A stretch of DNA of 64,000 nucleotides from contig CBDBEV010000001.1 in the NCBI GenBank assembly GCA_965204535.1, forward strand, positions 608,001-672,000, in the 5' to 3' direction. Positions 1-64,000 of the stretch are shown here, piece by piece. The notes beneath the pieces are model-generated. The model was not told where the DNA came from. It searched no databases and saw only the letters and a list, made by a program, of their open reading frames with translations. The DNA is from a bacterium. GTDB lineage: Bacteria; UBA8248. The position numbers and the translations under genes are program-made. Position 1 is the stretch's first letter. Each line of letters begins with the position of its first letter.

Positions 1-1
1 G

Positions 2-511
2 TTATTCCACGATATTGAGGTTCAATCGAACAAAGCAATTATCTGGACCGGATTTATTAAAAATGTCGAATGGTTGAGCGGTAAACTAGCTCATCTCATG
101 CCACAAAAAGTGCATGGGAACATGTCTGTTGCCGACCGAAACGAGTCAATTAAAATATTCAAGATAGACAGCGACTGCAGAATTTTAGTGGCTACACCCG
201 GGTCGGCAAAAGAAGGGTTGACCTTGACGGTTGCCAACCACGCGATATTTTATGATCGTGGATTCAGCCTTGATGATTACCTACAAGCACAGGACCGTAT
301 ACACAGAATTTCTCAAACGGAAAACTGCTTCATACACAATCTAATTGCCAAGGACACAATTGATGAGTGGGTGGATGCGCTACTAAATGCCAAGTACCAA
401 GCTGCTCAATTGGCACAGGGAGATATATCACATGAAGAGTTTGATGCGATATTTACATGTGACCTCTCAGAAGCATTGAAACAAATATTATCTCCCGAAG
501 GGCATTTGTAA
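2..511 (+). CDS. SNF2-family helicase/ATPase, C-terminal part (5' end outside window)
   Basis: Frame is open from base 2 (…KAIIWTGFIKNVEWL…). Helicase_C motifs are present: ILVATPGSAKEGLTLT, IFYDRGF, QAQDRIHRISQ, followed by TIDE. Confidence 0.85.
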   Translation, partial: LFHDIEVQSNKAIIWTGFIKNVEWLSGKLAHLMPQKVHGNMSVADRNESIKIFKIDSDCRILVATPGSAKEGLTLTVANHAIFYDRGFSLDDYLQAQDRIHRISQTENCFIHNLIAKDTIDEWVDALLNAKYQAAQLAQGDISHEEFDAIFTCDLSEALKQILSPEGHL

Positions 512-530
512 TGTGTAAAGGAGAAATTAT

Positions 531-1541
531 ATGGAAAAAAGAAAGATAAAGCTGCTGCGTGAAGAAATTCCTCTAAGCAGCGATTTTGAGGATATACATA
601 GTCTCAAATTCCTGAAAGACAATCCTAGGGTATACGCTTGTACACATGGGCATCCTAACTTTGAAAACCTGATGGAGGAAGAGCAACAAGACATTATTTT
701 AGAAAAACTCCTTCAGGAACCCAGCGTCAAAAATCTGATTCCTGACGTCAAGCGGCACGGTGGGCTTATGGAGTCGATATTGATCCGCAAGGATACAATG
801 GAAGTCATAGAAGGCAATTCCCGATTAGCCGTTTATCGAAAATTATATGATGATGAGGTGGCAGGTGATTGGGAACTTATTCCTTGTGACATAGTAAGCA
901 ACCTCACAGAAGACCAACAGGCAGCCTTCTTAAATCAGATTCATGTCAAAGGCAAAACACAGTGGTCACCCTATGAACAGGCCAATTTCGCCTATGTGCG
1001 TAAGGCTCAAGGATGGCGCTTCGACAAGATCGCAGATCTGTTTGGGGAGTCGGAGGTAACAATACGCACTAGAGTTAGAATTATTCAGATGATGAAGGAC
1101 AACGAAGATAGCCAACAGCCTCATTTCAGTTTTTATGACGTTATAGTTCGTAAACCGGAAATTTCAAAGGCAATAAATGACGATGCAAATCTCCGCGGCT
1201 GCCTCATGGTAAAAATTAAAAATTTTGATACAGGGGAGGAGGGCAACGAGTTTACGGCACAAGACCTGAGAAATAAGCTCCCGGCACTTCTGAAGAAACC
1301 CAAAGTGCTAAAAAAGTTTATTGTCGGCGAGATTGATCTGGATGAGGGATATCAACGTGCCAAGATCAGCCAAGTAGAAGAGAGAGTAAGAAAGGCGGTG
1401 GCTCTTCTTGATGATGTCGAGCACAATGATATTTCACAACTGGAGCAAGTCCGTTTTAACGCGTTCAAGCAAGATGTCCGGAAACTGGCGCAGAGAGTTG
1501 ACAGAATAAATCGGATGATAACAGGTATTGGTGCAAAATGA
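531..1541 (+). CDS. ParB/Srx-like N-terminal domain protein
   Basis: DNPR, GGLMESILI and VIEGNSRLA motifs of the ParB/Srx fold, followed by WSPYEQA and an HTH-like segment. RBS AAGGAG. Confidence 0.75.
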   Translation: MEKRKIKLLREEIPLSSDFEDIHSLKFLKDNPRVYACTHGHPNFENLMEEEQQDIILEKLLQEPSVKNLIPDVKRHGGLMESILIRKDTMEVIEGNSRLAVYRKLYDDEVAGDWELIPCDIVSNLTEDQQAAFLNQIHVKGKTQWSPYEQANFAYVRKAQGWRFDKIADLFGESEVTIRTRVRIIQMMKDNEDSQQPHFSFYDVIVRKPEISKAINDDANLRGCLMVKIKNFDTGEEGNEFTAQDLRNKLPALLKKPKVLKKFIVGEIDLDEGYQRAKISQVEERVRKAVALLDDVEHNDISQLEQVRFNAFKQDVRKLAQRVDRINRMITGIGAK

Positions 1542-3193
1542 CTGCAAGAAACGTCCTACTGATCGAGCCGGGCTACCCCAATAAGTACCCGCCTCTCGGC
1601 TTAATGAAGCTGGCCGCATACCACGGCCCCCAAGGACGTGGAGACCGTGTTTGTTTCATCAAGGGCGAAGTAAAGGATGTGCTGGATGAACCATGGGACC
1701 GTGTCTATGTCACAACCTTGTTCAGCTTCGAATGGGCGCGTACGGCGCGGGCCATAGACTTCGCGCTTAAGGCGTCAGGCAACCAGCCTGAGCGAGTGTT
1801 CGTCGGTGGCATCGCGGCCTCGCTCATGCGCGACGAATTTGTGAAGGAGCCGCGCTGGGCGGGCGTCCGGTTCATCCAGGGTTTGCTCGACGGAGCGCCG
1901 GCCCAAGCGCTTGAATTATCACTAGATAATTGTGACTTCGGCGCCGATGACTTGACCGGAACACCGATTGAAGAATTAGTCCCTGACTACGGCATCCTCG
2001 ACCAGACAGACTATACATACCCTGTCCATGATGCGTATTTTGGTTACGCCTCTCGCGGTTGCGTACGCAAGTGCGCCTTCTGTGGAGTGCCCAAACTGGA
2101 AGGCGACCAGCGCGAAATGCCACCGCTTACGAATCTCGTCAACGGAATCGATAAGGCGTATGGGCCGAAAAAAGATCTCGTATTGATGGATAACAACATC
2201 ACGGCGTCCGCGCGCTACAAGGAGGTGATCGCCGAAATCCGCGACCTCGGTTTCACGCCTGGGGCGAAGTTTGAGCGAGACGGACTTCAATCGCTGAAGC
2301 GCCGCGTCGATTTCAATCAAGGGGTCGATGCCCGCATTCTAGTCAAATCACCAATGTTTCTGCGGGAGATGTCCACAATTTGCATCAGTCCTCTTCGTAT
2401 CGCCTTCGACCACATCGGTGTGCGCAAGGTCTATGAAGCCTCGGTCCGCATGGCCGTGGACAACAGAATCACTTCAATGTCCAACTACATGCTCTACAAC
2501 TTCATGGACACGCCGGAGGACCTGTACGAGAGGATGCGGCTTAATATCGCTCTCAACGAAGAGTTGGGAATCCGTCTTTGGTCATTTCCGATGCGTTACC
2601 AGCCCGTTACGCTTAAAGACCGCTCTCACGTGGGAATAAACTGGAATCGATACTATCTGCGCTCGTTCCAGATCATGCTGCAGGCGACTCGTGGAATCAT
2701 CAGCGGCAACCCCCCCTTCTTCATGCGAGCCTATGGTCAGGACAAGCGGGCTTTCAAACAGTTGTTGAGCCTTCCGCATGTGTTCATTTTCCATCGTGAT
2801 TATTACGAGAACGGGCCTGGGCGTGCGGTACGAGATGAATACGAGGGATTGCGCCGTCGACTCTCCGAAAGCCAGGAACAAGAACTAATCCATTATCTTT
2901 CCGGTCCGGTCGAAGCGAAAGGGCTGCGACGGGAACATTATCGGCGGCTGGTCACAGATCGGAGTGTTGATCCTCTTATTCGAAAAATTGTCCCCTTCCA
3001 TATTTTGGACACTAAAGACACTCCAGGTATGGAAACCAGTAAACTTCTGCCGCTTTTCCCGGAGTTGAACCCTAACCCCGTCATGCCTGAAAAGGACGAG
3101 GTCGTTGAAGACGCCGGTTTGTTCGACCATGAACATATTCTGAATGGGAAGGAAAAAGTCGTTCTGCCTGTCATGGACCAGCAGACAGGTTGA
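1538..3193 (+). CDS. Radical SAM protein with N-terminal cobalamin-binding-like domain
   Basis: CxxxCxxC in SRGCVRKCAFC. N-terminal LLIEPGY…YPPLGLMKLAAYH, VYVTTLF and FVGGIAAS; also MDNN and DFNQGVDAR. ATGA overlap with the upstream stop. Confidence 0.88.
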   Translation: MTARNVLLIEPGYPNKYPPLGLMKLAAYHGPQGRGDRVCFIKGEVKDVLDEPWDRVYVTTLFSFEWARTARAIDFALKASGNQPERVFVGGIAASLMRDEFVKEPRWAGVRFIQGLLDGAPAQALELSLDNCDFGADDLTGTPIEELVPDYGILDQTDYTYPVHDAYFGYASRGCVRKCAFCGVPKLEGDQREMPPLTNLVNGIDKAYGPKKDLVLMDNNITASARYKEVIAEIRDLGFTPGAKFERDGLQSLKRRVDFNQGVDARILVKSPMFLREMSTICISPLRIAFDHIGVRKVYEASVRMAVDNRITSMSNYMLYNFMDTPEDLYERMRLNIALNEELGIRLWSFPMRYQPVTLKDRSHVGINWNRYYLRSFQIMLQATRGIISGNPPFFMRAYGQDKRAFKQLLSLPHVFIFHRDYYENGPGRAVRDEYEGLRRRLSESQEQELIHYLSGPVEAKGLRREHYRRLVTDRSVDPLIRKIVPFHILDTKDTPGMETSKLLPLFPELNPNPVMPEKDEVVEDAGLFDHEHILNGKEKVVLPVMDQQTG

Positions 3194-3234
3194 GAGCGGT
3201 GAATTGAGAATTGAATTGCTTGGGGAGAAAAGAC

Positions 3235-4713
3235 ATGCTAGACGCGAACGCGCCGGAAGCATTGATCGGCGGCGATATTTTGAACCTCATCACCGTCGGC
3301 ATGTACGACAATCCACTGGCCATTTACCGGGAATACATCCAAAACGCGGCAGACGCCATCTCGAACGCTGAAAGTCTTAGGGACGGTAAAGTCGAAATCA
3401 ACATCGACCCATCTGGGTTGAGCGTAAGGATTCGTGATAACGGCCCGGGACTTTCTCACGAAGCGGCGCTTCGAGCGCTGTTACCTATTGCCAGAAGCCA
3501 GAAACAGCGGGGAACCGACAGCGGATTTCGGGGTATAGGTCGGTTGTCGGGATTGGCCTTCGCGGAGTCGGTTACCTTTAGAACACGAGATCAAGACGAT
3601 AAACCAGTTACTTGTATCATATGGGATGGACCCAAACTCCGTAACGCTATCGCCAAGGCCACAAAAACAGAGAGTGCGATCCGGGAATGTATTACCTTAG
3701 AAACTTTGTCTGCAGAGAAATATCCCGCTCATTTTTTCGAGGTCGAAGTTGGCGGGATTGGACGACACGCAGCAGGACTTTTACTCAATACGGAAGCCGT
3801 ACAGGCTTACATAGGCGAAGTCTGCCCAGTACCTATCGGTCCATCTTTCCCTTTCACTTCGGAGATCAATAATTTATTTAGAAAAGATAAAGCGACTCTA
3901 GATCTGGAAGTCACACTTAACGACGAACTCACTCCTGTGACACGACGATACGGAGAGGTAATTCGATTCTCTAAAGACAGAGAGGATCGATTTATTGAAT
4001 TTGAAGAAGTAGACATCTCCTCCGCAGATGGAAACGATATGGCCGCTGTAGGCTGGGTTGCGCATTCCTCCTATCTCGGCGCAATCCCGAAAGAACTCGG
4101 CATTCGAGGCATCCGGGCTCGTGCGGGAAACATTCAGATTGGTGATGAGAACGTGTTTGAGCATCTATTTCCTGAGGAGCGGTTTAACCGCTGGTGCGTC
4201 GGTGAGATTCACATAATGGACTCTCGTATTGTTCCGAACGGGCGACGTGACTACTTTGAGCTGGGACCACACACCAGAAACCTAGAAAATCAAATGGCTG
4301 CTGTCGCCCGTCGAATTTCGGCAAGATGTCGAACAGCGTCTACGGCACGCAATAAAGAGTACAAATTTCAGACTGAACTAGCTCAAATGGAAGAAACTTA
4401 TGATCTCGCAGTTTCAGGGTATCTATCCGCCGAAAACGCGAAGGCACTGATCGGGCAAGCATTGGATCGTATTCAGGGCATTCGGGAAAGCCTCGACACG
4501 ATGAACAGTCACGTGAGAGAAAACCTTGAGAAATTGTATGTCCTGGAGAGGAAGTTGAGCAGCTTCCGCGTTCGGCGTGGTCGTCCCCCTATGGGAAGTG
4601 TTTCAGCGTCTGAGGTCGCAACCTACAGAAAAATCTTCCAAACCTTGGCGGAGGCATCACCATCGCCACGCGCCGCAAAGGAAATGATAGAAGCCGTCTT
4701 GGCGAATGCTTAG
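3235..4713 (+). CDS. HSP90/GHKL-type ATPase, copy 1
   Basis: REYIQNAADA, IRDNGPG, GFRGIGRLSG, then GIRARAGNIQIG and VGEIH…VPNGRRDYFE, with a helical C-terminus. RBS GGGGAG before ATG 3235. Confidence 0.85.
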   Translation: MLDANAPEALIGGDILNLITVGMYDNPLAIYREYIQNAADAISNAESLRDGKVEINIDPSGLSVRIRDNGPGLSHEAALRALLPIARSQKQRGTDSGFRGIGRLSGLAFAESVTFRTRDQDDKPVTCIIWDGPKLRNAIAKATKTESAIRECITLETLSAEKYPAHFFEVEVGGIGRHAAGLLLNTEAVQAYIGEVCPVPIGPSFPFTSEINNLFRKDKATLDLEVTLNDELTPVTRRYGEVIRFSKDREDRFIEFEEVDISSADGNDMAAVGWVAHSSYLGAIPKELGIRGIRARAGNIQIGDENVFEHLFPEERFNRWCVGEIHIMDSRIVPNGRRDYFELGPHTRNLENQMAAVARRISARCRTASTARNKEYKFQTELAQMEETYDLAVSGYLSAENAKALIGQALDRIQGIRESLDTMNSHVRENLEKLYVLERKLSSFRVRRGRPPMGSVSASEVATYRKIFQTLAEASPSPRAAKEMIEAVLANA

Positions 4714-5110
4714 CTCAGGCGGAGTGCAATCCATCGAAGAATATTGCGACAGGGGCTTGGAGGAAACTAAATTGAACAAAACATCCCGCTTGAGATTATC
4801 AAGGCAGTGCCGTTCAGGGGCGGGAGTAAACAAATCTAACTCGCCGCCTGACACTACCATCATAAACTTTTGGGCATAGCTCGCCCTTGTTCTAACAAAA
4901 TCTCTACCTAACACAAATAGCCGATGACCTCCTCTGGTTTGCAGCGCTTCATCTCTATCGGTAGTTCTTGTCTCCCCCCATAACCTGAAGATAACCTAAT
5001 CCACTAGGAATGAGTCGAGATTAGCATTTACGCTCTGTCAATTCCTAACTACCCTCCGTTACTTTATCTCCAAACTATTTACGGGTTTTTGCTTCGACAT
5101 TCTGTGTATC

Positions 5111-6694
5111 CTAAGTTCCCCTCTCAAAGCGATGTACTAGACTTGCCTTGATCTTCTGGTATGCGTCGGGGTCTACAAAGGCATTAATAACATCCAGAAC
5201 CTCCTTGAGAAGCTGCTCTCTCAATCGTGCCTTGAGGCCTTCTAGAAGTTCACTTTCATCAAGCACCTGACCCATCATCAACCGTGCCTTTTCTTCAACT
5301 GTTTTTATATCATCCGCCGCCTCCAGCAAAGAGGCGGCTCTCTGTTTTATACTTTCTCCTTCCTCTATCGTTGCTTCATCCAAATCACCAACAACTTTCT
5401 GAAGTCGTGCTATCTTTCTTCGATGCCGCTTAGCATTGTTCATCAAATCAACAATTTGGTCGTAATTCGTGCGAGGGCCTTTTCCCAGAGTATCCGCCCT
5501 TAACAGCACCTTCCTTACATCTTCGATTACCTTATCGATATCCTGACCACCTTGTTTTGATGCTTCGTACGCATCAGCGGAAAGCGGTTTGCAAACGTTG
5601 ACACACAAACTTTCCTGAATTCCAACCCAGTCTTCAAGCTCTTCAAACCCATCGCGACGAGCATTTGGAATAACCCTTTTCGGGTCAATATAGATTTCGC
5701 CAACATAATAGCTGCTAAAGCGGCTATATGATGGTTTCAGATCCGAAAACAACCTTTCAACAATTTGTGTACCGTCAACTTGAATATTGCGAACACGAAT
5801 TCGTAGTCCTCTTGTATTTCTATCGGTAACTGCTGCCGACTCGCTGAGCCGTCCCACCCAAGCCCAATACCACCCCTCTTCTCCAAGAAAATAGTCTATC
5901 TCTTGCAGGTTCATCGTTCCTTTTGCGTGCTCATATTCTTCGCCATAAGGCTTCACCACTTCCTTTTTTTGGGCATCATGCTCGATCCACACGTCAACTG
6001 TCTCCAAGGCTCTTCCGAAATACTGTTCGTAATTTTTCTGGATATCAGCACTTCTGACCCAGCTTGGATCAAGCTTCACGGGAACCGTTTGGCATAGATA
6101 AGAATATATCTCTTTTGGTCTTCTCAGCGAATCGGGGGCATTCGACAATCCTTCCAAAGTGACCTCGAAGAAATGATCGTCTAAACAACTTTCAACTTCT
6201 TGCTTCTGGAAATCTAATGCATTCATTAGCAACTTTGCCAATTCGAACTCACCACCTCTATCTGGATCCATTGCTCGCAATAAATTCTTACAGTCAAATT
6301 GAATTGTACTTATGGAAGTTTCACCTGGAAAAGTTGTTCGAAATGTAAGCTTGTCACAATACGCCATTCCCGCGAGGCGTCCAATTCCACGAAAGCCTGC
6401 ATCCCGCTCTCGGTCCTTTTTAGAAGCGCCAATCGAAGTAAGCGTTCTCCACGCTTGATTTACCGAAATGCCAAGACCGTTGTCCTTTATAATAAGCGCG
6501 TCTTCTTTCACTTTTACGGCGACACAACCTCTCTCTTCCAGAATTCCCATTCGTTGCGCAGCTCTAATGGAGTCGAATGAGTTTTGAATATATTCTCTAA
6601 GAGTGTGTCGCGGTTCACCATACATGCCTAGCGTTAGAGTTTCTAGAACAAAGGCTCCTATATGAGGCGCAGGATTAGTCGCAGCAGTTTTCAT
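5111..6694 (-). CDS. HSP90/GHKL-type ATPase, copy 2 (paralog of 3235-4713)
   Basis: REYIQNSFDS, IKDNGLG, GFRGIGRLAG, GLRIRVRNIQVDG and VGEIY…IPNARRDGFE, with a coiled-coil-like C-terminus. RBS AAGGAGGTG. Confidence 0.85.
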   Translation of the reverse strand: MKTAATNPAPHIGAFVLETLTLGMYGEPRHTLREYIQNSFDSIRAAQRMGILEERGCVAVKVKEDALIIKDNGLGISVNQAWRTLTSIGASKKDRERDAGFRGIGRLAGMAYCDKLTFRTTFPGETSISTIQFDCKNLLRAMDPDRGGEFELAKLLMNALDFQKQEVESCLDDHFFEVTLEGLSNAPDSLRRPKEIYSYLCQTVPVKLDPSWVRSADIQKNYEQYFGRALETVDVWIEHDAQKKEVVKPYGEEYEHAKGTMNLQEIDYFLGEEGWYWAWVGRLSESAAVTDRNTRGLRIRVRNIQVDGTQIVERLFSDLKPSYSRFSSYYVGEIYIDPKRVIPNARRDGFEELEDWVGIQESLCVNVCKPLSADAYEASKQGGQDIDKVIEDVRKVLLRADTLGKGPRTNYDQIVDLMNNAKRHRRKIARLQKVVGDLDEATIEEGESIKQRAASLLEAADDIKTVEEKARLMMGQVLDESELLEGLKARLREQLLKEVLDVINAFVDPDAYQKIKASLVHRFERGT

Positions 6695-6716
6695 ATTTTA
6701 GGTCACCTCCTTCTTT

Positions 6717-8588
6717 TTAGCCACAATCATCCTCCTCAAAGTCTGTATCGGAACTTAACCCGCCCGTAGAAAATGCATCCAACCGGACCAAACCAGTGTC
6801 CGCAGACCACTTGTACATTCCTTCGTCATATTCTTCAGTTAGAAGATCGACCGGAATGGCGAATTCATCTCCAATAAGACTGCGAAGTGTTGTTCCAGAA
6901 CATTCATTTCGGACTACGTTACTAAGTAGTGACCTCAATCTCCTGGGATTTGTCTCATGCAAATTCTCGGCTAATGCTTGATGGCCTCCAATGCGAATTT
7001 CAGTAAGTAATAGTGGCTTGCCCTTCTGTCCTTTAAGTGTGTTTAAGGTATAAGGTACCTTCGCACGCTCGCCGCTAGGCAAATATGGTAGCATTGCCCC
7101 TTCATCCATCAGATATTGATTTAGTGCTTGAAACGCTTCGTCTAACCAAGACTCTTTTTCGAGGGCAAACACTGTAGGCAGGAGAGACCTCTTAGGCATG
7201 GTTAGCAACTCTCCCTGCCTAGAAAAATAGGCGGATGTGATCAGACCCAAAACTACTCTGTTTACTCCAAGGGGGTCACTATCCTGTCGTAATCGTTCAA
7301 AAATATCCGGGCTATCTATCAACCACTGGTCTGATCTGTTTAGTATCAGTTCGGCGAGTAGCCTTCCTAGTTGAAATGGATCAAGAATACCCGACTTGAC
7401 TTTGGACAACCAGGTATCCATTTGGTGCGACTTTTCATCAACACTTCCTCTCAGATAGGTGTTCAACTCCGTAGAAATTGTCATCAACATTAATTGCGCA
7501 AGCGAGGGAGGGTCCAAACGATTCACTACCGCAGGTTTACCAATTGCTACATCTTCACTAGGGCTATCCCCATTGGAGTCGCTATCTGAATGTTCAGTGA
7601 CCGGATGTTCGAGAGTCTGATCTTCCACTTTGTCTGCAACGTGGCTGTGCACGTATAAGGCCGTTCGCAATGTAGAGAAAATGCTCTTTTCCCCTGCCAC
7701 ACTTGCTACGTGCTCGTCCGCTAGGACCAAAAAGCGGGGGTGAAGTACCAATATATTGCCTTGCTCTCGCTGAGCAGTTAGCTCATGCACCAGCAGTGGG
7801 TGCGGGCGAACAACATCATACCCGCTATCTTTGTTTGGTTTTTCTTTTACTGACCTTTTTCCTTTTACAAAAGAAGCGGTTGAAACCCAATCCGTTTTTT
7901 CATCACAAGATAGCAGAACAAAATTCATATTGTCGCATGTTCCATGCTTGGAAGGGAGGTCTGCAATAATTTCTTCCCAGATCACCACGTCACCGTAACG
8001 ATTGATTTCTTTCTTGTCCTTATAGCCTGGTGGAACTAGGTGGCTGTATCGGAATTCCCCAGTTTCTTGAAGACGTGCGATGATAGGGTTAAGATTGCTT
8101 CTGAGCACATTTTCGTTAACAAAGGAAATAATTTCTTCAATTGCGTCACTAAGGTATCTATCATCTCTAGTCACATTGATTAAATTTCGCACCCTCGAAA
8201 ATGAGTGTCTAATCTCAGTGACATAACTATCTCGATTAGAGTAACCACGTTCTTTGCAAATTTCATCATCAGCTCTTTCGAGTGCGAGAACCATGAAATC
8301 ATGGATTTTCTTTTCTAAATCCGAGGAAATTTTCCGAATGTCATTTCTAGTGCTCTCCTGAACAATATGACGATGAAATTCATGAGCCGCCCAAACCGGA
8401 ACACGAATAGAACCTTCCGTCCTAGTATTACACCAACCTATAAATTCCTTCCGAGCAGTCACACCTAGCCGGACCAGAAGCATCAGCAATGAAGTATCCA
8501 AGTAATAGATTGTATTGTTTGACTGAAACGTTTCGGCTACCTCATCCATGAACTCATCATAGTCCCGAATGAATGGATCTAATTTCAT
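6717..8588 (-). CDS. PIN-like domain protein (PIN_8/DUF4935-type) with long uncharacterised C-terminal region
   Basis: YYLDTSLL, VPVWAAHEF, PPGYKD…RYGDVVIWEEI and LLSCDEKTDW match the acidic motifs of this PIN subfamily. Confidence 0.75.
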   Translation of the reverse strand: MKLDPFIRDYDEFMDEVAETFQSNNTIYYLDTSLLMLLVRLGVTARKEFIGWCNTRTEGSIRVPVWAAHEFHRHIVQESTRNDIRKISSDLEKKIHDFMVLALERADDEICKERGYSNRDSYVTEIRHSFSRVRNLINVTRDDRYLSDAIEEIISFVNENVLRSNLNPIIARLQETGEFRYSHLVPPGYKDKKEINRYGDVVIWEEIIADLPSKHGTCDNMNFVLLSCDEKTDWVSTASFVKGKRSVKEKPNKDSGYDVVRPHPLLVHELTAQREQGNILVLHPRFLVLADEHVASVAGEKSIFSTLRTALYVHSHVADKVEDQTLEHPVTEHSDSDSNGDSPSEDVAIGKPAVVNRLDPPSLAQLMLMTISTELNTYLRGSVDEKSHQMDTWLSKVKSGILDPFQLGRLLAELILNRSDQWLIDSPDIFERLRQDSDPLGVNRVVLGLITSAYFSRQGELLTMPKRSLLPTVFALEKESWLDEAFQALNQYLMDEGAMLPYLPSGERAKVPYTLNTLKGQKGKPLLLTEIRIGGHQALAENLHETNPRRLRSLLSNVVRNECSGTTLRSLIGDEFAIPVDLLTEEYDEGMYKWSADTGLVRLDAFSTGGLSSDTDFEEDDCG

Positions 8589-9709
8589 CTAACACTCCAG
8601 CATTTAGTCACACTTAGTAATATTTGATAAGGAGAATTGTTGCGCACTAGAAACGGTAGATGAGGGAAAAAGAGCATAACCTCTCAACACAACTCGCAAA
8701 TGCGAAAACGAAAAACATAAACTTATCATGCCGCTTTTATGTAATATTCATTTTGATTGTGCTTGGTCTAATTATTCCCGTTCTGCAACTTGTGGTCATT
8801 GTGCACACTCGACAACCACGCAACCCCTTGATGTTTTATCCATTCCAGCGGCCACAAGCCAGCAGTCGAGAAAGAGTCCATTATCACTTGTAAGCGATTA
8901 ACTTTAATATACTGGCCTCCGAGAGGCGTATTTGGATTTTGACAACCCCATTTCAGCAGGATGCGCCGCCTTCTTCAATTCAGCCCATACACAAGACCTG
9001 AGTGTAACTCCGTATTTGTCACATTCTATCACAGTACTGGTCAAGGAACTGCCAACCTGCTCACCGCATCACTAAGTGTCCTGCCGAGTTATAGAGTAGG
9101 CATCTTTGACGCAGTGACCGAGACGGAATCACCCGTGTAGAAGTGTCGACCGGCATGGGTTTGCCTACTTATCAACCGGAACGCCCCGAAGCAAGCGAGT
9201 GAACCATGCTAGCTACCACATGCCATGCGAGCACATCATGGTTGGTTCGCCCTATTCCTAGTATCGGGCAGGCGTTAATAAAGGCAAACTGTGGAATGTG
9301 CCGCCAAACTGTGTGCGCGGTCTGTCCGGCATATGACGCATCAAGACAGGCACAGCTTAGGAGGTGGCGTCGGCGATGTGTGCGGCGACCAGTTTATGGC
9401 TGTGAGATTGAATGACAAGTTTATCCAGCACCTCGGAGGCGGACTGAGCGGCGAATATGGTTTCTAATACTGCGCGAAAAACGTGCACGGTGGCATAGCG
9501 AAGCGCCCAGACGGTTTTTATTGTAGGCTTCGACAGTGCTTGGAAAAGAGTTCTTTAAGATGATCAACGACGGCGTAAAGCGAGTCGAGCAACTCTGGAA
9601 CTTCGCTAAATTGGTCGCGGCTAACGGCGGTTCGCGCTTCCTTAGTGGACCTATTGCGTCAGAGCCGTGCACGAATTCAAAGTTCGTCGCCGACGCAACG
9701 CGAGTGAAT

Positions 9710-10018
9710 TTATCCAGTATATCCGAGTTTACCTGACAATTCCGGCGCGACCTCGGAGATATTCCTGCTGATTTGATCTATCTCTTCATCTCGTCCGTCC
9801 CTTTCCATGTCGCGGATGATGGCCTGCGCGGTGAACATCGCCGACCGCAACAGGTGGATTTCCGTCTCCGTGCGGGGCCATTCGCGGCGCTCCAGAGCTT
9901 CCATCACACACTCTACCACCAGTCGGTTGGGCGACATTTCGCGCTTTTCGGCCTCACTTTCAATTCGTTTCCACTGTTCCGGCGTGACTCTGATGTTCTT
10001 CTGTATCGTCTGAACCAT
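9710..10018 (-). CDS. Ribbon-helix-helix-like DNA-binding protein (possible relaxosome accessory protein)
   Basis: IQKNIRVTPEQWKRIESEAEKREMSPNRLV has an RHH pattern. AGGAG lies upstream of ATG 10018, and the gene is next to the oriT candidate. Confidence 0.55.
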   Translation of the reverse strand: MVQTIQKNIRVTPEQWKRIESEAEKREMSPNRLVVECVMEALERREWPRTETEIHLLRSAMFTAQAIIRDMERDGRDEEIDQISRNISEVAPELSGKLGYTG

Positions 10019-10148
10019 CCGTTTCGCCGCTCCTGTCGTGAAGATTTTCATCCGTTCCGGTCGCAAAACGACCGCAAAATTCTCATTTTCTGCACCAAAC
10101 ACACCCGCCTCGGGCCCAAGAATCATACCCGTTACGCTGTTTCATGAA

Positions 10149-10206
10149 CTACCAAAATGGTAGCCATCATAGCGCAGCGCACCTCCGAGCACTACCAATC
10201 TGGTAT
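10149..10206. promoter_or_regulatory. Pair of TACCA-N3-TGGTA palindromic operator-like sites
   Basis: CTACCAAAATGGTAG (10149-10163) and CTACCAATCTGGTAT (10192-10206), upstream of the RHH gene. Confidence 0.4.
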
Positions 10207-10385
10207 CTGACAGGAACTCCCCGTATTACACCGTATGCCATGAGCATACGCCTCTTGTGAGTCACAAGGAATTCAATGAGATACGGGCGTGTTACGTCGT
10301 AATACGCTCTCCCAGCGAAAGCGGGACGGTATTTGGCGTCGTTTGCGCAAGGGATGGCATGCCTGGCGCACGATTGACTTGCACC

Positions 10386-10410
10386 CGCAGCCCGCTGCGT
10401 GGGGTGTGAA
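10386..10410 (+). other. Candidate oriT nic site (MOBF/F-like)
   Basis: CGCAGC-CC-GCTGCG hairpin running into TGGGGTGT|G. The 13-mer TGCGTGGGGTGTG matches the F oriT nic sequence. It lies between the RHH gene and the leading-region genes. Confidence 0.45.
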
Positions 10411-10665
10411 ACCCGAAGCGCCGAATGGCGTCAGATTGCCGGATTCGTGAGAACGAGAGATGGGGGAACGTGTGCCGGAGAGAATGGCGAGCGGGAGCCG
10501 CCGCGGCGCTTGAGCGGACAGAGCGAGGGGTAAGAGGGGTGAGAGTGCTGAACCTTGCGCCTGGATTCACAAGCGGCAGGCGAACAGGGCGCTGCAGCTC
10601 GCGCTTTTAATCACAAGCAGTCGAACGACACGGGAAGCGATGGGCCGCGCCGCCGCCGGGCGACG

Positions 10666-12447
10666 GAGACTGTGAAAGTATTCCCACGATTCTGGTGGGT
10701 GACGCTGGCGAGCGATGCCCGGGTTGTCTGTACATGCTATCTTTACCGGTGAGTGAGATAACCACATAAAGGGTCACCACCATGTCCGAGAGACGTTATC
10801 AGGAGGTGCAGTCCCGAAGCCAGATGATGCTGCTTCCGCCGTGTCTGGACGACTACGTGTCCGAGCACAATGCGGTGCGCGCGATCGATGCGTTCGTCGG
10901 CACGCTGGACCTGGAGGCGCTGGGGTTCGCGCATGCCGAAGCGAACTGCGGCGCCGGTCAGCCGGCTTTCGACCCGGCGCTGCTGCTGAAGCTGTATCTG
11001 TACGGCTACCAGCACCGGGTACGGAGTTCGCGCCGTCTCGAAGCGGAGACGCGGCGCAATCTGGAAGTGATCTGGCTGTGCCAGGGTGCGACGCCGAGCT
11101 ACAAGACGATTGCGGATTTTCGCAAGAACAATGTGGCTGCGCTGCAGGAGGCCAACCGGGAGTTCGTGCTGCTGTGCCGCGAACTCTCGCTGCTGGGCGG
11201 CAGCCGGGTGGCGGTCGACGGGACTTTTTTGAAGGCCGATGCGAACCTGGACAGCTTCCAAACCAAGCGGTCCCTGGCAAGGGACCTGAGGCGTTTGGAG
11301 AAGAGGATTGCGGCGTATCACCGGCAGTTGGACGAGGCGGATGCGCGCGGGGAGGAGTGTGGGGACGGTTCGGAGGATCCGGACCTGCCGGTGAAGCTCA
11401 AGGCCTTGATCGAGAGGCAACAAAAGAAGAAGGCACTGCAAGAGCATTTGCAGGAAAGCGGAGAGCGTCAGGTATCGGGGGTCGATGCAGATGCTCGACT
11501 TCTGAGGAACGGCGATATAATGGTGGGCGGATACAACTGCCAGATCGCGGTGGACGACAAGCACAAGCTGATTGTCGCGGAGGATGTGGTGCAGGACGGC
11601 AATGACTCCGCTCAGTTGGAGCCGATGATGACGAAAGCCGGCGAAGCCATGGGCAGCGAACGCCTGGTCGGCCTGGCGGATTCGGGCTACTTCAACGGCG
11701 CACAGTTGAAGAGTTGCGAAGACAAGGGAATGGAGGTGTATGTTCCGATACCGAACCAGACGGCCCGCAAGGGCAAGGACGGACGATTCGGCAGCGATGA
11801 ATTCCGTTACGATGCGCAGGATGACACGTATGTCTGTCCGGCCGGAGAGCGTCTGGTTCGAGGCGGCACGACCACCGTCAGGGGCAGGCTGTATTACTTT
11901 TATCGCGGGACGGCGGCGGTTTGCCGGGACTGTTCGTTGTCGGGCCGATGCCTGACAAAGTCGAGATCGACGCGCAGGATACAACGCTGGGAGCATGAGG
12001 ACGTGGTGGACCGGCATCGCAAGAAGATGAACGCCCGTGTGCCATTGATGCGCGGGCGAAGCACACTCGTCGAACATCCATTCGGTACGATCAAGCGCTG
12101 GGCGGGGATGGATCATTTTGTGATGCGCGGACTCGGCAAATGCCGCGGCGAATTCAGCCTGATGACGCTGGGTTACAACTTCAAGCGGGTCATGCGTGTG
12201 CTGGGCGGAGCTGCATTTGTGGAGCATTGTCTGCAAAAACAGCGGTTGGGGACGAATGGCGTGTGAACTTGAAGCCGATTCTTCGAGGACTTGACCGCGA
12301 CCCCGAGCTGACCGGCCGCCGAGACGTTTCTCTCCCGGCTCTGCGGTGTTGTTGCTCCCGAAGTTGAAGACAGTGTCCGGCCATCGGGCTGCAAGCGTAA
12401 GCGAGCCCTGTTCCGGAGACTGTGAAATCCAATACTCTCACAGTCTC
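10666..12447 (+). mobile_element. IS1182-family insertion sequence with 12-bp target-site duplication
   Basis: IRL GAGACTGTGAAAGTA (10666-10680) and IRR TACTCTCACAGTCTC (12433-12447). Direct repeat CGCCGGGCGACG at 10654-10665 and 12448-12459. Confidence 0.92.
10782..12266 (+). CDS. IS1182-family transposase
   Basis: LLKLYLYGY…SSRRLE, PSYKTIADFRK, VAVDGT, GYNCQIAVD, LADSGYF and VEHPFGTIK motifs. Confidence 0.95.
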   Translation: MSERRYQEVQSRSQMMLLPPCLDDYVSEHNAVRAIDAFVGTLDLEALGFAHAEANCGAGQPAFDPALLLKLYLYGYQHRVRSSRRLEAETRRNLEVIWLCQGATPSYKTIADFRKNNVAALQEANREFVLLCRELSLLGGSRVAVDGTFLKADANLDSFQTKRSLARDLRRLEKRIAAYHRQLDEADARGEECGDGSEDPDLPVKLKALIERQQKKKALQEHLQESGERQVSGVDADARLLRNGDIMVGGYNCQIAVDDKHKLIVAEDVVQDGNDSAQLEPMMTKAGEAMGSERLVGLADSGYFNGAQLKSCEDKGMEVYVPIPNQTARKGKDGRFGSDEFRYDAQDDTYVCPAGERLVRGGTTTVRGRLYYFYRGTAAVCRDCSLSGRCLTKSRSTRRIQRWEHEDVVDRHRKKMNARVPLMRGRSTLVEHPFGTIKRWAGMDHFVMRGLGKCRGEFSLMTLGYNFKRVMRVLGGAAFVEHCLQKQRLGTNGV

Positions 12448-12485
12448 CGCCGGGCGACGACGACGCGACCCGAGGAGTGTTCACA

Positions 12486-13439
12486 TCAGGCGGCCACGCG
12501 TTGCACGGGGATACCGAGGGTGCGGGCCTTGTCGACGAGGTTGTCGGTGATGCCCGAACCGGGGAACGCGATCACGCCCTTGGGGAGGAGGGAGAGCAGC
12601 TCGTCGTTGCGCCGGAAGGGAGCGGCCCGACCGTGTGCGTCCCAGTCGGGCTTGCAGACGATCTGGTGGACGCCGTTCCGCTCGGCCCATCCTGCCGCGA
12701 CCTTCTCGGCGCCGGGGCCGCCGCCGTGGACGAGGACGACGTCGGCGTACTTGGCTTTCAGCTTGTCGAGCTGGCCGATGATTTTACCCGCGTCGGTGGC
12801 TTCCTTGCCGCCCGCGACGGCGACGAGGGTTCCCTGGGGGAGGTGGGCCGTGTTCTCGCGGTCCTTTCTCGCGCGCTGGAAATCGCGCGCCTCGATCACC
12901 GCAGAGGTCAGCTTGCCGGTCTGCGAGACGTGCGATCCTCGCCTGGGCCGCCATACCTCGCCGGTCTCGACGCGGTAGGCCTCGGCGGCCGTGTCGCGCA
13001 GTCCTTCGAAGGCGTCGCGGCGGGCGGTGAGATTCCCGGCGCGGTCGGTGGCGAGTTCGAGTTCGCGAGACCTGATCTCGGAGCCGTCCTGCTCGCGCTG
13101 CATTTCACGGATGCCGGGGATGAGCTTGTCGGCGGCGCGGTCGAGCCGCTGTGTCTGGGCGTCGAGGGTGTTGACGAAGCCCCACAGGAGACTCGCCCGC
13201 TCGTCGGCGAGTTGCGTTCCGTCGGGTGCGGCTTCAGCGAGTGCGGCGAATGCCTTGAGGACGGCGGCGGTGGACTCCGCCTCGCCCCAGACGGGCCGGT
13301 TGTCGAACTCGTCCGGTCCGGGGGTGGCGCCGAAGAGTGCTGCCTGTTCGCAGACCATGGCGGTGAAGGATTCGTTCTGCGCTTCGATGTTGTCGACCTC
13401 GTGCATGATCATCTCCTTGTGTGTCTCGGTGGCGTTCAT
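12486..13439 (-). CDS. DUF2493 / YspA-like SLOG domain protein of ICE/plasmid leading regions
   Basis: C-terminal VAVAGG…VLVHGGGPGAEKVAAGWA…AAPFRRND…FPGSGITDNLVDKAR. Confidence 0.85.
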   Translation of the reverse strand: MNATETHKEMIMHEVDNIEAQNESFTAMVCEQAALFGATPGPDEFDNRPVWGEAESTAAVLKAFAALAEAAPDGTQLADERASLLWGFVNTLDAQTQRLDRAADKLIPGIREMQREQDGSEIRSRELELATDRAGNLTARRDAFEGLRDTAAEAYRVETGEVWRPRRGSHVSQTGKLTSAVIEARDFQRARKDRENTAHLPQGTLVAVAGGKEATDAGKIIGQLDKLKAKYADVVLVHGGGPGAEKVAAGWAERNGVHQIVCKPDWDAHGRAAPFRRNDELLSLLPKGVIAFPGSGITDNLVDKARTLGIPVQRVAA

Positions 13440-13460
13440 CGTTCACTCCTTTCGTTGTCC

Positions 13461-13835
13461 TCAAGCGAGGGGATGGTTGAATTCGGGAAGAGCGTAGCCA
13501 CGCTCGTTGCGCCCCACTTCTTTCGGCATCTCGTCGAGATACCTGGCGGCCCACTCGGCGGCGCGCGCGAGTACGTCGCCGTGGCACGGGAGGGGATGGC
13601 AGTGGCAGCCGAGCTCGCAGCCATGGAGGTCGGCGAGTTCGTAGAGGTCCTGCTCCTGACGCCGGATTCTTTCCCACAGCCATTGCCGGTACTTCTCGAT
13701 GACGTCGTCGCGCTCGCCGTCCTTGCCGACCCGGAAGGGGTTTCCCCACTTCGTCCTGCGGTCGATCCTGACCAGCAATCCGCCGCCGAATTGAGGCGCA
13801 ACGTAGTCGTTCAGGTTCACCACGGTGGTTTCCAT
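13461..13835 (-). CDS. DUF4326 domain protein
   Basis: RIDRRTKWGNPF…VIEKYRQWL…LGCHCHPLPCHGDVL. RBS AAGGAG. Confidence 0.85.
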   Translation of the reverse strand: METTVVNLNDYVAPQFGGGLLVRIDRRTKWGNPFRVGKDGERDDVIEKYRQWLWERIRRQEQDLYELADLHGCELGCHCHPLPCHGDVLARAAEWAARYLDEMPKEVGRNERGYALPEFNHPLA

Positions 13836-13870
13836 GCCTTTCTCCTTCGTAGAGAGTTAACGGATGCGCT

Positions 13871-14061
13871 TCTTAGCGCCCCATTTTCAGCACGTGCTAG
13901 GCGTGGGCGTCAGGGGCGGTTTTCAGTCTTTTTTCACCCGGAGGGCGCGCAGCGGAAAAAATCCACGCTTCACCGATTTTTTCTGAAAAAAGATGCTTTT
14001 GCGTTTTTTGCAAAAGCACCCTTGACCCCGCGCCGTGCGTGCTAAAATGGGGACGCTAAGA
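13871..14061 (+). promoter_or_regulatory. Frpo/ssi-like single-stranded DNA promoter hairpin
   Basis: Imperfect inverted repeat of about 45 bp (13871-13916 vs 14019-14061). The 3' arm carries TTGACC (14022) and TGCTAAAAT (14040-14048). Internal hairpin TGCTTTTGC/GCAAAAGCA. Confidence 0.6.
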
Positions 14062-14344
14062 GAGAGAGGGTAGTACCGCCACCGGGACACAAGAGCCTCT
14101 GGTGTTTCACGATGAAGGCGAAGCTCATCGGGAAACAATCTCTTATGCTGCGGAAAGGGTCATTTCGGGCCGTTTTTCCGGCCCGAAATTCCCGCAGCGG
14201 GGGGTGGACTGAGCCACTATTCAGAATATGGGATGATTGCAGGTCCAAGCCGATCTTCCGGGAACATGGTTCATCGTTCACGGAACCGGAGATTTACCAG
14301 GTGTTCCCGGTAGACGAGAGAGCAGGCACCTCTGGATCACGATC

Positions 14345-14378
14345 AAAAAAAGGGGCCGACGCCGAAGCGCCGACCCCT
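14345..14378 (-). terminator. Rho-independent terminator after ssb
   Basis: Minus strand AGGGGTCGGCGC-TTCG-GCGTCGGCCCC followed by a T run. Confidence 0.7.
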
Positions 14379-14385
14379 AGTGAGC

Positions 14386-14823
14386 CTAGAACGGGATGTC
14401 GTCCCCGGCTACGCCTGCGGGCACCGTCGCCTCGGCGTGCGCGCCGTTACCGTTGCCATTGCCGTTCCCGTTCACCTTGTCCAGGAACTGGACACGCCCG
14501 CCCGGGGCGATCAGGATCTCGGTCGAGAACCGATCGGAGTCCTCCTCGTCCTTCTTCCAGCGGCGGGTCTGGAGCTTGCCCGCGACGTAGACCAGGCGGC
14601 CCTTCTTCGCGTGCTTCTCGAACATATCGACCAGCCCGGGCTGGAAGGTGACGACCCGGTGCCACTCGGTCTTGTCCACCCGCTCGCCGGACTGCTTATC
14701 GATGTAGCCCTCGTCCGTCGCGATGGACAGGTTGGCGACGCGGCCGCCGCTCGTGAGGTGGTTGATGTCGGCGTCGGCGCCGAGACGCCCGATCAGTTCC
14801 GCTCTGTTGAGTCCGAATGCCAT
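14386..14823 (-). CDS. ssb: Single-stranded DNA-binding protein
   Basis: LNRAELIGRLGAD, KTEWHRVV, KGRLVYVAGKLQTRRW and C-terminal DDIPF. Confidence 0.95.
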   Translation of the reverse strand: MAFGLNRAELIGRLGADADINHLTSGGRVANLSIATDEGYIDKQSGERVDKTEWHRVVTFQPGLVDMFEKHAKKGRLVYVAGKLQTRRWKKDEEDSDRFSTEILIAPGGRVQFLDKVNGNGNGNGNGAHAEATVPAGVAGDDIPF

Positions 14824-14900
14824 GATGATTCTCCTTCGTGGTGTGAGTGTGAAAAAGTGATGAGAGGGAGAGAGCCTTTCTCTCCACCCCCCGGTTCGCC

Positions 14901-15032
14901 CTACACGCTACAAAACTCCTCCTCGCCCCCCGCCTCGTCGCGCAGCTTGCGGATCGTGTAGGCGTCGAGTCCGAGCTCTGCGAGCAGTTCGTCCGTAGTG
15001 GGAACATCGACGTCGAAGTCGTTCTCGTACAT
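14901..15032 (-). CDS. Small acidic hypothetical protein (43 aa)
   Basis: AGGAGG RBS, then MYENDFDVDVPTTDELLAELGLDAYTIRKLRDEAGGEEEFCSV; co-oriented with its neighbours. Confidence 0.5.
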   Translation of the reverse strand: MYENDFDVDVPTTDELLAELGLDAYTIRKLRDEAGGEEEFCSV

Positions 15033-15669
15033 GGCCAAGCCTCCTATCGGTTGTCGCACCCGGCAGCAGGAGTTGGAGACCGTCTCCCTCTCCCTACCGG
15101 GCATTTGCCCGGCTCCCCGCTTCGCTCTTCCTCTTGGGAGGAGGGGTTCCACCGGTGTCGGAACTTTCGTGGGCCGTGAGCGGCCTCCGTCCCGACCGGG
15201 TAGTCCCGGAGACAGACGCAAGCGGAAGCCCACCCGGGCCGGCGCGCGGTTAGGGATTCGGATGGATGAGGGGTGGGTGAACGGAGGCGTATCGAGGGGT
15301 GGGGGTTTCCGGGAGGCGCCGTTCTTGTCATCGCCAATGAGGTTAATCGTCGGTGCTCTCGCGCCGCAGGCCGGTTTGTCGGCGACCGCGGCGGCAGGGA
15401 CGGCGGTGTCACGGTGGCGGCGTTACCGGTGGCGGGACTGCTCTGCCGGGTTGCGGCCGCCCCGTGTGGTCGTATCCGGTCTCGTGGCTCGGCGGGGTAG
15501 ACTTCCCCCCGCCCCCGGCGAGAATGAAACCGGACGGCTTCGGGACGGCGATAAGTATCCGCCGAGCGGCGGAGGCGAGGCCGGCGTCAAGCACTCCCTC
15601 GCCGGTCGGATAATACCCCCACCGGCGGCAGGCCGGCTGCACGTGCAGGCGCGGCCGCCTGACTCCCGG

Positions 15670-15897
15670 TTACGACCACAGCGGGTGTGTATCGACGAGG
15701 TGCTGCGCGACCTCGCGGATGCGGCGGCGTTCGTGCACGCGCCGGGGACCCCGGGGATCCTCGTCGAGGTGCACGACGTAGAAGACTTGGCCGGGGGCGA
15801 GGATATCGTCGCGGCGGTAGACGTTGCCGACATACTCGTCCCCGGCGTAGATGCGGGACTCGTGCGGGGCGATCTGCTTGAAGGTGATGCTGTCCAT
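15670..15897 (-). CDS. Small hypothetical protein
   Basis: GAGGAGAG RBS, then MDSITFKQIAPHESRIYAGDEYVG…; co-oriented in the module. Confidence 0.6.
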   Translation of the reverse strand: MDSITFKQIAPHESRIYAGDEYVGNVYRRDDILAPGQVFYVVHLDEDPRGPRRVHERRRIREVAQHLVDTHPLWS

Positions 15898-15930
15898 TCT
15901 CTCTCTCCTCTCACCGGGGCTTCGCCCCAC

Positions 15931-16926
15931 TCAGACCCCCTCCTCTCCGACTCCCGCGAGGCGGAAGAGCGGAGCGAGCCGTGAGGCGAGGACAGGGGCG
16001 CCGAGCGAAGCGAGGTCGTCGTTGAAGTCTCCGCGTTCGGAGACGATGACGCGGGCGGCGACCCCGGCTCGTGCGCAGCGCGCGGCGAGGCGTTCCGTCG
16101 CTCTCTCGCCTTCCGGGTCGTTGTCCCTTGCGACGATGAGACAAGAGACCCCCTCGGGCGGGACGAAGGCGCCGAGGCTGCCCGCGGAGAGGGCGGCCGC
16201 GGCGGGGACCCGGGGCGCCGCGGTGACTACCGAGAGAACCGTCTCGATGCCCTCCCCGACCAGGAGGGCGGCGCCGGGGGCGCCGAAGCGAACGGCGTGT
16301 CCGAAGACCCGGCCGAGCGCCTTGCGGGACGGGAGGACGCCGGCCTTGGCGGACGAACCGGGATCGATCCAGGTGCGGTGGACGCCGTGGAGCGCGCCTT
16401 CGGTGTCGGTCACGGCGGCGACCAGGGCGGGCAGGCGTCGGCCGGCTTCACGGTGGTAGAGCGCGGGGTGGAATCGCAGGGAGGGGAAGCGGAACCGCGT
16501 GATCCCCCGGGCGCGGAGGTAGGCCTCCCCCGGGCCGTTGTCGAGCGGACGGCAACCCCGCCAGATGCGCCCCGCCGCTTCCCTGGCGTCGTATGGAGGG
16601 CCCCCGCCCGTGGACGGCGGAGCGGGCAGGGCGAGGAAGGCGCGCGCCTCGTCCATGGCCGCGCGAAGCGTGGGCGCGGCGCTCCGGTGGCGGATCAGGT
16701 CGAGCAGGTCGCCGTGCTCCCCGGTGGCCGCGTCCGTCCACTTGCCCGGCGCGCCCGGAGGCTTCAGGCGGACGAAGAGCGAGCGTCCGGGCGAGCCTTC
16801 GAGGTTGCCCGCGACCCAGTAGCGGCCCTGCTTCTTGCCCCCGGGCAGGTATTGGCGGCAGACGTCCTCTGCGCGCGAGGCGAGTGCTGCGGCGATCCCG
16901 GCCGCGGGAGATGGTGTTCGAAGCAT
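15931..16926 (-). CDS. Toprim-domain (primase-like) protein
   Basis: GKWTDAATGEHGDLLDLI, EAYLRARGI, LHGVHRTWI, LLVGEGIETVLS and IVARDND. Confidence 0.88.
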   Translation of the reverse strand: MLRTPSPAAGIAAALASRAEDVCRQYLPGGKKQGRYWVAGNLEGSPGRSLFVRLKPPGAPGKWTDAATGEHGDLLDLIRHRSAAPTLRAAMDEARAFLALPAPPSTGGGPPYDAREAAGRIWRGCRPLDNGPGEAYLRARGITRFRFPSLRFHPALYHREAGRRLPALVAAVTDTEGALHGVHRTWIDPGSSAKAGVLPSRKALGRVFGHAVRFGAPGAALLVGEGIETVLSVVTAAPRVPAAAALSAGSLGAFVPPEGVSCLIVARDNDPEGERATERLAARCARAGVAARVIVSERGDFNDDLASLGAPVLASRLAPLFRLAGVGEEGV

Positions 16927-17012
16927 GGCGGACCTCCTCTGGATAATGAACAAAAAAAGAGACGGCGCGTGAACGCTCCCGCCCCGCCTGGCCGGCTGTG
17001 CACAAGGGGGGT

Positions 17013-17273
17013 TCAACCGGCGGGCTCGTCGTCCTGAGCGGGGCCCATCGAGCGCGCGGCCAGGGCGGACCAGGCCTCCCGATCCTTTCCGAGGCGGGCG
17101 TTCAGCCGATCGCAAAAGCGCTCCGCGTCTTCCAGGGTCAGGGCGATGAGGCCGGTGGGTATGCTCCCGCTCATCCCGTCGATGACGAGCCGTATCTCCT
17201 GCGGCGCGTCGGCCGGGCCGTAAGCCGGGCAGAAGGCGAAGTCGGGGTCTTCCGGCAGTATCTGTGAAGTCAC
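17013..17273 (-). CDS. Hypothetical protein
   Basis: Co-oriented ORF with AGGGAG RBS. The start codon (GTG 17273 vs ATG 17303) is uncertain. Confidence 0.5.
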   Translation of the reverse strand: MTSQILPEDPDFAFCPAYGPADAPQEIRLVIDGMSGSIPTGLIALTLEDAERFCDRLNARLGKDREAWSALAARSMGPAQDDEPAG

Positions 17274-17370
17274 GGTTAGATCTCCCTTGAATGATGAAGA
17301 CATCGTTATGATCCCCCGCCGGCCGGAGAAGCGCCGGCCATACGTATGGGTGCCGGCCGCACGCGCGGGT

Positions 17371-20300
17371 TCAGTCGGCGAGGGGACGCTCTTCGAGGAC
17401 GCGGCCGAGGACGGCTGCGTCGGGCGCGAAGACCCGCGCTCTCCAGGAGATGATCTCGACTGTACAGCCCGCGCGCTTGAGGGCGGTGAGCCGGCGGTCG
17501 TCGGGGCCTTCGATCTCCAGGCGCTGCGCTCCCATGACGCGGCGGCGCGTGAGGCGCCAGCCGTTCGCGAGGGTCAGGACCTCGCCGCGTCCCATGACGG
17601 CGTCGAAGGCCTCGTCTGGGCCGAGGGACGGCCCCCCGTCCAGACCGAAGGCGGCGCGCACGGCCCGGACGCCGGTTGCGTCGAGGGCGCGTCCGATCAT
17701 CGCCTCGCCCGCGTCGGTGGCGAGGCGCCGCACCCGCATGTTCTCCGCACCCAGGCGGTCCCAGACCGGAAGGAGGAGCCCCGTCACGAGCCAGAAGCGC
17801 GATTCCCGGTGCGAGGGGAGCGAGGCGACCTCTTCCTCCCAGAGGGAGCGCCACTCGGTTTCGCCCGCCTCGCGCCAGTTCGAGGCATCGAGTTCGGCTC
17901 TCGCCACCCCCTCCCGCGCCGCGGGCCTCAGAAGCCTTGCGCGTTCCTGCACGCCTCCGTCGTCGAACAGCATCGAGGGCGCGGGCAGGACGACGGCCGC
18001 ACGCCCCGAGCGGGCGTTCACGACGAGCGCGGTCGCGCCGGACTTACCTGCCGTCTCGAGCGCGGCGGCGGCGGTGACGGGCACGAGCCGGTCGCGGCGG
18101 AGGATCTCGACGAGGCCTGTTTCCGCCCCCGTCCCGGGGTGGGTGTAGAGGGTCTCGCTGCCGGCCGCCGTGAGCGAGTCCGCGCTCAGGGTCTCGACGC
18201 CGACCTCGTAGGTCCCCGCCTCGACGGCCGCCTCGATGTTGGACTCGACGCGGGATTCGAGTTCCGCGAACAGCGCGTTCTGCTCCGCTATGGGAAGCGC
18301 GAGCAGGCGATTCAGGAACCTGGGCATGGGCGGGAGGTCTTCTTTCAGCGATCCCTCGTAGGTGAGCTTGAGTCCCGTCGCCTCCTCGAAGCGCTCGAGG
18401 GACCAGCCGGGGAGACCGCCCCGCCACAAGGCGCCGTAGAACTGGCGCAGCGCCGCCCGGGCGTAGGGGCTTTCGAGGTTGTCGCCCGCGCGGAAGAGAG
18501 TGGCCTCGCTCCCGGCCATGGCGGTCTGGGAGTTGCGCTGTCCCCGCGTGATGGCGCCCAGGGAATCGAGCCGCCGCGCGATGGTGGCGATGAAGCGTTT
18601 CTCGCCCTTCACGTCGGTGGTCACGGGCCGGAAGAGCGGCGCCGAAGCCTGGTGCGTCCGGTGGGTGCGGCCCAGTCCCTGTATCGCCTGGTCCGCCCGC
18701 CAGCCTGGTTCGAGCAGGTAGTGGACCCTCCGCTGCGTATTGGCGGCGGAGAGGTCGGCGTGGTAGCTGCGCCCCGTGCCGCCCGCCATCGAGAAGACCA
18801 GGATCCGCTTGTCTCCGTCCATGAAGGCCGCCGTCTCGGCGAGGGAAGCCGATGCCGGGCGCGGACGGAGCGCGTGCCTGGTACCCTGCGCGTCCTCGAT
18901 CCGGAGCACTCTCCTGGAGCGGCCGGTCACCTCGGCCACGGCGTCGTGGCCGAAGCGGTGCACGATCTGATCCAGTGCTGAGGGCACGGGCGGCAGCGAA
19001 GCCAGCTTTGCTATCAGCGCCTCGCGTTTGGCGAGGGCCTCCTGGGAGAGGACGGGGTTTCCGTCCTCATCGACGGCGGGCCGGCTCATGAGGTTCCCCT
19101 CATCGTCTGTGAAGGGCTCCTGCAGCTGCACCGGGAAGGCGTGGGCGAGGAAGTCGAGCACGTATTCCCGGGGCGTGAGGTCGATCGAGAGGTCGTCCCA
19201 TTCAGACGCCGGGATCTCCGCGATCCGCCGCTCCATCAGGGCTTCTCCGGTGGAGACGAGCTGGATCACGGCCGAGCGGCCGGCGTCCAGGTCCGCCTCC
19301 ACGGCCCGGATGAGCGAGGGACACTTCATCGAGGTCAGGAGGTGGCCGAAGAACCGCTGCTTGGCGCCCTCGAAGGCGGAGAGGGCGGCTGATTTCGCGT
19401 TCTTGTTCAGCGTTTCCTCGCCCTGCATGATCCCGGTGGCCTCCAGCGCGTCCTGGAGGTTGGCGTGGATCACCTTGAAGGCGCCGGCGTAGGCGTCATA
19501 GATGCGGCGCTGTTCGGGACTCAGCGGGTGTTCGAGGATGTCGACCTCGATTCCCTCATAGGAGAGCGCCCGCGCCTGGTACAGCCCCAGGGCCTTGAGA
19601 TCGCGCGCCACCACCTCCATGGCGGCGACGCCCCCCGCCTCCATCGCGGTTACGAATTCCTCGCGGTTTTCGAAGGGGGTCTCTCCCGCGCCCCAGAGAC
19701 CCAGGCGGCCCGCGTAGGCGAGGCCGGTCACGGTGGTGGCGCCGGTGGCAGAGACGTAGAGGACCCGGGCGCCAGGAAGCGCGTTCTGGAGCCTGAGCCC
19801 CGCCCGTCCCTGGGCGGAGGGCTTGACGGCGCCGCGCGAGCCCCTGGAACCCGCCGCATTGGCCATGGCGTGCGACTCGTCGAACACGATCACGCCGCCG
19901 AAGCCGTGGAGGTCTTCCTCTTCGAGACCGCCCGCGAGCCAGGCGACCACCTGTTCGAGCCGCGACGCCTTGCCCTCCCGGGCCGGCGCGCGCAGCGTGG
20001 CGTAGGTCGCGAACAGGACCCCGCTCTCGTGCGGGATGTCGGCTCCCTGGCGGAAGCTGCCCAGCGGGATCACGTCCTCGGCGCTTCCCCCGAGGGCGCA
20101 CCAGTCCCTCCGGGCGTCTTCGAGCAGGTTGGCGGAGGCCGATAGCCAGAGCGCGCGCTTCCTGCCGCGGAGCATGTTGTCGAGGATGACCGCGGCCACC
20201 TGCCGGCCCTTGCCGCACCCCGTGCCGTCACCCAGCATCCAGCCCCGGCGGAACCGCACCGGCGCCGAGAGGACTTCGCCGTCTTCCGTTACGGCTTCCT

Positions 20301-21786
20301 CGTCCGTGGATCCGCCTTCCTCATCGAAGCGGCGGACCGTCTCCCAGCCCGATCCGATACGGTAGCGTGCGGAGAGGTGGCGCTCGTGCGCCTCGCCGGC
20401 CAGGACGACGCTCTCAAGCTGCGCGTCGGACAACAAACCCTCGGTGACGACGCCCTCGGGCAGCAGCGGGCGGTGCGCGGGCCTTGGATGCGCGACGGCG
20501 GCCATGGCGGCCGACTGGACGAGCGGCGTGGGATGCGCCACGGCGCCCGGGAGATGGACGACGCCCGGCTTCCAGGGCGCGTAGGGGCCTGCCGTCTCGT
20601 CCTCGCCGCACGGCGGGGCCGCCTCGTATGCGAGCTCCGAGACGGGGCCCGGATCGCGGGCCGCCCCGGAGGTCGGCCGCGCGTCTCGCTTGCGTTTCCT
20701 CTCCTGCCTTGCGGGCCGCGGCGAGGTCGTATTGCCAAATAGATCGGCGGCGGGCTCGGGCGCCATGCGCGGCGGAACACGCGCCGTGACCGCATCGAGC
20801 AGTTCGGCTGCGTCCGCCGCGCGGTCTCCCGGGTCGACGGCGACGCCGGGTTCCCCGCTTTTCTCGATCACGGTGAGCCGGGTGTCGAACGTCGTGCCGC
20901 GCCTCGCGTAGGCGCGCCCGTCGACGCCCATCGTGAAGACGACGCGGGCGGGCGTCTCCAGGGATGAGAAGGCCGCCTTCCAGGCCGCATCGCCCGGGAC
21001 GCAGCCCGCCGACGTGACGGCGACAAGCCGTCCTCCCGGCGCCTGCGCGCAAAAGGCCGAGCGCAGGTGGCGCAGGTCCGCGTCATGACGGACCCGGGCG
21101 ACCCCCGGCGTCGCCGAGAACGGCGGGTTCATGAGGACGACGTTCGGCCGGACCCCCGGGAGGCGGTCGGCGATGGCCTCGGCGTCGTGGCGGGTGACGC
21201 CGGCATTCGGGAAGAGATGAGCGAGGAGGCCGGCGCGGACGTTCGCGATCTCGTTCAGGTGCAGCGTGTCCTCGCGTCCGAGCGCGCACTGCGCCATCAC
21301 GGCGAGCATCCCGGTCCCGGCGCTTGGTTCCAGAACGACGTCGCCTGCCCGGAGCGCCGCCGCCCGCACCGCGGCGTAGGCCAGGCCGAGCGGGGTCGAG
21401 AACTGCTGCAGGCGCACCTGGTCTTCCGAGCGCCTGGTGTGGGAGGGTTCCAGCGCGGACAGTTTTTCCAGCATGGCCAGCATGGCGGCGGGACCCTCCG
21501 CTCCGCCACCGGCCCGGCGGCGCATGGCCCGCCCGTAGCGTTTCAGGAAGAGCACGACGGCGGCTTCCGCCGCCTCGTAGGCGTCCTTCCAGACCCAGGC
21601 GCCCCCGGCGTCGGTGGCGCCGTGTGCGCCCGTCATGGCCTCGCGCAGCGCATTCGCGTCCAGCGGGCGTCCCGCCGCCAGGACGGGCAGCAGGGTCCGG
21701 GCGGCTTCATAGAGCGCATCGGCTTCGGTGGGTTGTGCGGAGCGGGCGGTGCGCGGACGCACCTCCGCCGTCAGGGCTTGCGGCAT
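17371..21786 (-). CDS. Strawberry-notch-like SF2 helicase fused to an N6-adenine methyltransferase-like domain
   Basis: QQFSTP, LEPSAGTG and MNPPF (MTase); LSDAQLE, LGDGTGCGKGRQ, FDESH, YVSATGAT, AGGTGRSYHAD and IQGLGRTHR (helicase). Confidence 0.92.
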   Translation of the reverse strand: MPQALTAEVRPRTARSAQPTEADALYEAARTLLPVLAAGRPLDANALREAMTGAHGATDAGGAWVWKDAYEAAEAAVVLFLKRYGRAMRRRAGGGAEGPAAMLAMLEKLSALEPSHTRRSEDQVRLQQFSTPLGLAYAAVRAAALRAGDVVLEPSAGTGMLAVMAQCALGREDTLHLNEIANVRAGLLAHLFPNAGVTRHDAEAIADRLPGVRPNVVLMNPPFSATPGVARVRHDADLRHLRSAFCAQAPGGRLVAVTSAGCVPGDAAWKAAFSSLETPARVVFTMGVDGRAYARRGTTFDTRLTVIEKSGEPGVAVDPGDRAADAAELLDAVTARVPPRMAPEPAADLFGNTTSPRPARQERKRKRDARPTSGAARDPGPVSELAYEAAPPCGEDETAGPYAPWKPGVVHLPGAVAHPTPLVQSAAMAAVAHPRPAHRPLLPEGVVTEGLLSDAQLESVVLAGEAHERHLSARYRIGSGWETVRRFDEEGGSTDEEAVTEDGEVLSAPVRFRRGWMLGDGTGCGKGRQVAAVILDNMLRGRKRALWLSASANLLEDARRDWCALGGSAEDVIPLGSFRQGADIPHESGVLFATYATLRAPAREGKASRLEQVVAWLAGGLEEEDLHGFGGVIVFDESHAMANAAGSRGSRGAVKPSAQGRAGLRLQNALPGARVLYVSATGATTVTGLAYAGRLGLWGAGETPFENREEFVTAMEAGGVAAMEVVARDLKALGLYQARALSYEGIEVDILEHPLSPEQRRIYDAYAGAFKVIHANLQDALEATGIMQGEETLNKNAKSAALSAFEGAKQRFFGHLLTSMKCPSLIRAVEADLDAGRSAVIQLVSTGEALMERRIAEIPASEWDDLSIDLTPREYVLDFLAHAFPVQLQEPFTDDEGNLMSRPAVDEDGNPVLSQEALAKREALIAKLASLPPVPSALDQIVHRFGHDAVAEVTGRSRRVLRIEDAQGTRHALRPRPASASLAETAAFMDGDKRILVFSMAGGTGRSYHADLSAANTQRRVHYLLEPGWRADQAIQGLGRTHRTHQASAPLFRPVTTDVKGEKRFIATIARRLDSLGAITRGQRNSQTAMAGSEATLFRAGDNLESPYARAALRQFYGALWRGGLPGWSLERFEEATGLKLTYEGSLKEDLPPMPRFLNRLLALPIAEQNALFAELESRVESNIEAAVEAGTYEVGVETLSADSLTAAGSETLYTHPGTGAETGLVEILRRDRLVPVTAAAALETAGKSGATALVVNARSGRAAVVLPAPSMLFDDGGVQERARLLRPAAREGVARAELDASNWREAGETEWRSLWEEEVASLPSHRESRFWLVTGLLLPVWDRLGAENMRVRRLATDAGEAMIGRALDATGVRAVRAAFGLDGGPSLGPDEAFDAVMGRGEVLTLANGWRLTRRRVMGAQRLEIEGPDDRRLTALKRAGCTVEIISWRARVFAPDAAVLGRVLEERPLAD

Positions 21787-21904
21787 GGCTCTCTCCTCGG
21801 TTGTCGTGGGAATGAGGGAGGGCGCCCCCGGGGGATCGCTCCCCCGGGACCTCCCGGAACGCCCCGGCCGGCCTCTCTCGGCCTCTACCTGGTGTGAATG
21901 GAGG

Positions 21905-22222
21905 TCAGGTCCGGCCGGCGTTCCTGAGCTTCGTGACGAGGCCTTCGATCATGGCGGCGTCTGCGCCGCAGGCCTCGCCCCAGCCTCTCAGGTTGCGCTC
22001 GAATTCCGCGAGGCTGCCGAGATGGGCGTTGAAGAAGGGATCGGCGTCCGTGGCCGCGAGGACGCTGTCCCCCGCGATCGCGACGCCCGTGATGGCGGGC
22101 TCCGTCACGGGCGGCAGCTCCAGCAGCCAGCAGAGAAATGCCGCGAACATCGGCGAGAGGCCTTCCCCGCGCCGGGGGTCCATGGGGTGTGTGGTCGCAG
22201 TCCGGGATTCGGTGTCGGGCAT
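21905..22222 (-). CDS. Hypothetical protein
   Basis: AGGAGAG RBS; co-oriented within the module. Confidence 0.55.
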   Translation of the reverse strand: MPDTESRTATTHPMDPRRGEGLSPMFAAFLCWLLELPPVTEPAITGVAIAGDSVLAATDADPFFNAHLGSLAEFERNLRGWGEACGADAAMIEGLVTKLRNAGRT

Positions 22223-22283
22223 GGTTCTCTCCTGTGTGGATAAGGAAATGCGCCCCGCCGGAGCCGGGCATCGCAGAGGCTAG

Positions 22284-22664
22284 TCAGCCGGCGACGGCCT
22301 TCCCGCGTCCGGCGGTGTCGAGCTCGGGGCCGTATTCGACGATCCGGCCCGCGGCGCGGGCGGCCTCGGCGTAGGCGGAGAGGGTGAATTTCGCCTCGAA
22401 GTACAGGTCGCGCTCGATACCCAGGCCGAACGGCCCCTTGAAGGCTTCGAGCTCACTGAGAGAAAAACTCCCGACTTCCGGTGTGCCGAAGCCGAGATCG
22501 GCGAGCCCGAAGGCTATGGACTCATCCTCGGGATCGAGTTCGGTCACGAGCCAGGTCCCTGCGCCGCAGGGATTGAACAGCTTGACCACGGGGACGTGAT
22601 CGGCGCCGCGCCTGGCGCCGTTTGCGAGCAATTGCTCGCGTTGTTCCGGTGTGACGAGTTCCAT
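22284..22664 (-). CDS. DUF2958 domain protein
   Basis: DHVPVVKLFNPCGAGTWLVTELDP…FGLADLGFGTPEVGSFSLSEL…IERDLYF. Confidence 0.88.
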   Translation of the reverse strand: MELVTPEQREQLLANGARRGADHVPVVKLFNPCGAGTWLVTELDPEDESIAFGLADLGFGTPEVGSFSLSELEAFKGPFGLGIERDLYFEAKFTLSAYAEAARAAGRIVEYGPELDTAGRGKAVAG

Positions 22665-22718
22665 CGGTGTTCTCCTTTACTTGCAGGATGGATGTGGGAA
22701 GACCTGATTGCGTGATGC

Positions 22719-23192
22719 TCAGAAACCGAGAAACCGGACCCGCGCCCGGCCCCCGGTAACGGTGCAGTCGGGCGCGCCGTCCGGGCGGCGGCGGATCGTC
22801 ACGAGCGGCTTGTTGCGGGGCGGGTGGGGCGGATCGGATAGCTCGCTCGTGATCGTGGCGCCGGGTGTCTCGAAGCGGAGCAGGACCCGCCCCCGGGACA
22901 CCTCGACGGCGCCGCCGCCCGGCCGGCCGGGGTCGGTCAGGGTGATGACCGGCGGCTCGCCCCGCTCGGTGAACCGGTCGGGGACCGGCCATTCCGCGTC
23001 CGGGTCCCGGGAATCGGCGCCCTCCCGGACGTCGTCCACGAACACCCTGCGGCAACGTACGTCCGCCCCCCGGTCCGCATGGGCTTTCTCGACGGCCTTT
23101 TCCAGCGCCTCCTCCAGGGTCTCCGCCTCCACGGTGAACGGATCGGTGAAGCGGGCCGCGTATCCGCACCGGACGGTCCAGGTCTTTTTCAT
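22719..23192 (-). CDS. Hypothetical protein
   Basis: GAGGAGGT RBS; ATGA-coupled to the upstream GHKL gene. Confidence 0.6.
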   Translation of the reverse strand: MKKTWTVRCGYAARFTDPFTVEAETLEEALEKAVEKAHADRGADVRCRRVFVDDVREGADSRDPDAEWPVPDRFTERGEPPVITLTDPGRPGGGAVEVSRGRVLLRFETPGATITSELSDPPHPPRNKPLVTIRRRPDGAPDCTVTGGRARVRFLGF

Positions 23193-24913
23193 GGGGATAC
23201 CTCCTCTTCGGCCAGGTCGACCCCGACGGCGCCGCCTCGCACGGTGATGGTGACGGCGCGCTCATTGGGAATGAGCCAGAACAGTTCGCGCCGCACCGCG
23301 CAGGCGATCGTGCGCCTGAGCGCCTCCTCTTCCGAGCACAAAAGGCCGATGGCCAGGTGCAGGGCTTCCTCCTCGAAGCGCGCGCGCTGGGTTTCCCAGC
23401 TGTCCGCGTCCGACTCGTCCGACGGCGAGAACCAGGCGTCGCGCAGGACGTCGGCGAGTTCGGCGGGCTCGATGGCGCTGTCGGCCGTGACCAGCGGCTC
23501 CACGTCCGCGAGCCAGGCCCAGGCCTCGCCCGCGAAGACGAGGTCGGCGTCGAGCGCGATGGTGTCGCTCGTCCCGTCCGGGTCCTCGACGTCGAGACTC
23601 ATGCGGATCGCATCGGGGCGCGGCAGCGGCTCACCGGAGGGACTCGACCGGTCGGAGATGGTCTGAAAATCCTCGAGGGGACGGGCCTCGCCGCCGAGCG
23701 CGACATCGGTCCGGACGTCCTTGACGCGCGGGAGGGCGTCGTACCAGGGGTAGCCCTCGAACCTGCGGTCGCTCTCGAACAGACGCGGCGCCGTCCCGCC
23801 GCGTTCCGCCGCGCGCCAGAGCGCCTGCGCTTCGGGGGGTCCGAGTTCCGCATCCATCAGGAGCGCGTCTGCGGGCAGGGGTGCGGGCGAGGGTCCCGCG
23901 AGCCAGTTGTCGATATCGGCGACGGGAGGCCGCCAGGGGCGCAGCGCGGGCGAAGGCGCCGGCAGTTCGACCCCTGCCGTACGCGCGCGCCGCCATTCCT
24001 CGAATGCGATGACCGGCGCGGTCTCCGCCATGGCCATCGCCCGGTAGATCGCGACCCGCGCCGCTTCGCGCATGTCTTGCAGGAAGGGCGTCTCGACCGC
24101 CTCCTTCCGCGCCGGCAGGACGAGTTCGAGTTCCGGGCAGTTCGCGACCTCGGCGCGTACCGACCAGGCCGGGCCGTCGACGGGGTGCACCGTGGGCAGG
24201 CGCACGGGCAGGACCAGGCCGTGGAAATTCAAGTCCGGTTCATCCCGGTAGCGGCTTCTGTTCGCGAAGACGCCGAAGGCGAGCCCGCGCCAGGATTCGG
24301 TGTGAACGGCGTTTTCGAGAAAATCCCGGCGCGGGAGGGATCCGCCGTCAAGCATGACCGGGAGCGGGTAGTGCCGGGCCGCGTTTTCGAGCGCGCGCCG
24401 GATTACCTCGCGGTTCTCTTCCGTACGGAAACGGACCGTCGTCCCGTGGGGTTCCGGTGTATCGGCGCCTGAGAGGACTTCCGCCTCCGCCTCTCCACGG
24501 AAGTGGGCGGGCGTGAGTTCGACGCGCCAGCCGGGGGCCGTCTCTCCACTGGCGGCGCGAGGACGCGACGCGACCGTGCAGCCGCGGCGCGCCAGGCTCA
24601 AAAACCCCATCCCCGCCGCGTCCTCGCGCCTCACCAGTTCTTCGCTCCAGCCGTTCTCGCCGAAGGAGAGCAACACGGCGGGGTCGGCGATCCCGCCCCC
24701 GTCGTCGGTGATGGTGACGGCCTGCGAACCGGAGGCCTCCTCGATGGTGACGCGGAGGCGCGACGCCCCCGCACGGCGGCTGTTCTGCAGCGCCTCGGTA
24801 AAGACGTCGGCGAGCCGCGCCGTGTACATCCTCGTGACGCGATGAAGGGCGCCCTCGTGGATCCGGGCGCAGACCCGCTTGGGCAGCGGTGAAACATTCG
24901 GTGTGTCGTTCAT
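23189..24913 (-). CDS. GHKL (HATPase_c) ATP-binding protein of the ICE backbone
   Basis: EALQNSRRAGA, ITDDGGGI, AAGMGFLSL and HGTTVRF. RBS AAGGAG. Confidence 0.8.
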   Translation of the reverse strand: MNDTPNVSPLPKRVCARIHEGALHRVTRMYTARLADVFTEALQNSRRAGASRLRVTIEEASGSQAVTITDDGGGIADPAVLLSFGENGWSEELVRREDAAGMGFLSLARRGCTVASRPRAASGETAPGWRVELTPAHFRGEAEAEVLSGADTPEPHGTTVRFRTEENREVIRRALENAARHYPLPVMLDGGSLPRRDFLENAVHTESWRGLAFGVFANRSRYRDEPDLNFHGLVLPVRLPTVHPVDGPAWSVRAEVANCPELELVLPARKEAVETPFLQDMREAARVAIYRAMAMAETAPVIAFEEWRRARTAGVELPAPSPALRPWRPPVADIDNWLAGPSPAPLPADALLMDAELGPPEAQALWRAAERGGTAPRLFESDRRFEGYPWYDALPRVKDVRTDVALGGEARPLEDFQTISDRSSPSGEPLPRPDAIRMSLDVEDPDGTSDTIALDADLVFAGEAWAWLADVEPLVTADSAIEPAELADVLRDAWFSPSDESDADSWETQRARFEEEALHLAIGLLCSEEEALRRTIACAVRRELFWLIPNERAVTITVRGGAVGVDLAEEEVSP

Positions 24914-24941
24914 GTCATGGACTCCTTTAGACGTGAAAACG

Positions 24942-24975
24942 AAAAAAGCGCCCCGCAGCAAATGCCGCGGGGCGC
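24942..24975 (-). terminator. Rho-independent terminator after parB
   Basis: Minus strand GCGCCCCGCGGC…GCTGCGGGGCGC followed by TTTTTT. Confidence 0.6.
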
Positions 24976-24997
24976 CGTGATGGAACGGGGATGCGAC

Positions 24998-27286
24998 TCA
25001 GCGCAGGAATTCGGGGACGTCGTTCTCCTCGCCGCCCTGGCCGTTTGCGAGATCGATCCCGTGCACGATCACCCTCGGGCTACCGTCCGCGGTGGGGATC
25101 GCGTTCATCGCGTCGACCGCCCGGGCGATTTCCCCGCCCGAGGGGGCGTCGCCGCCGGTGGCATCGTCTGCGGCGGGGCCTGATTCCGCGCCGGCGGGAG
25201 CGTCGCCGACGTCTGCGCCGGAGGCCTCTTCATCAACGGCTTGAGGTTCTGCTTCTTCGGCCGGCGGGTCTTCCTCGACGGCCTCCCCCACCAAACCCGC
25301 ATCGAAGGGCGCGAACCCCGGCGGCGTCCACGCCAGGACGGCCCGGACCCTCGGGGTCAGATTCTCGGGCGGGTCGGCGGTGAAGGCTTCTTCCATCGCC
25401 AGGGCGAGGTCGGCTTTCTTGTACTTCGCGCGGGCGGAGGTCCAGACGGGCCCCAGCGTCGCGCGCGCGATGGCGAGGATGCGGGCCTTGGTGATGCGAG
25501 ACCAGAACATCGCGGCGGAAGGACGCACGTGCTTCGCGAAGTCGACGTCGAGGCGGGCTATCGTGGCCTCGAGTACGGGCCGGGCGTCGGGCTCGAAAGC
25601 GAGCTGTCCCTTGAGCGAGCGCGCGACCGCCGCCGCGTAGATGGCTTCTTTCTCTACTTTAGGCAGCGCCCGCATCTCCGCGAAGGCGGCGTCTTCGTCC
25701 TCGTTCTCCAACCAGCCCAGGGAGAGGCCCGGACGTTCCGCGAGCATGGCCTCGCCGGGACTCCAGGCGGCGAAGTCCTCGTCGTTCGCCCGCGACGGCG
25801 GCCTGTCGGCGGTCTCCTTGAAGACGATGTCGAGGGCCCCCGCCATGTGGTCATCGGCGAACGCGGCCCGGGCGAACTGGAAGAGCGTCAGGTCGAAGGC
25901 CGCCTCGAAGTCCCCCGACAGGTGCGCCTTGACGAGCGTCGTGCGGACGGCGCGCAAATCGTCGGCGAGTCCGATCCCGACCCCCGTCTCCTTGCGGACC
26001 TTCGCGCGCGGGTCGGGCGGCGCCGCGAGCGGCGCGTCCACGCGGCCCGGACCGGCGCCGTTCGCCTCGCCCGCGTCCGTGCGCTCGGGCATGTCCTCGG
26101 GCCTCACGAGGCCCTCGACTATCTTGAGCTCGCCGTCATGGCCGACCGTGGCGATGCAGCCCGCCAACTCGTAATCGCCCGGCTGGAACGCGGCCCGCGC
26201 GTTCACGGCTTCGTCGATCGCCCGCAGACGCGCCTCGATCGCTTCGGCCTCCTGGCCGAGTTCTTCGGTCCAGTCGTCCTCATACAATTCGACGAGTTCG
26301 CCGTGGCGGGCCCACAGCCTCTCCCGCTCGGCCTTCTCCTCATCGGTGGGAGCGCCCGGCTCGGGGCTGATTCGCCCGAAGCCCGAGATTGCGCTCCAGT
26401 CGGCTTCTACCACCGCCTCGGCCCACTTCCAGCGCTTCTTCAGTTCATCCGCCGCTACGCGGAGCTTCTCTGTAGCGAGTTCGTTCAGGAGGGCGGGGTC
26501 GTCGAACCACATTCCCCGGGCGTCCTCTTCGGCGAACAGGTCCCGCGTGAGCGTCCCGCCCGCCGCCTCGTAGGCCTCGGTCCCGACGAAACGCGCCACG
26601 GCCGATACGGCGGGGACGTTCTCCTCGGTCAGCATGCGCCTCACCTGCCAGCCGCTGAGACGGTAGCCCTGGTCCTTCACCTGCTCCCAGACCGCCATCT
26701 GCCGGACGTGGTCGGTCGTGACCGTGAAGGCTTTCAGGGTGTCCAGGTCCATCTCTTCGGCCCGGTAGGCGTCGAGCAGTTCGGGCGCGGCGCCGCCGAG
26801 ACTCAGGCGCTGCTCGACCATGCGCTCCGTCATGCCGAAGCGCGCCGCGATCGCGGATACGGATATCCCCGCGTTCGCGAGCTTCCCGAACGCGACCACC
26901 TGGTCGGCGGGGTGCATGGCGATACGCACCACGTTCTCGGCGAGGGAGAACTCTTCCGCGTTCTCCGACGCGCCGATCACACGGCAGGGAACGGGGTGGT
27001 CCGTGTCGAGGACACCCTCTTCGGCCAGGGCATTCATGGCGGCGAGGCGGCATCCGCCTGCGACCACGGCGCAGCGCTCGATAGAAGCCTGCCCCGGATT
27101 CGATCCGGGGTCTTCTCCGGGGTGCTCAATTCTTACGATCAGGTTCTCCAGCAGGTCGTGGGCCGCGATGGAGGCCTTGAGCTCCGCGAAGAAGACGGGG
27201 TCGGGCGGGGTCTTGCGGACGTTCTCCGGCGCGAGTTCCAGCCGGTTGAGCGGAATGGAACGGATAAGCGGTTCAGCCTGAGCCAT
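24998..27286 (-). CDS. Large ParB/Spo0J-family protein of ICE/plasmid leading regions
   Basis: IPLNRL…NVRKT, LKASIAAHDLLENLIV, VVAGGCRLAA, SLAENVVR…MHPADQ and YEAAGG…RDLF. RBS AGGAGG. Confidence 0.88.
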   Translation of the reverse strand: MAQAEPLIRSIPLNRLELAPENVRKTPPDPVFFAELKASIAAHDLLENLIVRIEHPGEDPGSNPGQASIERCAVVAGGCRLAAMNALAEEGVLDTDHPVPCRVIGASENAEEFSLAENVVRIAMHPADQVVAFGKLANAGISVSAIAARFGMTERMVEQRLSLGGAAPELLDAYRAEEMDLDTLKAFTVTTDHVRQMAVWEQVKDQGYRLSGWQVRRMLTEENVPAVSAVARFVGTEAYEAAGGTLTRDLFAEEDARGMWFDDPALLNELATEKLRVAADELKKRWKWAEAVVEADWSAISGFGRISPEPGAPTDEEKAERERLWARHGELVELYEDDWTEELGQEAEAIEARLRAIDEAVNARAAFQPGDYELAGCIATVGHDGELKIVEGLVRPEDMPERTDAGEANGAGPGRVDAPLAAPPDPRAKVRKETGVGIGLADDLRAVRTTLVKAHLSGDFEAAFDLTLFQFARAAFADDHMAGALDIVFKETADRPPSRANDEDFAAWSPGEAMLAERPGLSLGWLENEDEDAAFAEMRALPKVEKEAIYAAAVARSLKGQLAFEPDARPVLEATIARLDVDFAKHVRPSAAMFWSRITKARILAIARATLGPVWTSARAKYKKADLALAMEEAFTADPPENLTPRVRAVLAWTPPGFAPFDAGLVGEAVEEDPPAEEAEPQAVDEEASGADVGDAPAGAESGPAADDATGGDAPSGGEIARAVDAMNAIPTADGSPRVIVHGIDLANGQGGEENDVPEFLR

Positions 27287-28026
27287 ACGAATTTCCTCCT
27301 GTGGATGGGATGGGAACGTACGCCGGGAACCCCCTCGGACTCCCGGATTACGCCCCCACTCCACCTGCCACTCTACCTCCTGGCGGGGTGCGGCGGGGCC
27401 TTTAGGTGGATTGCGGGAGATATGGGGCCAGGCGGCAAGTCGGTTCAGCAGGGAATGTGTGGTGGCGCTAGTGTGCCGTGAAAGACGTGGCCCAAGGGAT
27501 GGCACCCTCGACGCTGGGGTCGACGATATTCGAGAATACGAACTCTGTTATACAGCCCTCGGAGCCTAGCATAGCATCGATTACGGAGGTTGATGGATGG
27601 AAACTGGGCTCGAGGGAGCTGGAAAAATGCTACGCTTGCCCGGATTGTTTCCTGGTATTAAGGCATGCAATCGATGCAGCGTAAAAGGTACAAAGTACAG
27701 AATTGATCACTTCCACAGAGATTGTGGACGACTGTACGCTTGACCGAGCTAGAGTTTGATGGAATACGGTTTCGGAACGATTACTGGTTACGAGAGCGTT
27801 ATTCAGGGTGTTTGAGGAAATTCACTGAAGCTGCTCATCCGTGGCGAAAGTCATGAGTCCACACATCGTTGAGTCGGGCCCGGATGTGCCGCTGAGTTAG
27901 GTGACAGGAGAACCCTGGTGTCATAACACGTGCGATACTTCTTTCCAATACACGGACGCTACGGCGCTCCAATCCGAAAGTCATTCATTGAGTAGAGTGT
28001 TCCTAGAATCTTAGCATCCTTTACTG

Positions 28027-28992
28027 CTATTCTTGGAGAGGTCGGATTAGGGCGTCCCACAAGAATTCAGCGCATCCCTGCATGGACAGCTTCGGATCTC
28101 CATGGTTGCCAAACGCCATCAATCCCATGGGCTTTAGGAAAAGTACCTGGTCATCATGATCGACCGATATACTCTCGTTCCAGCTATTAGAGTCACCTTG
28201 CTCGCCATGAGAAAAGCGGATATCACCGTTTCCGAAATCTTGGCCAATATAGACTGTGCAAGCAGCAATCTTGCTTCCACCTTGATAGATTGCAGCAGTA
28301 AAACGATTTTTGCCTAAGCAGCGTAGACGACTTTCAATCCCTGGATTTCTTTCTGAAAGTTCATCTAGAGAGTTTTTGAAGAAATTGACTAGATATGCGA
28401 AGGCTTCGTGTAGAAAATCATCCCGATCCTGCTCTGTGAAGGACTTCGCGATACGAAGGTTGGAAGAGCGGGGGCTAGAGTGTGTTTCCGACGAACCGGG
28501 CGTATACGGTATCGCTAGTCTTGTCTCACTATGTTGGTCCGCCCTAGTCGTTTCCAGGTCAGCCAAAGTTTTCTTGATTCCCTGAACAACGCTCAGGAAG
28601 GCTTCGTCAATGTTTGCCCAAAGCGTTATCGGTTTGCCGTCGGTAGGTAGGGCCAGTAGATTTCCGAAAGGTAAGTCATGCCAATCGCAAGGCCGAAGGA
28701 CGACCGGAATCACCCGCACCTCATTCGCTGTGTGACGTTCGAGTGCTCGTTCAGTCTCGATTCCGTAACAATAGCGCGAAGCGATATAATCGGAGCTGAT
28801 CAACAACAAGATAACCTTGGCGTCTTCAAGTTCTGTTGAGATCGCGTTTTCGAAGTCATCGCCTGGGGCAATACGACGGTCATGCCATGTATTAATCTGA
28901 CCCTGATGCTTGAGGGCAGCGAGATGAACCTCAAGTTGATCACGCAACCCTTCGTCGGCGTGGCTGTAGGAGAAGAAAAGTTTAACTGACAT
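28027..28992 (-). CDS. TIR-domain protein (TIR_2-like) with uncharacterised C-terminal domain
   Basis: LFFSYSHADE, WHDRRIAPG, ILLLISSDYIASRYCYGIE (catalytic-type Glu) and VIPVVLRPCDW. Confidence 0.88.
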   Translation of the reverse strand: MSVKLFFSYSHADEGLRDQLEVHLAALKHQGQINTWHDRRIAPGDDFENAISTELEDAKVILLLISSDYIASRYCYGIETERALERHTANEVRVIPVVLRPCDWHDLPFGNLLALPTDGKPITLWANIDEAFLSVVQGIKKTLADLETTRADQHSETRLAIPYTPGSSETHSSPRSSNLRIAKSFTEQDRDDFLHEAFAYLVNFFKNSLDELSERNPGIESRLRCLGKNRFTAAIYQGGSKIAACTVYIGQDFGNGDIRFSHGEQGDSNSWNESISVDHDDQVLFLKPMGLMAFGNHGDPKLSMQGCAEFLWDALIRPLQE

Positions 28993-29741
28993 CACTTTGG
29001 CCAACATTAGCGAACAATTTGTAAAATCTAGTGGACACCATATTATTTATGCTTATGCACTTTGTTTCCTCCTGGTTTCTGTCTTTTCAGGAGACTGCCC
29101 AATCCCTGTTCAAGCTTTCCAACCAAACCCTCATCTCCCAAGGGCCTGTCTGTTATCTAATGAAGTCGTATATTCCGGAGCAACTTTTCGGACATCTTAG
29201 CCAGAAGAAAGACCCTCCAATTCTTGAATATTACAGGTAGGGTTTGATCTTCACCCGCTCGTTTCCCCTACCTGAGATATGCGTCCCTAGATCATGTGAT
29301 GGGGAAACCTTGGCGCCACGATCAGTGCGCCCCTTTCTATGCAAGGACGCTACAGCGCACCGATCCGAATGTCAATAATAAAGAATGATGTCCCAAGAAT
29401 CCTGAGATACCAAGCAACTTTGTCAAGCACTTAGAACGGAATACAGAAATCTCGTAGTCAGTGGTACAACTATTTGGGGGAGATCAAAGTTGAGTACCGA
29501 TGAATACAGGGAGAGAGTCCATTACTTGGATGGTGATGGGCGCTCCGGCTTTGACGCCACGAACGAAGGGCAATGGAAAAAGCGCATATCGGCCAGAAGG
29601 TGGCCTGGGTCCGCTTAGGCAGCAATCGACATGGGTCGCCAATTGGTCATGTCTGTGGTTAAGACCATTGAGATCGTTAGGTATCCAATTCGCAAAATCA
29701 ATTTTGCCACTACATTTGCCGCAAGAAGCTGGAGTTAGAAA

Positions 29742-30383
29742 ATGCGTGAGCACGAGATCGTCGACATCGAAGACCATCCTAGAACATTGCGTGGTCCCGA
29801 GTCGCGCTTGCTTCGCATTAGCATGCTGGACGCGCCGCATATGGCGCCTTTGACCGAATATACATCGAATTTGCGAAAGATGGGGTATGGCGAAGTCCCC
29901 GAATTTGACCCTCTTGACGGCGGCATCGAGGCTCTCGTCCTGTTTCTCTTTGAGAAGCCAGGGCCGATGACGGCCAACAGCAGTTCGGGTAGACGTAACG
30001 GATCAGGCTTCATCAGTAGAAACAATGATGACCCTACGGCGGAGGCCACGTTCAACTTCATGCGTACTGCTGGGATACTTCGTAGTCAGACGATCATCTG
30101 GAACGTAATTCCTTGGTGGAATAAAACGCGAAAAGTAACTAGTTCTGAACTCGGCGAGGGGGTGAGATACGTCAAGGAACTGATCGAACTCCTACCGAAG
30201 TTGCGCGCAGTTGTTTTTGTTGGCCAGAAGGCTGTCAAGGCGCGCCGTCATTTTACGGACACTGGATTGTATTTATTCTCGTCGGATCACCCATCGCCCC
30301 TCGTAAGGGCCAACTTCCCAGAGCGATGGAGTGCAATTCCGTCTGATTGGGCCAAGATCATACCTGTCCTTGAGCAACAGTAA
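29742..30383 (+). CDS. Uracil-DNA glycosylase superfamily protein
   Basis: VLFLFEKPGP, WNVIPW, VVFVGQKA and HPSP motifs. Start codon uncertain. Confidence 0.75.
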   Translation: MREHEIVDIEDHPRTLRGPESRLLRISMLDAPHMAPLTEYTSNLRKMGYGEVPEFDPLDGGIEALVLFLFEKPGPMTANSSSGRRNGSGFISRNNDDPTAEATFNFMRTAGILRSQTIIWNVIPWWNKTRKVTSSELGEGVRYVKELIELLPKLRAVVFVGQKAVKARRHFTDTGLYLFSSDHPSPLVRANFPERWSAIPSDWAKIIPVLEQQ

Positions 30384-30910
30384 CAGGTTACTATAGTAGG
30401 CGTTCATGTCGTCATTTAGAGCACTTCCAGTCATGTGCTCGGACAACCTCGTGTGTCCTTTTGCCGGATCAACCGCCAAACCCCCGGCTCAGCACCACTT
30501 GCCAGCGGCGAACAACTGGAAGTATCTAGACTGTGACGCGGGCGGTCTATTTTCTGAGCATGTTTTGCACTCTAACCGGCGGGAGAAGACCTCCATGCAG
30601 TGTCGCTCGCTCCTGGTATTGCGCGGCGGCCGAACCGGACGACGGGGCAAAACGGAGGAGAGGAACAAAACGCAGTCTGGGAAGTCTCACGCAATGTCGG
30701 GACATTATTTTGGGAACCCTCTCTCCGAAGAGCACGACAAGGAATATCCATGATCGTCGCCGAAGACTCCCAAGACGTTTTCTGGAAACCTCTTGGTCTT
30801 GTTATTCAGCATTTTGTATAATTACGCTACTCAAGCAATTAAACAGGCATTGGTAAATATGGGGCCTCCCACTTTTCTTTCGAAATATTGAAATGCAATC
30901 AAGGTGAAAA

Positions 30911-32325
30911 GGTCAAGTCCGAGAATTGCTGGAAACTTTTTTGGTGCGCATATCGGCAGAGAGCTTGCGATTGAGTCCGTTCACCTCTTCGTAGTTCTGA
31001 TCCAGTTCCCGTCTGAGGGCTTCCATCTGGCGTCTCTCGAAGCCTGTTACTTTGAGGCCGCGCCACCTTTCGGCGGCCCGGATCATGGCGCTGAACATGA
31101 GCTTGAGCACCGGCTTCTCACCGAAGGCGTTGGGAATGATTTTGAGCCTTCGGCGCTCCTCGACGAATAGGCGCTCGAGCTGATTCGTGGTGCGTACGGA
31201 CCGTCGATGGTTGACCGGCGCCCGCAGGTGCGCGATGCAGGCTTCGAAGTCGTCGTAAAAACACGTCACGGCGCTCGGCAGTTCGGACTCGTAGTCCCTG
31301 GCAAGTCCCTCGGCCAGTTCCCGGGCGATGGCGCGCGAGGGGGCCTGGTAGGCCGCCGCTGCCCGCGCCTTGAACTCGGGCCAGAGGTCCTCGGGCGCCT
31401 TCGCCGCGAGGTTCCGCATGCGGTTCGCCAGGCAGCGCTGACGCTCCGAGCGCGGGAAGCACGTCTCGATCGCCTTGATGATGCCGGGCGCCCCGTCGCT
31501 GACCACAATCAGCGGGTCGCCCAGACCCCGGGCGCGCATGTCCTGGAAGAACGCGCTCACCGTCTCGGCGTCTTCTTTCGAACCCGCCATCAGGTGCAGG
31601 AGAACCTTGGCGCCGTTCGCCGTGAATCCCCAGGCCGCCAGAACCGGCTCGCGCCTGCTCCCCGGGCGGATACGTTCCGCAATCCCGTCGATGAACAGAT
31701 AGACGACCTCGTGCTCGCCCAGGTCCCGCGAAGCGAACTCTTGATAGTCACTCCACAGACGCTCCCCGAGTTCGGAGACCGCCGTGCGCGAGAGCAGCAG
31801 ACGACCGCTCTCGTCTTGAAAGACGTTTTCGATGTCGCGCACCGACAGGCCGCGCGCCAGAAGCTCCACCGCCAACCCCTCGAGGGCCTCCGTGCGCCCC
31901 TTGAGGCCCTCGCGGATCCCGGAGCGGAACCCTTCCTCGCGCCCGGCAATCTGCGGCGCCGCGTACTCGATGAACCCTTCCGCCGTCTTCAGACGACCCG
32001 GGCGGTGACCGTTGCGGTAGCCCTGGCCGGGCTTCGCGCCGTGTTCGTAGTACTCCCGGCCCAAGGCGTCGCGGCTCTCCGCCTCCAGCGCCTCTTCCAC
32101 GATGAGCCGCGTGGCGAGCTTCACCAGGTCGGCTCGCGCATCGGGACTCGACAGACGGCCTTCGATCAAGTCGGACAGGGATTGGCGAGTGTGCATCGAT
32201 GCCTGTATTCTCTTCTTCATGGGGTTGCCTCCTCGGTCGGACGCCGGCGCTCACCGGCACGGTTTTGTGGTTCCTCTACCGAGGATGCACCCCTCCAATT
32301 TTTCCAGCAAGTTTAGGACTTCACC
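30911..32325 (-). mobile_element. IS256-family insertion sequence
   Basis: Imperfect 25-bp IRs GGTCAAGTCCGAGAATTGCTGGAAA (30911) and TTTCCAGCAAGTTTAGGACTTCACC (32301-32325). No target duplication seen. Confidence 0.85.
30913..32220 (-). CDS. IS256-family transposase
   Basis: YRNGHR, RGLSVRDI, YLFIDG, VVSDGAPG, QRC and RTTNQLER motifs. Confidence 0.93.
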   Translation of the reverse strand: MKKRIQASMHTRQSLSDLIEGRLSSPDARADLVKLATRLIVEEALEAESRDALGREYYEHGAKPGQGYRNGHRPGRLKTAEGFIEYAAPQIAGREEGFRSGIREGLKGRTEALEGLAVELLARGLSVRDIENVFQDESGRLLLSRTAVSELGERLWSDYQEFASRDLGEHEVVYLFIDGIAERIRPGSRREPVLAAWGFTANGAKVLLHLMAGSKEDAETVSAFFQDMRARGLGDPLIVVSDGAPGIIKAIETCFPRSERQRCLANRMRNLAAKAPEDLWPEFKARAAAAYQAPSRAIARELAEGLARDYESELPSAVTCFYDDFEACIAHLRAPVNHRRSVRTTNQLERLFVEERRRLKIIPNAFGEKPVLKLMFSAMIRAAERWRGLKVTGFERRQMEALRRELDQNYEEVNGLNRKLSADMRTKKVSSNSRT

Positions 32326-32424
32326 TCTTAATCTGGATTCGAACGAAAGTAATGTATTGGTTTTGACAATCGTGCATGGTAAATTTAGTTATGTAGGACG
32401 TTAAAGGAAATCGAAGGAGAGTCC

Positions 32425-34233
32425 TTGCAAGTCGCACTGCTTAAGATCGAGAATTTTCGGGGAATCCGGTCGGGTACAATACAGTTTCATAACCACACCG
32501 TTCTGATAGGCCCTAACAACAGTGGTAAAACCACGATCATTGAGGCACTAGCGCTCGTGCTGGGCCGGGAGCGTCTGGTGCGCACCTTGACCGAGCACGA
32601 TTTTTTTGGATCGAATCCTCAACCCGCTGATCGGATTAGCATCTTGGCAACGATCACGGGGTTCGAGCCGGAGGATTTTACAGCACACCCTGACTGGTTC
32701 CGTGATGGACGTGGCGTTCCGAAATGGTTCGACCCTCAGACGGGAGAAGTGGTCGCCGAGCAAACGCATGAGAACCAATCGCTTGCGTGCCAGATCGCAT
32801 TCGCCGCTCGATTTGACCATGAAAGCATAGAGGTCGAGACCGCTCGGTATTTTCACGATGACTCGGGTTTCGATGTTTTCGCGGAAGAAGGCTTTGTCAC
32901 GGTTCCCCCAAAGCTTATCCGTGATGTCGGCTTTTTCCTCATTCCCGCAAGTCGCTCCTGGGATCGCATGCTTTCGTTCGGCTCCGAACTGTTCAGACGA
33001 GTAATTCGTACGGCTGGAGGATTGCCAGCGGAAACGGTCCTGGCCGAACGGGACCGATTGCGTAGTCCACAACAGCGGCTTGAAGACGATGAACGAATCC
33101 AGCCGATTGTAGATGAAGTCAATGCTGAGATCACGAATCTGTTGGGATTGGACATCAACCTGCAACTGAGGCTGACGGCAACGGACAGTAACAGCGTGCT
33201 CGAATCCATCGTGCCACATTTCCTGACCGGAGGGGAGCATGCTGTGCCATCGAAGCGAGAAGGGAGTGGTTTGATTTCGCTGCAAGTCCTGTTCTTGCTC
33301 TTACACTTCGGACAAAAACGACTCGAGAACGGCGAGAGTTTTTGTATGGCGCTTGAGGAGCCAGAGCTCCACCTTCCGCCAGCTGCACAGCGTCGAGTGC
33401 TGTCGCGTCTGCAATCACTTTCAACGCAAACGATTGTATCGACACACTCACCGTTAGTTGCAGGGTACTGCGATGCAACGGCTCTACTCGTTATCCGGAA
33501 TGACAGTGGTATGCTCAGCGCAGTACCGATGCTTGAACGACCTCTTGGGCAAGATGCGACAAACGCGATACGCAAGCTCTTCCAGATCAACCGGGTCGAA
33601 ACAGCGGCGGCAATGATGTGCGAATATATTATCGTGCCGGAAGGTAAGCTGGATTTCGACTGGCTGAGCCTTCTGATGCGGGCTGTAGAACTTGAGAAGG
33701 ATTCCGAGGAACTGTGCATGTTTGGCGTCCGGGTCGGATTGGTTCCGACAGGCGATGCAAAGATCAAGGAAACCTGCGAAATGCTCAGCAAGGCACACCC
33801 CAAGGTCTGTGCATTGGTAGACGGAGATACGGAAGGCAAGCGTTATGCGAGAGAGTTGGCTGAGCCCACTGCCGGTGTGGGTAAGGTGCTTTGTTGGCCG
33901 GATGAATGGATGATTGAAGATGTGGTTGGCTGGATAATTGAGGCGGATGAAGCTGAGGTGATGGAGCGATTAAGCAGGGAACTTGACGGCGTGACTGGTG
34001 ATCGTGCGGAACTCGTAGCGCAACTGAAATCCTATGATCGCACCCGATACGGGATGAAAGGCGATCTCATCGCTTATGAGGTTATTGCCAACGCCCTAGC
34101 TGATAATCCATCGTGCTTGCAGCGTGCACGCACAATGCTCCATGCGCTTGCTCAAGTATGCGCTGGTGAAACTACCCCGTATTTCGAGCAAGTGCGGGAC
34201 GATACCGTGTCTGGTTTGGTATTTAGACCATGA
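32425..34233 (+). CDS. OLD-family ABC-ATPase/TOPRIM nuclease (GajA-like)
   Basis: IENFRGI, GPNNSGKT, EGSG signature, LEEPELHL, STHSP; TOPRIM motifs IVPEG and VDGD. Confidence 0.88.
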   Translation: MQVALLKIENFRGIRSGTIQFHNHTVLIGPNNSGKTTIIEALALVLGRERLVRTLTEHDFFGSNPQPADRISILATITGFEPEDFTAHPDWFRDGRGVPKWFDPQTGEVVAEQTHENQSLACQIAFAARFDHESIEVETARYFHDDSGFDVFAEEGFVTVPPKLIRDVGFFLIPASRSWDRMLSFGSELFRRVIRTAGGLPAETVLAERDRLRSPQQRLEDDERIQPIVDEVNAEITNLLGLDINLQLRLTATDSNSVLESIVPHFLTGGEHAVPSKREGSGLISLQVLFLLLHFGQKRLENGESFCMALEEPELHLPPAAQRRVLSRLQSLSTQTIVSTHSPLVAGYCDATALLVIRNDSGMLSAVPMLERPLGQDATNAIRKLFQINRVETAAAMMCEYIIVPEGKLDFDWLSLLMRAVELEKDSEELCMFGVRVGLVPTGDAKIKETCEMLSKAHPKVCALVDGDTEGKRYARELAEPTAGVGKVLCWPDEWMIEDVVGWIIEADEAEVMERLSRELDGVTGDRAELVAQLKSYDRTRYGMKGDLIAYEVIANALADNPSCLQRARTMLHALAQVCAGETTPYFEQVRDDTVSGLVFRP

Positions 34234-35516
34234 CCGTTACCGCCTTCGAAGGTCCGGCCGGTACGGGGAAGACCCATAGCCTAATGGAACAACTCGCAGG
34301 TGCAGTCGAAAGGAATGCACTGGCTTCCCATGAGCGCGTTCTGGCGCTGACCTTTATGCATGGATCGAGACGGCGGCTCGATACGCGACTGCGTGAGATC
34401 GAAGCGCTCAGCGGGCGGTTCCAAGCGTCGACGTTGGATAGCTTTGCTTGGCGGCTGTGCCAGCGGTGGCGTTCACTTGCCCAGAGTCTCGGTCATGCCA
34501 TCCCTTCCGAAGGAAATTTTGACTTGACCTGCTCGCTCGCTGCTGCTTTGCTGGCCCGACCTGCTGTTAGCGCTTGGGTCTGTGCGTCCTATCCTTTCAT
34601 CGTCGTCGATGAGGCGCAGGATCTTAGCACCGAGCGATCCATGATGATCCAAGAAGCGGCGGTAGCATGTCATGTCCTACTAGCTTTCGATGAGTTCCAA
34701 TGCCTAAACCCGACCCTGCGCCCGATACCGATTCAGACATGGCTGCCGGAATTCTGCGAGCCTGTAAAACTTGATACATGCCGTCGTACCGAGGATGCCG
34801 AATTGCTTGAAGCGGCGCGGGCCGTGCGAGATGGACGCTCGGTAGATCGGGACGGACGGAGCTTTAAATTGGCGGTGACACCGGGCCGCCCCCAATATGC
34901 AGCCACTTACTTGGCAAATTTCATCGCTTGGCGTCGCGGCGGCAATGTCGCAGTGCTTACGCCGGCCCGTCGCGGCTTCGCCACCGACATTGTCGATCTT
35001 GTGCGAGCGGGGCCACTTGGAAAGAGTCGCCATGGACCGTTCCCGATCGAATGGGAAAACAGTGACGCAGCCGAACGCGATGCACTATGGGAAGGTTTGG
35101 CGATGCCTGCAAACTGCAACGTCTCCGATGCGCTTGCGCACCTGGAACCACACAGCCATTTGCCTGCAGTGAAGAGTTCCATGGAGTGGATCGGTCGTCA
35201 GCGGCGTGTTCTTGGCACCGACGAGTTCACGGCCAATGAAATCCAACGGCAGATTGACCGGGGGCTGGCGGCACGGCGTCACTATGGGAGCAGTGCTCGT
35301 ACGGAATACAGTGCGATGACGATCCATCAAGCGAAGAACCGGGAATTCGATCACGTTGTCATCATATGGCCGTACACGGTCCCAAGCGATGATGAGCAAA
35401 AGAGGCGATTGCTCTATAACGCGCTTACGCGTGCACGACGTAGTTGTCTAGTCCTAGTCCAGGCCCAGAAATTGGCTGATGCCCCTCCATTCGTGGGCGA
35501 AGCGGTTGTAGCCTGA
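34230..35516 (+). CDS. UvrD-like SF1 helicase (GajB-like)
   Basis: EGPAGTGKT, LALTF, STLDSFA, VVDEAQD, MTIHQAKNREFDHV and LYNALTRAR. ATGA overlap with the OLD gene. Confidence 0.88.
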   Translation: MTVTAFEGPAGTGKTHSLMEQLAGAVERNALASHERVLALTFMHGSRRRLDTRLREIEALSGRFQASTLDSFAWRLCQRWRSLAQSLGHAIPSEGNFDLTCSLAAALLARPAVSAWVCASYPFIVVDEAQDLSTERSMMIQEAAVACHVLLAFDEFQCLNPTLRPIPIQTWLPEFCEPVKLDTCRRTEDAELLEAARAVRDGRSVDRDGRSFKLAVTPGRPQYAATYLANFIAWRRGGNVAVLTPARRGFATDIVDLVRAGPLGKSRHGPFPIEWENSDAAERDALWEGLAMPANCNVSDALAHLEPHSHLPAVKSSMEWIGRQRRVLGTDEFTANEIQRQIDRGLAARRHYGSSARTEYSAMTIHQAKNREFDHVVIIWPYTVPSDDEQKRRLLYNALTRARRSCLVLVQAQKLADAPPFVGEAVVA

Positions 35517-35857
35517 TCGTCCTGAATCAAGGCGATAACGGGTAGTCTTCATATCAGAGAGGCATTTTCGATGAGCAAGGTTTCAATCGCGAAAGCGGCA
35601 GCATCTTCTAGTGAGCATTGTTAACGTATCCTTGCTTAAGCAATATGTTAAGCACAAACTTGACTAGAATTGGCTAGAATTCGCTTACACAGATGTATGT
35701 CGCTTACTGCTAGACCTGTGCCAATCATACTTTTACATATGCTCATCTTAGTATTCTGCAATGATTAATAGAGTTAAAAAATGGGAATTATATAGGTGAG
35801 TAAGCAGACACCCCGCAAGGGGCGCTCCCCCCGGCGGGTTTCTATAGGAGTAAATCA

Positions 35858-36064
35858 ATGGATAGATTCAATCCTGAAAATTATCGATGGCCTGAATCGT
35901 GCTTTGAAGCTCCTTGGATAGAGCTCGGGCTTGATCCAGTTGAATATCATAAGAAGTATGGAGGGCGCATGCCTGTTGTTTCAGGGATTCCTCTGGATCA
36001 TCCGATAAGTGTTCTACAGAGGAAAAACCAAAAACAACAAGTCGGTGAGGAAAATCAGCCGTAA
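35858..36064 (+). CDS. Small hypothetical passenger protein
   Basis: AGGAG RBS; 68-aa ORF just inside the left TIR. Confidence 0.5.
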   Translation: MDRFNPENYRWPESCFEAPWIELGLDPVEYHKKYGGRMPVVSGIPLDHPISVLQRKNQKQQVGEENQP

Positions 36065-36186
36065 TATTCCAGTTTGTGATTATACGGGTTGTGCGGTCGT
36101 TCACGGTTCATCCTCCTTTTTGTTGGACAGACTGCGGCCCCGGAGTGTTGGGTTCTCCGGGGCCGTTTTTCTTCTTGTTGCCGATT

Positions 36187-36486
36187 CTACCTTCCGCGAA
36201 GCCTGAGCGCACATCCCTTGTTGTACTGGTAGCACTGGAGCAACATGTTGCGCTCGTCGGCCTGATCTTGGCGGTGCAGATCGTACTTCTGCTGAGGCGT
36301 CAGGCCGAAGCTGCGGGTGTAGGGCTTGGTTCCGTAGGGGTCGGACGGATTGTATTGGCACTGTTGCTGGTAGCTCCGTTGCTTGTGTGGCTGTGGGTAC
36401 AACGGTGTCCAGTATGGGCTCTGGACGGCCGCGATCGTCGGCACCAGAAGTGATATTGCAAAAGCCAGTGTAATTATGTGTTTCAT
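36187..36486 (-). CDS. Small putatively secreted passenger protein
   Basis: Signal-peptide-like N-terminus MKHIITLAFAISLLVPTIAA, followed by a Q/Y/P-rich body. Confidence 0.5.
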   Translation of the reverse strand: MKHIITLAFAISLLVPTIAAVQSPYWTPLYPQPHKQRSYQQQCQYNPSDPYGTKPYTRSFGLTPQQKYDLHRQDQADERNMLLQCYQYNKGCALRLRGR

Positions 36487-37036
36487 GGGCATTCCCCCTA
36501 ATGACAGTGGTAGCTGACGCGGACGCCATTGACCCAAACCCAATGGCACCCTGAGAAGTTCTTGCCTCCACCATGCGCTGCCGCGAGCGCGGGCGCCAGG
36601 AGCAAAACGGTAATGAAGACGATTCCGGCCAATGTACGCATATGCACTCCCTCCCGGTCGCGAGTCCGGGCGCACCACGCACCCGGAAGTGCTCGCTCGT
36701 TGTGATGTACGGTGGGGTATGCTAGAACCGATGGTTCAACTGGTTGAATGGTGGCTAACCCCACCACGTGGGAGTCTCGGTTCCAGCCGGGGCTCCCACG
36801 CTCTTATTCTTTTGTTTTCCCGACAGCGCCGGGCCTTAGCATCGTCACAAGTAGTATGTGAAGTCCCGCCTATTCACCTTTTGCCAGGGGAGCTACCCCC
36901 GGTCGGGTTCAAGGCTGTTTTATTCGGCGAGTGACCCGACTAGAAGGTATCGGGTTCTACTCGCGACAATGCTATCCTGTGAATATGGGCAAAACGAGGT
37001 CGCTTGTTAAATGTCCAAAAGGGGTGGTGACGCCGT

Positions 37037-37065
37037 TTGACACAACGTGAGTCAAGCCAGATAAT
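37037..37065 (+). promoter_or_regulatory. Sigma70-type promoter
   Basis: TTGACA-17 bp-GATAAT upstream of AAGGAGG and ATG 37097. Confidence 0.6.
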
Positions 37066-37096
37066 CGAAGTCCTGACAAAAAGGAGGGCGGATATC

Positions 37097-37228
37097 ATGG
37101 CTACCACCCAGAAGAAACCCCGCGGACGACCACCCAAGAAAATCATCCCACCGATACCACGGACGCCCGAGCAGGTCGCCAAGGCCATATTCGACGCCAA
37201 CGACAAGAAGCTACAGAAGACGGGCTGA
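37097..37228 (+). CDS. 43-aa AT-hook (PRGRP) peptide
   Basis: MATTQKKPRGRPPKKIIPPIPRTPEQVAKAIF…, with a good RBS and promoter. Confidence 0.65.
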   Translation: MATTQKKPRGRPPKKIIPPIPRTPEQVAKAIFDANDKKLQKTG

Positions 37229-37514
37229 GCCGAGAGGGCCGCTTTCTACGTAGGTTTTGAGTTCCTCGTGTTTCCTGCGTTGGCCGGTGGCCTGCCGCCC
37301 CTCTTGACAACGTCCGTAGCTTGTGGCTCAACGGATGAATGGTTAGATGAACAACCTCTTGTGTAATGCCTCCTTGGTCGGGAGGGGAGGCGCGAGAAAG
37401 GGGTTTATTATAACGAAGGTCAGGAGAGGGCTGTTGTTGGTTCTGCCCATTATGGCGATACGTGACGGGACTGCCCAGGGGGCCCTCTCCGGGCCGCGGG
37501 GACACTAATAAAAA

Positions 37515-37787
37515 ATGAGTCATACCTTGCTGGTGTTGCAAATGATATTGTTGCTCGTTCAAATTATAGGTGTATTTCTGCTTTATTATTATTGGAACTC
37601 ATTTGACACCCCACCCCCAAACGCTTTGATTGTATCAATGAGTGCAGTGCAGACCGTTTTGTCTGTGATGGTGGTTGTACTCATAATTGGGGGAACATGG
37701 GTGATACAAAAAGTATTAGAACAGGAAAAAACCAAAGAAAGAGGCTCAATTTCAATTTCTGCTTCTCAAAATAAGGAGGAGGATTAA
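37515..37787 (+). CDS. Small two-TM passenger protein
   Basis: Two hydrophobic segments; AT-rich; first of three tightly packed ORFs. Confidence 0.55.
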   Translation: MSHTLLVLQMILLLVQIIGVFLLYYYWNSFDTPPPNALIVSMSAVQTVLSVMVVVLIIGGTWVIQKVLEQEKTKERGSISISASQNKEED

Positions 37788-37791
37788 GACA

Positions 37792-38109
37792 ATGAAAATT
37801 TGGGGCTCTGAGCAGGATGCTATTGATTACTTGCAAGGGCAAGTAGATCTCTGCCTCACAATCATTTTTTTTCTGGTCAGGGAAGGGTCTTTTAATAAAA
37901 AAACGCTAGAAAAAAACATTACGGACACTCTCTCTCGAAATATCGATATATACACCCCTAGCAGAATGAAAGGATTCAAAAATTCTTCCAATACGATTTT
38001 AGGGGAAGATGCTTTTGTAGGTAGAAGTGAGAAATTCTATGACATGCAAACCTATGACATACTAGGACTAGCTGATACCTTGAAGTTGAATCCAGAGAAA
38101 TGGTCTTAG
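37792..38109 (+). CDS. Hypothetical passenger protein
   Basis: AGGAGGAGG RBS; packed against its neighbours. Confidence 0.55.
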   Translation: MKIWGSEQDAIDYLQGQVDLCLTIIFFLVREGSFNKKTLEKNITDTLSRNIDIYTPSRMKGFKNSSNTILGEDAFVGRSEKFYDMQTYDILGLADTLKLNPEKWS

Positions 38110-38110
38110 G

Positions 38111-38395
38111 ATGAATGAAGCAGATATCGAAAAAATCAAGACAGATATTCGAAATATTGAAGTAAACCAACATGCGATACACGTTCTGATTCTTTTGCTA
38201 TTTACCTTCTCTGCGCCATCTAAAGATCTGCACGTATTGATAGAAAAATTTATGCGTTTGCTCGCAGTTACCCGAGATGGCTCAAATGTTGAAATTCTTG
38301 ATTTAAGCAAGGAAGCCCTTGAGGATATAAAAAAATTTTTCAGAGATATTCAAGAAACTTTAAATGAGCAGAGAGCGGAAAAGAATGATGCCTAA
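38111..38395 (+). CDS. Hypothetical passenger protein
   Basis: Starts 1 bp after the previous stop and converges on the transposase. Confidence 0.5.
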   Translation: MNEADIEKIKTDIRNIEVNQHAIHVLILLLFTFSAPSKDLHVLIEKFMRLLAVTRDGSNVEILDLSKEALEDIKKFFRDIQETLNEQRAEKNDA

Positions 38396-39030
38396 TTAGT
38401 GAGCTTCGCCCATGTAAGCCTTTTGCCCTCGAACCCCCGGACCACCGTGCCCATACGTTCGGCCGTCCCGAGCAAGCGGGTGTTGTGACGGCCGACAAAC
38501 TCCTGAACATAGCGATGCAGATGCCGGCGGTTCCAGAAGTGGTACGTTCCCTTGAAGCCGCGGCCGAGATTCTGTTTCTTGCGCCAGTGCTTGTTGCGCT
38601 CTAGGCCCCCGACGTACGTCTCATCGACTTCAACGGGGCCCTCTATCATGGCCTCGCCCTGCATCCAGCCTTCACGGATTCGGTGGCCCATAAACCAGGC
38701 GGTCCTCTGCGTGACGTCCAAGTATTCGGCCAGCCTGGTGCTCGGTATGCCCTTAGGGTTGGTGGTCAGCAGAAATATGGCGATGGCCCACTTGCGGAGC
38801 GGCAGCTTGGACCGGTGCATCGGCGTTCCGGTCCGGACACTGAAATGACGCCGGCAATCAGCGCACCAGTACGGTAGGGGTTTCTTGTTGGGGGCTGGCG
38901 ACACGTTGGTCGAGCCGCAACACGGGCAGATGAGCCCATCCTTCCAACGGACCCGTTCGAACCACTGGCGCGCCGCTTCATCGTCTGGGAACGTGTTGAG
39001 AATCTGTAGCAAAGGTATTCGTAGGGGCAT
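38392..39030 (-). pseudogene. IS1595-family transposase with in-frame internal deletion
   Basis: Zn ribbon CPCC…WCADC…FSVRTGT and VEVDETYVGG are present, but LGRG joins directly to FKGTYH…HLHRYVQEF. The central catalytic segment (TD and HTNxxE region) is missing. Confidence 0.85.
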
Positions 39031-39274
39031 TTCGGGAACCTCCCCATCGTTTGGGTGAAAGTTACCATTCCCGAAAAACGCAATGTGAACACAATATCGG
39101 TCGGCAGGTTGATTCTGTCAAATGTGTGATATGATCGGTTGAAATGAGGACGCACCCTTGCCAAGGGGTGTGAAGCGCTACAGAAAAGACAGGGATGTCC
39201 TTTCTGTAACGCATTCCTCGAAAAAATGCAAGTCCATTTTTACGGAGAAGATGCGCCTACAGGAGGGGAGAGAA

Positions 39275-39445
39275 ATGCAAATACCAGACATCCGACCGTT
39301 CCATGAATATCCTATCAGAGATCCTCTCCCTGAACCTGTCCGTCACAAAGTAAAAATCGTTCTAGACCGCTTGTGTTTCCAAAAACGATTGGAAGAACTT
39401 GAGGAAAAGTATAGTGACTGGGGCCGAAAAGACTGGTATCCATAA
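39275..39445 (+). CDS. Small hypothetical passenger protein
   Basis: AGGAGGGGAG RBS before ATG 39275. Confidence 0.45.
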   Translation: MQIPDIRPFHEYPIRDPLPEPVRHKVKIVLDRLCFQKRLEELEEKYSDWGRKDWYP

Positions 39446-39455
39446 GGAGAAGAAA

Positions 39456-39644
39456 ATGGGATCGGAAACAAAAGGCAAAACTCGCGCCGTAGACTTCATC
39501 CATATCGTTCCAGAAGAAGGTATTGTTACTGTGAAATTCAAGGATGGCGCTGAGGCAAGAATACCTAAAGACGGCCTAGAGCTTATACAAATGAAGGTTG
39601 GTGATATCGTTCTCCAGGCCAGCAGATCAGTTGAGCCCGAGTAG
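39456..39644 (+). CDS. Small hypothetical passenger protein
   Basis: AAGGAG RBS; ends just before the right TIR. Confidence 0.5.
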   Translation: MGSETKGKTRAVDFIHIVPEEGIVTVKFKDGAEARIPKDGLELIQMKVGDIVLQASRSVEPE

Positions 39645-39974
39645 CCTTTGCTTACTCACCTATATAATTCCCTAAAAAATAGTGTTGCCAGAAACGGGGA
39701 AGTTCTGAAAATCATATTTTCAATATGCTAAAATTTGTAGCGATAGGATTTGAACCTGCGATCTTGATGCGAAGAACCTAAATGACCTGTTCTGCACATT
39801 TCTCTCGCAACGTTTACGAAAATCTATATTCTTTGGTGGTGGTAACCTGGTGAAGCTACACGAAGTTCTGCTCTTGTCATTCAGCTATCTTGCCAAGCCC
39901 TCATGGACTCTTTTTCACGGTCTCTGCTCGAGGCATGATGTCTCACCTAACTTCACATGAGCGGTTTTTCGATT

Positions 39975-41144
39975 TTAGCCCATGATTTCGGCAGCGATGC
40001 TCTTCGCGATCCGCTCCGCCGTCTCGCGCACCGATTCGCGCGACAGGTGAGCGTAGCGCGCCGTGGTCTCGACCTGGGCGTGGCCGAGCAGTTTCCCGAT
40101 CATCGGCAGGCTCTCGCCAAGCGCCAGCGCCCTGGATGCGAAGGAATGGCGCAGGTCGTGGAGCCGGACGTCTGAGAGACCCGCGCGCGTCCGGACGGTC
40201 TGCCAGGCGTCGTCGAGTTCGGTCATGTGCGTTCCCGGCCTCTTGCCGTGGATGACCCACAGATTGCCCTCGATGCGCGGGAGTTCCGCGAGGAGCTTCA
40301 CCGCCCGCGGCGAGAGCGGGACTACCCGCGCGCCCGTCTTGGCGTCGGGGAGCCTCAGTTCATTCTCCTCAAGCGCCACGTCCTCCCACCTTAATTTCAG
40401 TATCTCGTTCTTCCGGCACCCAGTCAGCATCAGGAGCCGGATGGCGGCCACCGCGGGCGCCGTGGCGCCTCCTCTTGTCCCGACCTCATCAAGCGTCTGC
40501 CCCAGGCGCGTGAATTCCTTGTCGGTCAGGAACCTCTCCCGCCTGCGCTCGGGGTGTTTGGTGATCGAGCGGCAAGGGTTCATTCCTTCCGGAACGAGTC
40601 CCCACTCACCGGCCAGGCGGTACATCAGGGAGAGGGTGCGGAGCGCCATGTTCGCGGCAACAGGCGTCGCGCACAGCCGCTGGTGCATCTCCGCGACCTG
40701 CGCGCGCTCGACCGCCGTGAGCGGCAGCTTCCCCAGGGCCGGCAGGATGTGCTTGCGGACCGCCGTGCGGACCGTCTCGAGGGTCTTCGGCTTGCACCGC
40801 ACCGCGGCGTATTCCGCGAGATACCTCCCGGCGAGTTCGGCCACGGTGGGGCCGCCGGCGGGCTTCTTCGGCTTGAGCGCCGCCTCATCGCCCGCCTTGA
40901 TCCGGGTGATGATCATGGCCGCCCTCTGGCGCGCCTGCTCGGCATGGACCACCCCGTACCGGCCGACCGCCACGCGCCTCGGTCCCTTGGGACCTCTTGC
41001 CTGGGCGACGTAGACCTTCGTCCCCGTGGGATAGACCCTGACGCCGAAGCCGGTGAGCTCCCTGTCCCAGAACACGGTCTCTTTCTCGGTATCGAGCTTG
41101 CCGACCATGCGGTTCGAGAGCGTCCTGTACTTGAGTTTCGCCAT
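39975..41144 (-). CDS. Tyrosine recombinase/integrase with arm-binding domain, copy 2
   Basis: FWDRELTGFGVRV, TGCRKNEI, DAKTG, HDLRHSFAS, LLGH and TARYAH. Confidence 0.93.
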   Translation of the reverse strand: MAKLKYRTLSNRMVGKLDTEKETVFWDRELTGFGVRVYPTGTKVYVAQARGPKGPRRVAVGRYGVVHAEQARQRAAMIITRIKAGDEAALKPKKPAGGPTVAELAGRYLAEYAAVRCKPKTLETVRTAVRKHILPALGKLPLTAVERAQVAEMHQRLCATPVAANMALRTLSLMYRLAGEWGLVPEGMNPCRSITKHPERRRERFLTDKEFTRLGQTLDEVGTRGGATAPAVAAIRLLMLTGCRKNEILKLRWEDVALEENELRLPDAKTGARVVPLSPRAVKLLAELPRIEGNLWVIHGKRPGTHMTELDDAWQTVRTRAGLSDVRLHDLRHSFASRALALGESLPMIGKLLGHAQVETTARYAHLSRESVRETAERIAKSIAAEIMG

Positions 41145-41170
41145 ATCCGATTCTTCCTCCTCGTCCTGAT

Positions 41171-42352
41171 TCACTCTTGAGCGGTCTGAGCGCCAAGGTG
41201 GGTTCCGATGCTGTCGCCCACCCGGGCGGCCGCCGCCTTCTCCGCGTCGCGCATCAGGTGCGCGTAGCGCGCCGTGGTCGATACCTTGGCGTGGCCGAGC
41301 AGCTTGCCGATCGCGGTGAGACCCTCGCCCAGCGCCAGCGCCCTTGATGCGTAGGAGTGCCTGAGATCGTGGATCCGCACGTCATCGAGACCGGCCCTGG
41401 CCCTGATGCGTTTCCAGTAGGAAGTGATATCCAGGGGACGACCCGCCCCGTTACGCCCGGGGAACACCCAGGGGTTTCCGGGTGAGCGCGCGATGCCGTC
41501 CAGCACACGCCTCGCGGGCGTCGTCAGGGGGACCATGCGCGGACCCGTCTTGGCGTCCCGGAGCCTGAGTTCCCCCGCCGTGTGGTCCACGTCGTCCCAG
41601 CGAAGGTTCAGTATCTCGCTCTTCCTGCACCCGGTCAGCATCAACAGCCTGATCGCGGCGAGCGCGGGCGGCCATACCGACCCGTCCGCCTCCGCGTCCC
41701 TGAGCGTCCCGCCCAGGCGGCGGAACTCCTCATCGCTCAGGAAGCGCTCGCGCCGGCGCATGCTGTAGGGCCGCACCGCGCGGCAGGGATTGTTCCCGGG
41801 AGGGAGCAGTTCCCACGTCTCGGCCAGCGAGAACATCTTGGAAAGGACGCCGAGCGAACTGTTGGCCATATCGGGCGTGTCGCAAAGACGGTGGTGCAGC
41901 GCCGAGACTTCCGCTCGCCCGACCTGTTCGATCTCCATTCCGCCCAGGGCAGGCAGGATGTGTTTCTCGATCAGGTACCGGTATGATGCAATGGTGCCCG
42001 GTTTCAGATGCGTCTCGACATGGTCCCGCATGAAGCGTTCGGCCAGGCCGGACACGGTGAGCGCAGGCTCGGGCGGCTTCGGTGTGGGAGACTCTCCGCG
42101 CTTGATGCGGTCGATGACGGGGACGGCGCGTTTTCTCGCCTCGTCGGTCGACAGCTCCCCGTGCCGGCCGATAGTCACGCGCTTAGGTCCCCCCGGCCCG
42201 CGGGTCTGTACCACGTAGACCTTGCGACCCGTGGGGTGGACACGCACGCCAAAGCCGGCAAGGTCCCGGTCCCAGAAGACGGCGTCCTTGCCTTCGACTT
42301 CGAGTGCGTCGACGGCGCGCTTGGTGAGTTTGAGTTCGCTTTTTTTGGGCAT
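41171..42352 (-). CDS. Tyrosine recombinase/integrase with arm-binding domain, copy 1
   Basis: FWDRDLAGFGVRV, TGCRKSEI, DAKTG, HDLRHSYAS, LLGH and TARYAH. Confidence 0.93.
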   Translation of the reverse strand: MPKKSELKLTKRAVDALEVEGKDAVFWDRDLAGFGVRVHPTGRKVYVVQTRGPGGPKRVTIGRHGELSTDEARKRAVPVIDRIKRGESPTPKPPEPALTVSGLAERFMRDHVETHLKPGTIASYRYLIEKHILPALGGMEIEQVGRAEVSALHHRLCDTPDMANSSLGVLSKMFSLAETWELLPPGNNPCRAVRPYSMRRRERFLSDEEFRRLGGTLRDAEADGSVWPPALAAIRLLMLTGCRKSEILNLRWDDVDHTAGELRLRDAKTGPRMVPLTTPARRVLDGIARSPGNPWVFPGRNGAGRPLDITSYWKRIRARAGLDDVRIHDLRHSYASRALALGEGLTAIGKLLGHAKVSTTARYAHLMRDAEKAAAARVGDSIGTHLGAQTAQE

Positions 42353-42548
42353 GATTTCTCTCCGCCTATTCGTAATCAAAACGTATACGAATGGCGTATA
42401 ACTGGAGCGTATTTAAGCATAAATATGGCGAAAACACAAGGGGGAAAAGACAGGGAGAAAAAAGAAATACTTGAGTAAAAACAAATATTTATATTAAAAC
42501 TAGAGGGTCAGTCGCATCATAGTCGGTAAGGCGGAATTTCATCCCTGT

Positions 42549-42784
42549 CTACCCCCCCTTGTCAGGGGGGTATGAAAAGGCGATGCTCGCCGCCGGTAGA
42601 GGGGTTTTTGTTTTTTCTTGCCCCCCCTGACAAGGGGGGGGGTCCGTAGGGGCGGCCCCCTGTGGCCGCCCGCCGGTCGTATTCACCCCGATACAGCAAG
42701 GGCGCGAGGGCCACGGACAGGCACGGGGGCCTGTCCCTACGGCGAACAATCTCTAAGGGCGGACAGGACTTATCCAACAACCCC
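42549..42784. repeat. Composite REP/MITE-like repeat cluster
   Basis: CCCCCCCTTGTCAGGGGGG palindrome with an inverted copy, GTAGGGGCGGCC…GGCCGCCC and GGACAGGC…GCCTGTCCCTAC units, and end GGACTTATCCAACAACCCC. Related copies at 47.9, 52.9 and 62.3 kb. Confidence 0.75.
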
Positions 42785-42791
42785 GTTCTCC

Positions 42792-42876
42792 CCGCCGGTT
42801 TCATCTGTTGACCTGACTATGCCTCTCCCGCATTATTCGGGAAGCTTGAAACAACTCCTGAGGATTTAATGACCAC
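42792..42876 (+). repeat. Direct-repeat copy 1 of the mqnC promoter/start region
   Basis: Matches 44584-44669: CCGCCGGTTTCATCTGTTGACCTGA…CGCATTATTCGGGA…GAGGA…ATGACCAC. Contains TTGACC-17-CATTAT. Confidence 0.8.
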
Positions 42877-44608
42877 GGATGCGCCTGCCGCCGCCTCGAA
42901 GATCGAACACTGGCGCAGACGCATGAGCCTCGTGACCGGCTGCGTCCTTTTCCTCTTTCTCATCACGCATCTTGGAAATCATACGCTGGGTCTGGCCTCG
43001 CTCGCCGCGATGGACGCGGGCAGATACTGGTTTCTGGGATTCTGGCGGAGCGTTCCGGGTTCGGTGCTCTTTTACAGTTCGCTCATCCTGCACACGGTGC
43101 TCGCGATGTACGGCCTGTTCAATCGCCGCAGCCTCCGGATGCCGCTCTGGGAGGCGGCCCAGATCGTCCTGGGCCTGTCCATCCCCCTGTTCATGATCTC
43201 ACACGTCGTGGGCACGCGCCTGGCGCATGAGTGGTTCGGCACGATCGATACCTACGAGCGCCTGATGTACCTCTACTGGGAGCGCTCGCCGGACGTAGGC
43301 CTCAAGCAGTCGATTTTTCTGCTCATCGCCTGGACGCACGCCTGCGTGGGCCTCCACTACTGGCTGAGGCTCAAGCCCTGGTACCAGAAATGGTTCCCGG
43401 CGTGTCTGTCCGTCATGGTGCTGGTGGCGGCCCTCTCGCTGGCGGGCTTCAGTCAGGGCGGGCGCGAGGCGGCGAGGCTCTCGGCGGATGCGGAGTGGCG
43501 GCGCGGGATGCTCAGCCGCACCGGGATGCCGGATCGCGCCCAGAGGGGAGAACTCCACCTCGCGCGCGACGCGCTCTGGTGGGGCTACCTGGGCCTGGTC
43601 GCGCTGGTGTTCGCGGGGCGGGGAGCGCGCTCTGCGCGGGAGCGGATGCGGAAGACGTTCCGCGTCGCCTATGCGGGCGGGCGCGAGGCGGTCGCGCCGG
43701 TGGGCTCCACCGTGCTGGAGGCGAGCCGCGCCGCAGATATACCGCATGCCTCCGTATGCGGGGGGCGCGGGCGGTGCTCCACCTGCCGGGTGAAACTGCT
43801 GGGCGGTGTGGATGCCCTGCCGCCCGCACAGCCGGAAGAGCAGCGCGTTCTGGAGCGCATCAAGGCCGCGCCCGACGTTCGCCTGGCGTGCCAGTTGCGC
43901 CCGGGGGCGGACCTCTCGGTCCTGCTCCTGCTGCCCGCAGGCGCGGACGCGGCGCAGGGTTTCGCGCAACGCGGCTACACCGCAGGCCAGGAGCGCGGCG
44001 TGGCCGTCCTGTTCGCGGATTTGAGGGGCTTCACGCGCATCGCCGAGAGGAAACTCCCCTATGACGTCGTGTTCTTCCTCAATTGCTACTTCGACGTGAT
44101 GGGCGAGGCGATCACGAAGGAGGGGGGACTCATCAACCAGTTTGTGGGAGACGGCGTCATGGCGCTCTTCGGCGTCGAGGAGGGTCCCGAAGAAGGCTGC
44201 AGGCAGGCCCTCTCGGCGGCCTGCGCCATCGTGGACGCGATTGAGGAGATGAGCGAGACGCTCGCTGATGAACTCGAAGAGCCCCTCCGCGTCGGAATCG
44301 GCGTACACACCGGCCCCACCGTGGTGGGCCACATGGGCCGGGGCGTGGCGAAGTACCTCACGGCGGTGGGCGATACGGTGAACACGGCCAGCCGCTTACA
44401 GGACCTGACCAAGGAATACGGTTGCAGGCTCGTCATCTCCGCCCAGGTGGCCGAGCGCGCAGGGGCGGACGTCTCCGCTTTTCCCGCGCACCAGATCGAG
44501 GTGCGTAACCGCGCAGCACCCCTCACCATCCGCGCGGTCGAGAATCCACACGACGTGGTATTGGGCCGGGGGAACGATTCGCACCGCCGGTTTCATCTGT
44601 TGACCTGA
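42869..44608 (+). CDS. Membrane-anchored adenylate cyclase with heme-b-type TM anchor and 2Fe-2S ferredoxin domain (CyaC-like)
   Basis: TM helices with conserved His (THLGNH, LH, SHV, WTHACVGLH). CGGRGRCSTC…RLACQ ferredoxin motifs. Class III cyclase motifs LFADLRGFT, FVGDGVMALFG and GDTVNTASRL. Confidence 0.9.
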   Translation: MTTDAPAAASKIEHWRRRMSLVTGCVLFLFLITHLGNHTLGLASLAAMDAGRYWFLGFWRSVPGSVLFYSSLILHTVLAMYGLFNRRSLRMPLWEAAQIVLGLSIPLFMISHVVGTRLAHEWFGTIDTYERLMYLYWERSPDVGLKQSIFLLIAWTHACVGLHYWLRLKPWYQKWFPACLSVMVLVAALSLAGFSQGGREAARLSADAEWRRGMLSRTGMPDRAQRGELHLARDALWWGYLGLVALVFAGRGARSARERMRKTFRVAYAGGREAVAPVGSTVLEASRAADIPHASVCGGRGRCSTCRVKLLGGVDALPPAQPEEQRVLERIKAAPDVRLACQLRPGADLSVLLLLPAGADAAQGFAQRGYTAGQERGVAVLFADLRGFTRIAERKLPYDVVFFLNCYFDVMGEAITKEGGLINQFVGDGVMALFGVEEGPEEGCRQALSAACAIVDAIEEMSETLADELEEPLRVGIGVHTGPTVVGHMGRGVAKYLTAVGDTVNTASRLQDLTKEYGCRLVISAQVAERAGADVSAFPAHQIEVRNRAAPLTIRAVENPHDVVLGRGNDSHRRFHLLT

Positions 44609-44661
44609 TCGAAGCTCTCGCGCATTATTCGGGAGGCTTGGAACTACATCCGAGGAAATCC

Positions 44662-45741
44662 ATGACCACAGCGACGACGGCGTTCTATGAGGCGATTGAG
44701 AAGGCGGCGGGAGGCGAGCGGCTGTCTTTCGAGGAGGGCCTCGCCCTGCTAGAAGGCGACGATCTCGTGGCGCTCGGCGCCGCGGCGGACGACGTTCGCG
44801 CACGACTGCATCCCGAGGGTATCGCCACCTACTGCGTGGACAGGAACATCAACTACACGAACGTGTGCGACGTCTACTGCACCTTCTGCGCGTTCTACCG
44901 CCCGCCGGGCGATCACCCCGAAGCCTATATCAGGACGCGCGATGAGATAAGGCAAAAGCTGGATGAACTCTACGCCGTGGGCGGCAGGCAGATCCTGCTC
45001 CAGGGGGGGCACCATCCCGACCTCCGAATCGAATGGTACGAGGAGCTTTTCTCCTGGATGAAGGGGGAGTTTCCCGATCTCCACCTCCACGCCCTGAGTC
45101 CGCCCGAGATTCACCACATCGCGAGGCTCGAGGACATGCCCTATGAGGTGGTCCTTACGCGCCTGAATGCGGCGGGTCTCGATTCGGTGCCGGGCGGCGG
45201 CGGGGAGATTCTCGTCGACCGCGTGCGGGAGAAGATATCGAGGCTCAAAGTCGACACGGAGGGCTGGCTCAAGGTCATGCGCGTCGCCCACAACCTGGGG
45301 ATTCGCTCCTCCGCCACGATGATGTTCGGCCACGTGGAGACGGATGCCGAACGGGTCGAGCACCTACACCGCCTGCGCGGGCTTCAGGACGAGACGGGCG
45401 GCTTCACGGCCTACATCTGCTGGACGTTCCAGAACGACGGCGCAGCACCCTTGAAGGCGCAGACGGTGGGCAGCAGCGAGTATTTGAGGATGCTGGCCAT
45501 CAGCCGCCTGTACCTGGACAACATTGCGAACTTCCAGTCCTCCTGGGTGACGCAGGGCATGAAGATAGGCGAGATATCGCTCCACTACGGCTGCAACGAC
45601 ATGGGTTCCACCATGCTGGAGGAAAACGTCGTGAGCGCCGCCGGCACCACGTATGCACTGAACGAGGACGACCTCCACCGCATGGCGCGAAACGCGGGCT
45701 TCACGCCCAGGCGGCGCAATTTCTTCTACGATCTGATCTGA
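44662..45741 (+). CDS. mqnC: Cyclic dehypoxanthine futalosine synthase (menaquinone, futalosine pathway)
   Basis: DRNINYTNVCDVYCTFCAFYR, LLQGGHHP, PGGGGEIL, ATMMFGH, QSSWVTQG and DMGSTMLEENVVSAAG. Confidence 0.88.
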   Translation: MTTATTAFYEAIEKAAGGERLSFEEGLALLEGDDLVALGAAADDVRARLHPEGIATYCVDRNINYTNVCDVYCTFCAFYRPPGDHPEAYIRTRDEIRQKLDELYAVGGRQILLQGGHHPDLRIEWYEELFSWMKGEFPDLHLHALSPPEIHHIARLEDMPYEVVLTRLNAAGLDSVPGGGGEILVDRVREKISRLKVDTEGWLKVMRVAHNLGIRSSATMMFGHVETDAERVEHLHRLRGLQDETGGFTAYICWTFQNDGAAPLKAQTVGSSEYLRMLAISRLYLDNIANFQSSWVTQGMKIGEISLHYGCNDMGSTMLEENVVSAAGTTYALNEDDLHRMARNAGFTPRRRNFFYDLI

Positions 45742-45754
45742 CAACGCCTCTCCC

Positions 45755-47038
45755 GTGACGACGGAACCGCCCCGAACGCCACAGACGCAGAAGATGGAGC
45801 TTTGGCTGGCGGACCTGGTCTGTCCGGTGGACGGGCCGCCCATCCGGCGCGGCGCGATCCTGACTTCCGGGGGCCGCGTCCTGGCGGTGGGGGAGGAGGC
45901 CTTCGTTCGTCCGGCGGAACCCGTGGCCGAGGAGCGCGATTTCGGCCGCGCGATCCTGATTCCCGGCCTCGTGAACGCGCATACGCACCTCGAACTCTCG
46001 GGCCTCAAGCGCAAAGCCGGGCCGATGGAGGAGTGGATAGTCTCCCTCGTGCGCGAGATGCGAGGCTGGCCCGCGCACCTGTTTCTGGCTTCGGCCCAAA
46101 TCGGCGCCGCCGCGAGCCTGGCGGCGGGCGTCACCTGCGCCGGCGACGTCTCGACTTCTGGCGAGAGCGCCACGGCGATAGCGGGCGCCGGCATGCGCGG
46201 CGTGGTGTTCCACGAGGTGCTGGGGCTGGATCCGGCGCGAGCGGATGAGATTCTGGCGGAAAAAATGAAGGCCTGCGACCTTTTCCCGGAATACGAAGGC
46301 CCCGTACCGGGCGCCGTGCGGTACGGCCTGAGCCCCCATGCGCCCTATAGCGCATCGCTCGCCCTCTACCGGGCCGTACGGGAGGAGGCGCGGGCAAGAG
46401 GCTGGCCCGTGGCGACGCACCTGGGCGAGAGCGCGGAGGAGGTCGTATTCTTACAGGACGGCGGCGGCGCGCTCGCGAGAGTGCACCGGGCGCTGAACGG
46501 CTCCTTGGACGGCTTCAGGCCCTCGGGGCTTCGGCCCGCCGCCCATCTCGATCTCACCGGCGCGCTCGATGGCCTCACCCTCGCCGTTCACGCGAACCAG
46601 ACGAACAATGAGGACTGGGCGCTCTTGAGAAAGAACGGGGTGCGCGTTTGTCTCTGCCCGCGCTCGGCGCGTTTTTTCGGCCATCCCTTCGCCGATGCGG
46701 CGCGCATGCGCGAGGCGGGTCTCGATCTCTGTCTGGGAACGGACAGTCTGGCGAGCAGCCCCTCGCTTTCGCTTCTGGACGAGGCCCGCGCGCTTCGCGA
46801 GGCGGATGCGGAGGTCGCGGACGCCGAACTGCTCGAGATGTGCACACTCTCGGGCGCCAAGGCGCTCGGTTTCGAGGAGGTGGGCGTCCTGAAGCCGGGC
46901 GGCGCGGCCGATTTCTGCGTCGTCTGCCCGCCGCGCGGGGTGGGCGGTTTGCATCTGGGCGACGTGTTCGAGGAGGACGCGTTCGTCGTCTGCACCGTCA
47001 CGAACGGGGAGATACGCTACGAGGCGCCGGGCGTTTGA
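45755..47038 (+). CDS. Amidohydrolase family (possible aminofutalosine deaminase)
   Basis: PGLVNAHTHLELS, LSPHAPYS, THLGES, CPRS and LGTDSLAS; adjacent to mqnC. Confidence 0.8.
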   Translation: MTTEPPRTPQTQKMELWLADLVCPVDGPPIRRGAILTSGGRVLAVGEEAFVRPAEPVAEERDFGRAILIPGLVNAHTHLELSGLKRKAGPMEEWIVSLVREMRGWPAHLFLASAQIGAAASLAAGVTCAGDVSTSGESATAIAGAGMRGVVFHEVLGLDPARADEILAEKMKACDLFPEYEGPVPGAVRYGLSPHAPYSASLALYRAVREEARARGWPVATHLGESAEEVVFLQDGGGALARVHRALNGSLDGFRPSGLRPAAHLDLTGALDGLTLAVHANQTNNEDWALLRKNGVRVCLCPRSARFFGHPFADAARMREAGLDLCLGTDSLASSPSLSLLDEARALREADAEVADAELLEMCTLSGAKALGFEEVGVLKPGGAADFCVVCPPRGVGGLHLGDVFEEDAFVVCTVTNGEIRYEAPGV

Positions 47039-47170
47039 GGCGGGTTTCGTCGCTCGCGCCCGTCCCCGGCATGCGCGCCGGGGTCCGGTGTGGTATAACC
47101 CCGAAAATTTCGCGTTCAGCATATCTTTTCACATACGAGGCGGTGTGCCTCTCAGGGAGAATGAGTATCC

Positions 47171-47776
47171 ATGGCGAGAAAACTGACGAATTTCGATAAT
47201 TCCAACTGGAAGACCCGCAAGGCCCGCTACGACGTGGCCGAGGCGGGCATCGGCCGCGTCCTGGCCATCCGCATGGCGCCCGGCGACGATCTGTTCGGCA
47301 CCACGCTCAAGATTTGCCAGGAAAAGGGCGTGAAGGCGGGCGTCATCCTGAGCGTGGCGGCGAGCCTGCAGAAGGCGGTGCTCAGAAACGTCTGGCAGTT
47401 CCCCAACCCGTTTCCCATCAACGACGAGTGCCGCATCTTCACGCCCATAGGCGGCCCGCTGGAACTCCTGCAGATGAGCGGCAACATCACCGAGACCGAG
47501 GCGGGAGAGCCCTACCTCCACGCCCACGTCACGATTTCGATGGGCCGGCCCGAGGCGACGTGCTTCGGCGGCCACCTCGTGGAGGGATGCACCATCTTCA
47601 GCACGTGCGAGATGGTGATCGCGGAGTTGTCGGACATCTCCTTCATGCGCCTGATGGACAAGCACACCCGCGTGGGCGAGGTCTTCGGCATCGAGACGAA
47701 CGGGAAATCGGGCGCCGCGATCAAAAAAGAGATCACCAAGCGCAAGGCGCGCCCCAAGCCCAAAGGCGTGCGTTAG
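47171..47776 (+). CDS. PPC/DUF296 domain protein
   Basis: IRMAPGDDL, ELLQMSGNI, LHAHVTIS, FGGHL and TCEMVI. Confidence 0.85.
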   Translation: MARKLTNFDNSNWKTRKARYDVAEAGIGRVLAIRMAPGDDLFGTTLKICQEKGVKAGVILSVAASLQKAVLRNVWQFPNPFPINDECRIFTPIGGPLELLQMSGNITETEAGEPYLHAHVTISMGRPEATCFGGHLVEGCTIFSTCEMVIAELSDISFMRLMDKHTRVGEVFGIETNGKSGAAIKKEITKRKARPKPKGVR

Positions 47777-47806
47777 TTTTTGAGAGTTTTTTCAGTTCGC
47801 GCTTTG

Positions 47807-47841
47807 AGGGGCCGCTCCGCACGGGGCGGCCTCTTTTTTTT
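47807..47841 (+). terminator. Rho-independent terminator
   Basis: GAGGGGCCGCTCCG…CGGGGCGGCCTC followed by a T run. Confidence 0.7.
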
Positions 47842-47858
47842 CGAGTGAGCTGTGCTGG

Positions 47859-48260
47859 AGGGGTTGTTGGTAAAAGTCCTCGTTGGGGGATATTGTCTTT
47901 AGCAGGAAGACCGCTTTCGCGCTAACCCCAATCTCCCTCGTCGAAAGGCAACCCCCCCTACCCCCCCTTGTCAGGGGGGCAAGAAAAAGCAAACCCCCCT
48001 CAGCTAAAATGGCGCGAGGATTCAGGTATGGCGGTGTCGGGGGCAAGAAAAAGCAAACCCCTCTCAGCCCGGCGGGGGCGAATCGTCTTTTTATACCCTC
48101 CTGTCAAGGGGGGGTAGGGGGGGTTGGTTTCAACAGGCGAGGGGGTAATCAAACCGATCGAATAGGAGCCGCCCCGTAGGGACAGGCTCCCGTGCCTGTC
48201 CGACACCCCGACGAAGGACAACTACGGAGGGTTGCCCCTGCAGGTTATCCCCCACCGCCG
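47859..48260. repeat. Composite REP/MITE-like repeat cluster
   Basis: Starts AGGGGTTGTTGGTAAAAGTCC. Contains ACCCCCCCTACCCCCCCTTGTCAGGGGGG with an inverted copy, tandem GGGGCAAGAAAAAGCAAACCCC, and GTAGGGACAGGC…GCCTGTCC. Confidence 0.75.
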
Positions 48261-48262
48261 CG

Positions 48263-48814
48263 CTACAACCAGCGGCGCACGCTCTGGCAGTATTCGCCGT
48301 ATTCCTCGCCGAATTTCTCCGTGAGGTAATCCTCCTCGCGCGCGACGATAGCCACTTGCACCGTGGCGAGGAGCGGTGCGCCCAGAACGAATATCCACAG
48401 GTTGTTGAGGAAAATCCCGAGTCCCAGGTAGAGGCATATGTAGCCGAGATAGATGGGGTTGCGCGAGAAGCGGTAAGGGCCGTCGGTGATGAGGGCGTGC
48501 GCGGGCTTGTCCGTCTCGTGGTTCGTGCGGGCGTTTCTGTAGCAGACGAGGGAGGTCGAGTTCATCACGGCGCCTGCGAGAACAAGCCCCGCCCCGAGCG
48601 TGAAGCGTACGCTCTCCGGGAAGGCGTAGGTGGGGAACAGGGTGTCGAACCCCACGCCCATGATGAAGTACATGGCGAAATACCAGACCGGCTTGATGGG
48701 GATTTGGGGATGATCCTCCGGCGTCTCCCCCTGGGGTTCGGGGCTTTTGTCCTTCCAGGGCATGAGCTTGTTCGGATCGTCGAAATCCGTGAATCTCCTG
48801 AACCAGTCTTTCAT
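48263..48814 (-). CDS. Isoprenylcysteine carboxyl methyltransferase / PEMT family membrane protein
   Basis: LITDGPYRFSRNPIYLG, REEDYL…FGEEY.EY…VRRWL. Confidence 0.88.
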   Translation of the reverse strand: MKDWFRRFTDFDDPNKLMPWKDKSPEPQGETPEDHPQIPIKPVWYFAMYFIMGVGFDTLFPTYAFPESVRFTLGAGLVLAGAVMNSTSLVCYRNARTNHETDKPAHALITDGPYRFSRNPIYLGYICLYLGLGIFLNNLWIFVLGAPLLATVQVAIVAREEDYLTEKFGEEYGEYCQSVRRWL

Positions 48815-48824
48815 AGGGGGGTCT

Positions 48825-49097
48825 CTAGGTATCACTCTGGTTGCGGGAAGCCTTGTAGCGCTGGTTCATGCTCTGGGCGACCCCCGCCATGACGGCGGCG
48901 GTCAGGTCGAATGCGGCGTCGAGCGTCTCCTCGGAGAGGCCCGCTTTCCCGGCGTCCGCCAGGCGGCGGTCCACTCACGGCTGGCAGTTGCGCACGATGG
49001 CGACGGCCAGGCCCATGAGGATTTTCTCGCGGTCGGTGAGCAGGTCCACGTTGTGGGCGTCGCGGTAGAACTGGCGAAAATCGGCGCGCTCGGTCAT
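48825..49097 (-). CDS. AhpD/carboxymuconolactone-decarboxylase-like selenoprotein (CxxU), not in the ORF track
   Basis: GAGGAG RBS, then MTERADFRQFYRDAHNVDLLTDREKILMGLAVAIVRNCQP-TGA(48977-48975)-VDRRLADAGKAGLSEETLDAAFDLTAAVMAG…; the CMD pattern continues after the TGA. Hairpin CCGCC-GCCT-GGCGG just 3' of the TGA. Confidence 0.82.
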
Positions 49098-49200
49098 ATT
49101 CTCTCTCCTCGGGTGGCGAACGGCGGAATCGGTGGATTATAAGGGGGCGTATGCGCATTCTCAAACATTCTCGGACTTCTAGCGCCTTGTATCAAAAAGG

Positions 49201-49995
49201 ATGAACGATATGGATTTGGGACTTCACGGAAAAGCCGCCATCGTCACCGGCGGGAACTCTGGGCTCGGTCTCGCGGTCGCAAGAGAACTCGCGCGTGAGG
49301 GCTGCGACGTCTGCATCTGTGCAAGGAACGAGGAGCGCCTGGCGGCGGCGAAACAGGAAATTCAGTCGGTATCTGAGGGCGTCGTGCGCGCGATGCGCTG
49401 CGACGTAAGCGCCCCGGAAGACATCGCCCGCGTGGTGGAGGAGACGGTCGCCCTTTTCGGCACCGTGCACATCCTCGTGAGCAACGCAGGCGTGAGCACG
49501 ACGAAGGATTTTCTCGACGTCGAGCGTGCGGATTGGGATTACTCGATGCGCAGTATTCTCTTCGCGGCGGCCGAGTTCAGCCGCCTGGTGATCCCCTACA
49601 TGCAGAAGCAGAAGTGGGGCCGCATCATCATGACCGGCTCCACGAGCAGCCGCCAGCCCCGGCCCCGCCGCGCCGTCTCGAACGCGTCCAAGGCGGCGCT
49701 GCTCAACTTCACGAAATCCCTCGCCGGCGAGTTCGTGCGCGACGGCATTCTCGTCAACATCGTGAACCCGGGGCGCTTCAACACCCACTGGCCCGAGCGC
49801 ATCGCGAAGATGGCGGCGGAGGGCGGCCGCACCGAAGAGGAAGTCTACGCCGAGGTGACGAAGGACATCGCTATCGGCCGCCTCGGGGAAGCGGAGGAAT
49901 TCGCGGCGGCGGTGGCTTTTCTCGCCAGCGAGCGCGCGAGCTACATCACGGGTGCTGCGCTGCAGGTCGACGGGGGCGAGATGTCTTCGATTTGA
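49201..49995 (+). CDS. Short-chain dehydrogenase/reductase
   Basis: IVTGGNSGLG, LVSNAG, SNASKAAL, VNIVNPG and YITGAALQVDGG. Confidence 0.92.
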   Translation: MNDMDLGLHGKAAIVTGGNSGLGLAVARELAREGCDVCICARNEERLAAAKQEIQSVSEGVVRAMRCDVSAPEDIARVVEETVALFGTVHILVSNAGVSTTKDFLDVERADWDYSMRSILFAAAEFSRLVIPYMQKQKWGRIIMTGSTSSRQPRPRRAVSNASKAALLNFTKSLAGEFVRDGILVNIVNPGRFNTHWPERIAKMAAEGGRTEEEVYAEVTKDIAIGRLGEAEEFAAAVAFLASERASYITGAALQVDGGEMSSI

Positions 49996-50254
49996 GGGGA
50001 CATGGGGTGTAGTTGTAATTCCGTCGGGCTCGCTCGTGGATAAGATGTTGGCAACGTGTGAATTGATTTAGTATGTTTGTAATGCTACCCATCAGGCTCG
50101 CTTGGTGGTCCCCGTTGCCCCGCGGCGCGGGGAATTTTTATGGGGTATTCACCTGAGCATTTTTATGGTATTATCGTATTTTATTCGTATATTGAAATTT
50201 TGAATATCTATGTCCAGAATGGGTGAATACAGAAAGTCGAAAGGGGAGGGAGGC

Positions 50255-50686
50255 ATGACGTCGGTTTATGATGTCGCGGAATATATTCTATCGAAAACCG
50301 GCAGGATCACGACGTGGAAACTTCAAAAGCTTGTTTATTACGTGCAGGCTTGGCATCTCGTTTGGGATGAAGAACCTTTGTTCTCCGAAGAGATTCAGGC
50401 GTGGGCGAATGGTCCAGTGTGTCCCGATTTATACAAAAAGCATCAAGGGTTTTTCCATGTCTCCACGGTCCGGGCGAGTGCCGACGCATTGTCCGAGAGC
50501 GAGTGTGAGACCGTTGATGTCGTGGTGGCTCATTACGGGGAATACAGCGGTCAGCAGCTGAGCGATCTCACGCATTCCGAACCCCCATGGATGAACGCAA
50601 GGAAGGGTATTCCGACCAGGGAAAGAGGCAATCAGGTTATCTCACATGAATCACTGGCGGAATATTATGGCTCCCTCCAGGAATAG
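50255..50686 (+). CDS. Panacea/SocA-like (DUF4065) antitoxin
   Basis: DVAEYIL, KLQKLVYYVQAW, IQAWANGPVCPDLY and LSDLTHSEPPW. Confidence 0.88.
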   Translation: MTSVYDVAEYILSKTGRITTWKLQKLVYYVQAWHLVWDEEPLFSEEIQAWANGPVCPDLYKKHQGFFHVSTVRASADALSESECETVDVVVAHYGEYSGQQLSDLTHSEPPWMNARKGIPTRERGNQVISHESLAEYYGSLQE

Positions 50687-51164
50687 AGGTAGACGGCGAA
50701 AAACAATTCCCCGACAATCCAGCCCCTCAAGCAGGGAATCCGTCAAGGAAGTTCGTCAGGAAATAAGTGAATCTCATGAGCATCTGGTGATTTGCTGGCA
50801 CGTGGGCAAGATCGACTGGGATGGCCCGTGGGGCATGAGGGCTTGCGCAAATCTCGATTTCAGGCGCCTCGTCGACGAAACGATTTCAAACTGGGAAACC
50901 ATGACTTGGGCCGAGTTGTATCGGGCGAGCGGCGGTAGAAGGCGAGGCACCAACCATCATCCGATCCTCGTTTCGAAACTTTCCTCGACCGCAAAGAAAA
51001 GACTCAAAGACATCGAAGAAGACGACATCGAGACAATCGTATCATTGCGGATCAACTCCAGGGAAAGACTGTATGGAATCAGGGCCGGTCAGGTGTTTGA
51101 GGTGCTCTGGTACGATCCGTGGCACGACAATCGCAGCAAAGCCGTCTGCCCGACCAGAAAATAA
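50667..51164 (+). CDS. Putative cognate toxin (RelE-like nuclease fold by inference)
   Basis: Overlaps the antitoxin stop. Contains AKKRL…IVSLRINSRERLYGIR…FEVLWYDPWH. Confidence 0.6.
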   Translation: MAPSRNRGRRRKTIPRQSSPSSRESVKEVRQEISESHEHLVICWHVGKIDWDGPWGMRACANLDFRRLVDETISNWETMTWAELYRASGGRRRGTNHHPILVSKLSSTAKKRLKDIEEDDIETIVSLRINSRERLYGIRAGQVFEVLWYDPWHDNRSKAVCPTRK

Positions 51165-51194
51165 GGAAACCTCGCCGGGGAAGTTTTGGATGCG

Positions 51195-51569
51195 CTATGT
51201 CATCGCGGCGGTGAGTTGAAACCCCGCCCAGACGGCGAGGAGACACCCGACGACCGAGAGCGCCACGTAGAGCGCCGCGAGGAGCCAGTCGCCTTCCTGG
51301 AACATGAGGAGGGTCTCGAGGCTGAAGGCGGAGAACGTGGTGAACCCGCCCAACAGTCCGATCATCGTGAACAGGCGGACTTCTTCGCTAAGCAGTTCTC
51401 TCGAAACGAGCAGTTCGTAGGTGCAACCGATGATGAACGAGCCGATGACGTTGGCCGCCAGGGTGCCGAAGGGCCAGCCTGCGCCCAGTGATCTCTGCAC
51501 GAAGAGCGCCAGTCCGTAGCGCAGCGCACTACCGATCGCGCCGCCGCCCGCTACCAAAAGCCAGTTCAA
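51195..51569 (-). CDS. crcB: Fluoride channel Fluc/CrcB
   Basis: GGGAIGSALRY, WPFGTLAANVIGSFIIG and GLLGGFTTFSAFSLE. AAGGAG plus TTG start. Confidence 0.93.
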   Translation of the reverse strand: MNWLLVAGGGAIGSALRYGLALFVQRSLGAGWPFGTLAANVIGSFIIGCTYELLVSRELLSEEVRLFTMIGLLGGFTTFSAFSLETLLMFQEGDWLLAALYVALSVVGCLLAVWAGFQLTAAMT

Positions 51570-51701
51570 ACGAGGCTCCTTTCCGCCGTGTGGAATCCGC
51601 ACCGCCTTGGTCTCACCGAAAATGACACCATTGCGGATACGGCGCAAGAGTTTCGCTGTCCCTCGCTTTTCGGGCGCGTCTTTGTCTCCTAAAATGCCTG
51701 G

Positions 51702-52937
51702 ATGGATGAGACGAGCGTGAGCAACGCCCAAGAGGACTGGAAGGCGCAGCTAGGTGCGGAGTTGCGCGAACTCACCGAAGCCAACCTGCACCGGAATCTG
51801 CGCATCGTCGAGGGGATGCAGGGCCCCATCATGCGTTATGGCGGCAGGACCCTCGTCAATCTTTCGAGCAACAACTACCTGGGCCTCGCGGGCTATCCCG
51901 CCATCATCGAGGCGTCCGTCGAGGCGGCCAGAACCGCAGGCGCGAGCGGGGCCGCCTCCCCGCTCATTTCGGGTCACATGGCCGCCCACGAGGAGCTGGC
52001 GCGCGCGCTGGCCGCCTTCAAGCGAAAGGACACCGCGCTCGTCTTCGGCTCGGGTTTCCTGGCGAACCTGGGATTGATCACGGCCCTGACGGGTGAGGGA
52101 GACGCCGTTTTCAGCGATGCGTTAAACCACGCGAGCATCGTGGACGGCTGCCGGCTGTCGAGAGCGCGCGTCCACGTCTACCCACACGGGAGCCTCAATC
52201 GCCTGGAAGACGCCTTGAAAAAGGATTCCCGAGCGCGCCGGAAGCTCATCGTGACGGACGGCGTGTTCAGCATGGACGGGGATCTGGCGCCTCTGCCCGG
52301 AATCTGCGAACTCGCGGATAAATACAATGCCGTGCTCGTGGTGGACGACGCGCACGGCACGGGCGTCATCGGCGAGGGCGGCAGGGGGAGCGCCGCTCAC
52401 TTCGGTGTGGAGGACGGCGTTTCGGTGTCCATGGGCACGCTGGGCAAGGCGCTCGCCTCTTACGGCGCGTTCGCCTGCGCGGATTCAGAAGTGGTGGATT
52501 ACCTCATCAACAAGGCGCGGCCCTATATCTACTCGACGAGTCCCCCGCCCGCGGTGGCCGCCGCCTCCCGCGCCGCCGTTCGCGTCGCAGAAGGCGCCGA
52601 GGGGGAGCGCCGCCGGGAGAATCTGGCGAATCTCTGCGCGCGTTTTCGCGCCGGGCTTCGCTTTATCGGAGTGCGCCTGAACGAACCGCCGCCGGGTGCC
52701 GAGATTCCGATTTTCCCCATCATCATCAAGGATACGGAAAAAACGCTGGCGCTCGCGGAGTATCTAATGGAGGCGGGTGTCTACCTGCTCGCCATCCGCC
52801 CGCCCACGGTGCCCGAAGGAACCAGCAGGCTCAGGGCCACCCTCATGGCGACGCACACCGAAGCGCAGATCGACCGAACGCTCGACGCCCTGGAATCGGG
52901 TCTCAAGAAGCTGGGCCTTGCTCCCGGGGGTTGTTGA
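51702..52937 (+). CDS. bioF: 8-amino-7-oxononanoate synthase
   Basis: NLSSNNYLGLA, SGFLAN, LNHASIVDG, VFSMDGD, DDAHG, GTLGKA and AIRPPTVPEGTSRLR. Confidence 0.88.
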   Translation: MDETSVSNAQEDWKAQLGAELRELTEANLHRNLRIVEGMQGPIMRYGGRTLVNLSSNNYLGLAGYPAIIEASVEAARTAGASGAASPLISGHMAAHEELARALAAFKRKDTALVFGSGFLANLGLITALTGEGDAVFSDALNHASIVDGCRLSRARVHVYPHGSLNRLEDALKKDSRARRKLIVTDGVFSMDGDLAPLPGICELADKYNAVLVVDDAHGTGVIGEGGRGSAAHFGVEDGVSVSMGTLGKALASYGAFACADSEVVDYLINKARPYIYSTSPPPAVAAASRAAVRVAEGAEGERRRENLANLCARFRAGLRFIGVRLNEPPPGAEIPIFPIIIKDTEKTLALAEYLMEAGVYLLAIRPPTVPEGTSRLRATLMATHTEAQIDRTLDALESGLKKLGLAPGGC

Positions 52938-53148
52938 AAACCCCGGTCCCGATAGCGGGCGGCATGGAGGTTCACGCGGCGGCGGAGAGGAAGCCGGCTT
53001 GGCGCGAACTGGTGTGATCGGTCGTGTAGGGGCCGCATATATGCGGCCCATGGTCGGTAGGCGTAAAAGGCAGGGTCGCATGTATGCGACCCCTACAACT
53101 CCATATCCGTTGAACCGAATTACGAAATCAGGGCTTTTTCAACAAGCC
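52926..53148. mobile_element. MITE-like element carrying a GTAG-type REP pair
   Basis: Ends GGGGGTTGTTGAAAACCCC and GGGCTTTTTCAACAAGCC are inverted. Internal GTAGGGGCCGCATATATGCGGCCC … GGGTCGCATGTATGCGACCCCTAC. Confidence 0.65.
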
Positions 53149-53173
53149 TCTCAGGCACCGCTTGGCTCTCGCT

Positions 53174-54178
53174 CTAGTCGATTTCCACAATCACGTTGCC
53201 CACCGCCTCACCCGCTTCCACGGCCTCGTGCGCGCTTGCGAGTTCATCGAGCGGGAACCGCTCGGCGATGTGATGGGTGAGCGCGTCCTCATCCAGGGCG
53301 CGGGTGATGTCCGCCGCCGCATGGAGCAGAGCCTCCGGCGGACAGCAGTGGACCATCACGAGGCGGATGGTGATGTTGTTCAGCATGAGTTCGTAGTGGG
53401 GGAAGGGAGGCGTGCGATCCCCCATGGAGGAATAAGATGTGATGACCCCGCCGATTTTCAGGATCTTGTAGTTCGTCTCCCAGTTCACGCCCAGGTTCAC
53501 GTCCACCACGCGGTCCACGCCCGCGCCGTTCGTGATCTCCATGACTCTCTCGGCGACGTCTTCTTCTCGGTAGTTGATGACGTGATCGGCCTTGGTAGCG
53601 CGCGCCGCCTTGGCCGCCGAACTCACCGTGGCGATGACTTCCGCTCCCGCCCATTTGGCCAGTTGCACCGCGTAGACGCCCACGCGGCCCGCACCGCCCG
53701 TCACCAGCACCGACTTGCCCGCAACGGGGCCGTCCGCGAACAGGCAGCGGTGGGCCGTCATGGCGGGAATGCCGAGGCACGCGCCCTCTGCGAAGGTGGT
53801 TTCCTCAGGCAGACGCACCAGAAACTTCTCCGGCAGGCAGACGTATTGCGCCGAGGTGCCGAACGCGCGTTTGTAGCGCGCGTTGTAGACCCACACCCGA
53901 TCGCCGGCTTCATGGCCGACAGCGCCCGGTCCGATCTCCTCCACGACCCCCGCCCCGTCGTTATGGGGGATGATTCTCGGGAAATCGGGAAAATGCGCGA
54001 AATAGCCCCAATCCTCGGAACCAAGGCCAGCACGGCGCTTGCAGTCCGTGGGATTCACGCCAGACGCGTGGAGCCGCACCCTTATTTCCCCGGGGCCGGG
54101 TTCGGGCGCCGCCATCTCGCCGACTTCGACCACCTCGCGCGCCCCGCCCTTGCGCTCGTACCAACCCGCTCGCATCAC
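53174..54178 (-). CDS. NADPH:quinone reductase (MDR family)
   Basis: ASGVNPTD, IPHNDGAGVV, LGIPAMTAH and LVTGGAGRVG. Confidence 0.9.
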   Translation of the reverse strand: MMRAGWYERKGGAREVVEVGEMAAPEPGPGEIRVRLHASGVNPTDCKRRAGLGSEDWGYFAHFPDFPRIIPHNDGAGVVEEIGPGAVGHEAGDRVWVYNARYKRAFGTSAQYVCLPEKFLVRLPEETTFAEGACLGIPAMTAHRCLFADGPVAGKSVLVTGGAGRVGVYAVQLAKWAGAEVIATVSSAAKAARATKADHVINYREEDVAERVMEITNGAGVDRVVDVNLGVNWETNYKILKIGGVITSYSSMGDRTPPFPHYELMLNNITIRLVMVHCCPPEALLHAAADITRALDEDALTHHIAERFPLDELASAHEAVEAGEAVGNVIVEID

Positions 54179-54199
54179 TTGCGCTCTCCTTTGCCTGCC

Positions 54200-54628
54200 T
54201 TACCCGTGGGTGACCGAGACGCCCAGGTAAACGACGATGAGGGCGAGGATGAGGTTGAAGAGAAGCCACATCTTGCGCTGCGCCTTCATGCCCTCGAATC
54301 CCCTCGGGATGGTGAGCGCGACGCCCACGAAGATGATAACGAGCGCCAGGACGATTTTCACGATCAGCGATCCCGGAATGGCGAGGCCGCTCCGCACGAG
54401 GCGGGTTAAGTGGTGAAGCCCCGTCAGCAACAGGATCAGGAACGAGCCGTGGAGAATCGGGATGAACCGTTTCTGGATTTTCGCCATGAACGGCCCGCGC
54501 TCCGCTTCGGGCAAATCCGCCGCCGTGGGTATGACCACGAAACGGAGAAAGGCCACGCCGCCGACCGCAAGTATCGCGCTCAGGACGTGAAGGGTCGTGA
54601 TGATGATGCTTCCCGTGCTGTATCCCAT
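54200..54628 (-). CDS. Four-TM membrane protein (CopD/DUF2269-like)
   Basis: LHVLSAILAVGG, LLTGL and VKIVLAL helices. Confidence 0.65.
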   Translation of the reverse strand: MGYSTGSIIITTLHVLSAILAVGGVAFLRFVVIPTAADLPEAERGPFMAKIQKRFIPILHGSFLILLLTGLHHLTRLVRSGLAIPGSLIVKIVLALVIIFVGVALTIPRGFEGMKAQRKMWLLFNLILALIVVYLGVSVTHG

Positions 54629-54666
54629 GAGTCGCACTCCCGTTGATGATGAGGAAATTCTTTTCT

Positions 54667-55887
54667 TTAAGCCGTGTCCTCTCCCAGCAGAACGAGGACG
54701 CCGGAATACTGGTGGAGATGGTCGATTTTTCCGATGGGCGCGATCTCGGAACCCGTGAAGAACCCCGCGACGGGCAGCCCGCGCATCTTCTCTCTGATCG
54801 CTTCGGCGTCCACCTCCATCTCCCCGTAGAGGGAACTGCCCCGGCCCGCGCAGTTGAAGTAAAGGCCGAACGCGCTTGCGTCTGAATCCTCTGAAGCGCC
54901 GAAACGGTGCGCGCCTTTTTCCAGCATGGCGCGGAGGTCATCGCGCGCACGCGAGCCGTCCCGTTTGGCGAAGGTGATGGCCTGGCCGGTCTTGACCGGC
55001 GTCGGCAGCGCGATGACGCCGCGCTCCTCGTCCGCGCCCACGATGGGCCGCACGATGTACTCGCCGTGATCGAGGGTGACCTTGTCGGGGTCCCCCGGAA
55101 TGCCGATGAACAGGTTCATGGCGGCGAAGCGGATGTTCTCCATCCATTCGGGGCCCGCCGCCTCGGCGTAGGCGTCGTATGCCCGCTCGCCCGAGATTTC
55201 CCAGACGACGTTCTCCTCCGCCCGGGTAATGAGCCGGGGCTCGCCCACCGGCAGATAGGCCTGCGATATTCCGATGAACCGCCTGGATGCGCCCGCGAAT
55301 ACGACGCCCGAGACGGCGTTTGTCTGCACCTGCCCGTCCATGAACTGGAAGGTTCTCCCCGCGGAACCGTCCTCCGCGGCGCCGCCTCCCACGATGATGG
55401 CCTCCTCGCCCAGTTCCTCGTGAATTCCCTCGAAAAGCGCGTCGGCCTGGAGGTGATAGCTGTCGGGCATGATGACGACCAGGGGCGGGTTCCCGCGGGC
55501 GAGCGCGTCTCCCAGTTCTTTTTTCGCCGTCCGGCCGATGGCGCGTCCGCATTCTGCGGGCGCGTCGGAGAGGCTCTCGACCAGAAAAGGCGCTGCGGGC
55601 GGGGCGTCTCCGCCCACCGCCAGGACCGAGATTCCCGGCGTCCGCTCGATTTCGCCCTGCGCCGTCATGACGCCGAAGCCCGTGCAGCCCACGACCCGCG
55701 CACCGCCTGTTCCCTCGGCGACGGCGGCGACCACCTCGGGCCATCTGCTCAGGTGTCCCGGCGTCGCGAACAGGAAGACGAGGGAGGCGGCGTCGAGCTT
55801 CGCCTCCGCCATGGCTTCTTCTATCGCCTCTTGCGCGGCGGCGGCGGAGTCTGCGTTCGCGGAAAGGCCGCTGCCCGCGCGCGTCAT
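54667..55887 (-). CDS. FIST domain signal-transduction protein
   Basis: VVGCTGFGV, IVGGGA, ITRAEENVV, YFNCAGRG and GFFTGSEIAP. Confidence 0.9.
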   Translation of the reverse strand: MTRAGSGLSANADSAAAAQEAIEEAMAEAKLDAASLVFLFATPGHLSRWPEVVAAVAEGTGGARVVGCTGFGVMTAQGEIERTPGISVLAVGGDAPPAAPFLVESLSDAPAECGRAIGRTAKKELGDALARGNPPLVVIMPDSYHLQADALFEGIHEELGEEAIIVGGGAAEDGSAGRTFQFMDGQVQTNAVSGVVFAGASRRFIGISQAYLPVGEPRLITRAEENVVWEISGERAYDAYAEAAGPEWMENIRFAAMNLFIGIPGDPDKVTLDHGEYIVRPIVGADEERGVIALPTPVKTGQAITFAKRDGSRARDDLRAMLEKGAHRFGASEDSDASAFGLYFNCAGRGSSLYGEMEVDAEAIREKMRGLPVAGFFTGSEIAPIGKIDHLHQYSGVLVLLGEDTA

Positions 55888-56579
55888 GGAGATTCCTCAC
55901 GCATGAGCGCGCCGGGCGTCCCGTTCGTGATGAGTTTCGGTTCGCTCACCGCCTGTACGTCTTCTATGGTGAGGCCTTCGGCCACTTCTCTTAAGATGGG
56001 GCCGTCCGGCGTGAACTCGATGAACGCGATGTCGGTGAACAGCTTGGTGACCACCCGCCGCGCGGTGAGGGGATAGCTGCAATCTTCCAGGAGCTTCAGG
56101 CCGCCGTCCTTCATGGTGTGCGTCATGATGGCGTAGACCTCGCGCGCGCCCGCCGCCAGGTCCATCGCGCCGCCGATGCCGCCCTTGCCCAGGCCCGGTA
56201 CCGTCCAGTTGGCGAGGTCGCCACGGGCGGAGACCTGCAGCGCGCCCATGACGGCGATGTCGATGTGGCCGCCGCGTATCATGGCGAAGGCGTCGGCGTG
56301 ACCGAACACCGAAGCCCCCGGAAGGGTGGTGATGGGTTCGCGCGACGCGTTGATGTAGTCCTTGTCCTCCTGACCCTCCTCGGGCCTCGGGCCTGCCCCG
56401 ATGATTCCGTTCTCGGCCATGAACATCACACCGCGCCCGGCATCCACGTAATTGCCGACCAGCGTGGGGATGCCGATGCCCAGGTTCACCACCGCGCCGT
56501 CTGGCAGTTCCGCCGCCACGCGCCGGGCGATGTCGGCCGGCTTGAGGGCGCAGCTTTCAAGTTTCGGATCGGAGGTCAA
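55884..56579 (-). CDS. 3-oxoacid CoA-transferase subunit B
   Basis: VNLGIGIPT, AENG, MIRGGHIDIAVMGALQVS…GDLANW and GGAMDL. GAGGAG plus TTG start. Confidence 0.9.
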   Translation of the reverse strand: MTSDPKLESCALKPADIARRVAAELPDGAVVNLGIGIPTLVGNYVDAGRGVMFMAENGIIGAGPRPEEGQEDKDYINASREPITTLPGASVFGHADAFAMIRGGHIDIAVMGALQVSARGDLANWTVPGLGKGGIGGAMDLAAGAREVYAIMTHTMKDGGLKLLEDCSYPLTARRVVTKLFTDIAFIEFTPDGPILREVAEGLTIEDVQAVSEPKLITNGTPGALMREESP

Positions 56580-57246
56580 GGTCTTCTCCTCTGACGACTC
56601 TTTGCACGTATATCGAGGGCGTGTGCACGCTCTCGGGCGCGATGACGCCGGGTTCCACGATTTCCTCCACCTCGGCGATGGTGAGCGGGGCCGCGGTCGC
56701 CATGACGGGGTTGAAGTTCGCCGCCGTGCCCCGGTAGACGAGGTTTCCTGTGCGGTCGGCCTGGTGCGCCTTGATGACGGCCACGTCGCCGGGCAGGGGA
56801 TATTCGAGCACGGCATCGCGACCGTTTATCGTGCGGGTCTCCTTGCCCTCGGCCGCCTGCGTACCGACGCCGGTGGGCGTGTAGAAGGCGGAAACGCCTG
56901 CGCCCGCCGCCCGGATTCTCTCGGCCATGGTCCCCTGGGGGAGCTGTTCGAGCTCGATTTTCCCCTCGAGATAGAGCTCCCGGAACACGAACGCGCTCCT
57001 GTGGAAGGCGTAGCTGCAGATGATTTTCTTCACCTTCCCCTGCCGGAGCAGAACGGCCAGGCCGCGCTCGCCGAAGCCCGCGTGGTTCGTGACGACGGTC
57101 AGGTCGCGCGCGGGGTGATCGGCCATGGCGACCAGGAGGTTTTCCGGGATGCCCGCGCCGCCGAACCCGCCCAGCAGAATGGTGGCGCCGTCGGGTATGT
57201 CGGCGATGGCGGCTCTGGATGATGGGTATACTTTATCGGAGGCCAA
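56557..57246 (-). CDS. 3-oxoacid CoA-transferase subunit A
   Basis: ILLGGFGGAGIPENL, PQGTMAERIRAAGAG, AFYTPTGVGT, DRTGNL and VHTPSIYV. Start uncertain. Confidence 0.9.
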   Translation of the reverse strand: MASDKVYPSSRAAIADIPDGATILLGGFGGAGIPENLLVAMADHPARDLTVVTNHAGFGERGLAVLLRQGKVKKIICSYAFHRSAFVFRELYLEGKIELEQLPQGTMAERIRAAGAGVSAFYTPTGVGTQAAEGKETRTINGRDAVLEYPLPGDVAVIKAHQADRTGNLVYRGTAANFNPVMATAAPLTIAEVEEIVEPGVIAPESVHTPSIYVQRVVRGEDLDLRSET

Positions 57247-57424
57247 ATCGTCGTTCTCATGTTGAGGAAAAGTCCACGGTGCGCCGCTCGGCGCGAATTT
57301 CATTCTATTTATGCGGCATCGACCCGAAAAAATCCAGGCGGACCCCGGCTTGCCACCGGTCTCTCCGTGCCATAGAGTGCGGATTCATTTTTGCCGGGTG
57401 TGGTTTTCTTTTTTCGAGGAGTGC

Positions 57425-59023
57425 GTGGTGGCCAGGCAGCCCAGGCGAGCGCCGCAGGCCAAAGAGCAGGTGAGCAAAGAGAGGAGCATTGCGGGCTTCT
57501 ATCTCTATTTCTCGGTATTTCTCTCGGGCGGTTCGATTCTCGTCATGGAGATCGCGGCGGGGCGCGTGCTCGCCCCCCATTTCGGCAACACGCTCTACAC
57601 GTGGACCTCGATGATAGGCATCATCCTGGCCGCGCTGAGCCTCGGCTATTCCATCGGCGGGAGGCTCGCGGACCGCAACCCGTCGACCAGGCTGTTTTTC
57701 TCCCTCATGCTGGGCGGCGCGGGCCTGGTCGCCCTGGTGCCCGCCCTGCGGGGGATCCTGCTGCCCACGATGGAGGAGAGCCTGAGCCTGCAATCGGGGC
57801 CGGTGTTCGCCGGTCTCCTGCTCTTCGCCGCTCCGGGTTGCGTGCTCGCCACGCTCACGCCATTCGCGGTGAAGCTCGCCGCAAGGGGAGAGGGAAGCCT
57901 GGGAGCAGTGACGGGAAACCTCTTCACCTGGTCCACCATCGGGAGCATCCTCGGCACGTTCGCGACGGGCTTCGTCTTCATTCCCTTTTTCGGACTGAAC
58001 GGCATCTTCCTGACGACGGCGGCGGCGCTCACGCTCACGGCGACGCTGGGGCTCTACCTCAGCGGCGACCTCGCCAGATTGTTCTCGAAGCGAAACGCGC
58101 GGGCGAACCTGCTTCTCGCGGCGTTCCTCCTGGCCTCGATGGGGACGGGCGCCGCGTGGCTGGGCGTCATCCCCGGCGTGGATAAGGATACGGTGTGGGT
58201 GCGCGAGAACATGTACCACATGATCCGCGTGTTCGAGAGGGACGAAGCGGGCGGCGCGCGGGTGCGCGAGATGTTTCTGGATCACCAGCCCGAAGGGGCG
58301 ATGGTCCTGGGCGACGATAGAAAGTTCTTCTACGAATACACCCGCTTCCTGGAATTGGGGCCGCTGTTCGTGCCCCACATGAAGCGCGCGATCTTCATCG
58401 GTGGCGGCGCTTTCACGATGCCCAAGGCGCTGCATCTCATGCGGCCGGAGATGGACATCGCCGTGGCCGAACTCGACGCGGAAGTCGTCGATGCGGGGCG
58501 CAAGTTTTTCAGGCTGGGGAAGTTCCCGAAGCTCAAGAACCTGGTGGGAGACGGCAGGCGCATTCTTCGCTCATCGGGTGAAAAATACGATCTCATCGTG
58601 GGCGACGCCTACCGGGGCTTGCGGAACATACCGCCGCATCTGGTCACGAAGGAGTTTTTCGAAGAAGCGAGCGAACGCCTCTCGCCCGGCGGCGCCTTCA
58701 TGCTGAACCTGATCGGCTACCGCGCGGGCGCAGGCGGGGCGATATACGCGTCCGTCTACCGGACGATGAACAGCGTGTTCCCGGAGATTTTCATCTACAG
58801 CACCGACCCCGCGAATCCCTACACGGCGCAGAACATTCTGTTCTTCGCGTTCCGGGACGAGGACCCGGGCCGGTTCCGCCGCGTGAGCGAGGCGATGCGC
58901 CGGAAGCCCGGGTTCGCGTTCGCCGCTCGCGCGCGCGTGTCGCCGCCGGGAGAGCGCATCTACGGGCCTGTTTTGACGGACGACTACAATCCGGTGGAAT
59001 ATCTGATCGAAAGGGGACTTTAA
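57425..59023 (+). CDS. Fused MFS-like membrane domain / spermidine-synthase-like methyltransferase
   Basis: LVMEIAAGRVLAPHFGNTLYTW, STIGSILGTF, IGGGAFT, ELDAEV, GDGR, PPHLVTKEFF and LTDDYNP. Start uncertain. Confidence 0.85.
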   Translation: MVARQPRRAPQAKEQVSKERSIAGFYLYFSVFLSGGSILVMEIAAGRVLAPHFGNTLYTWTSMIGIILAALSLGYSIGGRLADRNPSTRLFFSLMLGGAGLVALVPALRGILLPTMEESLSLQSGPVFAGLLLFAAPGCVLATLTPFAVKLAARGEGSLGAVTGNLFTWSTIGSILGTFATGFVFIPFFGLNGIFLTTAAALTLTATLGLYLSGDLARLFSKRNARANLLLAAFLLASMGTGAAWLGVIPGVDKDTVWVRENMYHMIRVFERDEAGGARVREMFLDHQPEGAMVLGDDRKFFYEYTRFLELGPLFVPHMKRAIFIGGGAFTMPKALHLMRPEMDIAVAELDAEVVDAGRKFFRLGKFPKLKNLVGDGRRILRSSGEKYDLIVGDAYRGLRNIPPHLVTKEFFEEASERLSPGGAFMLNLIGYRAGAGGAIYASVYRTMNSVFPEIFIYSTDPANPYTAQNILFFAFRDEDPGRFRRVSEAMRRKPGFAFAARARVSPPGERIYGPVLTDDYNPVEYLIERGL

Positions 59024-59084
59024 TACCTGGCGGCCCGGATGTGCTCGACACACCTGCCGCGTATGGAATCATGAAGGAGAAGCG

Positions 59085-60146
59085 ATGGCGAAGCACAGCA
59101 TCGGTTTGATACCGGCGGACGGCATCGGGCCCGAAGTCGTCACCCAGGCGGTGCGCGTCCTGCGCGCGCTGGCGAAGAGCGAGCGGGGTCTCGCGTTTTC
59201 TTTTACGAAATACCCCTGGGGGAGCGATTTTTACCACGAGACGGGCCGGATGTGCCCGGAGAATTTCCTGAACCGCGTGAGAAAACACGACGCGATTCTG
59301 CTCGGTGCCGTGGGCCGGCCCGACATTCCCGACCACATCACGCTCAACCAGCTCCTGCTTCCGCTGCGCCGGGGGTTCGACCTCTACGTCAACATGCGGC
59401 CCATCGTCCTGTACGAAGGGCTGGAATCGCCGCTGCGCGGCTACGAGCCGGGCGACATCGACATGCTCTTCTTCCGCGAGAACACAGAGGGGGAATACAG
59501 CCCCATCGGCGGCAGGCACTACGAGGGGCACCCCTCGCAAATGGCGGCCCAGATAACAGTCTTCACGCGCATGGGTTGTGAGCGGATCATCGAGGCGGCG
59601 TTCGAGGCGTCGCTCAAGCGGAAAAAGCACGTCACGAACGTCACCAAATCGAACGCGCAGGGCCACACGCTGGTGATGTGGGATGAGATTTTCGAGGAGG
59701 TCGCGGCCAGACCCCGCTACAGGAAAGTCGAGACGGCGAAGTATCTCGTCGACGCCGCCGCCCTGGAGTTCGTGAGGAGGCCCGAGCATTTCGACGTCGT
59801 GGTGTCCACGAACCTCTTCGGCGACATCCTGACGGACCTGGGCGCCGCCATCGTCGGCGGGCTGGGGGTCGCCGCGAGCGCCAACACGAATCCCGCCGGC
59901 GACGCGCCCGGCCTGTTCGAGCCCGTGCATGGCTCAGCCCCCGACATCATGGGCAAGGGAATCGCCAACCCGGTGGCCGCGCTCATCTCCGCCGCCCTGA
60001 TGCTCGATTACCTGGGCGAGGAGCGTGCGGCGAAGCGGCTCGACGACGCGGTCCGCGCGCATCTGGCTCACGGGAACCGGACGGCGGACTTAGGCGGCAC
60101 CGGGACGACGCGCTCCGTCGCCACCGACGTCATCAAGAGACTCTAG
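59085..60146 (+). CDS. Isocitrate/isopropylmalate/tartrate dehydrogenase family
   Basis: PADGIGPEV, RENTEGEY, TKSN, NLFGDILTDL and FEPVHGSAPDIMGKGIANP. Confidence 0.9.
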   Translation: MAKHSIGLIPADGIGPEVVTQAVRVLRALAKSERGLAFSFTKYPWGSDFYHETGRMCPENFLNRVRKHDAILLGAVGRPDIPDHITLNQLLLPLRRGFDLYVNMRPIVLYEGLESPLRGYEPGDIDMLFFRENTEGEYSPIGGRHYEGHPSQMAAQITVFTRMGCERIIEAAFEASLKRKKHVTNVTKSNAQGHTLVMWDEIFEEVAARPRYRKVETAKYLVDAAALEFVRRPEHFDVVVSTNLFGDILTDLGAAIVGGLGVAASANTNPAGDAPGLFEPVHGSAPDIMGKGIANPVAALISAALMLDYLGEERAAKRLDDAVRAHLAHGNRTADLGGTGTTRSVATDVIKRL

Positions 60147-60163
60147 CCTTAAGGAGTGACGCG

Positions 60164-60691
60164 ATGTCCATCGTCACGAGGAGGGGAGACGACGGGAACA
60201 CCGATTTGTGGTTCGCCGACAGGGTTCCCAAGTATCATCCCCAGGTGCAGGCCTACGGCGCGCTCGATGAGGCGAAGGCGGCGCTCGGCCTCGCCCGCTC
60301 GACCGCGCCCGAATGGCTGAAGCCCGAAATCCTCAAAATCCAGAAAGACCTCTACCTTGTGAGCAGCGACCTGGCGACGCTCCGGGGCAAGCTCGGCAGG
60401 CTCAAAGAGCGCGTGGGCGCGGAGCAGGTCGCGTGGGCCGACGCGCAGGTGGCGCGCTATGAAAAGGAGATTCAGATCACCGACTGGGTCATCTCGGGCG
60501 ATTCTCCCTGCGGCGCCGCGCTGGACATGGCGCTCACCATCATCCGCCGGGGCGAGCGATGGTCGGTCAAGCTGCGGGACGAAGGCTACATCGACAACCC
60601 CGAACTGCTCGTCTATCTCAACCGCGTATCGGACCTCCTCTTCCTCATGGCCCGCGCCGTGGACCGGGGCGTGGAAGTGCCCGCTGATTAG
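60164..60691 (+). CDS. pduO: PduO-type ATP:cob(I)alamin adenosyltransferase
   Basis: IVTRRGDDGNT, AYGALDE, IIRRGER and YLNRVSDLLFLMAR. Confidence 0.85.
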   Translation: MSIVTRRGDDGNTDLWFADRVPKYHPQVQAYGALDEAKAALGLARSTAPEWLKPEILKIQKDLYLVSSDLATLRGKLGRLKERVGAEQVAWADAQVARYEKEIQITDWVISGDSPCGAALDMALTIIRRGERWSVKLRDEGYIDNPELLVYLNRVSDLLFLMARAVDRGVEVPAD

Positions 60692-60754
60692 ATTCGAAAA
60701 ACGCGAAACGCTCTACGGGTTTATTCAGCCTTCGTACTCTGTCTGTAGGACGCT

Positions 60755-61480
60755 ATGCCCAAAAACCAATCTTTATCCCCTCAACGCCTCGATGATGTGA
60801 AGCGGTTTTACGCTTCTCTCTTTACTCTTGAAGAACGTCTCGGAGGAGCGCGGCGATTGTCCGGTTGCTCCGGTCGAATGAAATGGCCGAAGCGCGGAAT
60901 ATATTTTTTTATGGAGGAAGGTGAAGTCCGCACCGAAACCGGGGATGGCCCGCGCATCGTGCGGGTCGGCACGCACGCTCTGAAAGCCGGCTCCAAAACC
61001 AAACTATGGTCGCGCCTGAAACAGCATAAAGGCACAGTTCGATCCGGCGGCGGCAATCACCGGGGCTCGATTTTCAGGCTTATCGTGGGAGCGGCCTTGA
61101 TGCAGAGAGATCGTCTCGATTTTCCCTCCTGGGGCAAGGGCGGCACGGCGCCGCGTGAAGTGAGAAAACTCGAACAACCCTTGGAAAGAAAAGTAAGCAC
61201 GATGATCGGCGACATGTCGTTTCTCTGGCTGGCCATCGAGGACGAGCCGGGTCCCCAAAGCAAGCGCGGATACATCGAAAGGAACGCAATCGCCTTGTTA
61301 AGCAACTATGGCAAGCAACCCGTCGATCCGCCCTCTTCTTCATGGCTTGGTTGTCATTGTGACAGGGAAAAAGTGCGGAACTCGGGCCTCTGGAACTCGA
61401 ACCACGTCGATCAAGACTACGCCCCGGCTTTTCTCGACGAACTGGCGCGCCTGATCGATGAGATGGAGATTCCCGGATGA
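60755..61480 (+). CDS. GIY-YIG-like nuclease candidate
   Basis: RGIYFF…RIVRVG…LWSRLKQH…RGYIERNAI resembles the GIY-YIG motif order. Confidence 0.55.
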   Translation: MPKNQSLSPQRLDDVKRFYASLFTLEERLGGARRLSGCSGRMKWPKRGIYFFMEEGEVRTETGDGPRIVRVGTHALKAGSKTKLWSRLKQHKGTVRSGGGNHRGSIFRLIVGAALMQRDRLDFPSWGKGGTAPREVRKLEQPLERKVSTMIGDMSFLWLAIEDEPGPQSKRGYIERNAIALLSNYGKQPVDPPSSSWLGCHCDREKVRNSGLWNSNHVDQDYAPAFLDELARLIDEMEIPG

Positions 61481-62130
61481 TCGTCGTCATCCAATGCGCC
61501 GCCCGGAAAAATCCCGAAGCCGGACATCTCTGCAAACGAGACGGACGAAAGGTGCTGTTCGTCGCCAACCCCGAAGCGGCGCCGGGTAACGCACACTACT
61601 CCTACGCGCGGCCGGATGATGCTTCCGACGCTGGGAAGCCGTGGCGAACCACCCTCCGTGAATACAATGCCGAACCTCGCGGCAACCCGCACGGCCTTCT
61701 TCCCGCCTGGCGGCTCTATGAAAACCCGGTCTATGAACTCTTGGAGAACCATTGCGGGCCGGAGCGGTTTTATATCCTCTCCGCGGGGTGGGGCTTGATC
61801 CGCTCCGATTTCCTGACACCGGCTTATGACATCACCTTCAGCCCCAGTGCTGATGCGTACAAACGCAGACGCAAGAAAGATTCGTATGACGATTTCAACA
61901 TGCTGCCAGAACAAACAGAGGAAGACATCGTGTTCTTCGGCGGCAAGGACTATGCGGGCCTGTTTTGCGGGTTGACGCAGAACGTCAAAGGGCCGCGATA
62001 CATCTGGTTCAATTCCAAAAGCCCGCCCAAAGCGACTGGCTGCACGCTTCGGCGGTTCCATACGAAGACCAGAACCAACTGGCATTACGAGTGCAGCAAA
62101 GCCTTTATCGAAGGAAATATCCAGGTTTAG
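61477..62130 (+). CDS. DUF6884/YaaA-like protein
   Basis: VVIQCAARK, PAWRLY, YILSAGWGLI…PAYDITF and FFGGKDY. ATGA-coupled to the upstream gene. Confidence 0.55.
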   Translation: MIVVIQCAARKNPEAGHLCKRDGRKVLFVANPEAAPGNAHYSYARPDDASDAGKPWRTTLREYNAEPRGNPHGLLPAWRLYENPVYELLENHCGPERFYILSAGWGLIRSDFLTPAYDITFSPSADAYKRRRKKDSYDDFNMLPEQTEEDIVFFGGKDYAGLFCGLTQNVKGPRYIWFNSKSPPKATGCTLRRFHTKTRTNWHYECSKAFIEGNIQV

Positions 62131-62146
62131 ACGAGGACGCCGATTT

Positions 62147-62304
62147 CGCTCACCATCATCCGCCGGGGCGAGCGGTGGTCGGTCAAGCTGCGGGACGAGG
62201 GCTACATCGACAACCCCGACCTGCTCGTATATCTCAACCGCGTATCGGACCTCCTCTTCCTGATGGCCCGCGCCGTGGACAGGGGCGTGGAAGTGCCCGC
62301 CTGA
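62147..62304 (+). pseudogene. Duplicated 3' fragment of the pduO-type gene
   Basis: 62147-62300 matches 60531-60684 (154 bp, 6 mismatches by eye). Confidence 0.9.
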
Positions 62305-62821
62305 ACGGCCTTTGAAAAAGCCCCCTCCTCAGGGGATAAAGGCAACCCCCCCTACCCCCCCTTGACAGGGGGGCAAGAAAAAACAAAACCCCCGCTGTCG
62401 GCGTCTGGTGTTGCCTTTTTATACCCCCCTGACAAGGGGGGGTAGGGGGGGTTGGTTTTGCAGGGACAGGCCCCCGTGCCTGTCCGAGGTCCCCACGAGG
62501 CAGTGCGGTTTTGTTCGTCATTCCGGCAATCAATGCCGACCGAGGAGGGAGGGATTGCCCGGAATCCAGGGACTTTGTTTTTGAATTTGCCTTTTCGCTT
62601 AATCGTTTTTCTTGGCCTTTCTGTGATTCGGTATCCCCGTCTGCTCTGGATTCCGGCATGCGCCGGAATGACGAACCAAGGCGGATGACGTGTGTGCCTG
62701 TAGGGGTCGTTCGCGAACGACCCCTACGATCAGGTTGACGAACAACCAGAACCGGGCGGACACACGGGTCCGCCCCTAGGGAAACCCGTTCCCTGCTTCC
62801 GGGGATTTTTCCAACAGCCCC
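62305..62821. repeat. Composite REP/MITE-like repeat cluster
   Basis: Ends …TTTGAAAAAGCCCC and GGGGATTTTTCCAACAGCCC. Contains the CCCCCCCTTGACAGGGGGG pair, CGTCATTCCGGC…GCCGGAATGACG and GTAGGGGTCGTTCGCGAACGACCCCTAC. Confidence 0.75.
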
Positions 62822-62869
62822 CTGATCCGCGTTGCAGTTCGTTATCTTTCCAGAAACGTCCGGGAGAAC

Positions 62870-63916
62870 TTACGCGAGGTAGTAGTCGCTGATGGCTTCG
62901 AGGGCCACCTTGATGGCCGCCGCGAGCGGAACGGCGAGGAGGATTCCCGCGAAGCCCATCAACTCGCCCCCTATCATGATGGCCGCGAGCACCACCACGG
63001 GATGAAGCCCGATTCGGTTGCCCAGGATGCGGGGAACGAGCGCCATGCCCGCGATGGGCGATATGACTCCGAACACGGCCAGCGTCCCCAGCGGGTGGAG
63101 CCAGTCCTGATGCGCGAGCCCCGAGAGCAGCAGTGCGATCGGCAGGGCCACTATCCATTCCACATAGGGGAACATGCAGGCGATACCCGTGAAGATGCCC
63201 ATCACCAGCCACAGCGGCATCTCCACGATGAAGAAGCCCAGCACGTAAAAGGCGGAGAGGATGCAGGCGATCAGCAGTTGCCCCTTGATGAACGAACCGA
63301 GGAGCTCGTCGAGACGGAAGACCCTTTTCTCCACCTCTTTGCGGTAATCGCGGTGCACGTAGGCGAAAAACCCCGCCCATAGCTCTTTCCAGTCCCTCAG
63401 GATATAGAAGGTCATGACGGGGATGAGGACGAGATAGACGATACCGATGGCGATGGAAAAAATGCCGCTGGTCGTTCTCAGCAGAAACCTGAGCGCGGTA
63501 ACGGGAAACTGTCCCAGGAGGGAGAGGTTTTCGGTGAAGTATTTCTTGAGTTCGGCGGTCTGGGGGAGTTCGAACCTGTCGAGCGTGGCGATGAGCCACG
63601 ATTGGGCGACGGTGATGTAGCCGGGAAGTTGTTGGGCGAACGCCCTCACCTGCTCCTGCACCACGGGTGATATGCTGACCCACAGGATGAACAGTCCCAG
63701 TCCCAGCCCCAGCAGGGGAATCAGGACGGCGAGGGGGCGCGGTATCTTCCATCTCTCCAGCTTATCGACCAGCGGCTGGAGCAGATAGGCGAGGATGAAC
63801 GAAGCCGCCAGGGGGACCAGCGCCGCCCGGGCGCTCACCAGGAGCCAGACGGCGGCGATGAGTATGAGAATGAGCCAGATTCTCTTCCACGTGAGGATTT
63901 GGGATGGGTTGTCCAT
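62870..63916 (-). CDS. AI-2E family transporter
   Basis: ILAYLLQPLV, FYILRD, FIKGQL, PYV, PRILGNRIGLHP and GILLAVPLAA. Confidence 0.9.
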   Translation of the reverse strand: MDNPSQILTWKRIWLILILIAAVWLLVSARAALVPLAASFILAYLLQPLVDKLERWKIPRPLAVLIPLLGLGLGLFILWVSISPVVQEQVRAFAQQLPGYITVAQSWLIATLDRFELPQTAELKKYFTENLSLLGQFPVTALRFLLRTTSGIFSIAIGIVYLVLIPVMTFYILRDWKELWAGFFAYVHRDYRKEVEKRVFRLDELLGSFIKGQLLIACILSAFYVLGFFIVEMPLWLVMGIFTGIACMFPYVEWIVALPIALLLSGLAHQDWLHPLGTLAVFGVISPIAGMALVPRILGNRIGLHPVVVLAAIMIGGELMGFAGILLAVPLAAAIKVALEAISDYYLA

Positions 63917-64000
63917 GTCGGGTCGCCTGGCCTCAGTTCCGGGCCGCGGAGGTGGGTTTTTCCGCCTGATCGTCGTCCGGTTTCTCGTAAATCATCCGGG

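Follow-up and report, generated by a model that had tools for sequence, protein, structure and literature searches.

The four genes first reported at the start of the window, the 64,000-nucleotide stretch of DNA analyzed here, form the central part of a mobile cluster of eight genes. Across related loci, the only constant gene is that for an iron-sulfur radical SAM enzyme, and the gene for its GHKL ATPase partner is dispensable in distant clades. The best reading of this arrangement, which we place about evenly between right and wrong, is that the radical SAM enzyme writes a self-mark that is read by swappable modules. The enzyme likely marks the DNA of its own host with a non-canonical chemical group, in a reaction that probably uses cobalamin as cofactor, and neighboring modules likely read the mark and block invading DNA that lacks it. 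What was observed directly is the gene content, the intact state of the catalytic motifs, the fold, the mobility, the swapping of modules, and an asymmetry of dependence between the enzyme and its partners.

A mobile eight-gene cluster

The original prediction described four co-oriented genes, and their spacing is as it stated: 19 bp between SNF2 and ParB2, an ATGA overlap between ParB2 and the radical SAM gene, and 41 bp before GHKL1. The first gene is an ORF open at its 5' side (2..511, + strand) with a helicase C-terminal domain (PF00271, E=2.5e-15). It is followed on the same strand by ParB2 (531..1541, 336 aa), an NTPase-like protein of the ParB/Srx fold in which an HTH is weakly indicated, the radical SAM enzyme (1538..3193, 551 aa, C175xxxC179xxC182), and GHKL1 (3235..4713, 492 aa from the ATG), an HSP90/MORC-type ATPase (HATPase_c_3, E=6e-9). 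Following the contig upstream, as had been advised, completes the operon. The whole SNF2-family ATPase gene encodes 488 aa (G000:C2 607045-608511; SNF2-rel_dom, E=3.4e-26) and the window keeps only its 3' end; outside the window lie a PD-(D/E)XK nuclease-like gene (C2 606617-607060, 147 aa) and, overlapping it, ParB1 (C2 605596-606630, 344 aa). On the other side, a convergent accessory module pairs the GHKL1 paralogue GHKL2 (5111..6694, - strand) with a PIN_8 nuclease-domain protein (6717..8588, - strand, 623 aa; PF18476, E=1.1e-23). The original description was sound as to the four genes present and incomplete, having missed ParB1, the nuclease-like gene, GHKL2 and PIN_8. The grouping is not due to chance, since 36 of the 80 related genome loci share the colinear order SNF2-ParB-radical SAM-GHKL. 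A promoter and terminator scan 5' of ParB1 found none, and no RNA data set was listed as carrying the locus. Over window positions 1-9500, contigs from three public runs show identical letters and no indels, the runs being from one study, possibly of the source sample, and hence not independent.

The cluster is low-GC cargo of a conjugative element and is absent from the 22 same-genus genomes searched. A pair of imperfect inverted repeats, with a right arm of ~73 bp at 8939..9011 and a left arm at about C2 601254-601327, encloses 15.6 kb comprising a TIR gene, AbiE and all eight genes. The repeats are likely transposon-type ends; the genome holds 10 blastn matches including the repeat itself, with two further pairs about 4 kb apart. 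The TIR and Gabija-like genes that had been placed on the same island are real (TIR, ThsB model, 28027-29007, E=1.9e-120; GajA/GajB, 32425-35516) but lie 23-30 kb from the four-gene group in a separate low-GC patch. An AbiEi/AbiEii pair and a further TIR gene are closer, at 3-6 kb upstream of where the window starts.

Such repeat-bounded cargo, together with 12 plasmid records that carry the system and the resemblance of ParB1 to Spo0J/Noc, could describe a unit that mobile elements use for maintenance or addiction, in which partition-like ParBs are joined to toxins and the enzyme is a defense-island passenger. We consider this improbable: the cassette has no ParA, it keeps company with the enzyme whatever the enzyme's subfamily or the orientation of the genes, and the enzyme is coupled to known defense modules.

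The radical SAM enzyme and its GHKL partner

Four parts make up the radical SAM enzyme: an N-terminal Rossmann domain of the B12-binding type, the core with CxxxCxxC, a C-terminal region made of helices and, last, the acidic tail VEDAGL. The invariance of C175, C179 and C182 (90 of 90 aligned rows) and the agreement of fold matches with a partial TIM-barrel core place it in the radical SAM superfamily. The structure model has a pLDDT of 90; an earlier AlphaFold model from 22 close sequences (pLDDT 56.6) was set aside. By fold, it agrees best with AprD4 (Z 17.3, rmsd 3.6, 358 aligned), in a tie with MgmA (Z 16.9, rmsd 3.9, 331 aligned), which is also the top Foldseek match; other matches include TsrM (Z 15.6), OxsB (Z 14.2) and TokK. 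Conservation is high in the N-terminal domain, whose assignment as a B12-binding Rossmann domain follows the secondary structure of the model and matches to MgmA, TsrM and AerR, with sub-cut-off matches to PF02310 in 6 of 29 homologues scanned. Judged from the model, the fold is class-B-like, as originally proposed, and the enzyme would probably use cobalamin. AprD4 is not known to depend on cobalamin; the host genome encodes four other B12-binding domains above cut-off.

Two other identities were rejected. A methylthiotransferase (MiaB/RimO) does not fit, as only three cysteines are conserved, the extra N-terminal three are lacking and TIGR01125 scores 19.6 against a cut-off of 357. Class A methylases (RlmN/Cfr) have two extra conserved catalytic cysteines, and no further invariant cysteine occurs here. 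A beta-clamp motif was also discarded, QL[SD]LF-like C-termini being seen by eye in only about 5 of the distant representatives listed. The enzyme has no match among PADLOC families, and the locus none among the named systems of PADLOC or NCBIfam, in line with the original remark that the combination was not recognized as a characterized system. A literature search, mostly of openly available main texts, found no published description of the system. The enzyme could already appear in the gene-neighborhood supplements of PMC10853773, PMC2292703 or PMC6459918.

Turning to GHKL1, its ATP-lid motifs are intact, with invariant E33, N37, D68 and G97-R-G-x-G-R, and its N-domain is closest to HtpG/HSP90 among PDB structures. 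GHKL2 shares 31% identity with it over 358 aa (E=2e-44), and the PIN-GHKL2 pair recurs next to the radical SAM gene in L003, L005, L006, L064, L288, L298 and L300. GHKL paralogues are found in pairs with genes of the PIN, HerA, methyltransferase-like, SIR2 and cyclase-like types. Among 154 loci, 128 have both the VEDAGL tail and GHKL1, 11 have neither, 9 have GHKL only (three of these carry VEDSGL variants) and 6 the motif only, so that GHKL1 is absent from 17. The tail may be a docking motif for GHKL1, the co-occurrence being confounded by clade. These features, and the top Foldseek rank of MgmA, a protein methylase, could also mean that the enzyme modifies protein or RNA, for example a partner protein, and that GHKL1 is a dedicated HSP90-like chaperone, with each GHKL paralogue serving its adjacent client. 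The partners are mutually unrelated and offer no evident common protein substrate; given also the 17 loci without GHKL1 and the clade-confounded tail, we rank this explanation as low as that of a maintenance unit. Under the preferred reading of the enzyme as writer, GHKL1 would be an ATP-driven clamp or loader for it.

Swappable partners and dependence on the enzyme

In at least 10 bacterial phyla, the radical SAM enzyme travels with many different defense-like modules, and the family spans hundreds of 50%-identity clusters. The expected neighborhood conservation is borne out by synteny across many phyla, in defense or mobile contexts and not in metabolic clusters. The notion of the four genes as a fixed unit fails: SNF2 and ParB are part of a four-gene cassette of their own, ParB1-nuclease-SNF2-ParB2, which is swappable and present in 53 of 80 close loci, and GHKL, present in 74 of the 80, is often missing in distant relatives of the enzyme. 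The remaining module types in close loci are NurA-HerA, DGQHR-HEPN and a methyltransferase-like gene (13/80), whose family has no PDB sequence match and is presumed to be methyltransferase-like from its motifs. DGQHR/DpdB-like proteins are adjacent or fused to the enzyme, and HEPN, PIN, SIR2, PLD and cyclase-like partners are also seen. Since complete type IIG R-M or Mokosh genes turn up at some of the loci, the association may partly be ordinary defense-island clustering.

Within the cassette, the original domain calls are upheld, that of ParB2 through a paralogue and with no Pfam support. ParB2 is 23% identical to ParB1 (E=7e-12), and the ParB1 family profile, with invariant D-x-x-N-P-R and G-N-x-R motifs, matches Spo0J/Noc/ParB structures at E about 1e-4. 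In the nuclease-like protein, P48-D49 ... E64-A65-K66 are invariant in 19 homologues.

Two kinds of neighbor place the enzyme in a slot where a DNA-modifying enzyme would be expected. In L100, a viral locus and the single one of its kind, the enzyme lies behind DrmA/DrmB of DISARM, a module that depends on a DNA mark. In 6 of 80 metagenome loci, it lies directly 3' of a Pbe-type operon, at 0-15 bp or overlapping; PADLOC gives PbeA at E=3.6e-221 and PbeC at E=9.9e-173 (scanned for L322 and L318), and L320 has the Pbe-type small gene only. At these Pbe loci, Dnd and methyltransferase genes were absent by a search with a small seed set, which covered 10 kb on both sides only at L322. No viral relative of the Pbe small gene was found. 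According to PMC6459918, PbeABCD requires a DNA mark, and 165 of 553 PbeAC pairs have no known modifier within 10 kb.

The range of effectors suggests another possibility. One constant enzyme with varied effectors is the layout of signaling defense systems, and here a single enzyme is accompanied by HEPN, PIN, SIR2, PLD or cyclase-like partners. The enzyme might therefore make a modified nucleotide on infection, a viperin-like antiviral product or second messenger, that ParB/DGQHR domains relay to interchangeable effectors; ParB-fold domains bind NTPs, and OxsB, among the fold matches, is a nucleotide-acting B12 radical SAM enzyme. We nevertheless think this unlikely, as Pbe and DISARM modules depend on DNA marks, the majority of partners are DNA motors or nucleases, and the solo short form in phages fits self-protection better than the making of an alarm signal.

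The dependence of partners on the enzyme runs one way. ParB1 homologues adjoin the radical SAM gene in 7/7 plasmid records, 8/8 full-length viral matches and 3/3 genomes, the last from a sample of 301 of which 13 have the enzyme. Viral relatives were recovered by an alignment scan after a single-sequence scan gave nothing. The 68 short phage relatives have no ParB, GHKL, DGQHR, PIN or HerA partner, weak helicase matches in 8 of them being the sole partner signal. At L343 a short-type enzyme overlaps the ParB cassette, which ties the short and full-length forms together. A cassette always seen with the enzyme and a short enzyme that occurs alone resemble the asymmetry of restriction-modification. 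Many solo copies lie in phage replication regions near DNA methyltransferases. With distance from the short enzymes, methyltransferase and PAPS-reductase genes thin out (12 per 137 kb, 8/124, 4/115 and 0/98), a trend that is no more than suggestive, coming from 29 dereplicated loci with seeds mostly from near genes and from the region, next to the replication genes of phages, where accessory genes usually lie.

In the close clade, the enzyme stands alone in just two of the 80 loci whose flanks are complete (L040, L078). This rarity of orphans would be expected if the enzyme attacked invader DNA or stripped its modifications, preparing the DNA for nuclease and motor modules. AprD4, the top fold match, acts on a sugar diol according to its structure entry title, and similar sugar radical chemistry could serve; an EVE-like domain gene also precedes L312 (NCBIfam PRK00809, E=3.3e-11). 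Such an activity would leave unexplained both the recruitment by Pbe modules without Dnd and the many solo phage copies near DNA methyltransferases, and we regard it as quite unlikely.

A possible DNA mark and comparison with known systems

Returning to the proposal of a self-mark writer, the DNA substrate, cobalamin use, the mark itself and anti-phage or anti-plasmid activity are inferred. The predicted readers at this locus are the ParB1-nuclease-SNF2-ParB2 cassette, with ParB-fold NTPases as sensors, SNF2 as motor and the PD-(D/E)XK protein as nuclease, and the PIN-GHKL2 pair. The Pbe and DISARM neighbors and the dependence asymmetry support the proposal, and it is favored by partners that are DNA machines known from modification systems (DGQHR, ParB-fold, MORC-type GHKL), by the class-B-like fold, by the precedent of phage M6 gp53 and by the host's other B12-binding domains. 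Against it, AprD4 is the best fold match and MgmA methylates protein. Orphan methyltransferases are common in R-M, unlike orphan enzymes in the close clade; the suicide-type effectors (HEPN, PIN, SIR2, cyclase-like) fit signaling equally, and the methyltransferase-like gene could itself be a writer where it occurs.

A broader claim, which we advance tentatively and rate below an even chance, is that of a widespread immunity in which a cobalamin-type radical SAM enzyme writes a new mark on duplex DNA, such as methylation of the backbone or of a sugar carbon that is unactivated. The mark would be read by Pbe, DISARM-type, HerA-NurA, DGQHR-HEPN and ParB/SNF2 modules and mimicked by temperate phages through their short solo copies. 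If true, methyltransferases and phosphorothioation would be joined by a third kind of writer; prokaryotic epigenomes would gain a chemical mark so far undescribed, and DNA-writing enzymes a new class. It would also give a function to a large radical SAM family and to its phage PHROG, labeled only 'radical SAM domain protein', and offer an answer to the question, left open in PMC6459918, of what the 'solitary' PbeAC modules pair with. Because the cultured strains Novosphingobium aromaticivorans DSM 12444 (pNL1), Mesorhizobium sp. NZP2077 and Rhizobium leguminosarum WSM1325 carry copies on plasmids, the claim can be tested directly.

Among known enzymes, the class B members MgmA, TsrM, TokK, CysS and OxsB, together with AprD4, share the N-terminal Rossmann domain and radical SAM core (Z 13-17), at only 11-16% identity; to our knowledge, none acts on duplex DNA or in defense. 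Spore photoproduct lyase belongs to a different subfamily (Foldseek rank 50, E=0.011), and, like phage M6 gp53, it applies radical SAM chemistry to DNA; according to PMC8989533, gp53 belongs to a phage pathway, in which it remodels a glycine already installed.

Turning to whole systems, DISARM, BREX, Hma and Zorya type I models match only the helicase C-terminal domain (DrmD, BrxHI, HmaA, ZorD), and their core is missing, with no methyltransferase among the eight genes. Dpd and DndB systems are alike in their DGQHR/DpdB-like ParB-fold partners, SNF2 helicase (weak DpdE-model matches) and swappable restriction genes. Dpd differs in that DpdA transglycosylase, DpdC and Que genes are lacking here and DGQHR is absent from the present copy; DpdA, DpdB and DpdC have no match among the eight genes, and the SNF2 protein has 488 aa against 850-1300 model positions for DpdE, with partial helicase-domain matches only.

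MORC-type GHKLs occur in R-M operons, and MORC/paraMORC R-M, Hma and Tiamat likewise combine a GHKL ATPase, SNF2 helicase and restriction-fold nuclease (PMC2292703; bioRxiv 10.64898/2026.09.30.754977). The invariant ATP motifs and operon content give the present locus the same MORC/paraMORC signature of active GHKL, helicase and nuclease. Those systems differ in having classical DNA methylases, of which this locus has none, or fused nucleases; the TmtA and HmaA models match short stretches only, and the words 'radical' and 'ParB' do not occur in the main text of PMC2292703. In SspABCD-SspE and DndBCDE-DndI, the ParB-fold NTPase domains of SspE and DndI serve to sense a DNA mark, with a nuclease coupled to them (PMC11662687), whereas the ParBs here are Spo0J/Noc-like with an HTH, the PD-(D/E)XK nuclease is separate and phosphorothioation genes are lacking.

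Dnd/Pbe models have no match among the six window proteins, ParB1 or the nuclease-like protein, and PbeA/PbeC seeds gave none among the matches listed for the genome. Nevertheless, DndCDEA-PbeABCD offers a likeness in its plan of a modifier and a mark-dependent effector module, and distant relatives of the enzyme adjoin PbeA/PbeC homologues. The difference lies in the modifier, which there is the PP-loop protein DndC with a sulfur relay (PMC6459918) and here is putatively a radical SAM enzyme.

The operon and its radical SAM enzyme

The four co-oriented genes of the original prediction were recovered with their spacing (a 19 bp gap, an ATGA overlap and a 41 bp gap) as the tail of an SNF2 gene (2-511, +), a ParB-like gene (ParB2; 531-1541, +), a radical SAM gene (1538-3193, +; 551 aa) and a GHKL ATPase gene (GHKL1; 3235-4713, +). 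The predicted domains stand in part: Helicase_C in the SNF2 tail and HATPase_c_3 in GHKL1 are supported by Pfam and Radical_SAM is matched weakly (E=0.0025), while ParB2 has no ParB match in Pfam. Retrieval of the upstream contig, as had been proposed, completed the 5' side of the operon with overlapping genes for ParB1 (344 aa), a PD-(D/E)XK-like protein (147 aa) and the whole SNF2 protein (488 aa), which with ParB2 are called here the ParB cassette. Downstream lie two genes convergent with the operon, GHKL2 (5111-6694, -; 31% identity to GHKL1) and a PIN_8 gene (6717-8588, -). A PADLOC run, also proposed, matched the radical SAM protein to no model and the remaining proteins only partially, and an NCBIfam scan of the window proteins gave no match above cut-off.

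The enzyme was modelled from 94 sequences at a pLDDT of 90. Its fold matches are AprD4 (Z 17.3), MgmA (16.9), TsrM (15.6) and MiaB (15.2), with CysS, OxsB and TokK as further matches, all at 11-16% identity. Because conserved cysteines in the family number only three, methylthiotransferase and RlmN-type identities are excluded. Conservation is strong in the N-terminal domain, which fits a putative cofactor site with cobalamin as the candidate; AprD4 itself is cobalamin-independent. Phage M6 gp53 provides a precedent for a radical SAM enzyme acting on DNA (excerpts of PMC8989533).

Exchange of partner modules around the enzyme

This is a large enzyme family, to which 7055 of the 7997 candidates scored belong; 354 representatives reach E values of 1e-30 or lower. 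Of 507 genome loci confirmed, the best 80 were compared, and 36 of them keep the exact gene order of the window. GHKL1 occurs in 74 of these 80 loci, ParB1+SNF2+ParB2 in 53, a GHKL and methyltransferase-like pair in 13, NurA-HerA-GHKL in 10, DGQHR-HEPN in 8 and PIN-GHKL in 1. A complete module is lacking in six, and in two of these, with full flanks, the enzyme stands by itself. A quick tree built from 80 enzymes (79 from genome loci plus the window copy, one short row excluded) covers at least 10 phyla and requires the ParB cassette to have been gained or lost 16 times, at least 7 of these events being forced by well-supported branches. Out of 72,556 plasmids searched, the same 12 records (~9 distinct plasmids) hold both GHKL1 and the full-length enzyme, and DGQHR-rSAM-GHKL1 is present in 4/4 plasmids inspected while the order of other modules varies. 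The methyltransferase-like family, paired with its own GHKL paralogue (L027 8424-9392, L325 4684-5802 and others), weakly matches NF047698 (PP_RS20740 family). The homologue P0213 is a natural fusion of the enzyme with a C-terminal region that appears DGQHR-like by eye.

At 37-46% enzyme identity GHKL1 is often missing (e.g. L313, L316, L319, L324), so the enzyme is the sole constant gene. Modification of protein or RNA by the enzyme, with GHKL as its chaperone, is an improbable alternative. In 6 of 80 metagenome loci the enzyme immediately follows PbeA and PbeC with a small dnd-associated gene (L320 has the last only), and in one viral locus it follows DrmA/DrmB. According to excerpts of PMC6459918, PbeABCD requires a DNA mark, and 165 of 553 PbeAC pairs occur without a known modifier. 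A 900-1170-aa protein with RNA-polymerase alpha-CTD and sigma region 4-like modules precedes enzyme-linked Pbe operons (L322 1692-5207, L323 944-4081, L318 268-3030).

The enzyme was present in 13 of 301 genomes sampled around a Dehalococcoidia centre. For 14 further copies, taken from 11 of these 13 genomes (G041 and G247 excluded), and for a single copy from a different group, the neighbourhoods contain DGQHR-HEPN, NurA-HerA, a PLD/ATPase/HerA-like four-gene set, SIR2 with GHKL, GHKL with a cyclase-like gene, type IIG R-M or the ParB cassette, the PLD and cyclase-like names being presumptive. No biosynthetic cluster, of the metabolic kind that would have spoken against the original prediction, is among these partners. 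A non-defence passenger is improbable too. Some neighbours are complete independent systems, which counts against the reading of the enzyme as a writer of host DNA marks. The unnamed four-gene set ending in the radical SAM gene (L370 3510-7946, L375 9229-13646) comprises PLD-like, P-loop ATPase, HerA-like and 400-aa unknown proteins, and HerA/mad8 models alone match it. At L373 (9094-12176) and L376 (9123-12186), a GHKL gene followed by an ORF that we take to be nucleotide-cyclase-like lies behind a shorter radical SAM gene.

Mobility and one-way dependence

The eight genes have a GC content of 43-54%, against 60.5% for the genome, and their GC3 values (0.62 for the radical SAM gene, 0.49 for GHKL1, 0.38-0.47 for the remainder) fit modules acquired separately. 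A ~73-bp imperfect inverted repeat (window 8939-9011; about G000:C2 601265-601317, on the host contig) bounds a 15.6-kb stretch with all eight genes, a TIR gene and AbiE genes. The window itself spans 608001-672000 of this contig. Further pairs, each ~4 kb apart, occur at C2 4662/8615 and C1 205375/209328, and such pairs are likely transposon ends. The cargo sits among what we take to be conjugative-type genes, with coupling protein and relaxase-like ORFs upstream; transposase-like (10782-12266, +), SSB-like (14386-14823, -), toprim-like (15931-17115, -) and large strawberry-notch-like methylase/helicase (17371-21786, -) ORFs are typical of conjugative-element leading regions. The full-length enzyme was absent from 22 same-genus genomes searched (best E 3.4e-4). 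Upstream of the window, in coordinates of the extended locus L002, lie a 280-aa ORF with no family match (2369-3211, +), the TIR gene (3634-4545, -) and an AbiEi/AbiEii type IV toxin-antitoxin pair (5151-6906, +); two identical IS66-like transposase units stand in tandem just after the relaxase-like gene (G000:C2 593726-599502). The TIR and Gabija-like genes of the original prediction are present (ThsB-type TIR, 28027-29007, -; GajA/GajB-like pair, 32425-35516, +) but belong to a second low-GC patch.

ParB1 homologues adjoin the enzyme gene in 7/7 plasmid records, in 8/8 full-length viral matches (two 46-aa matches excluded; several contigs common to the enzyme-based viral scan) and in 3/3 genomes of the 301-genome sample, one being the sample centre, picked for having ParB1. 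Short enzyme relatives of ~300 aa, which make up 68 of the 80 best among 371 viral matches, have no partner modules beside them. They keep the N-terminal domain in 59 of 60 cases and occupy phage replication regions, where genes for DNA methyltransferases or PAPS reductases are often close by (71 of 149 near ORFs scanned, with a biased distance gradient). Radical attack by the enzyme on modified invader DNA is an unlikely alternative. At L343, a short-type enzyme overlaps the ParB cassette. The dependence is one-way: in these samples ParB1 is always with the enzyme and the enzyme is not always with ParB1. The same pattern is seen in restriction-modification, where restriction genes need the modifier and phages carry the modifier alone. 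A signalling enzyme could account for part of it, and a soluble nucleotide product is an unlikely alternative, if the least unlikely of those weighed here.

A proposed mechanism and its relation to known systems

The most likely reading, to which we give about an even chance, is that host DNA receives a mark from the enzyme and that this mark is read by the modules. ParB1 and ParB2, as ParB-fold NTPases, would sense it, by analogy with the ParB-fold mark sensors of DndI and SspE (excerpts of PMC11662687). Unmarked DNA would be the target of the SNF2 motor and the PD-(D/E)XK nuclease, and PIN-GHKL2 may be a second effector. By analogy with MORCs, which occur in R-M operons (PMC2292703, in excerpt), GHKL1 could be a clamp or loader. 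Counting against this reading are the rarity of enzyme orphans in the close clade, the suicide-type effectors among several partners, and the narrow scope, short loci and few seeds, of the search behind the absence of Dnd genes at Pbe-linked copies. That the mark is categorically new is possible, though we lean against it.

The locus belongs to none of Dnd/Pbe, Dpd, DISARM, BREX, Hma or Zorya, and no description of it was found in the literature searched, including excerpts of PMC10853773 and of the Tiamat preprint, in keeping with the original prediction of an undescribed system. The system is real and mobile, is associated with defence, bears no established name and has an uncharacterised radical SAM enzyme at its centre; our verdict is modification-linked defence of a new form, which likely works like the six systems just listed.
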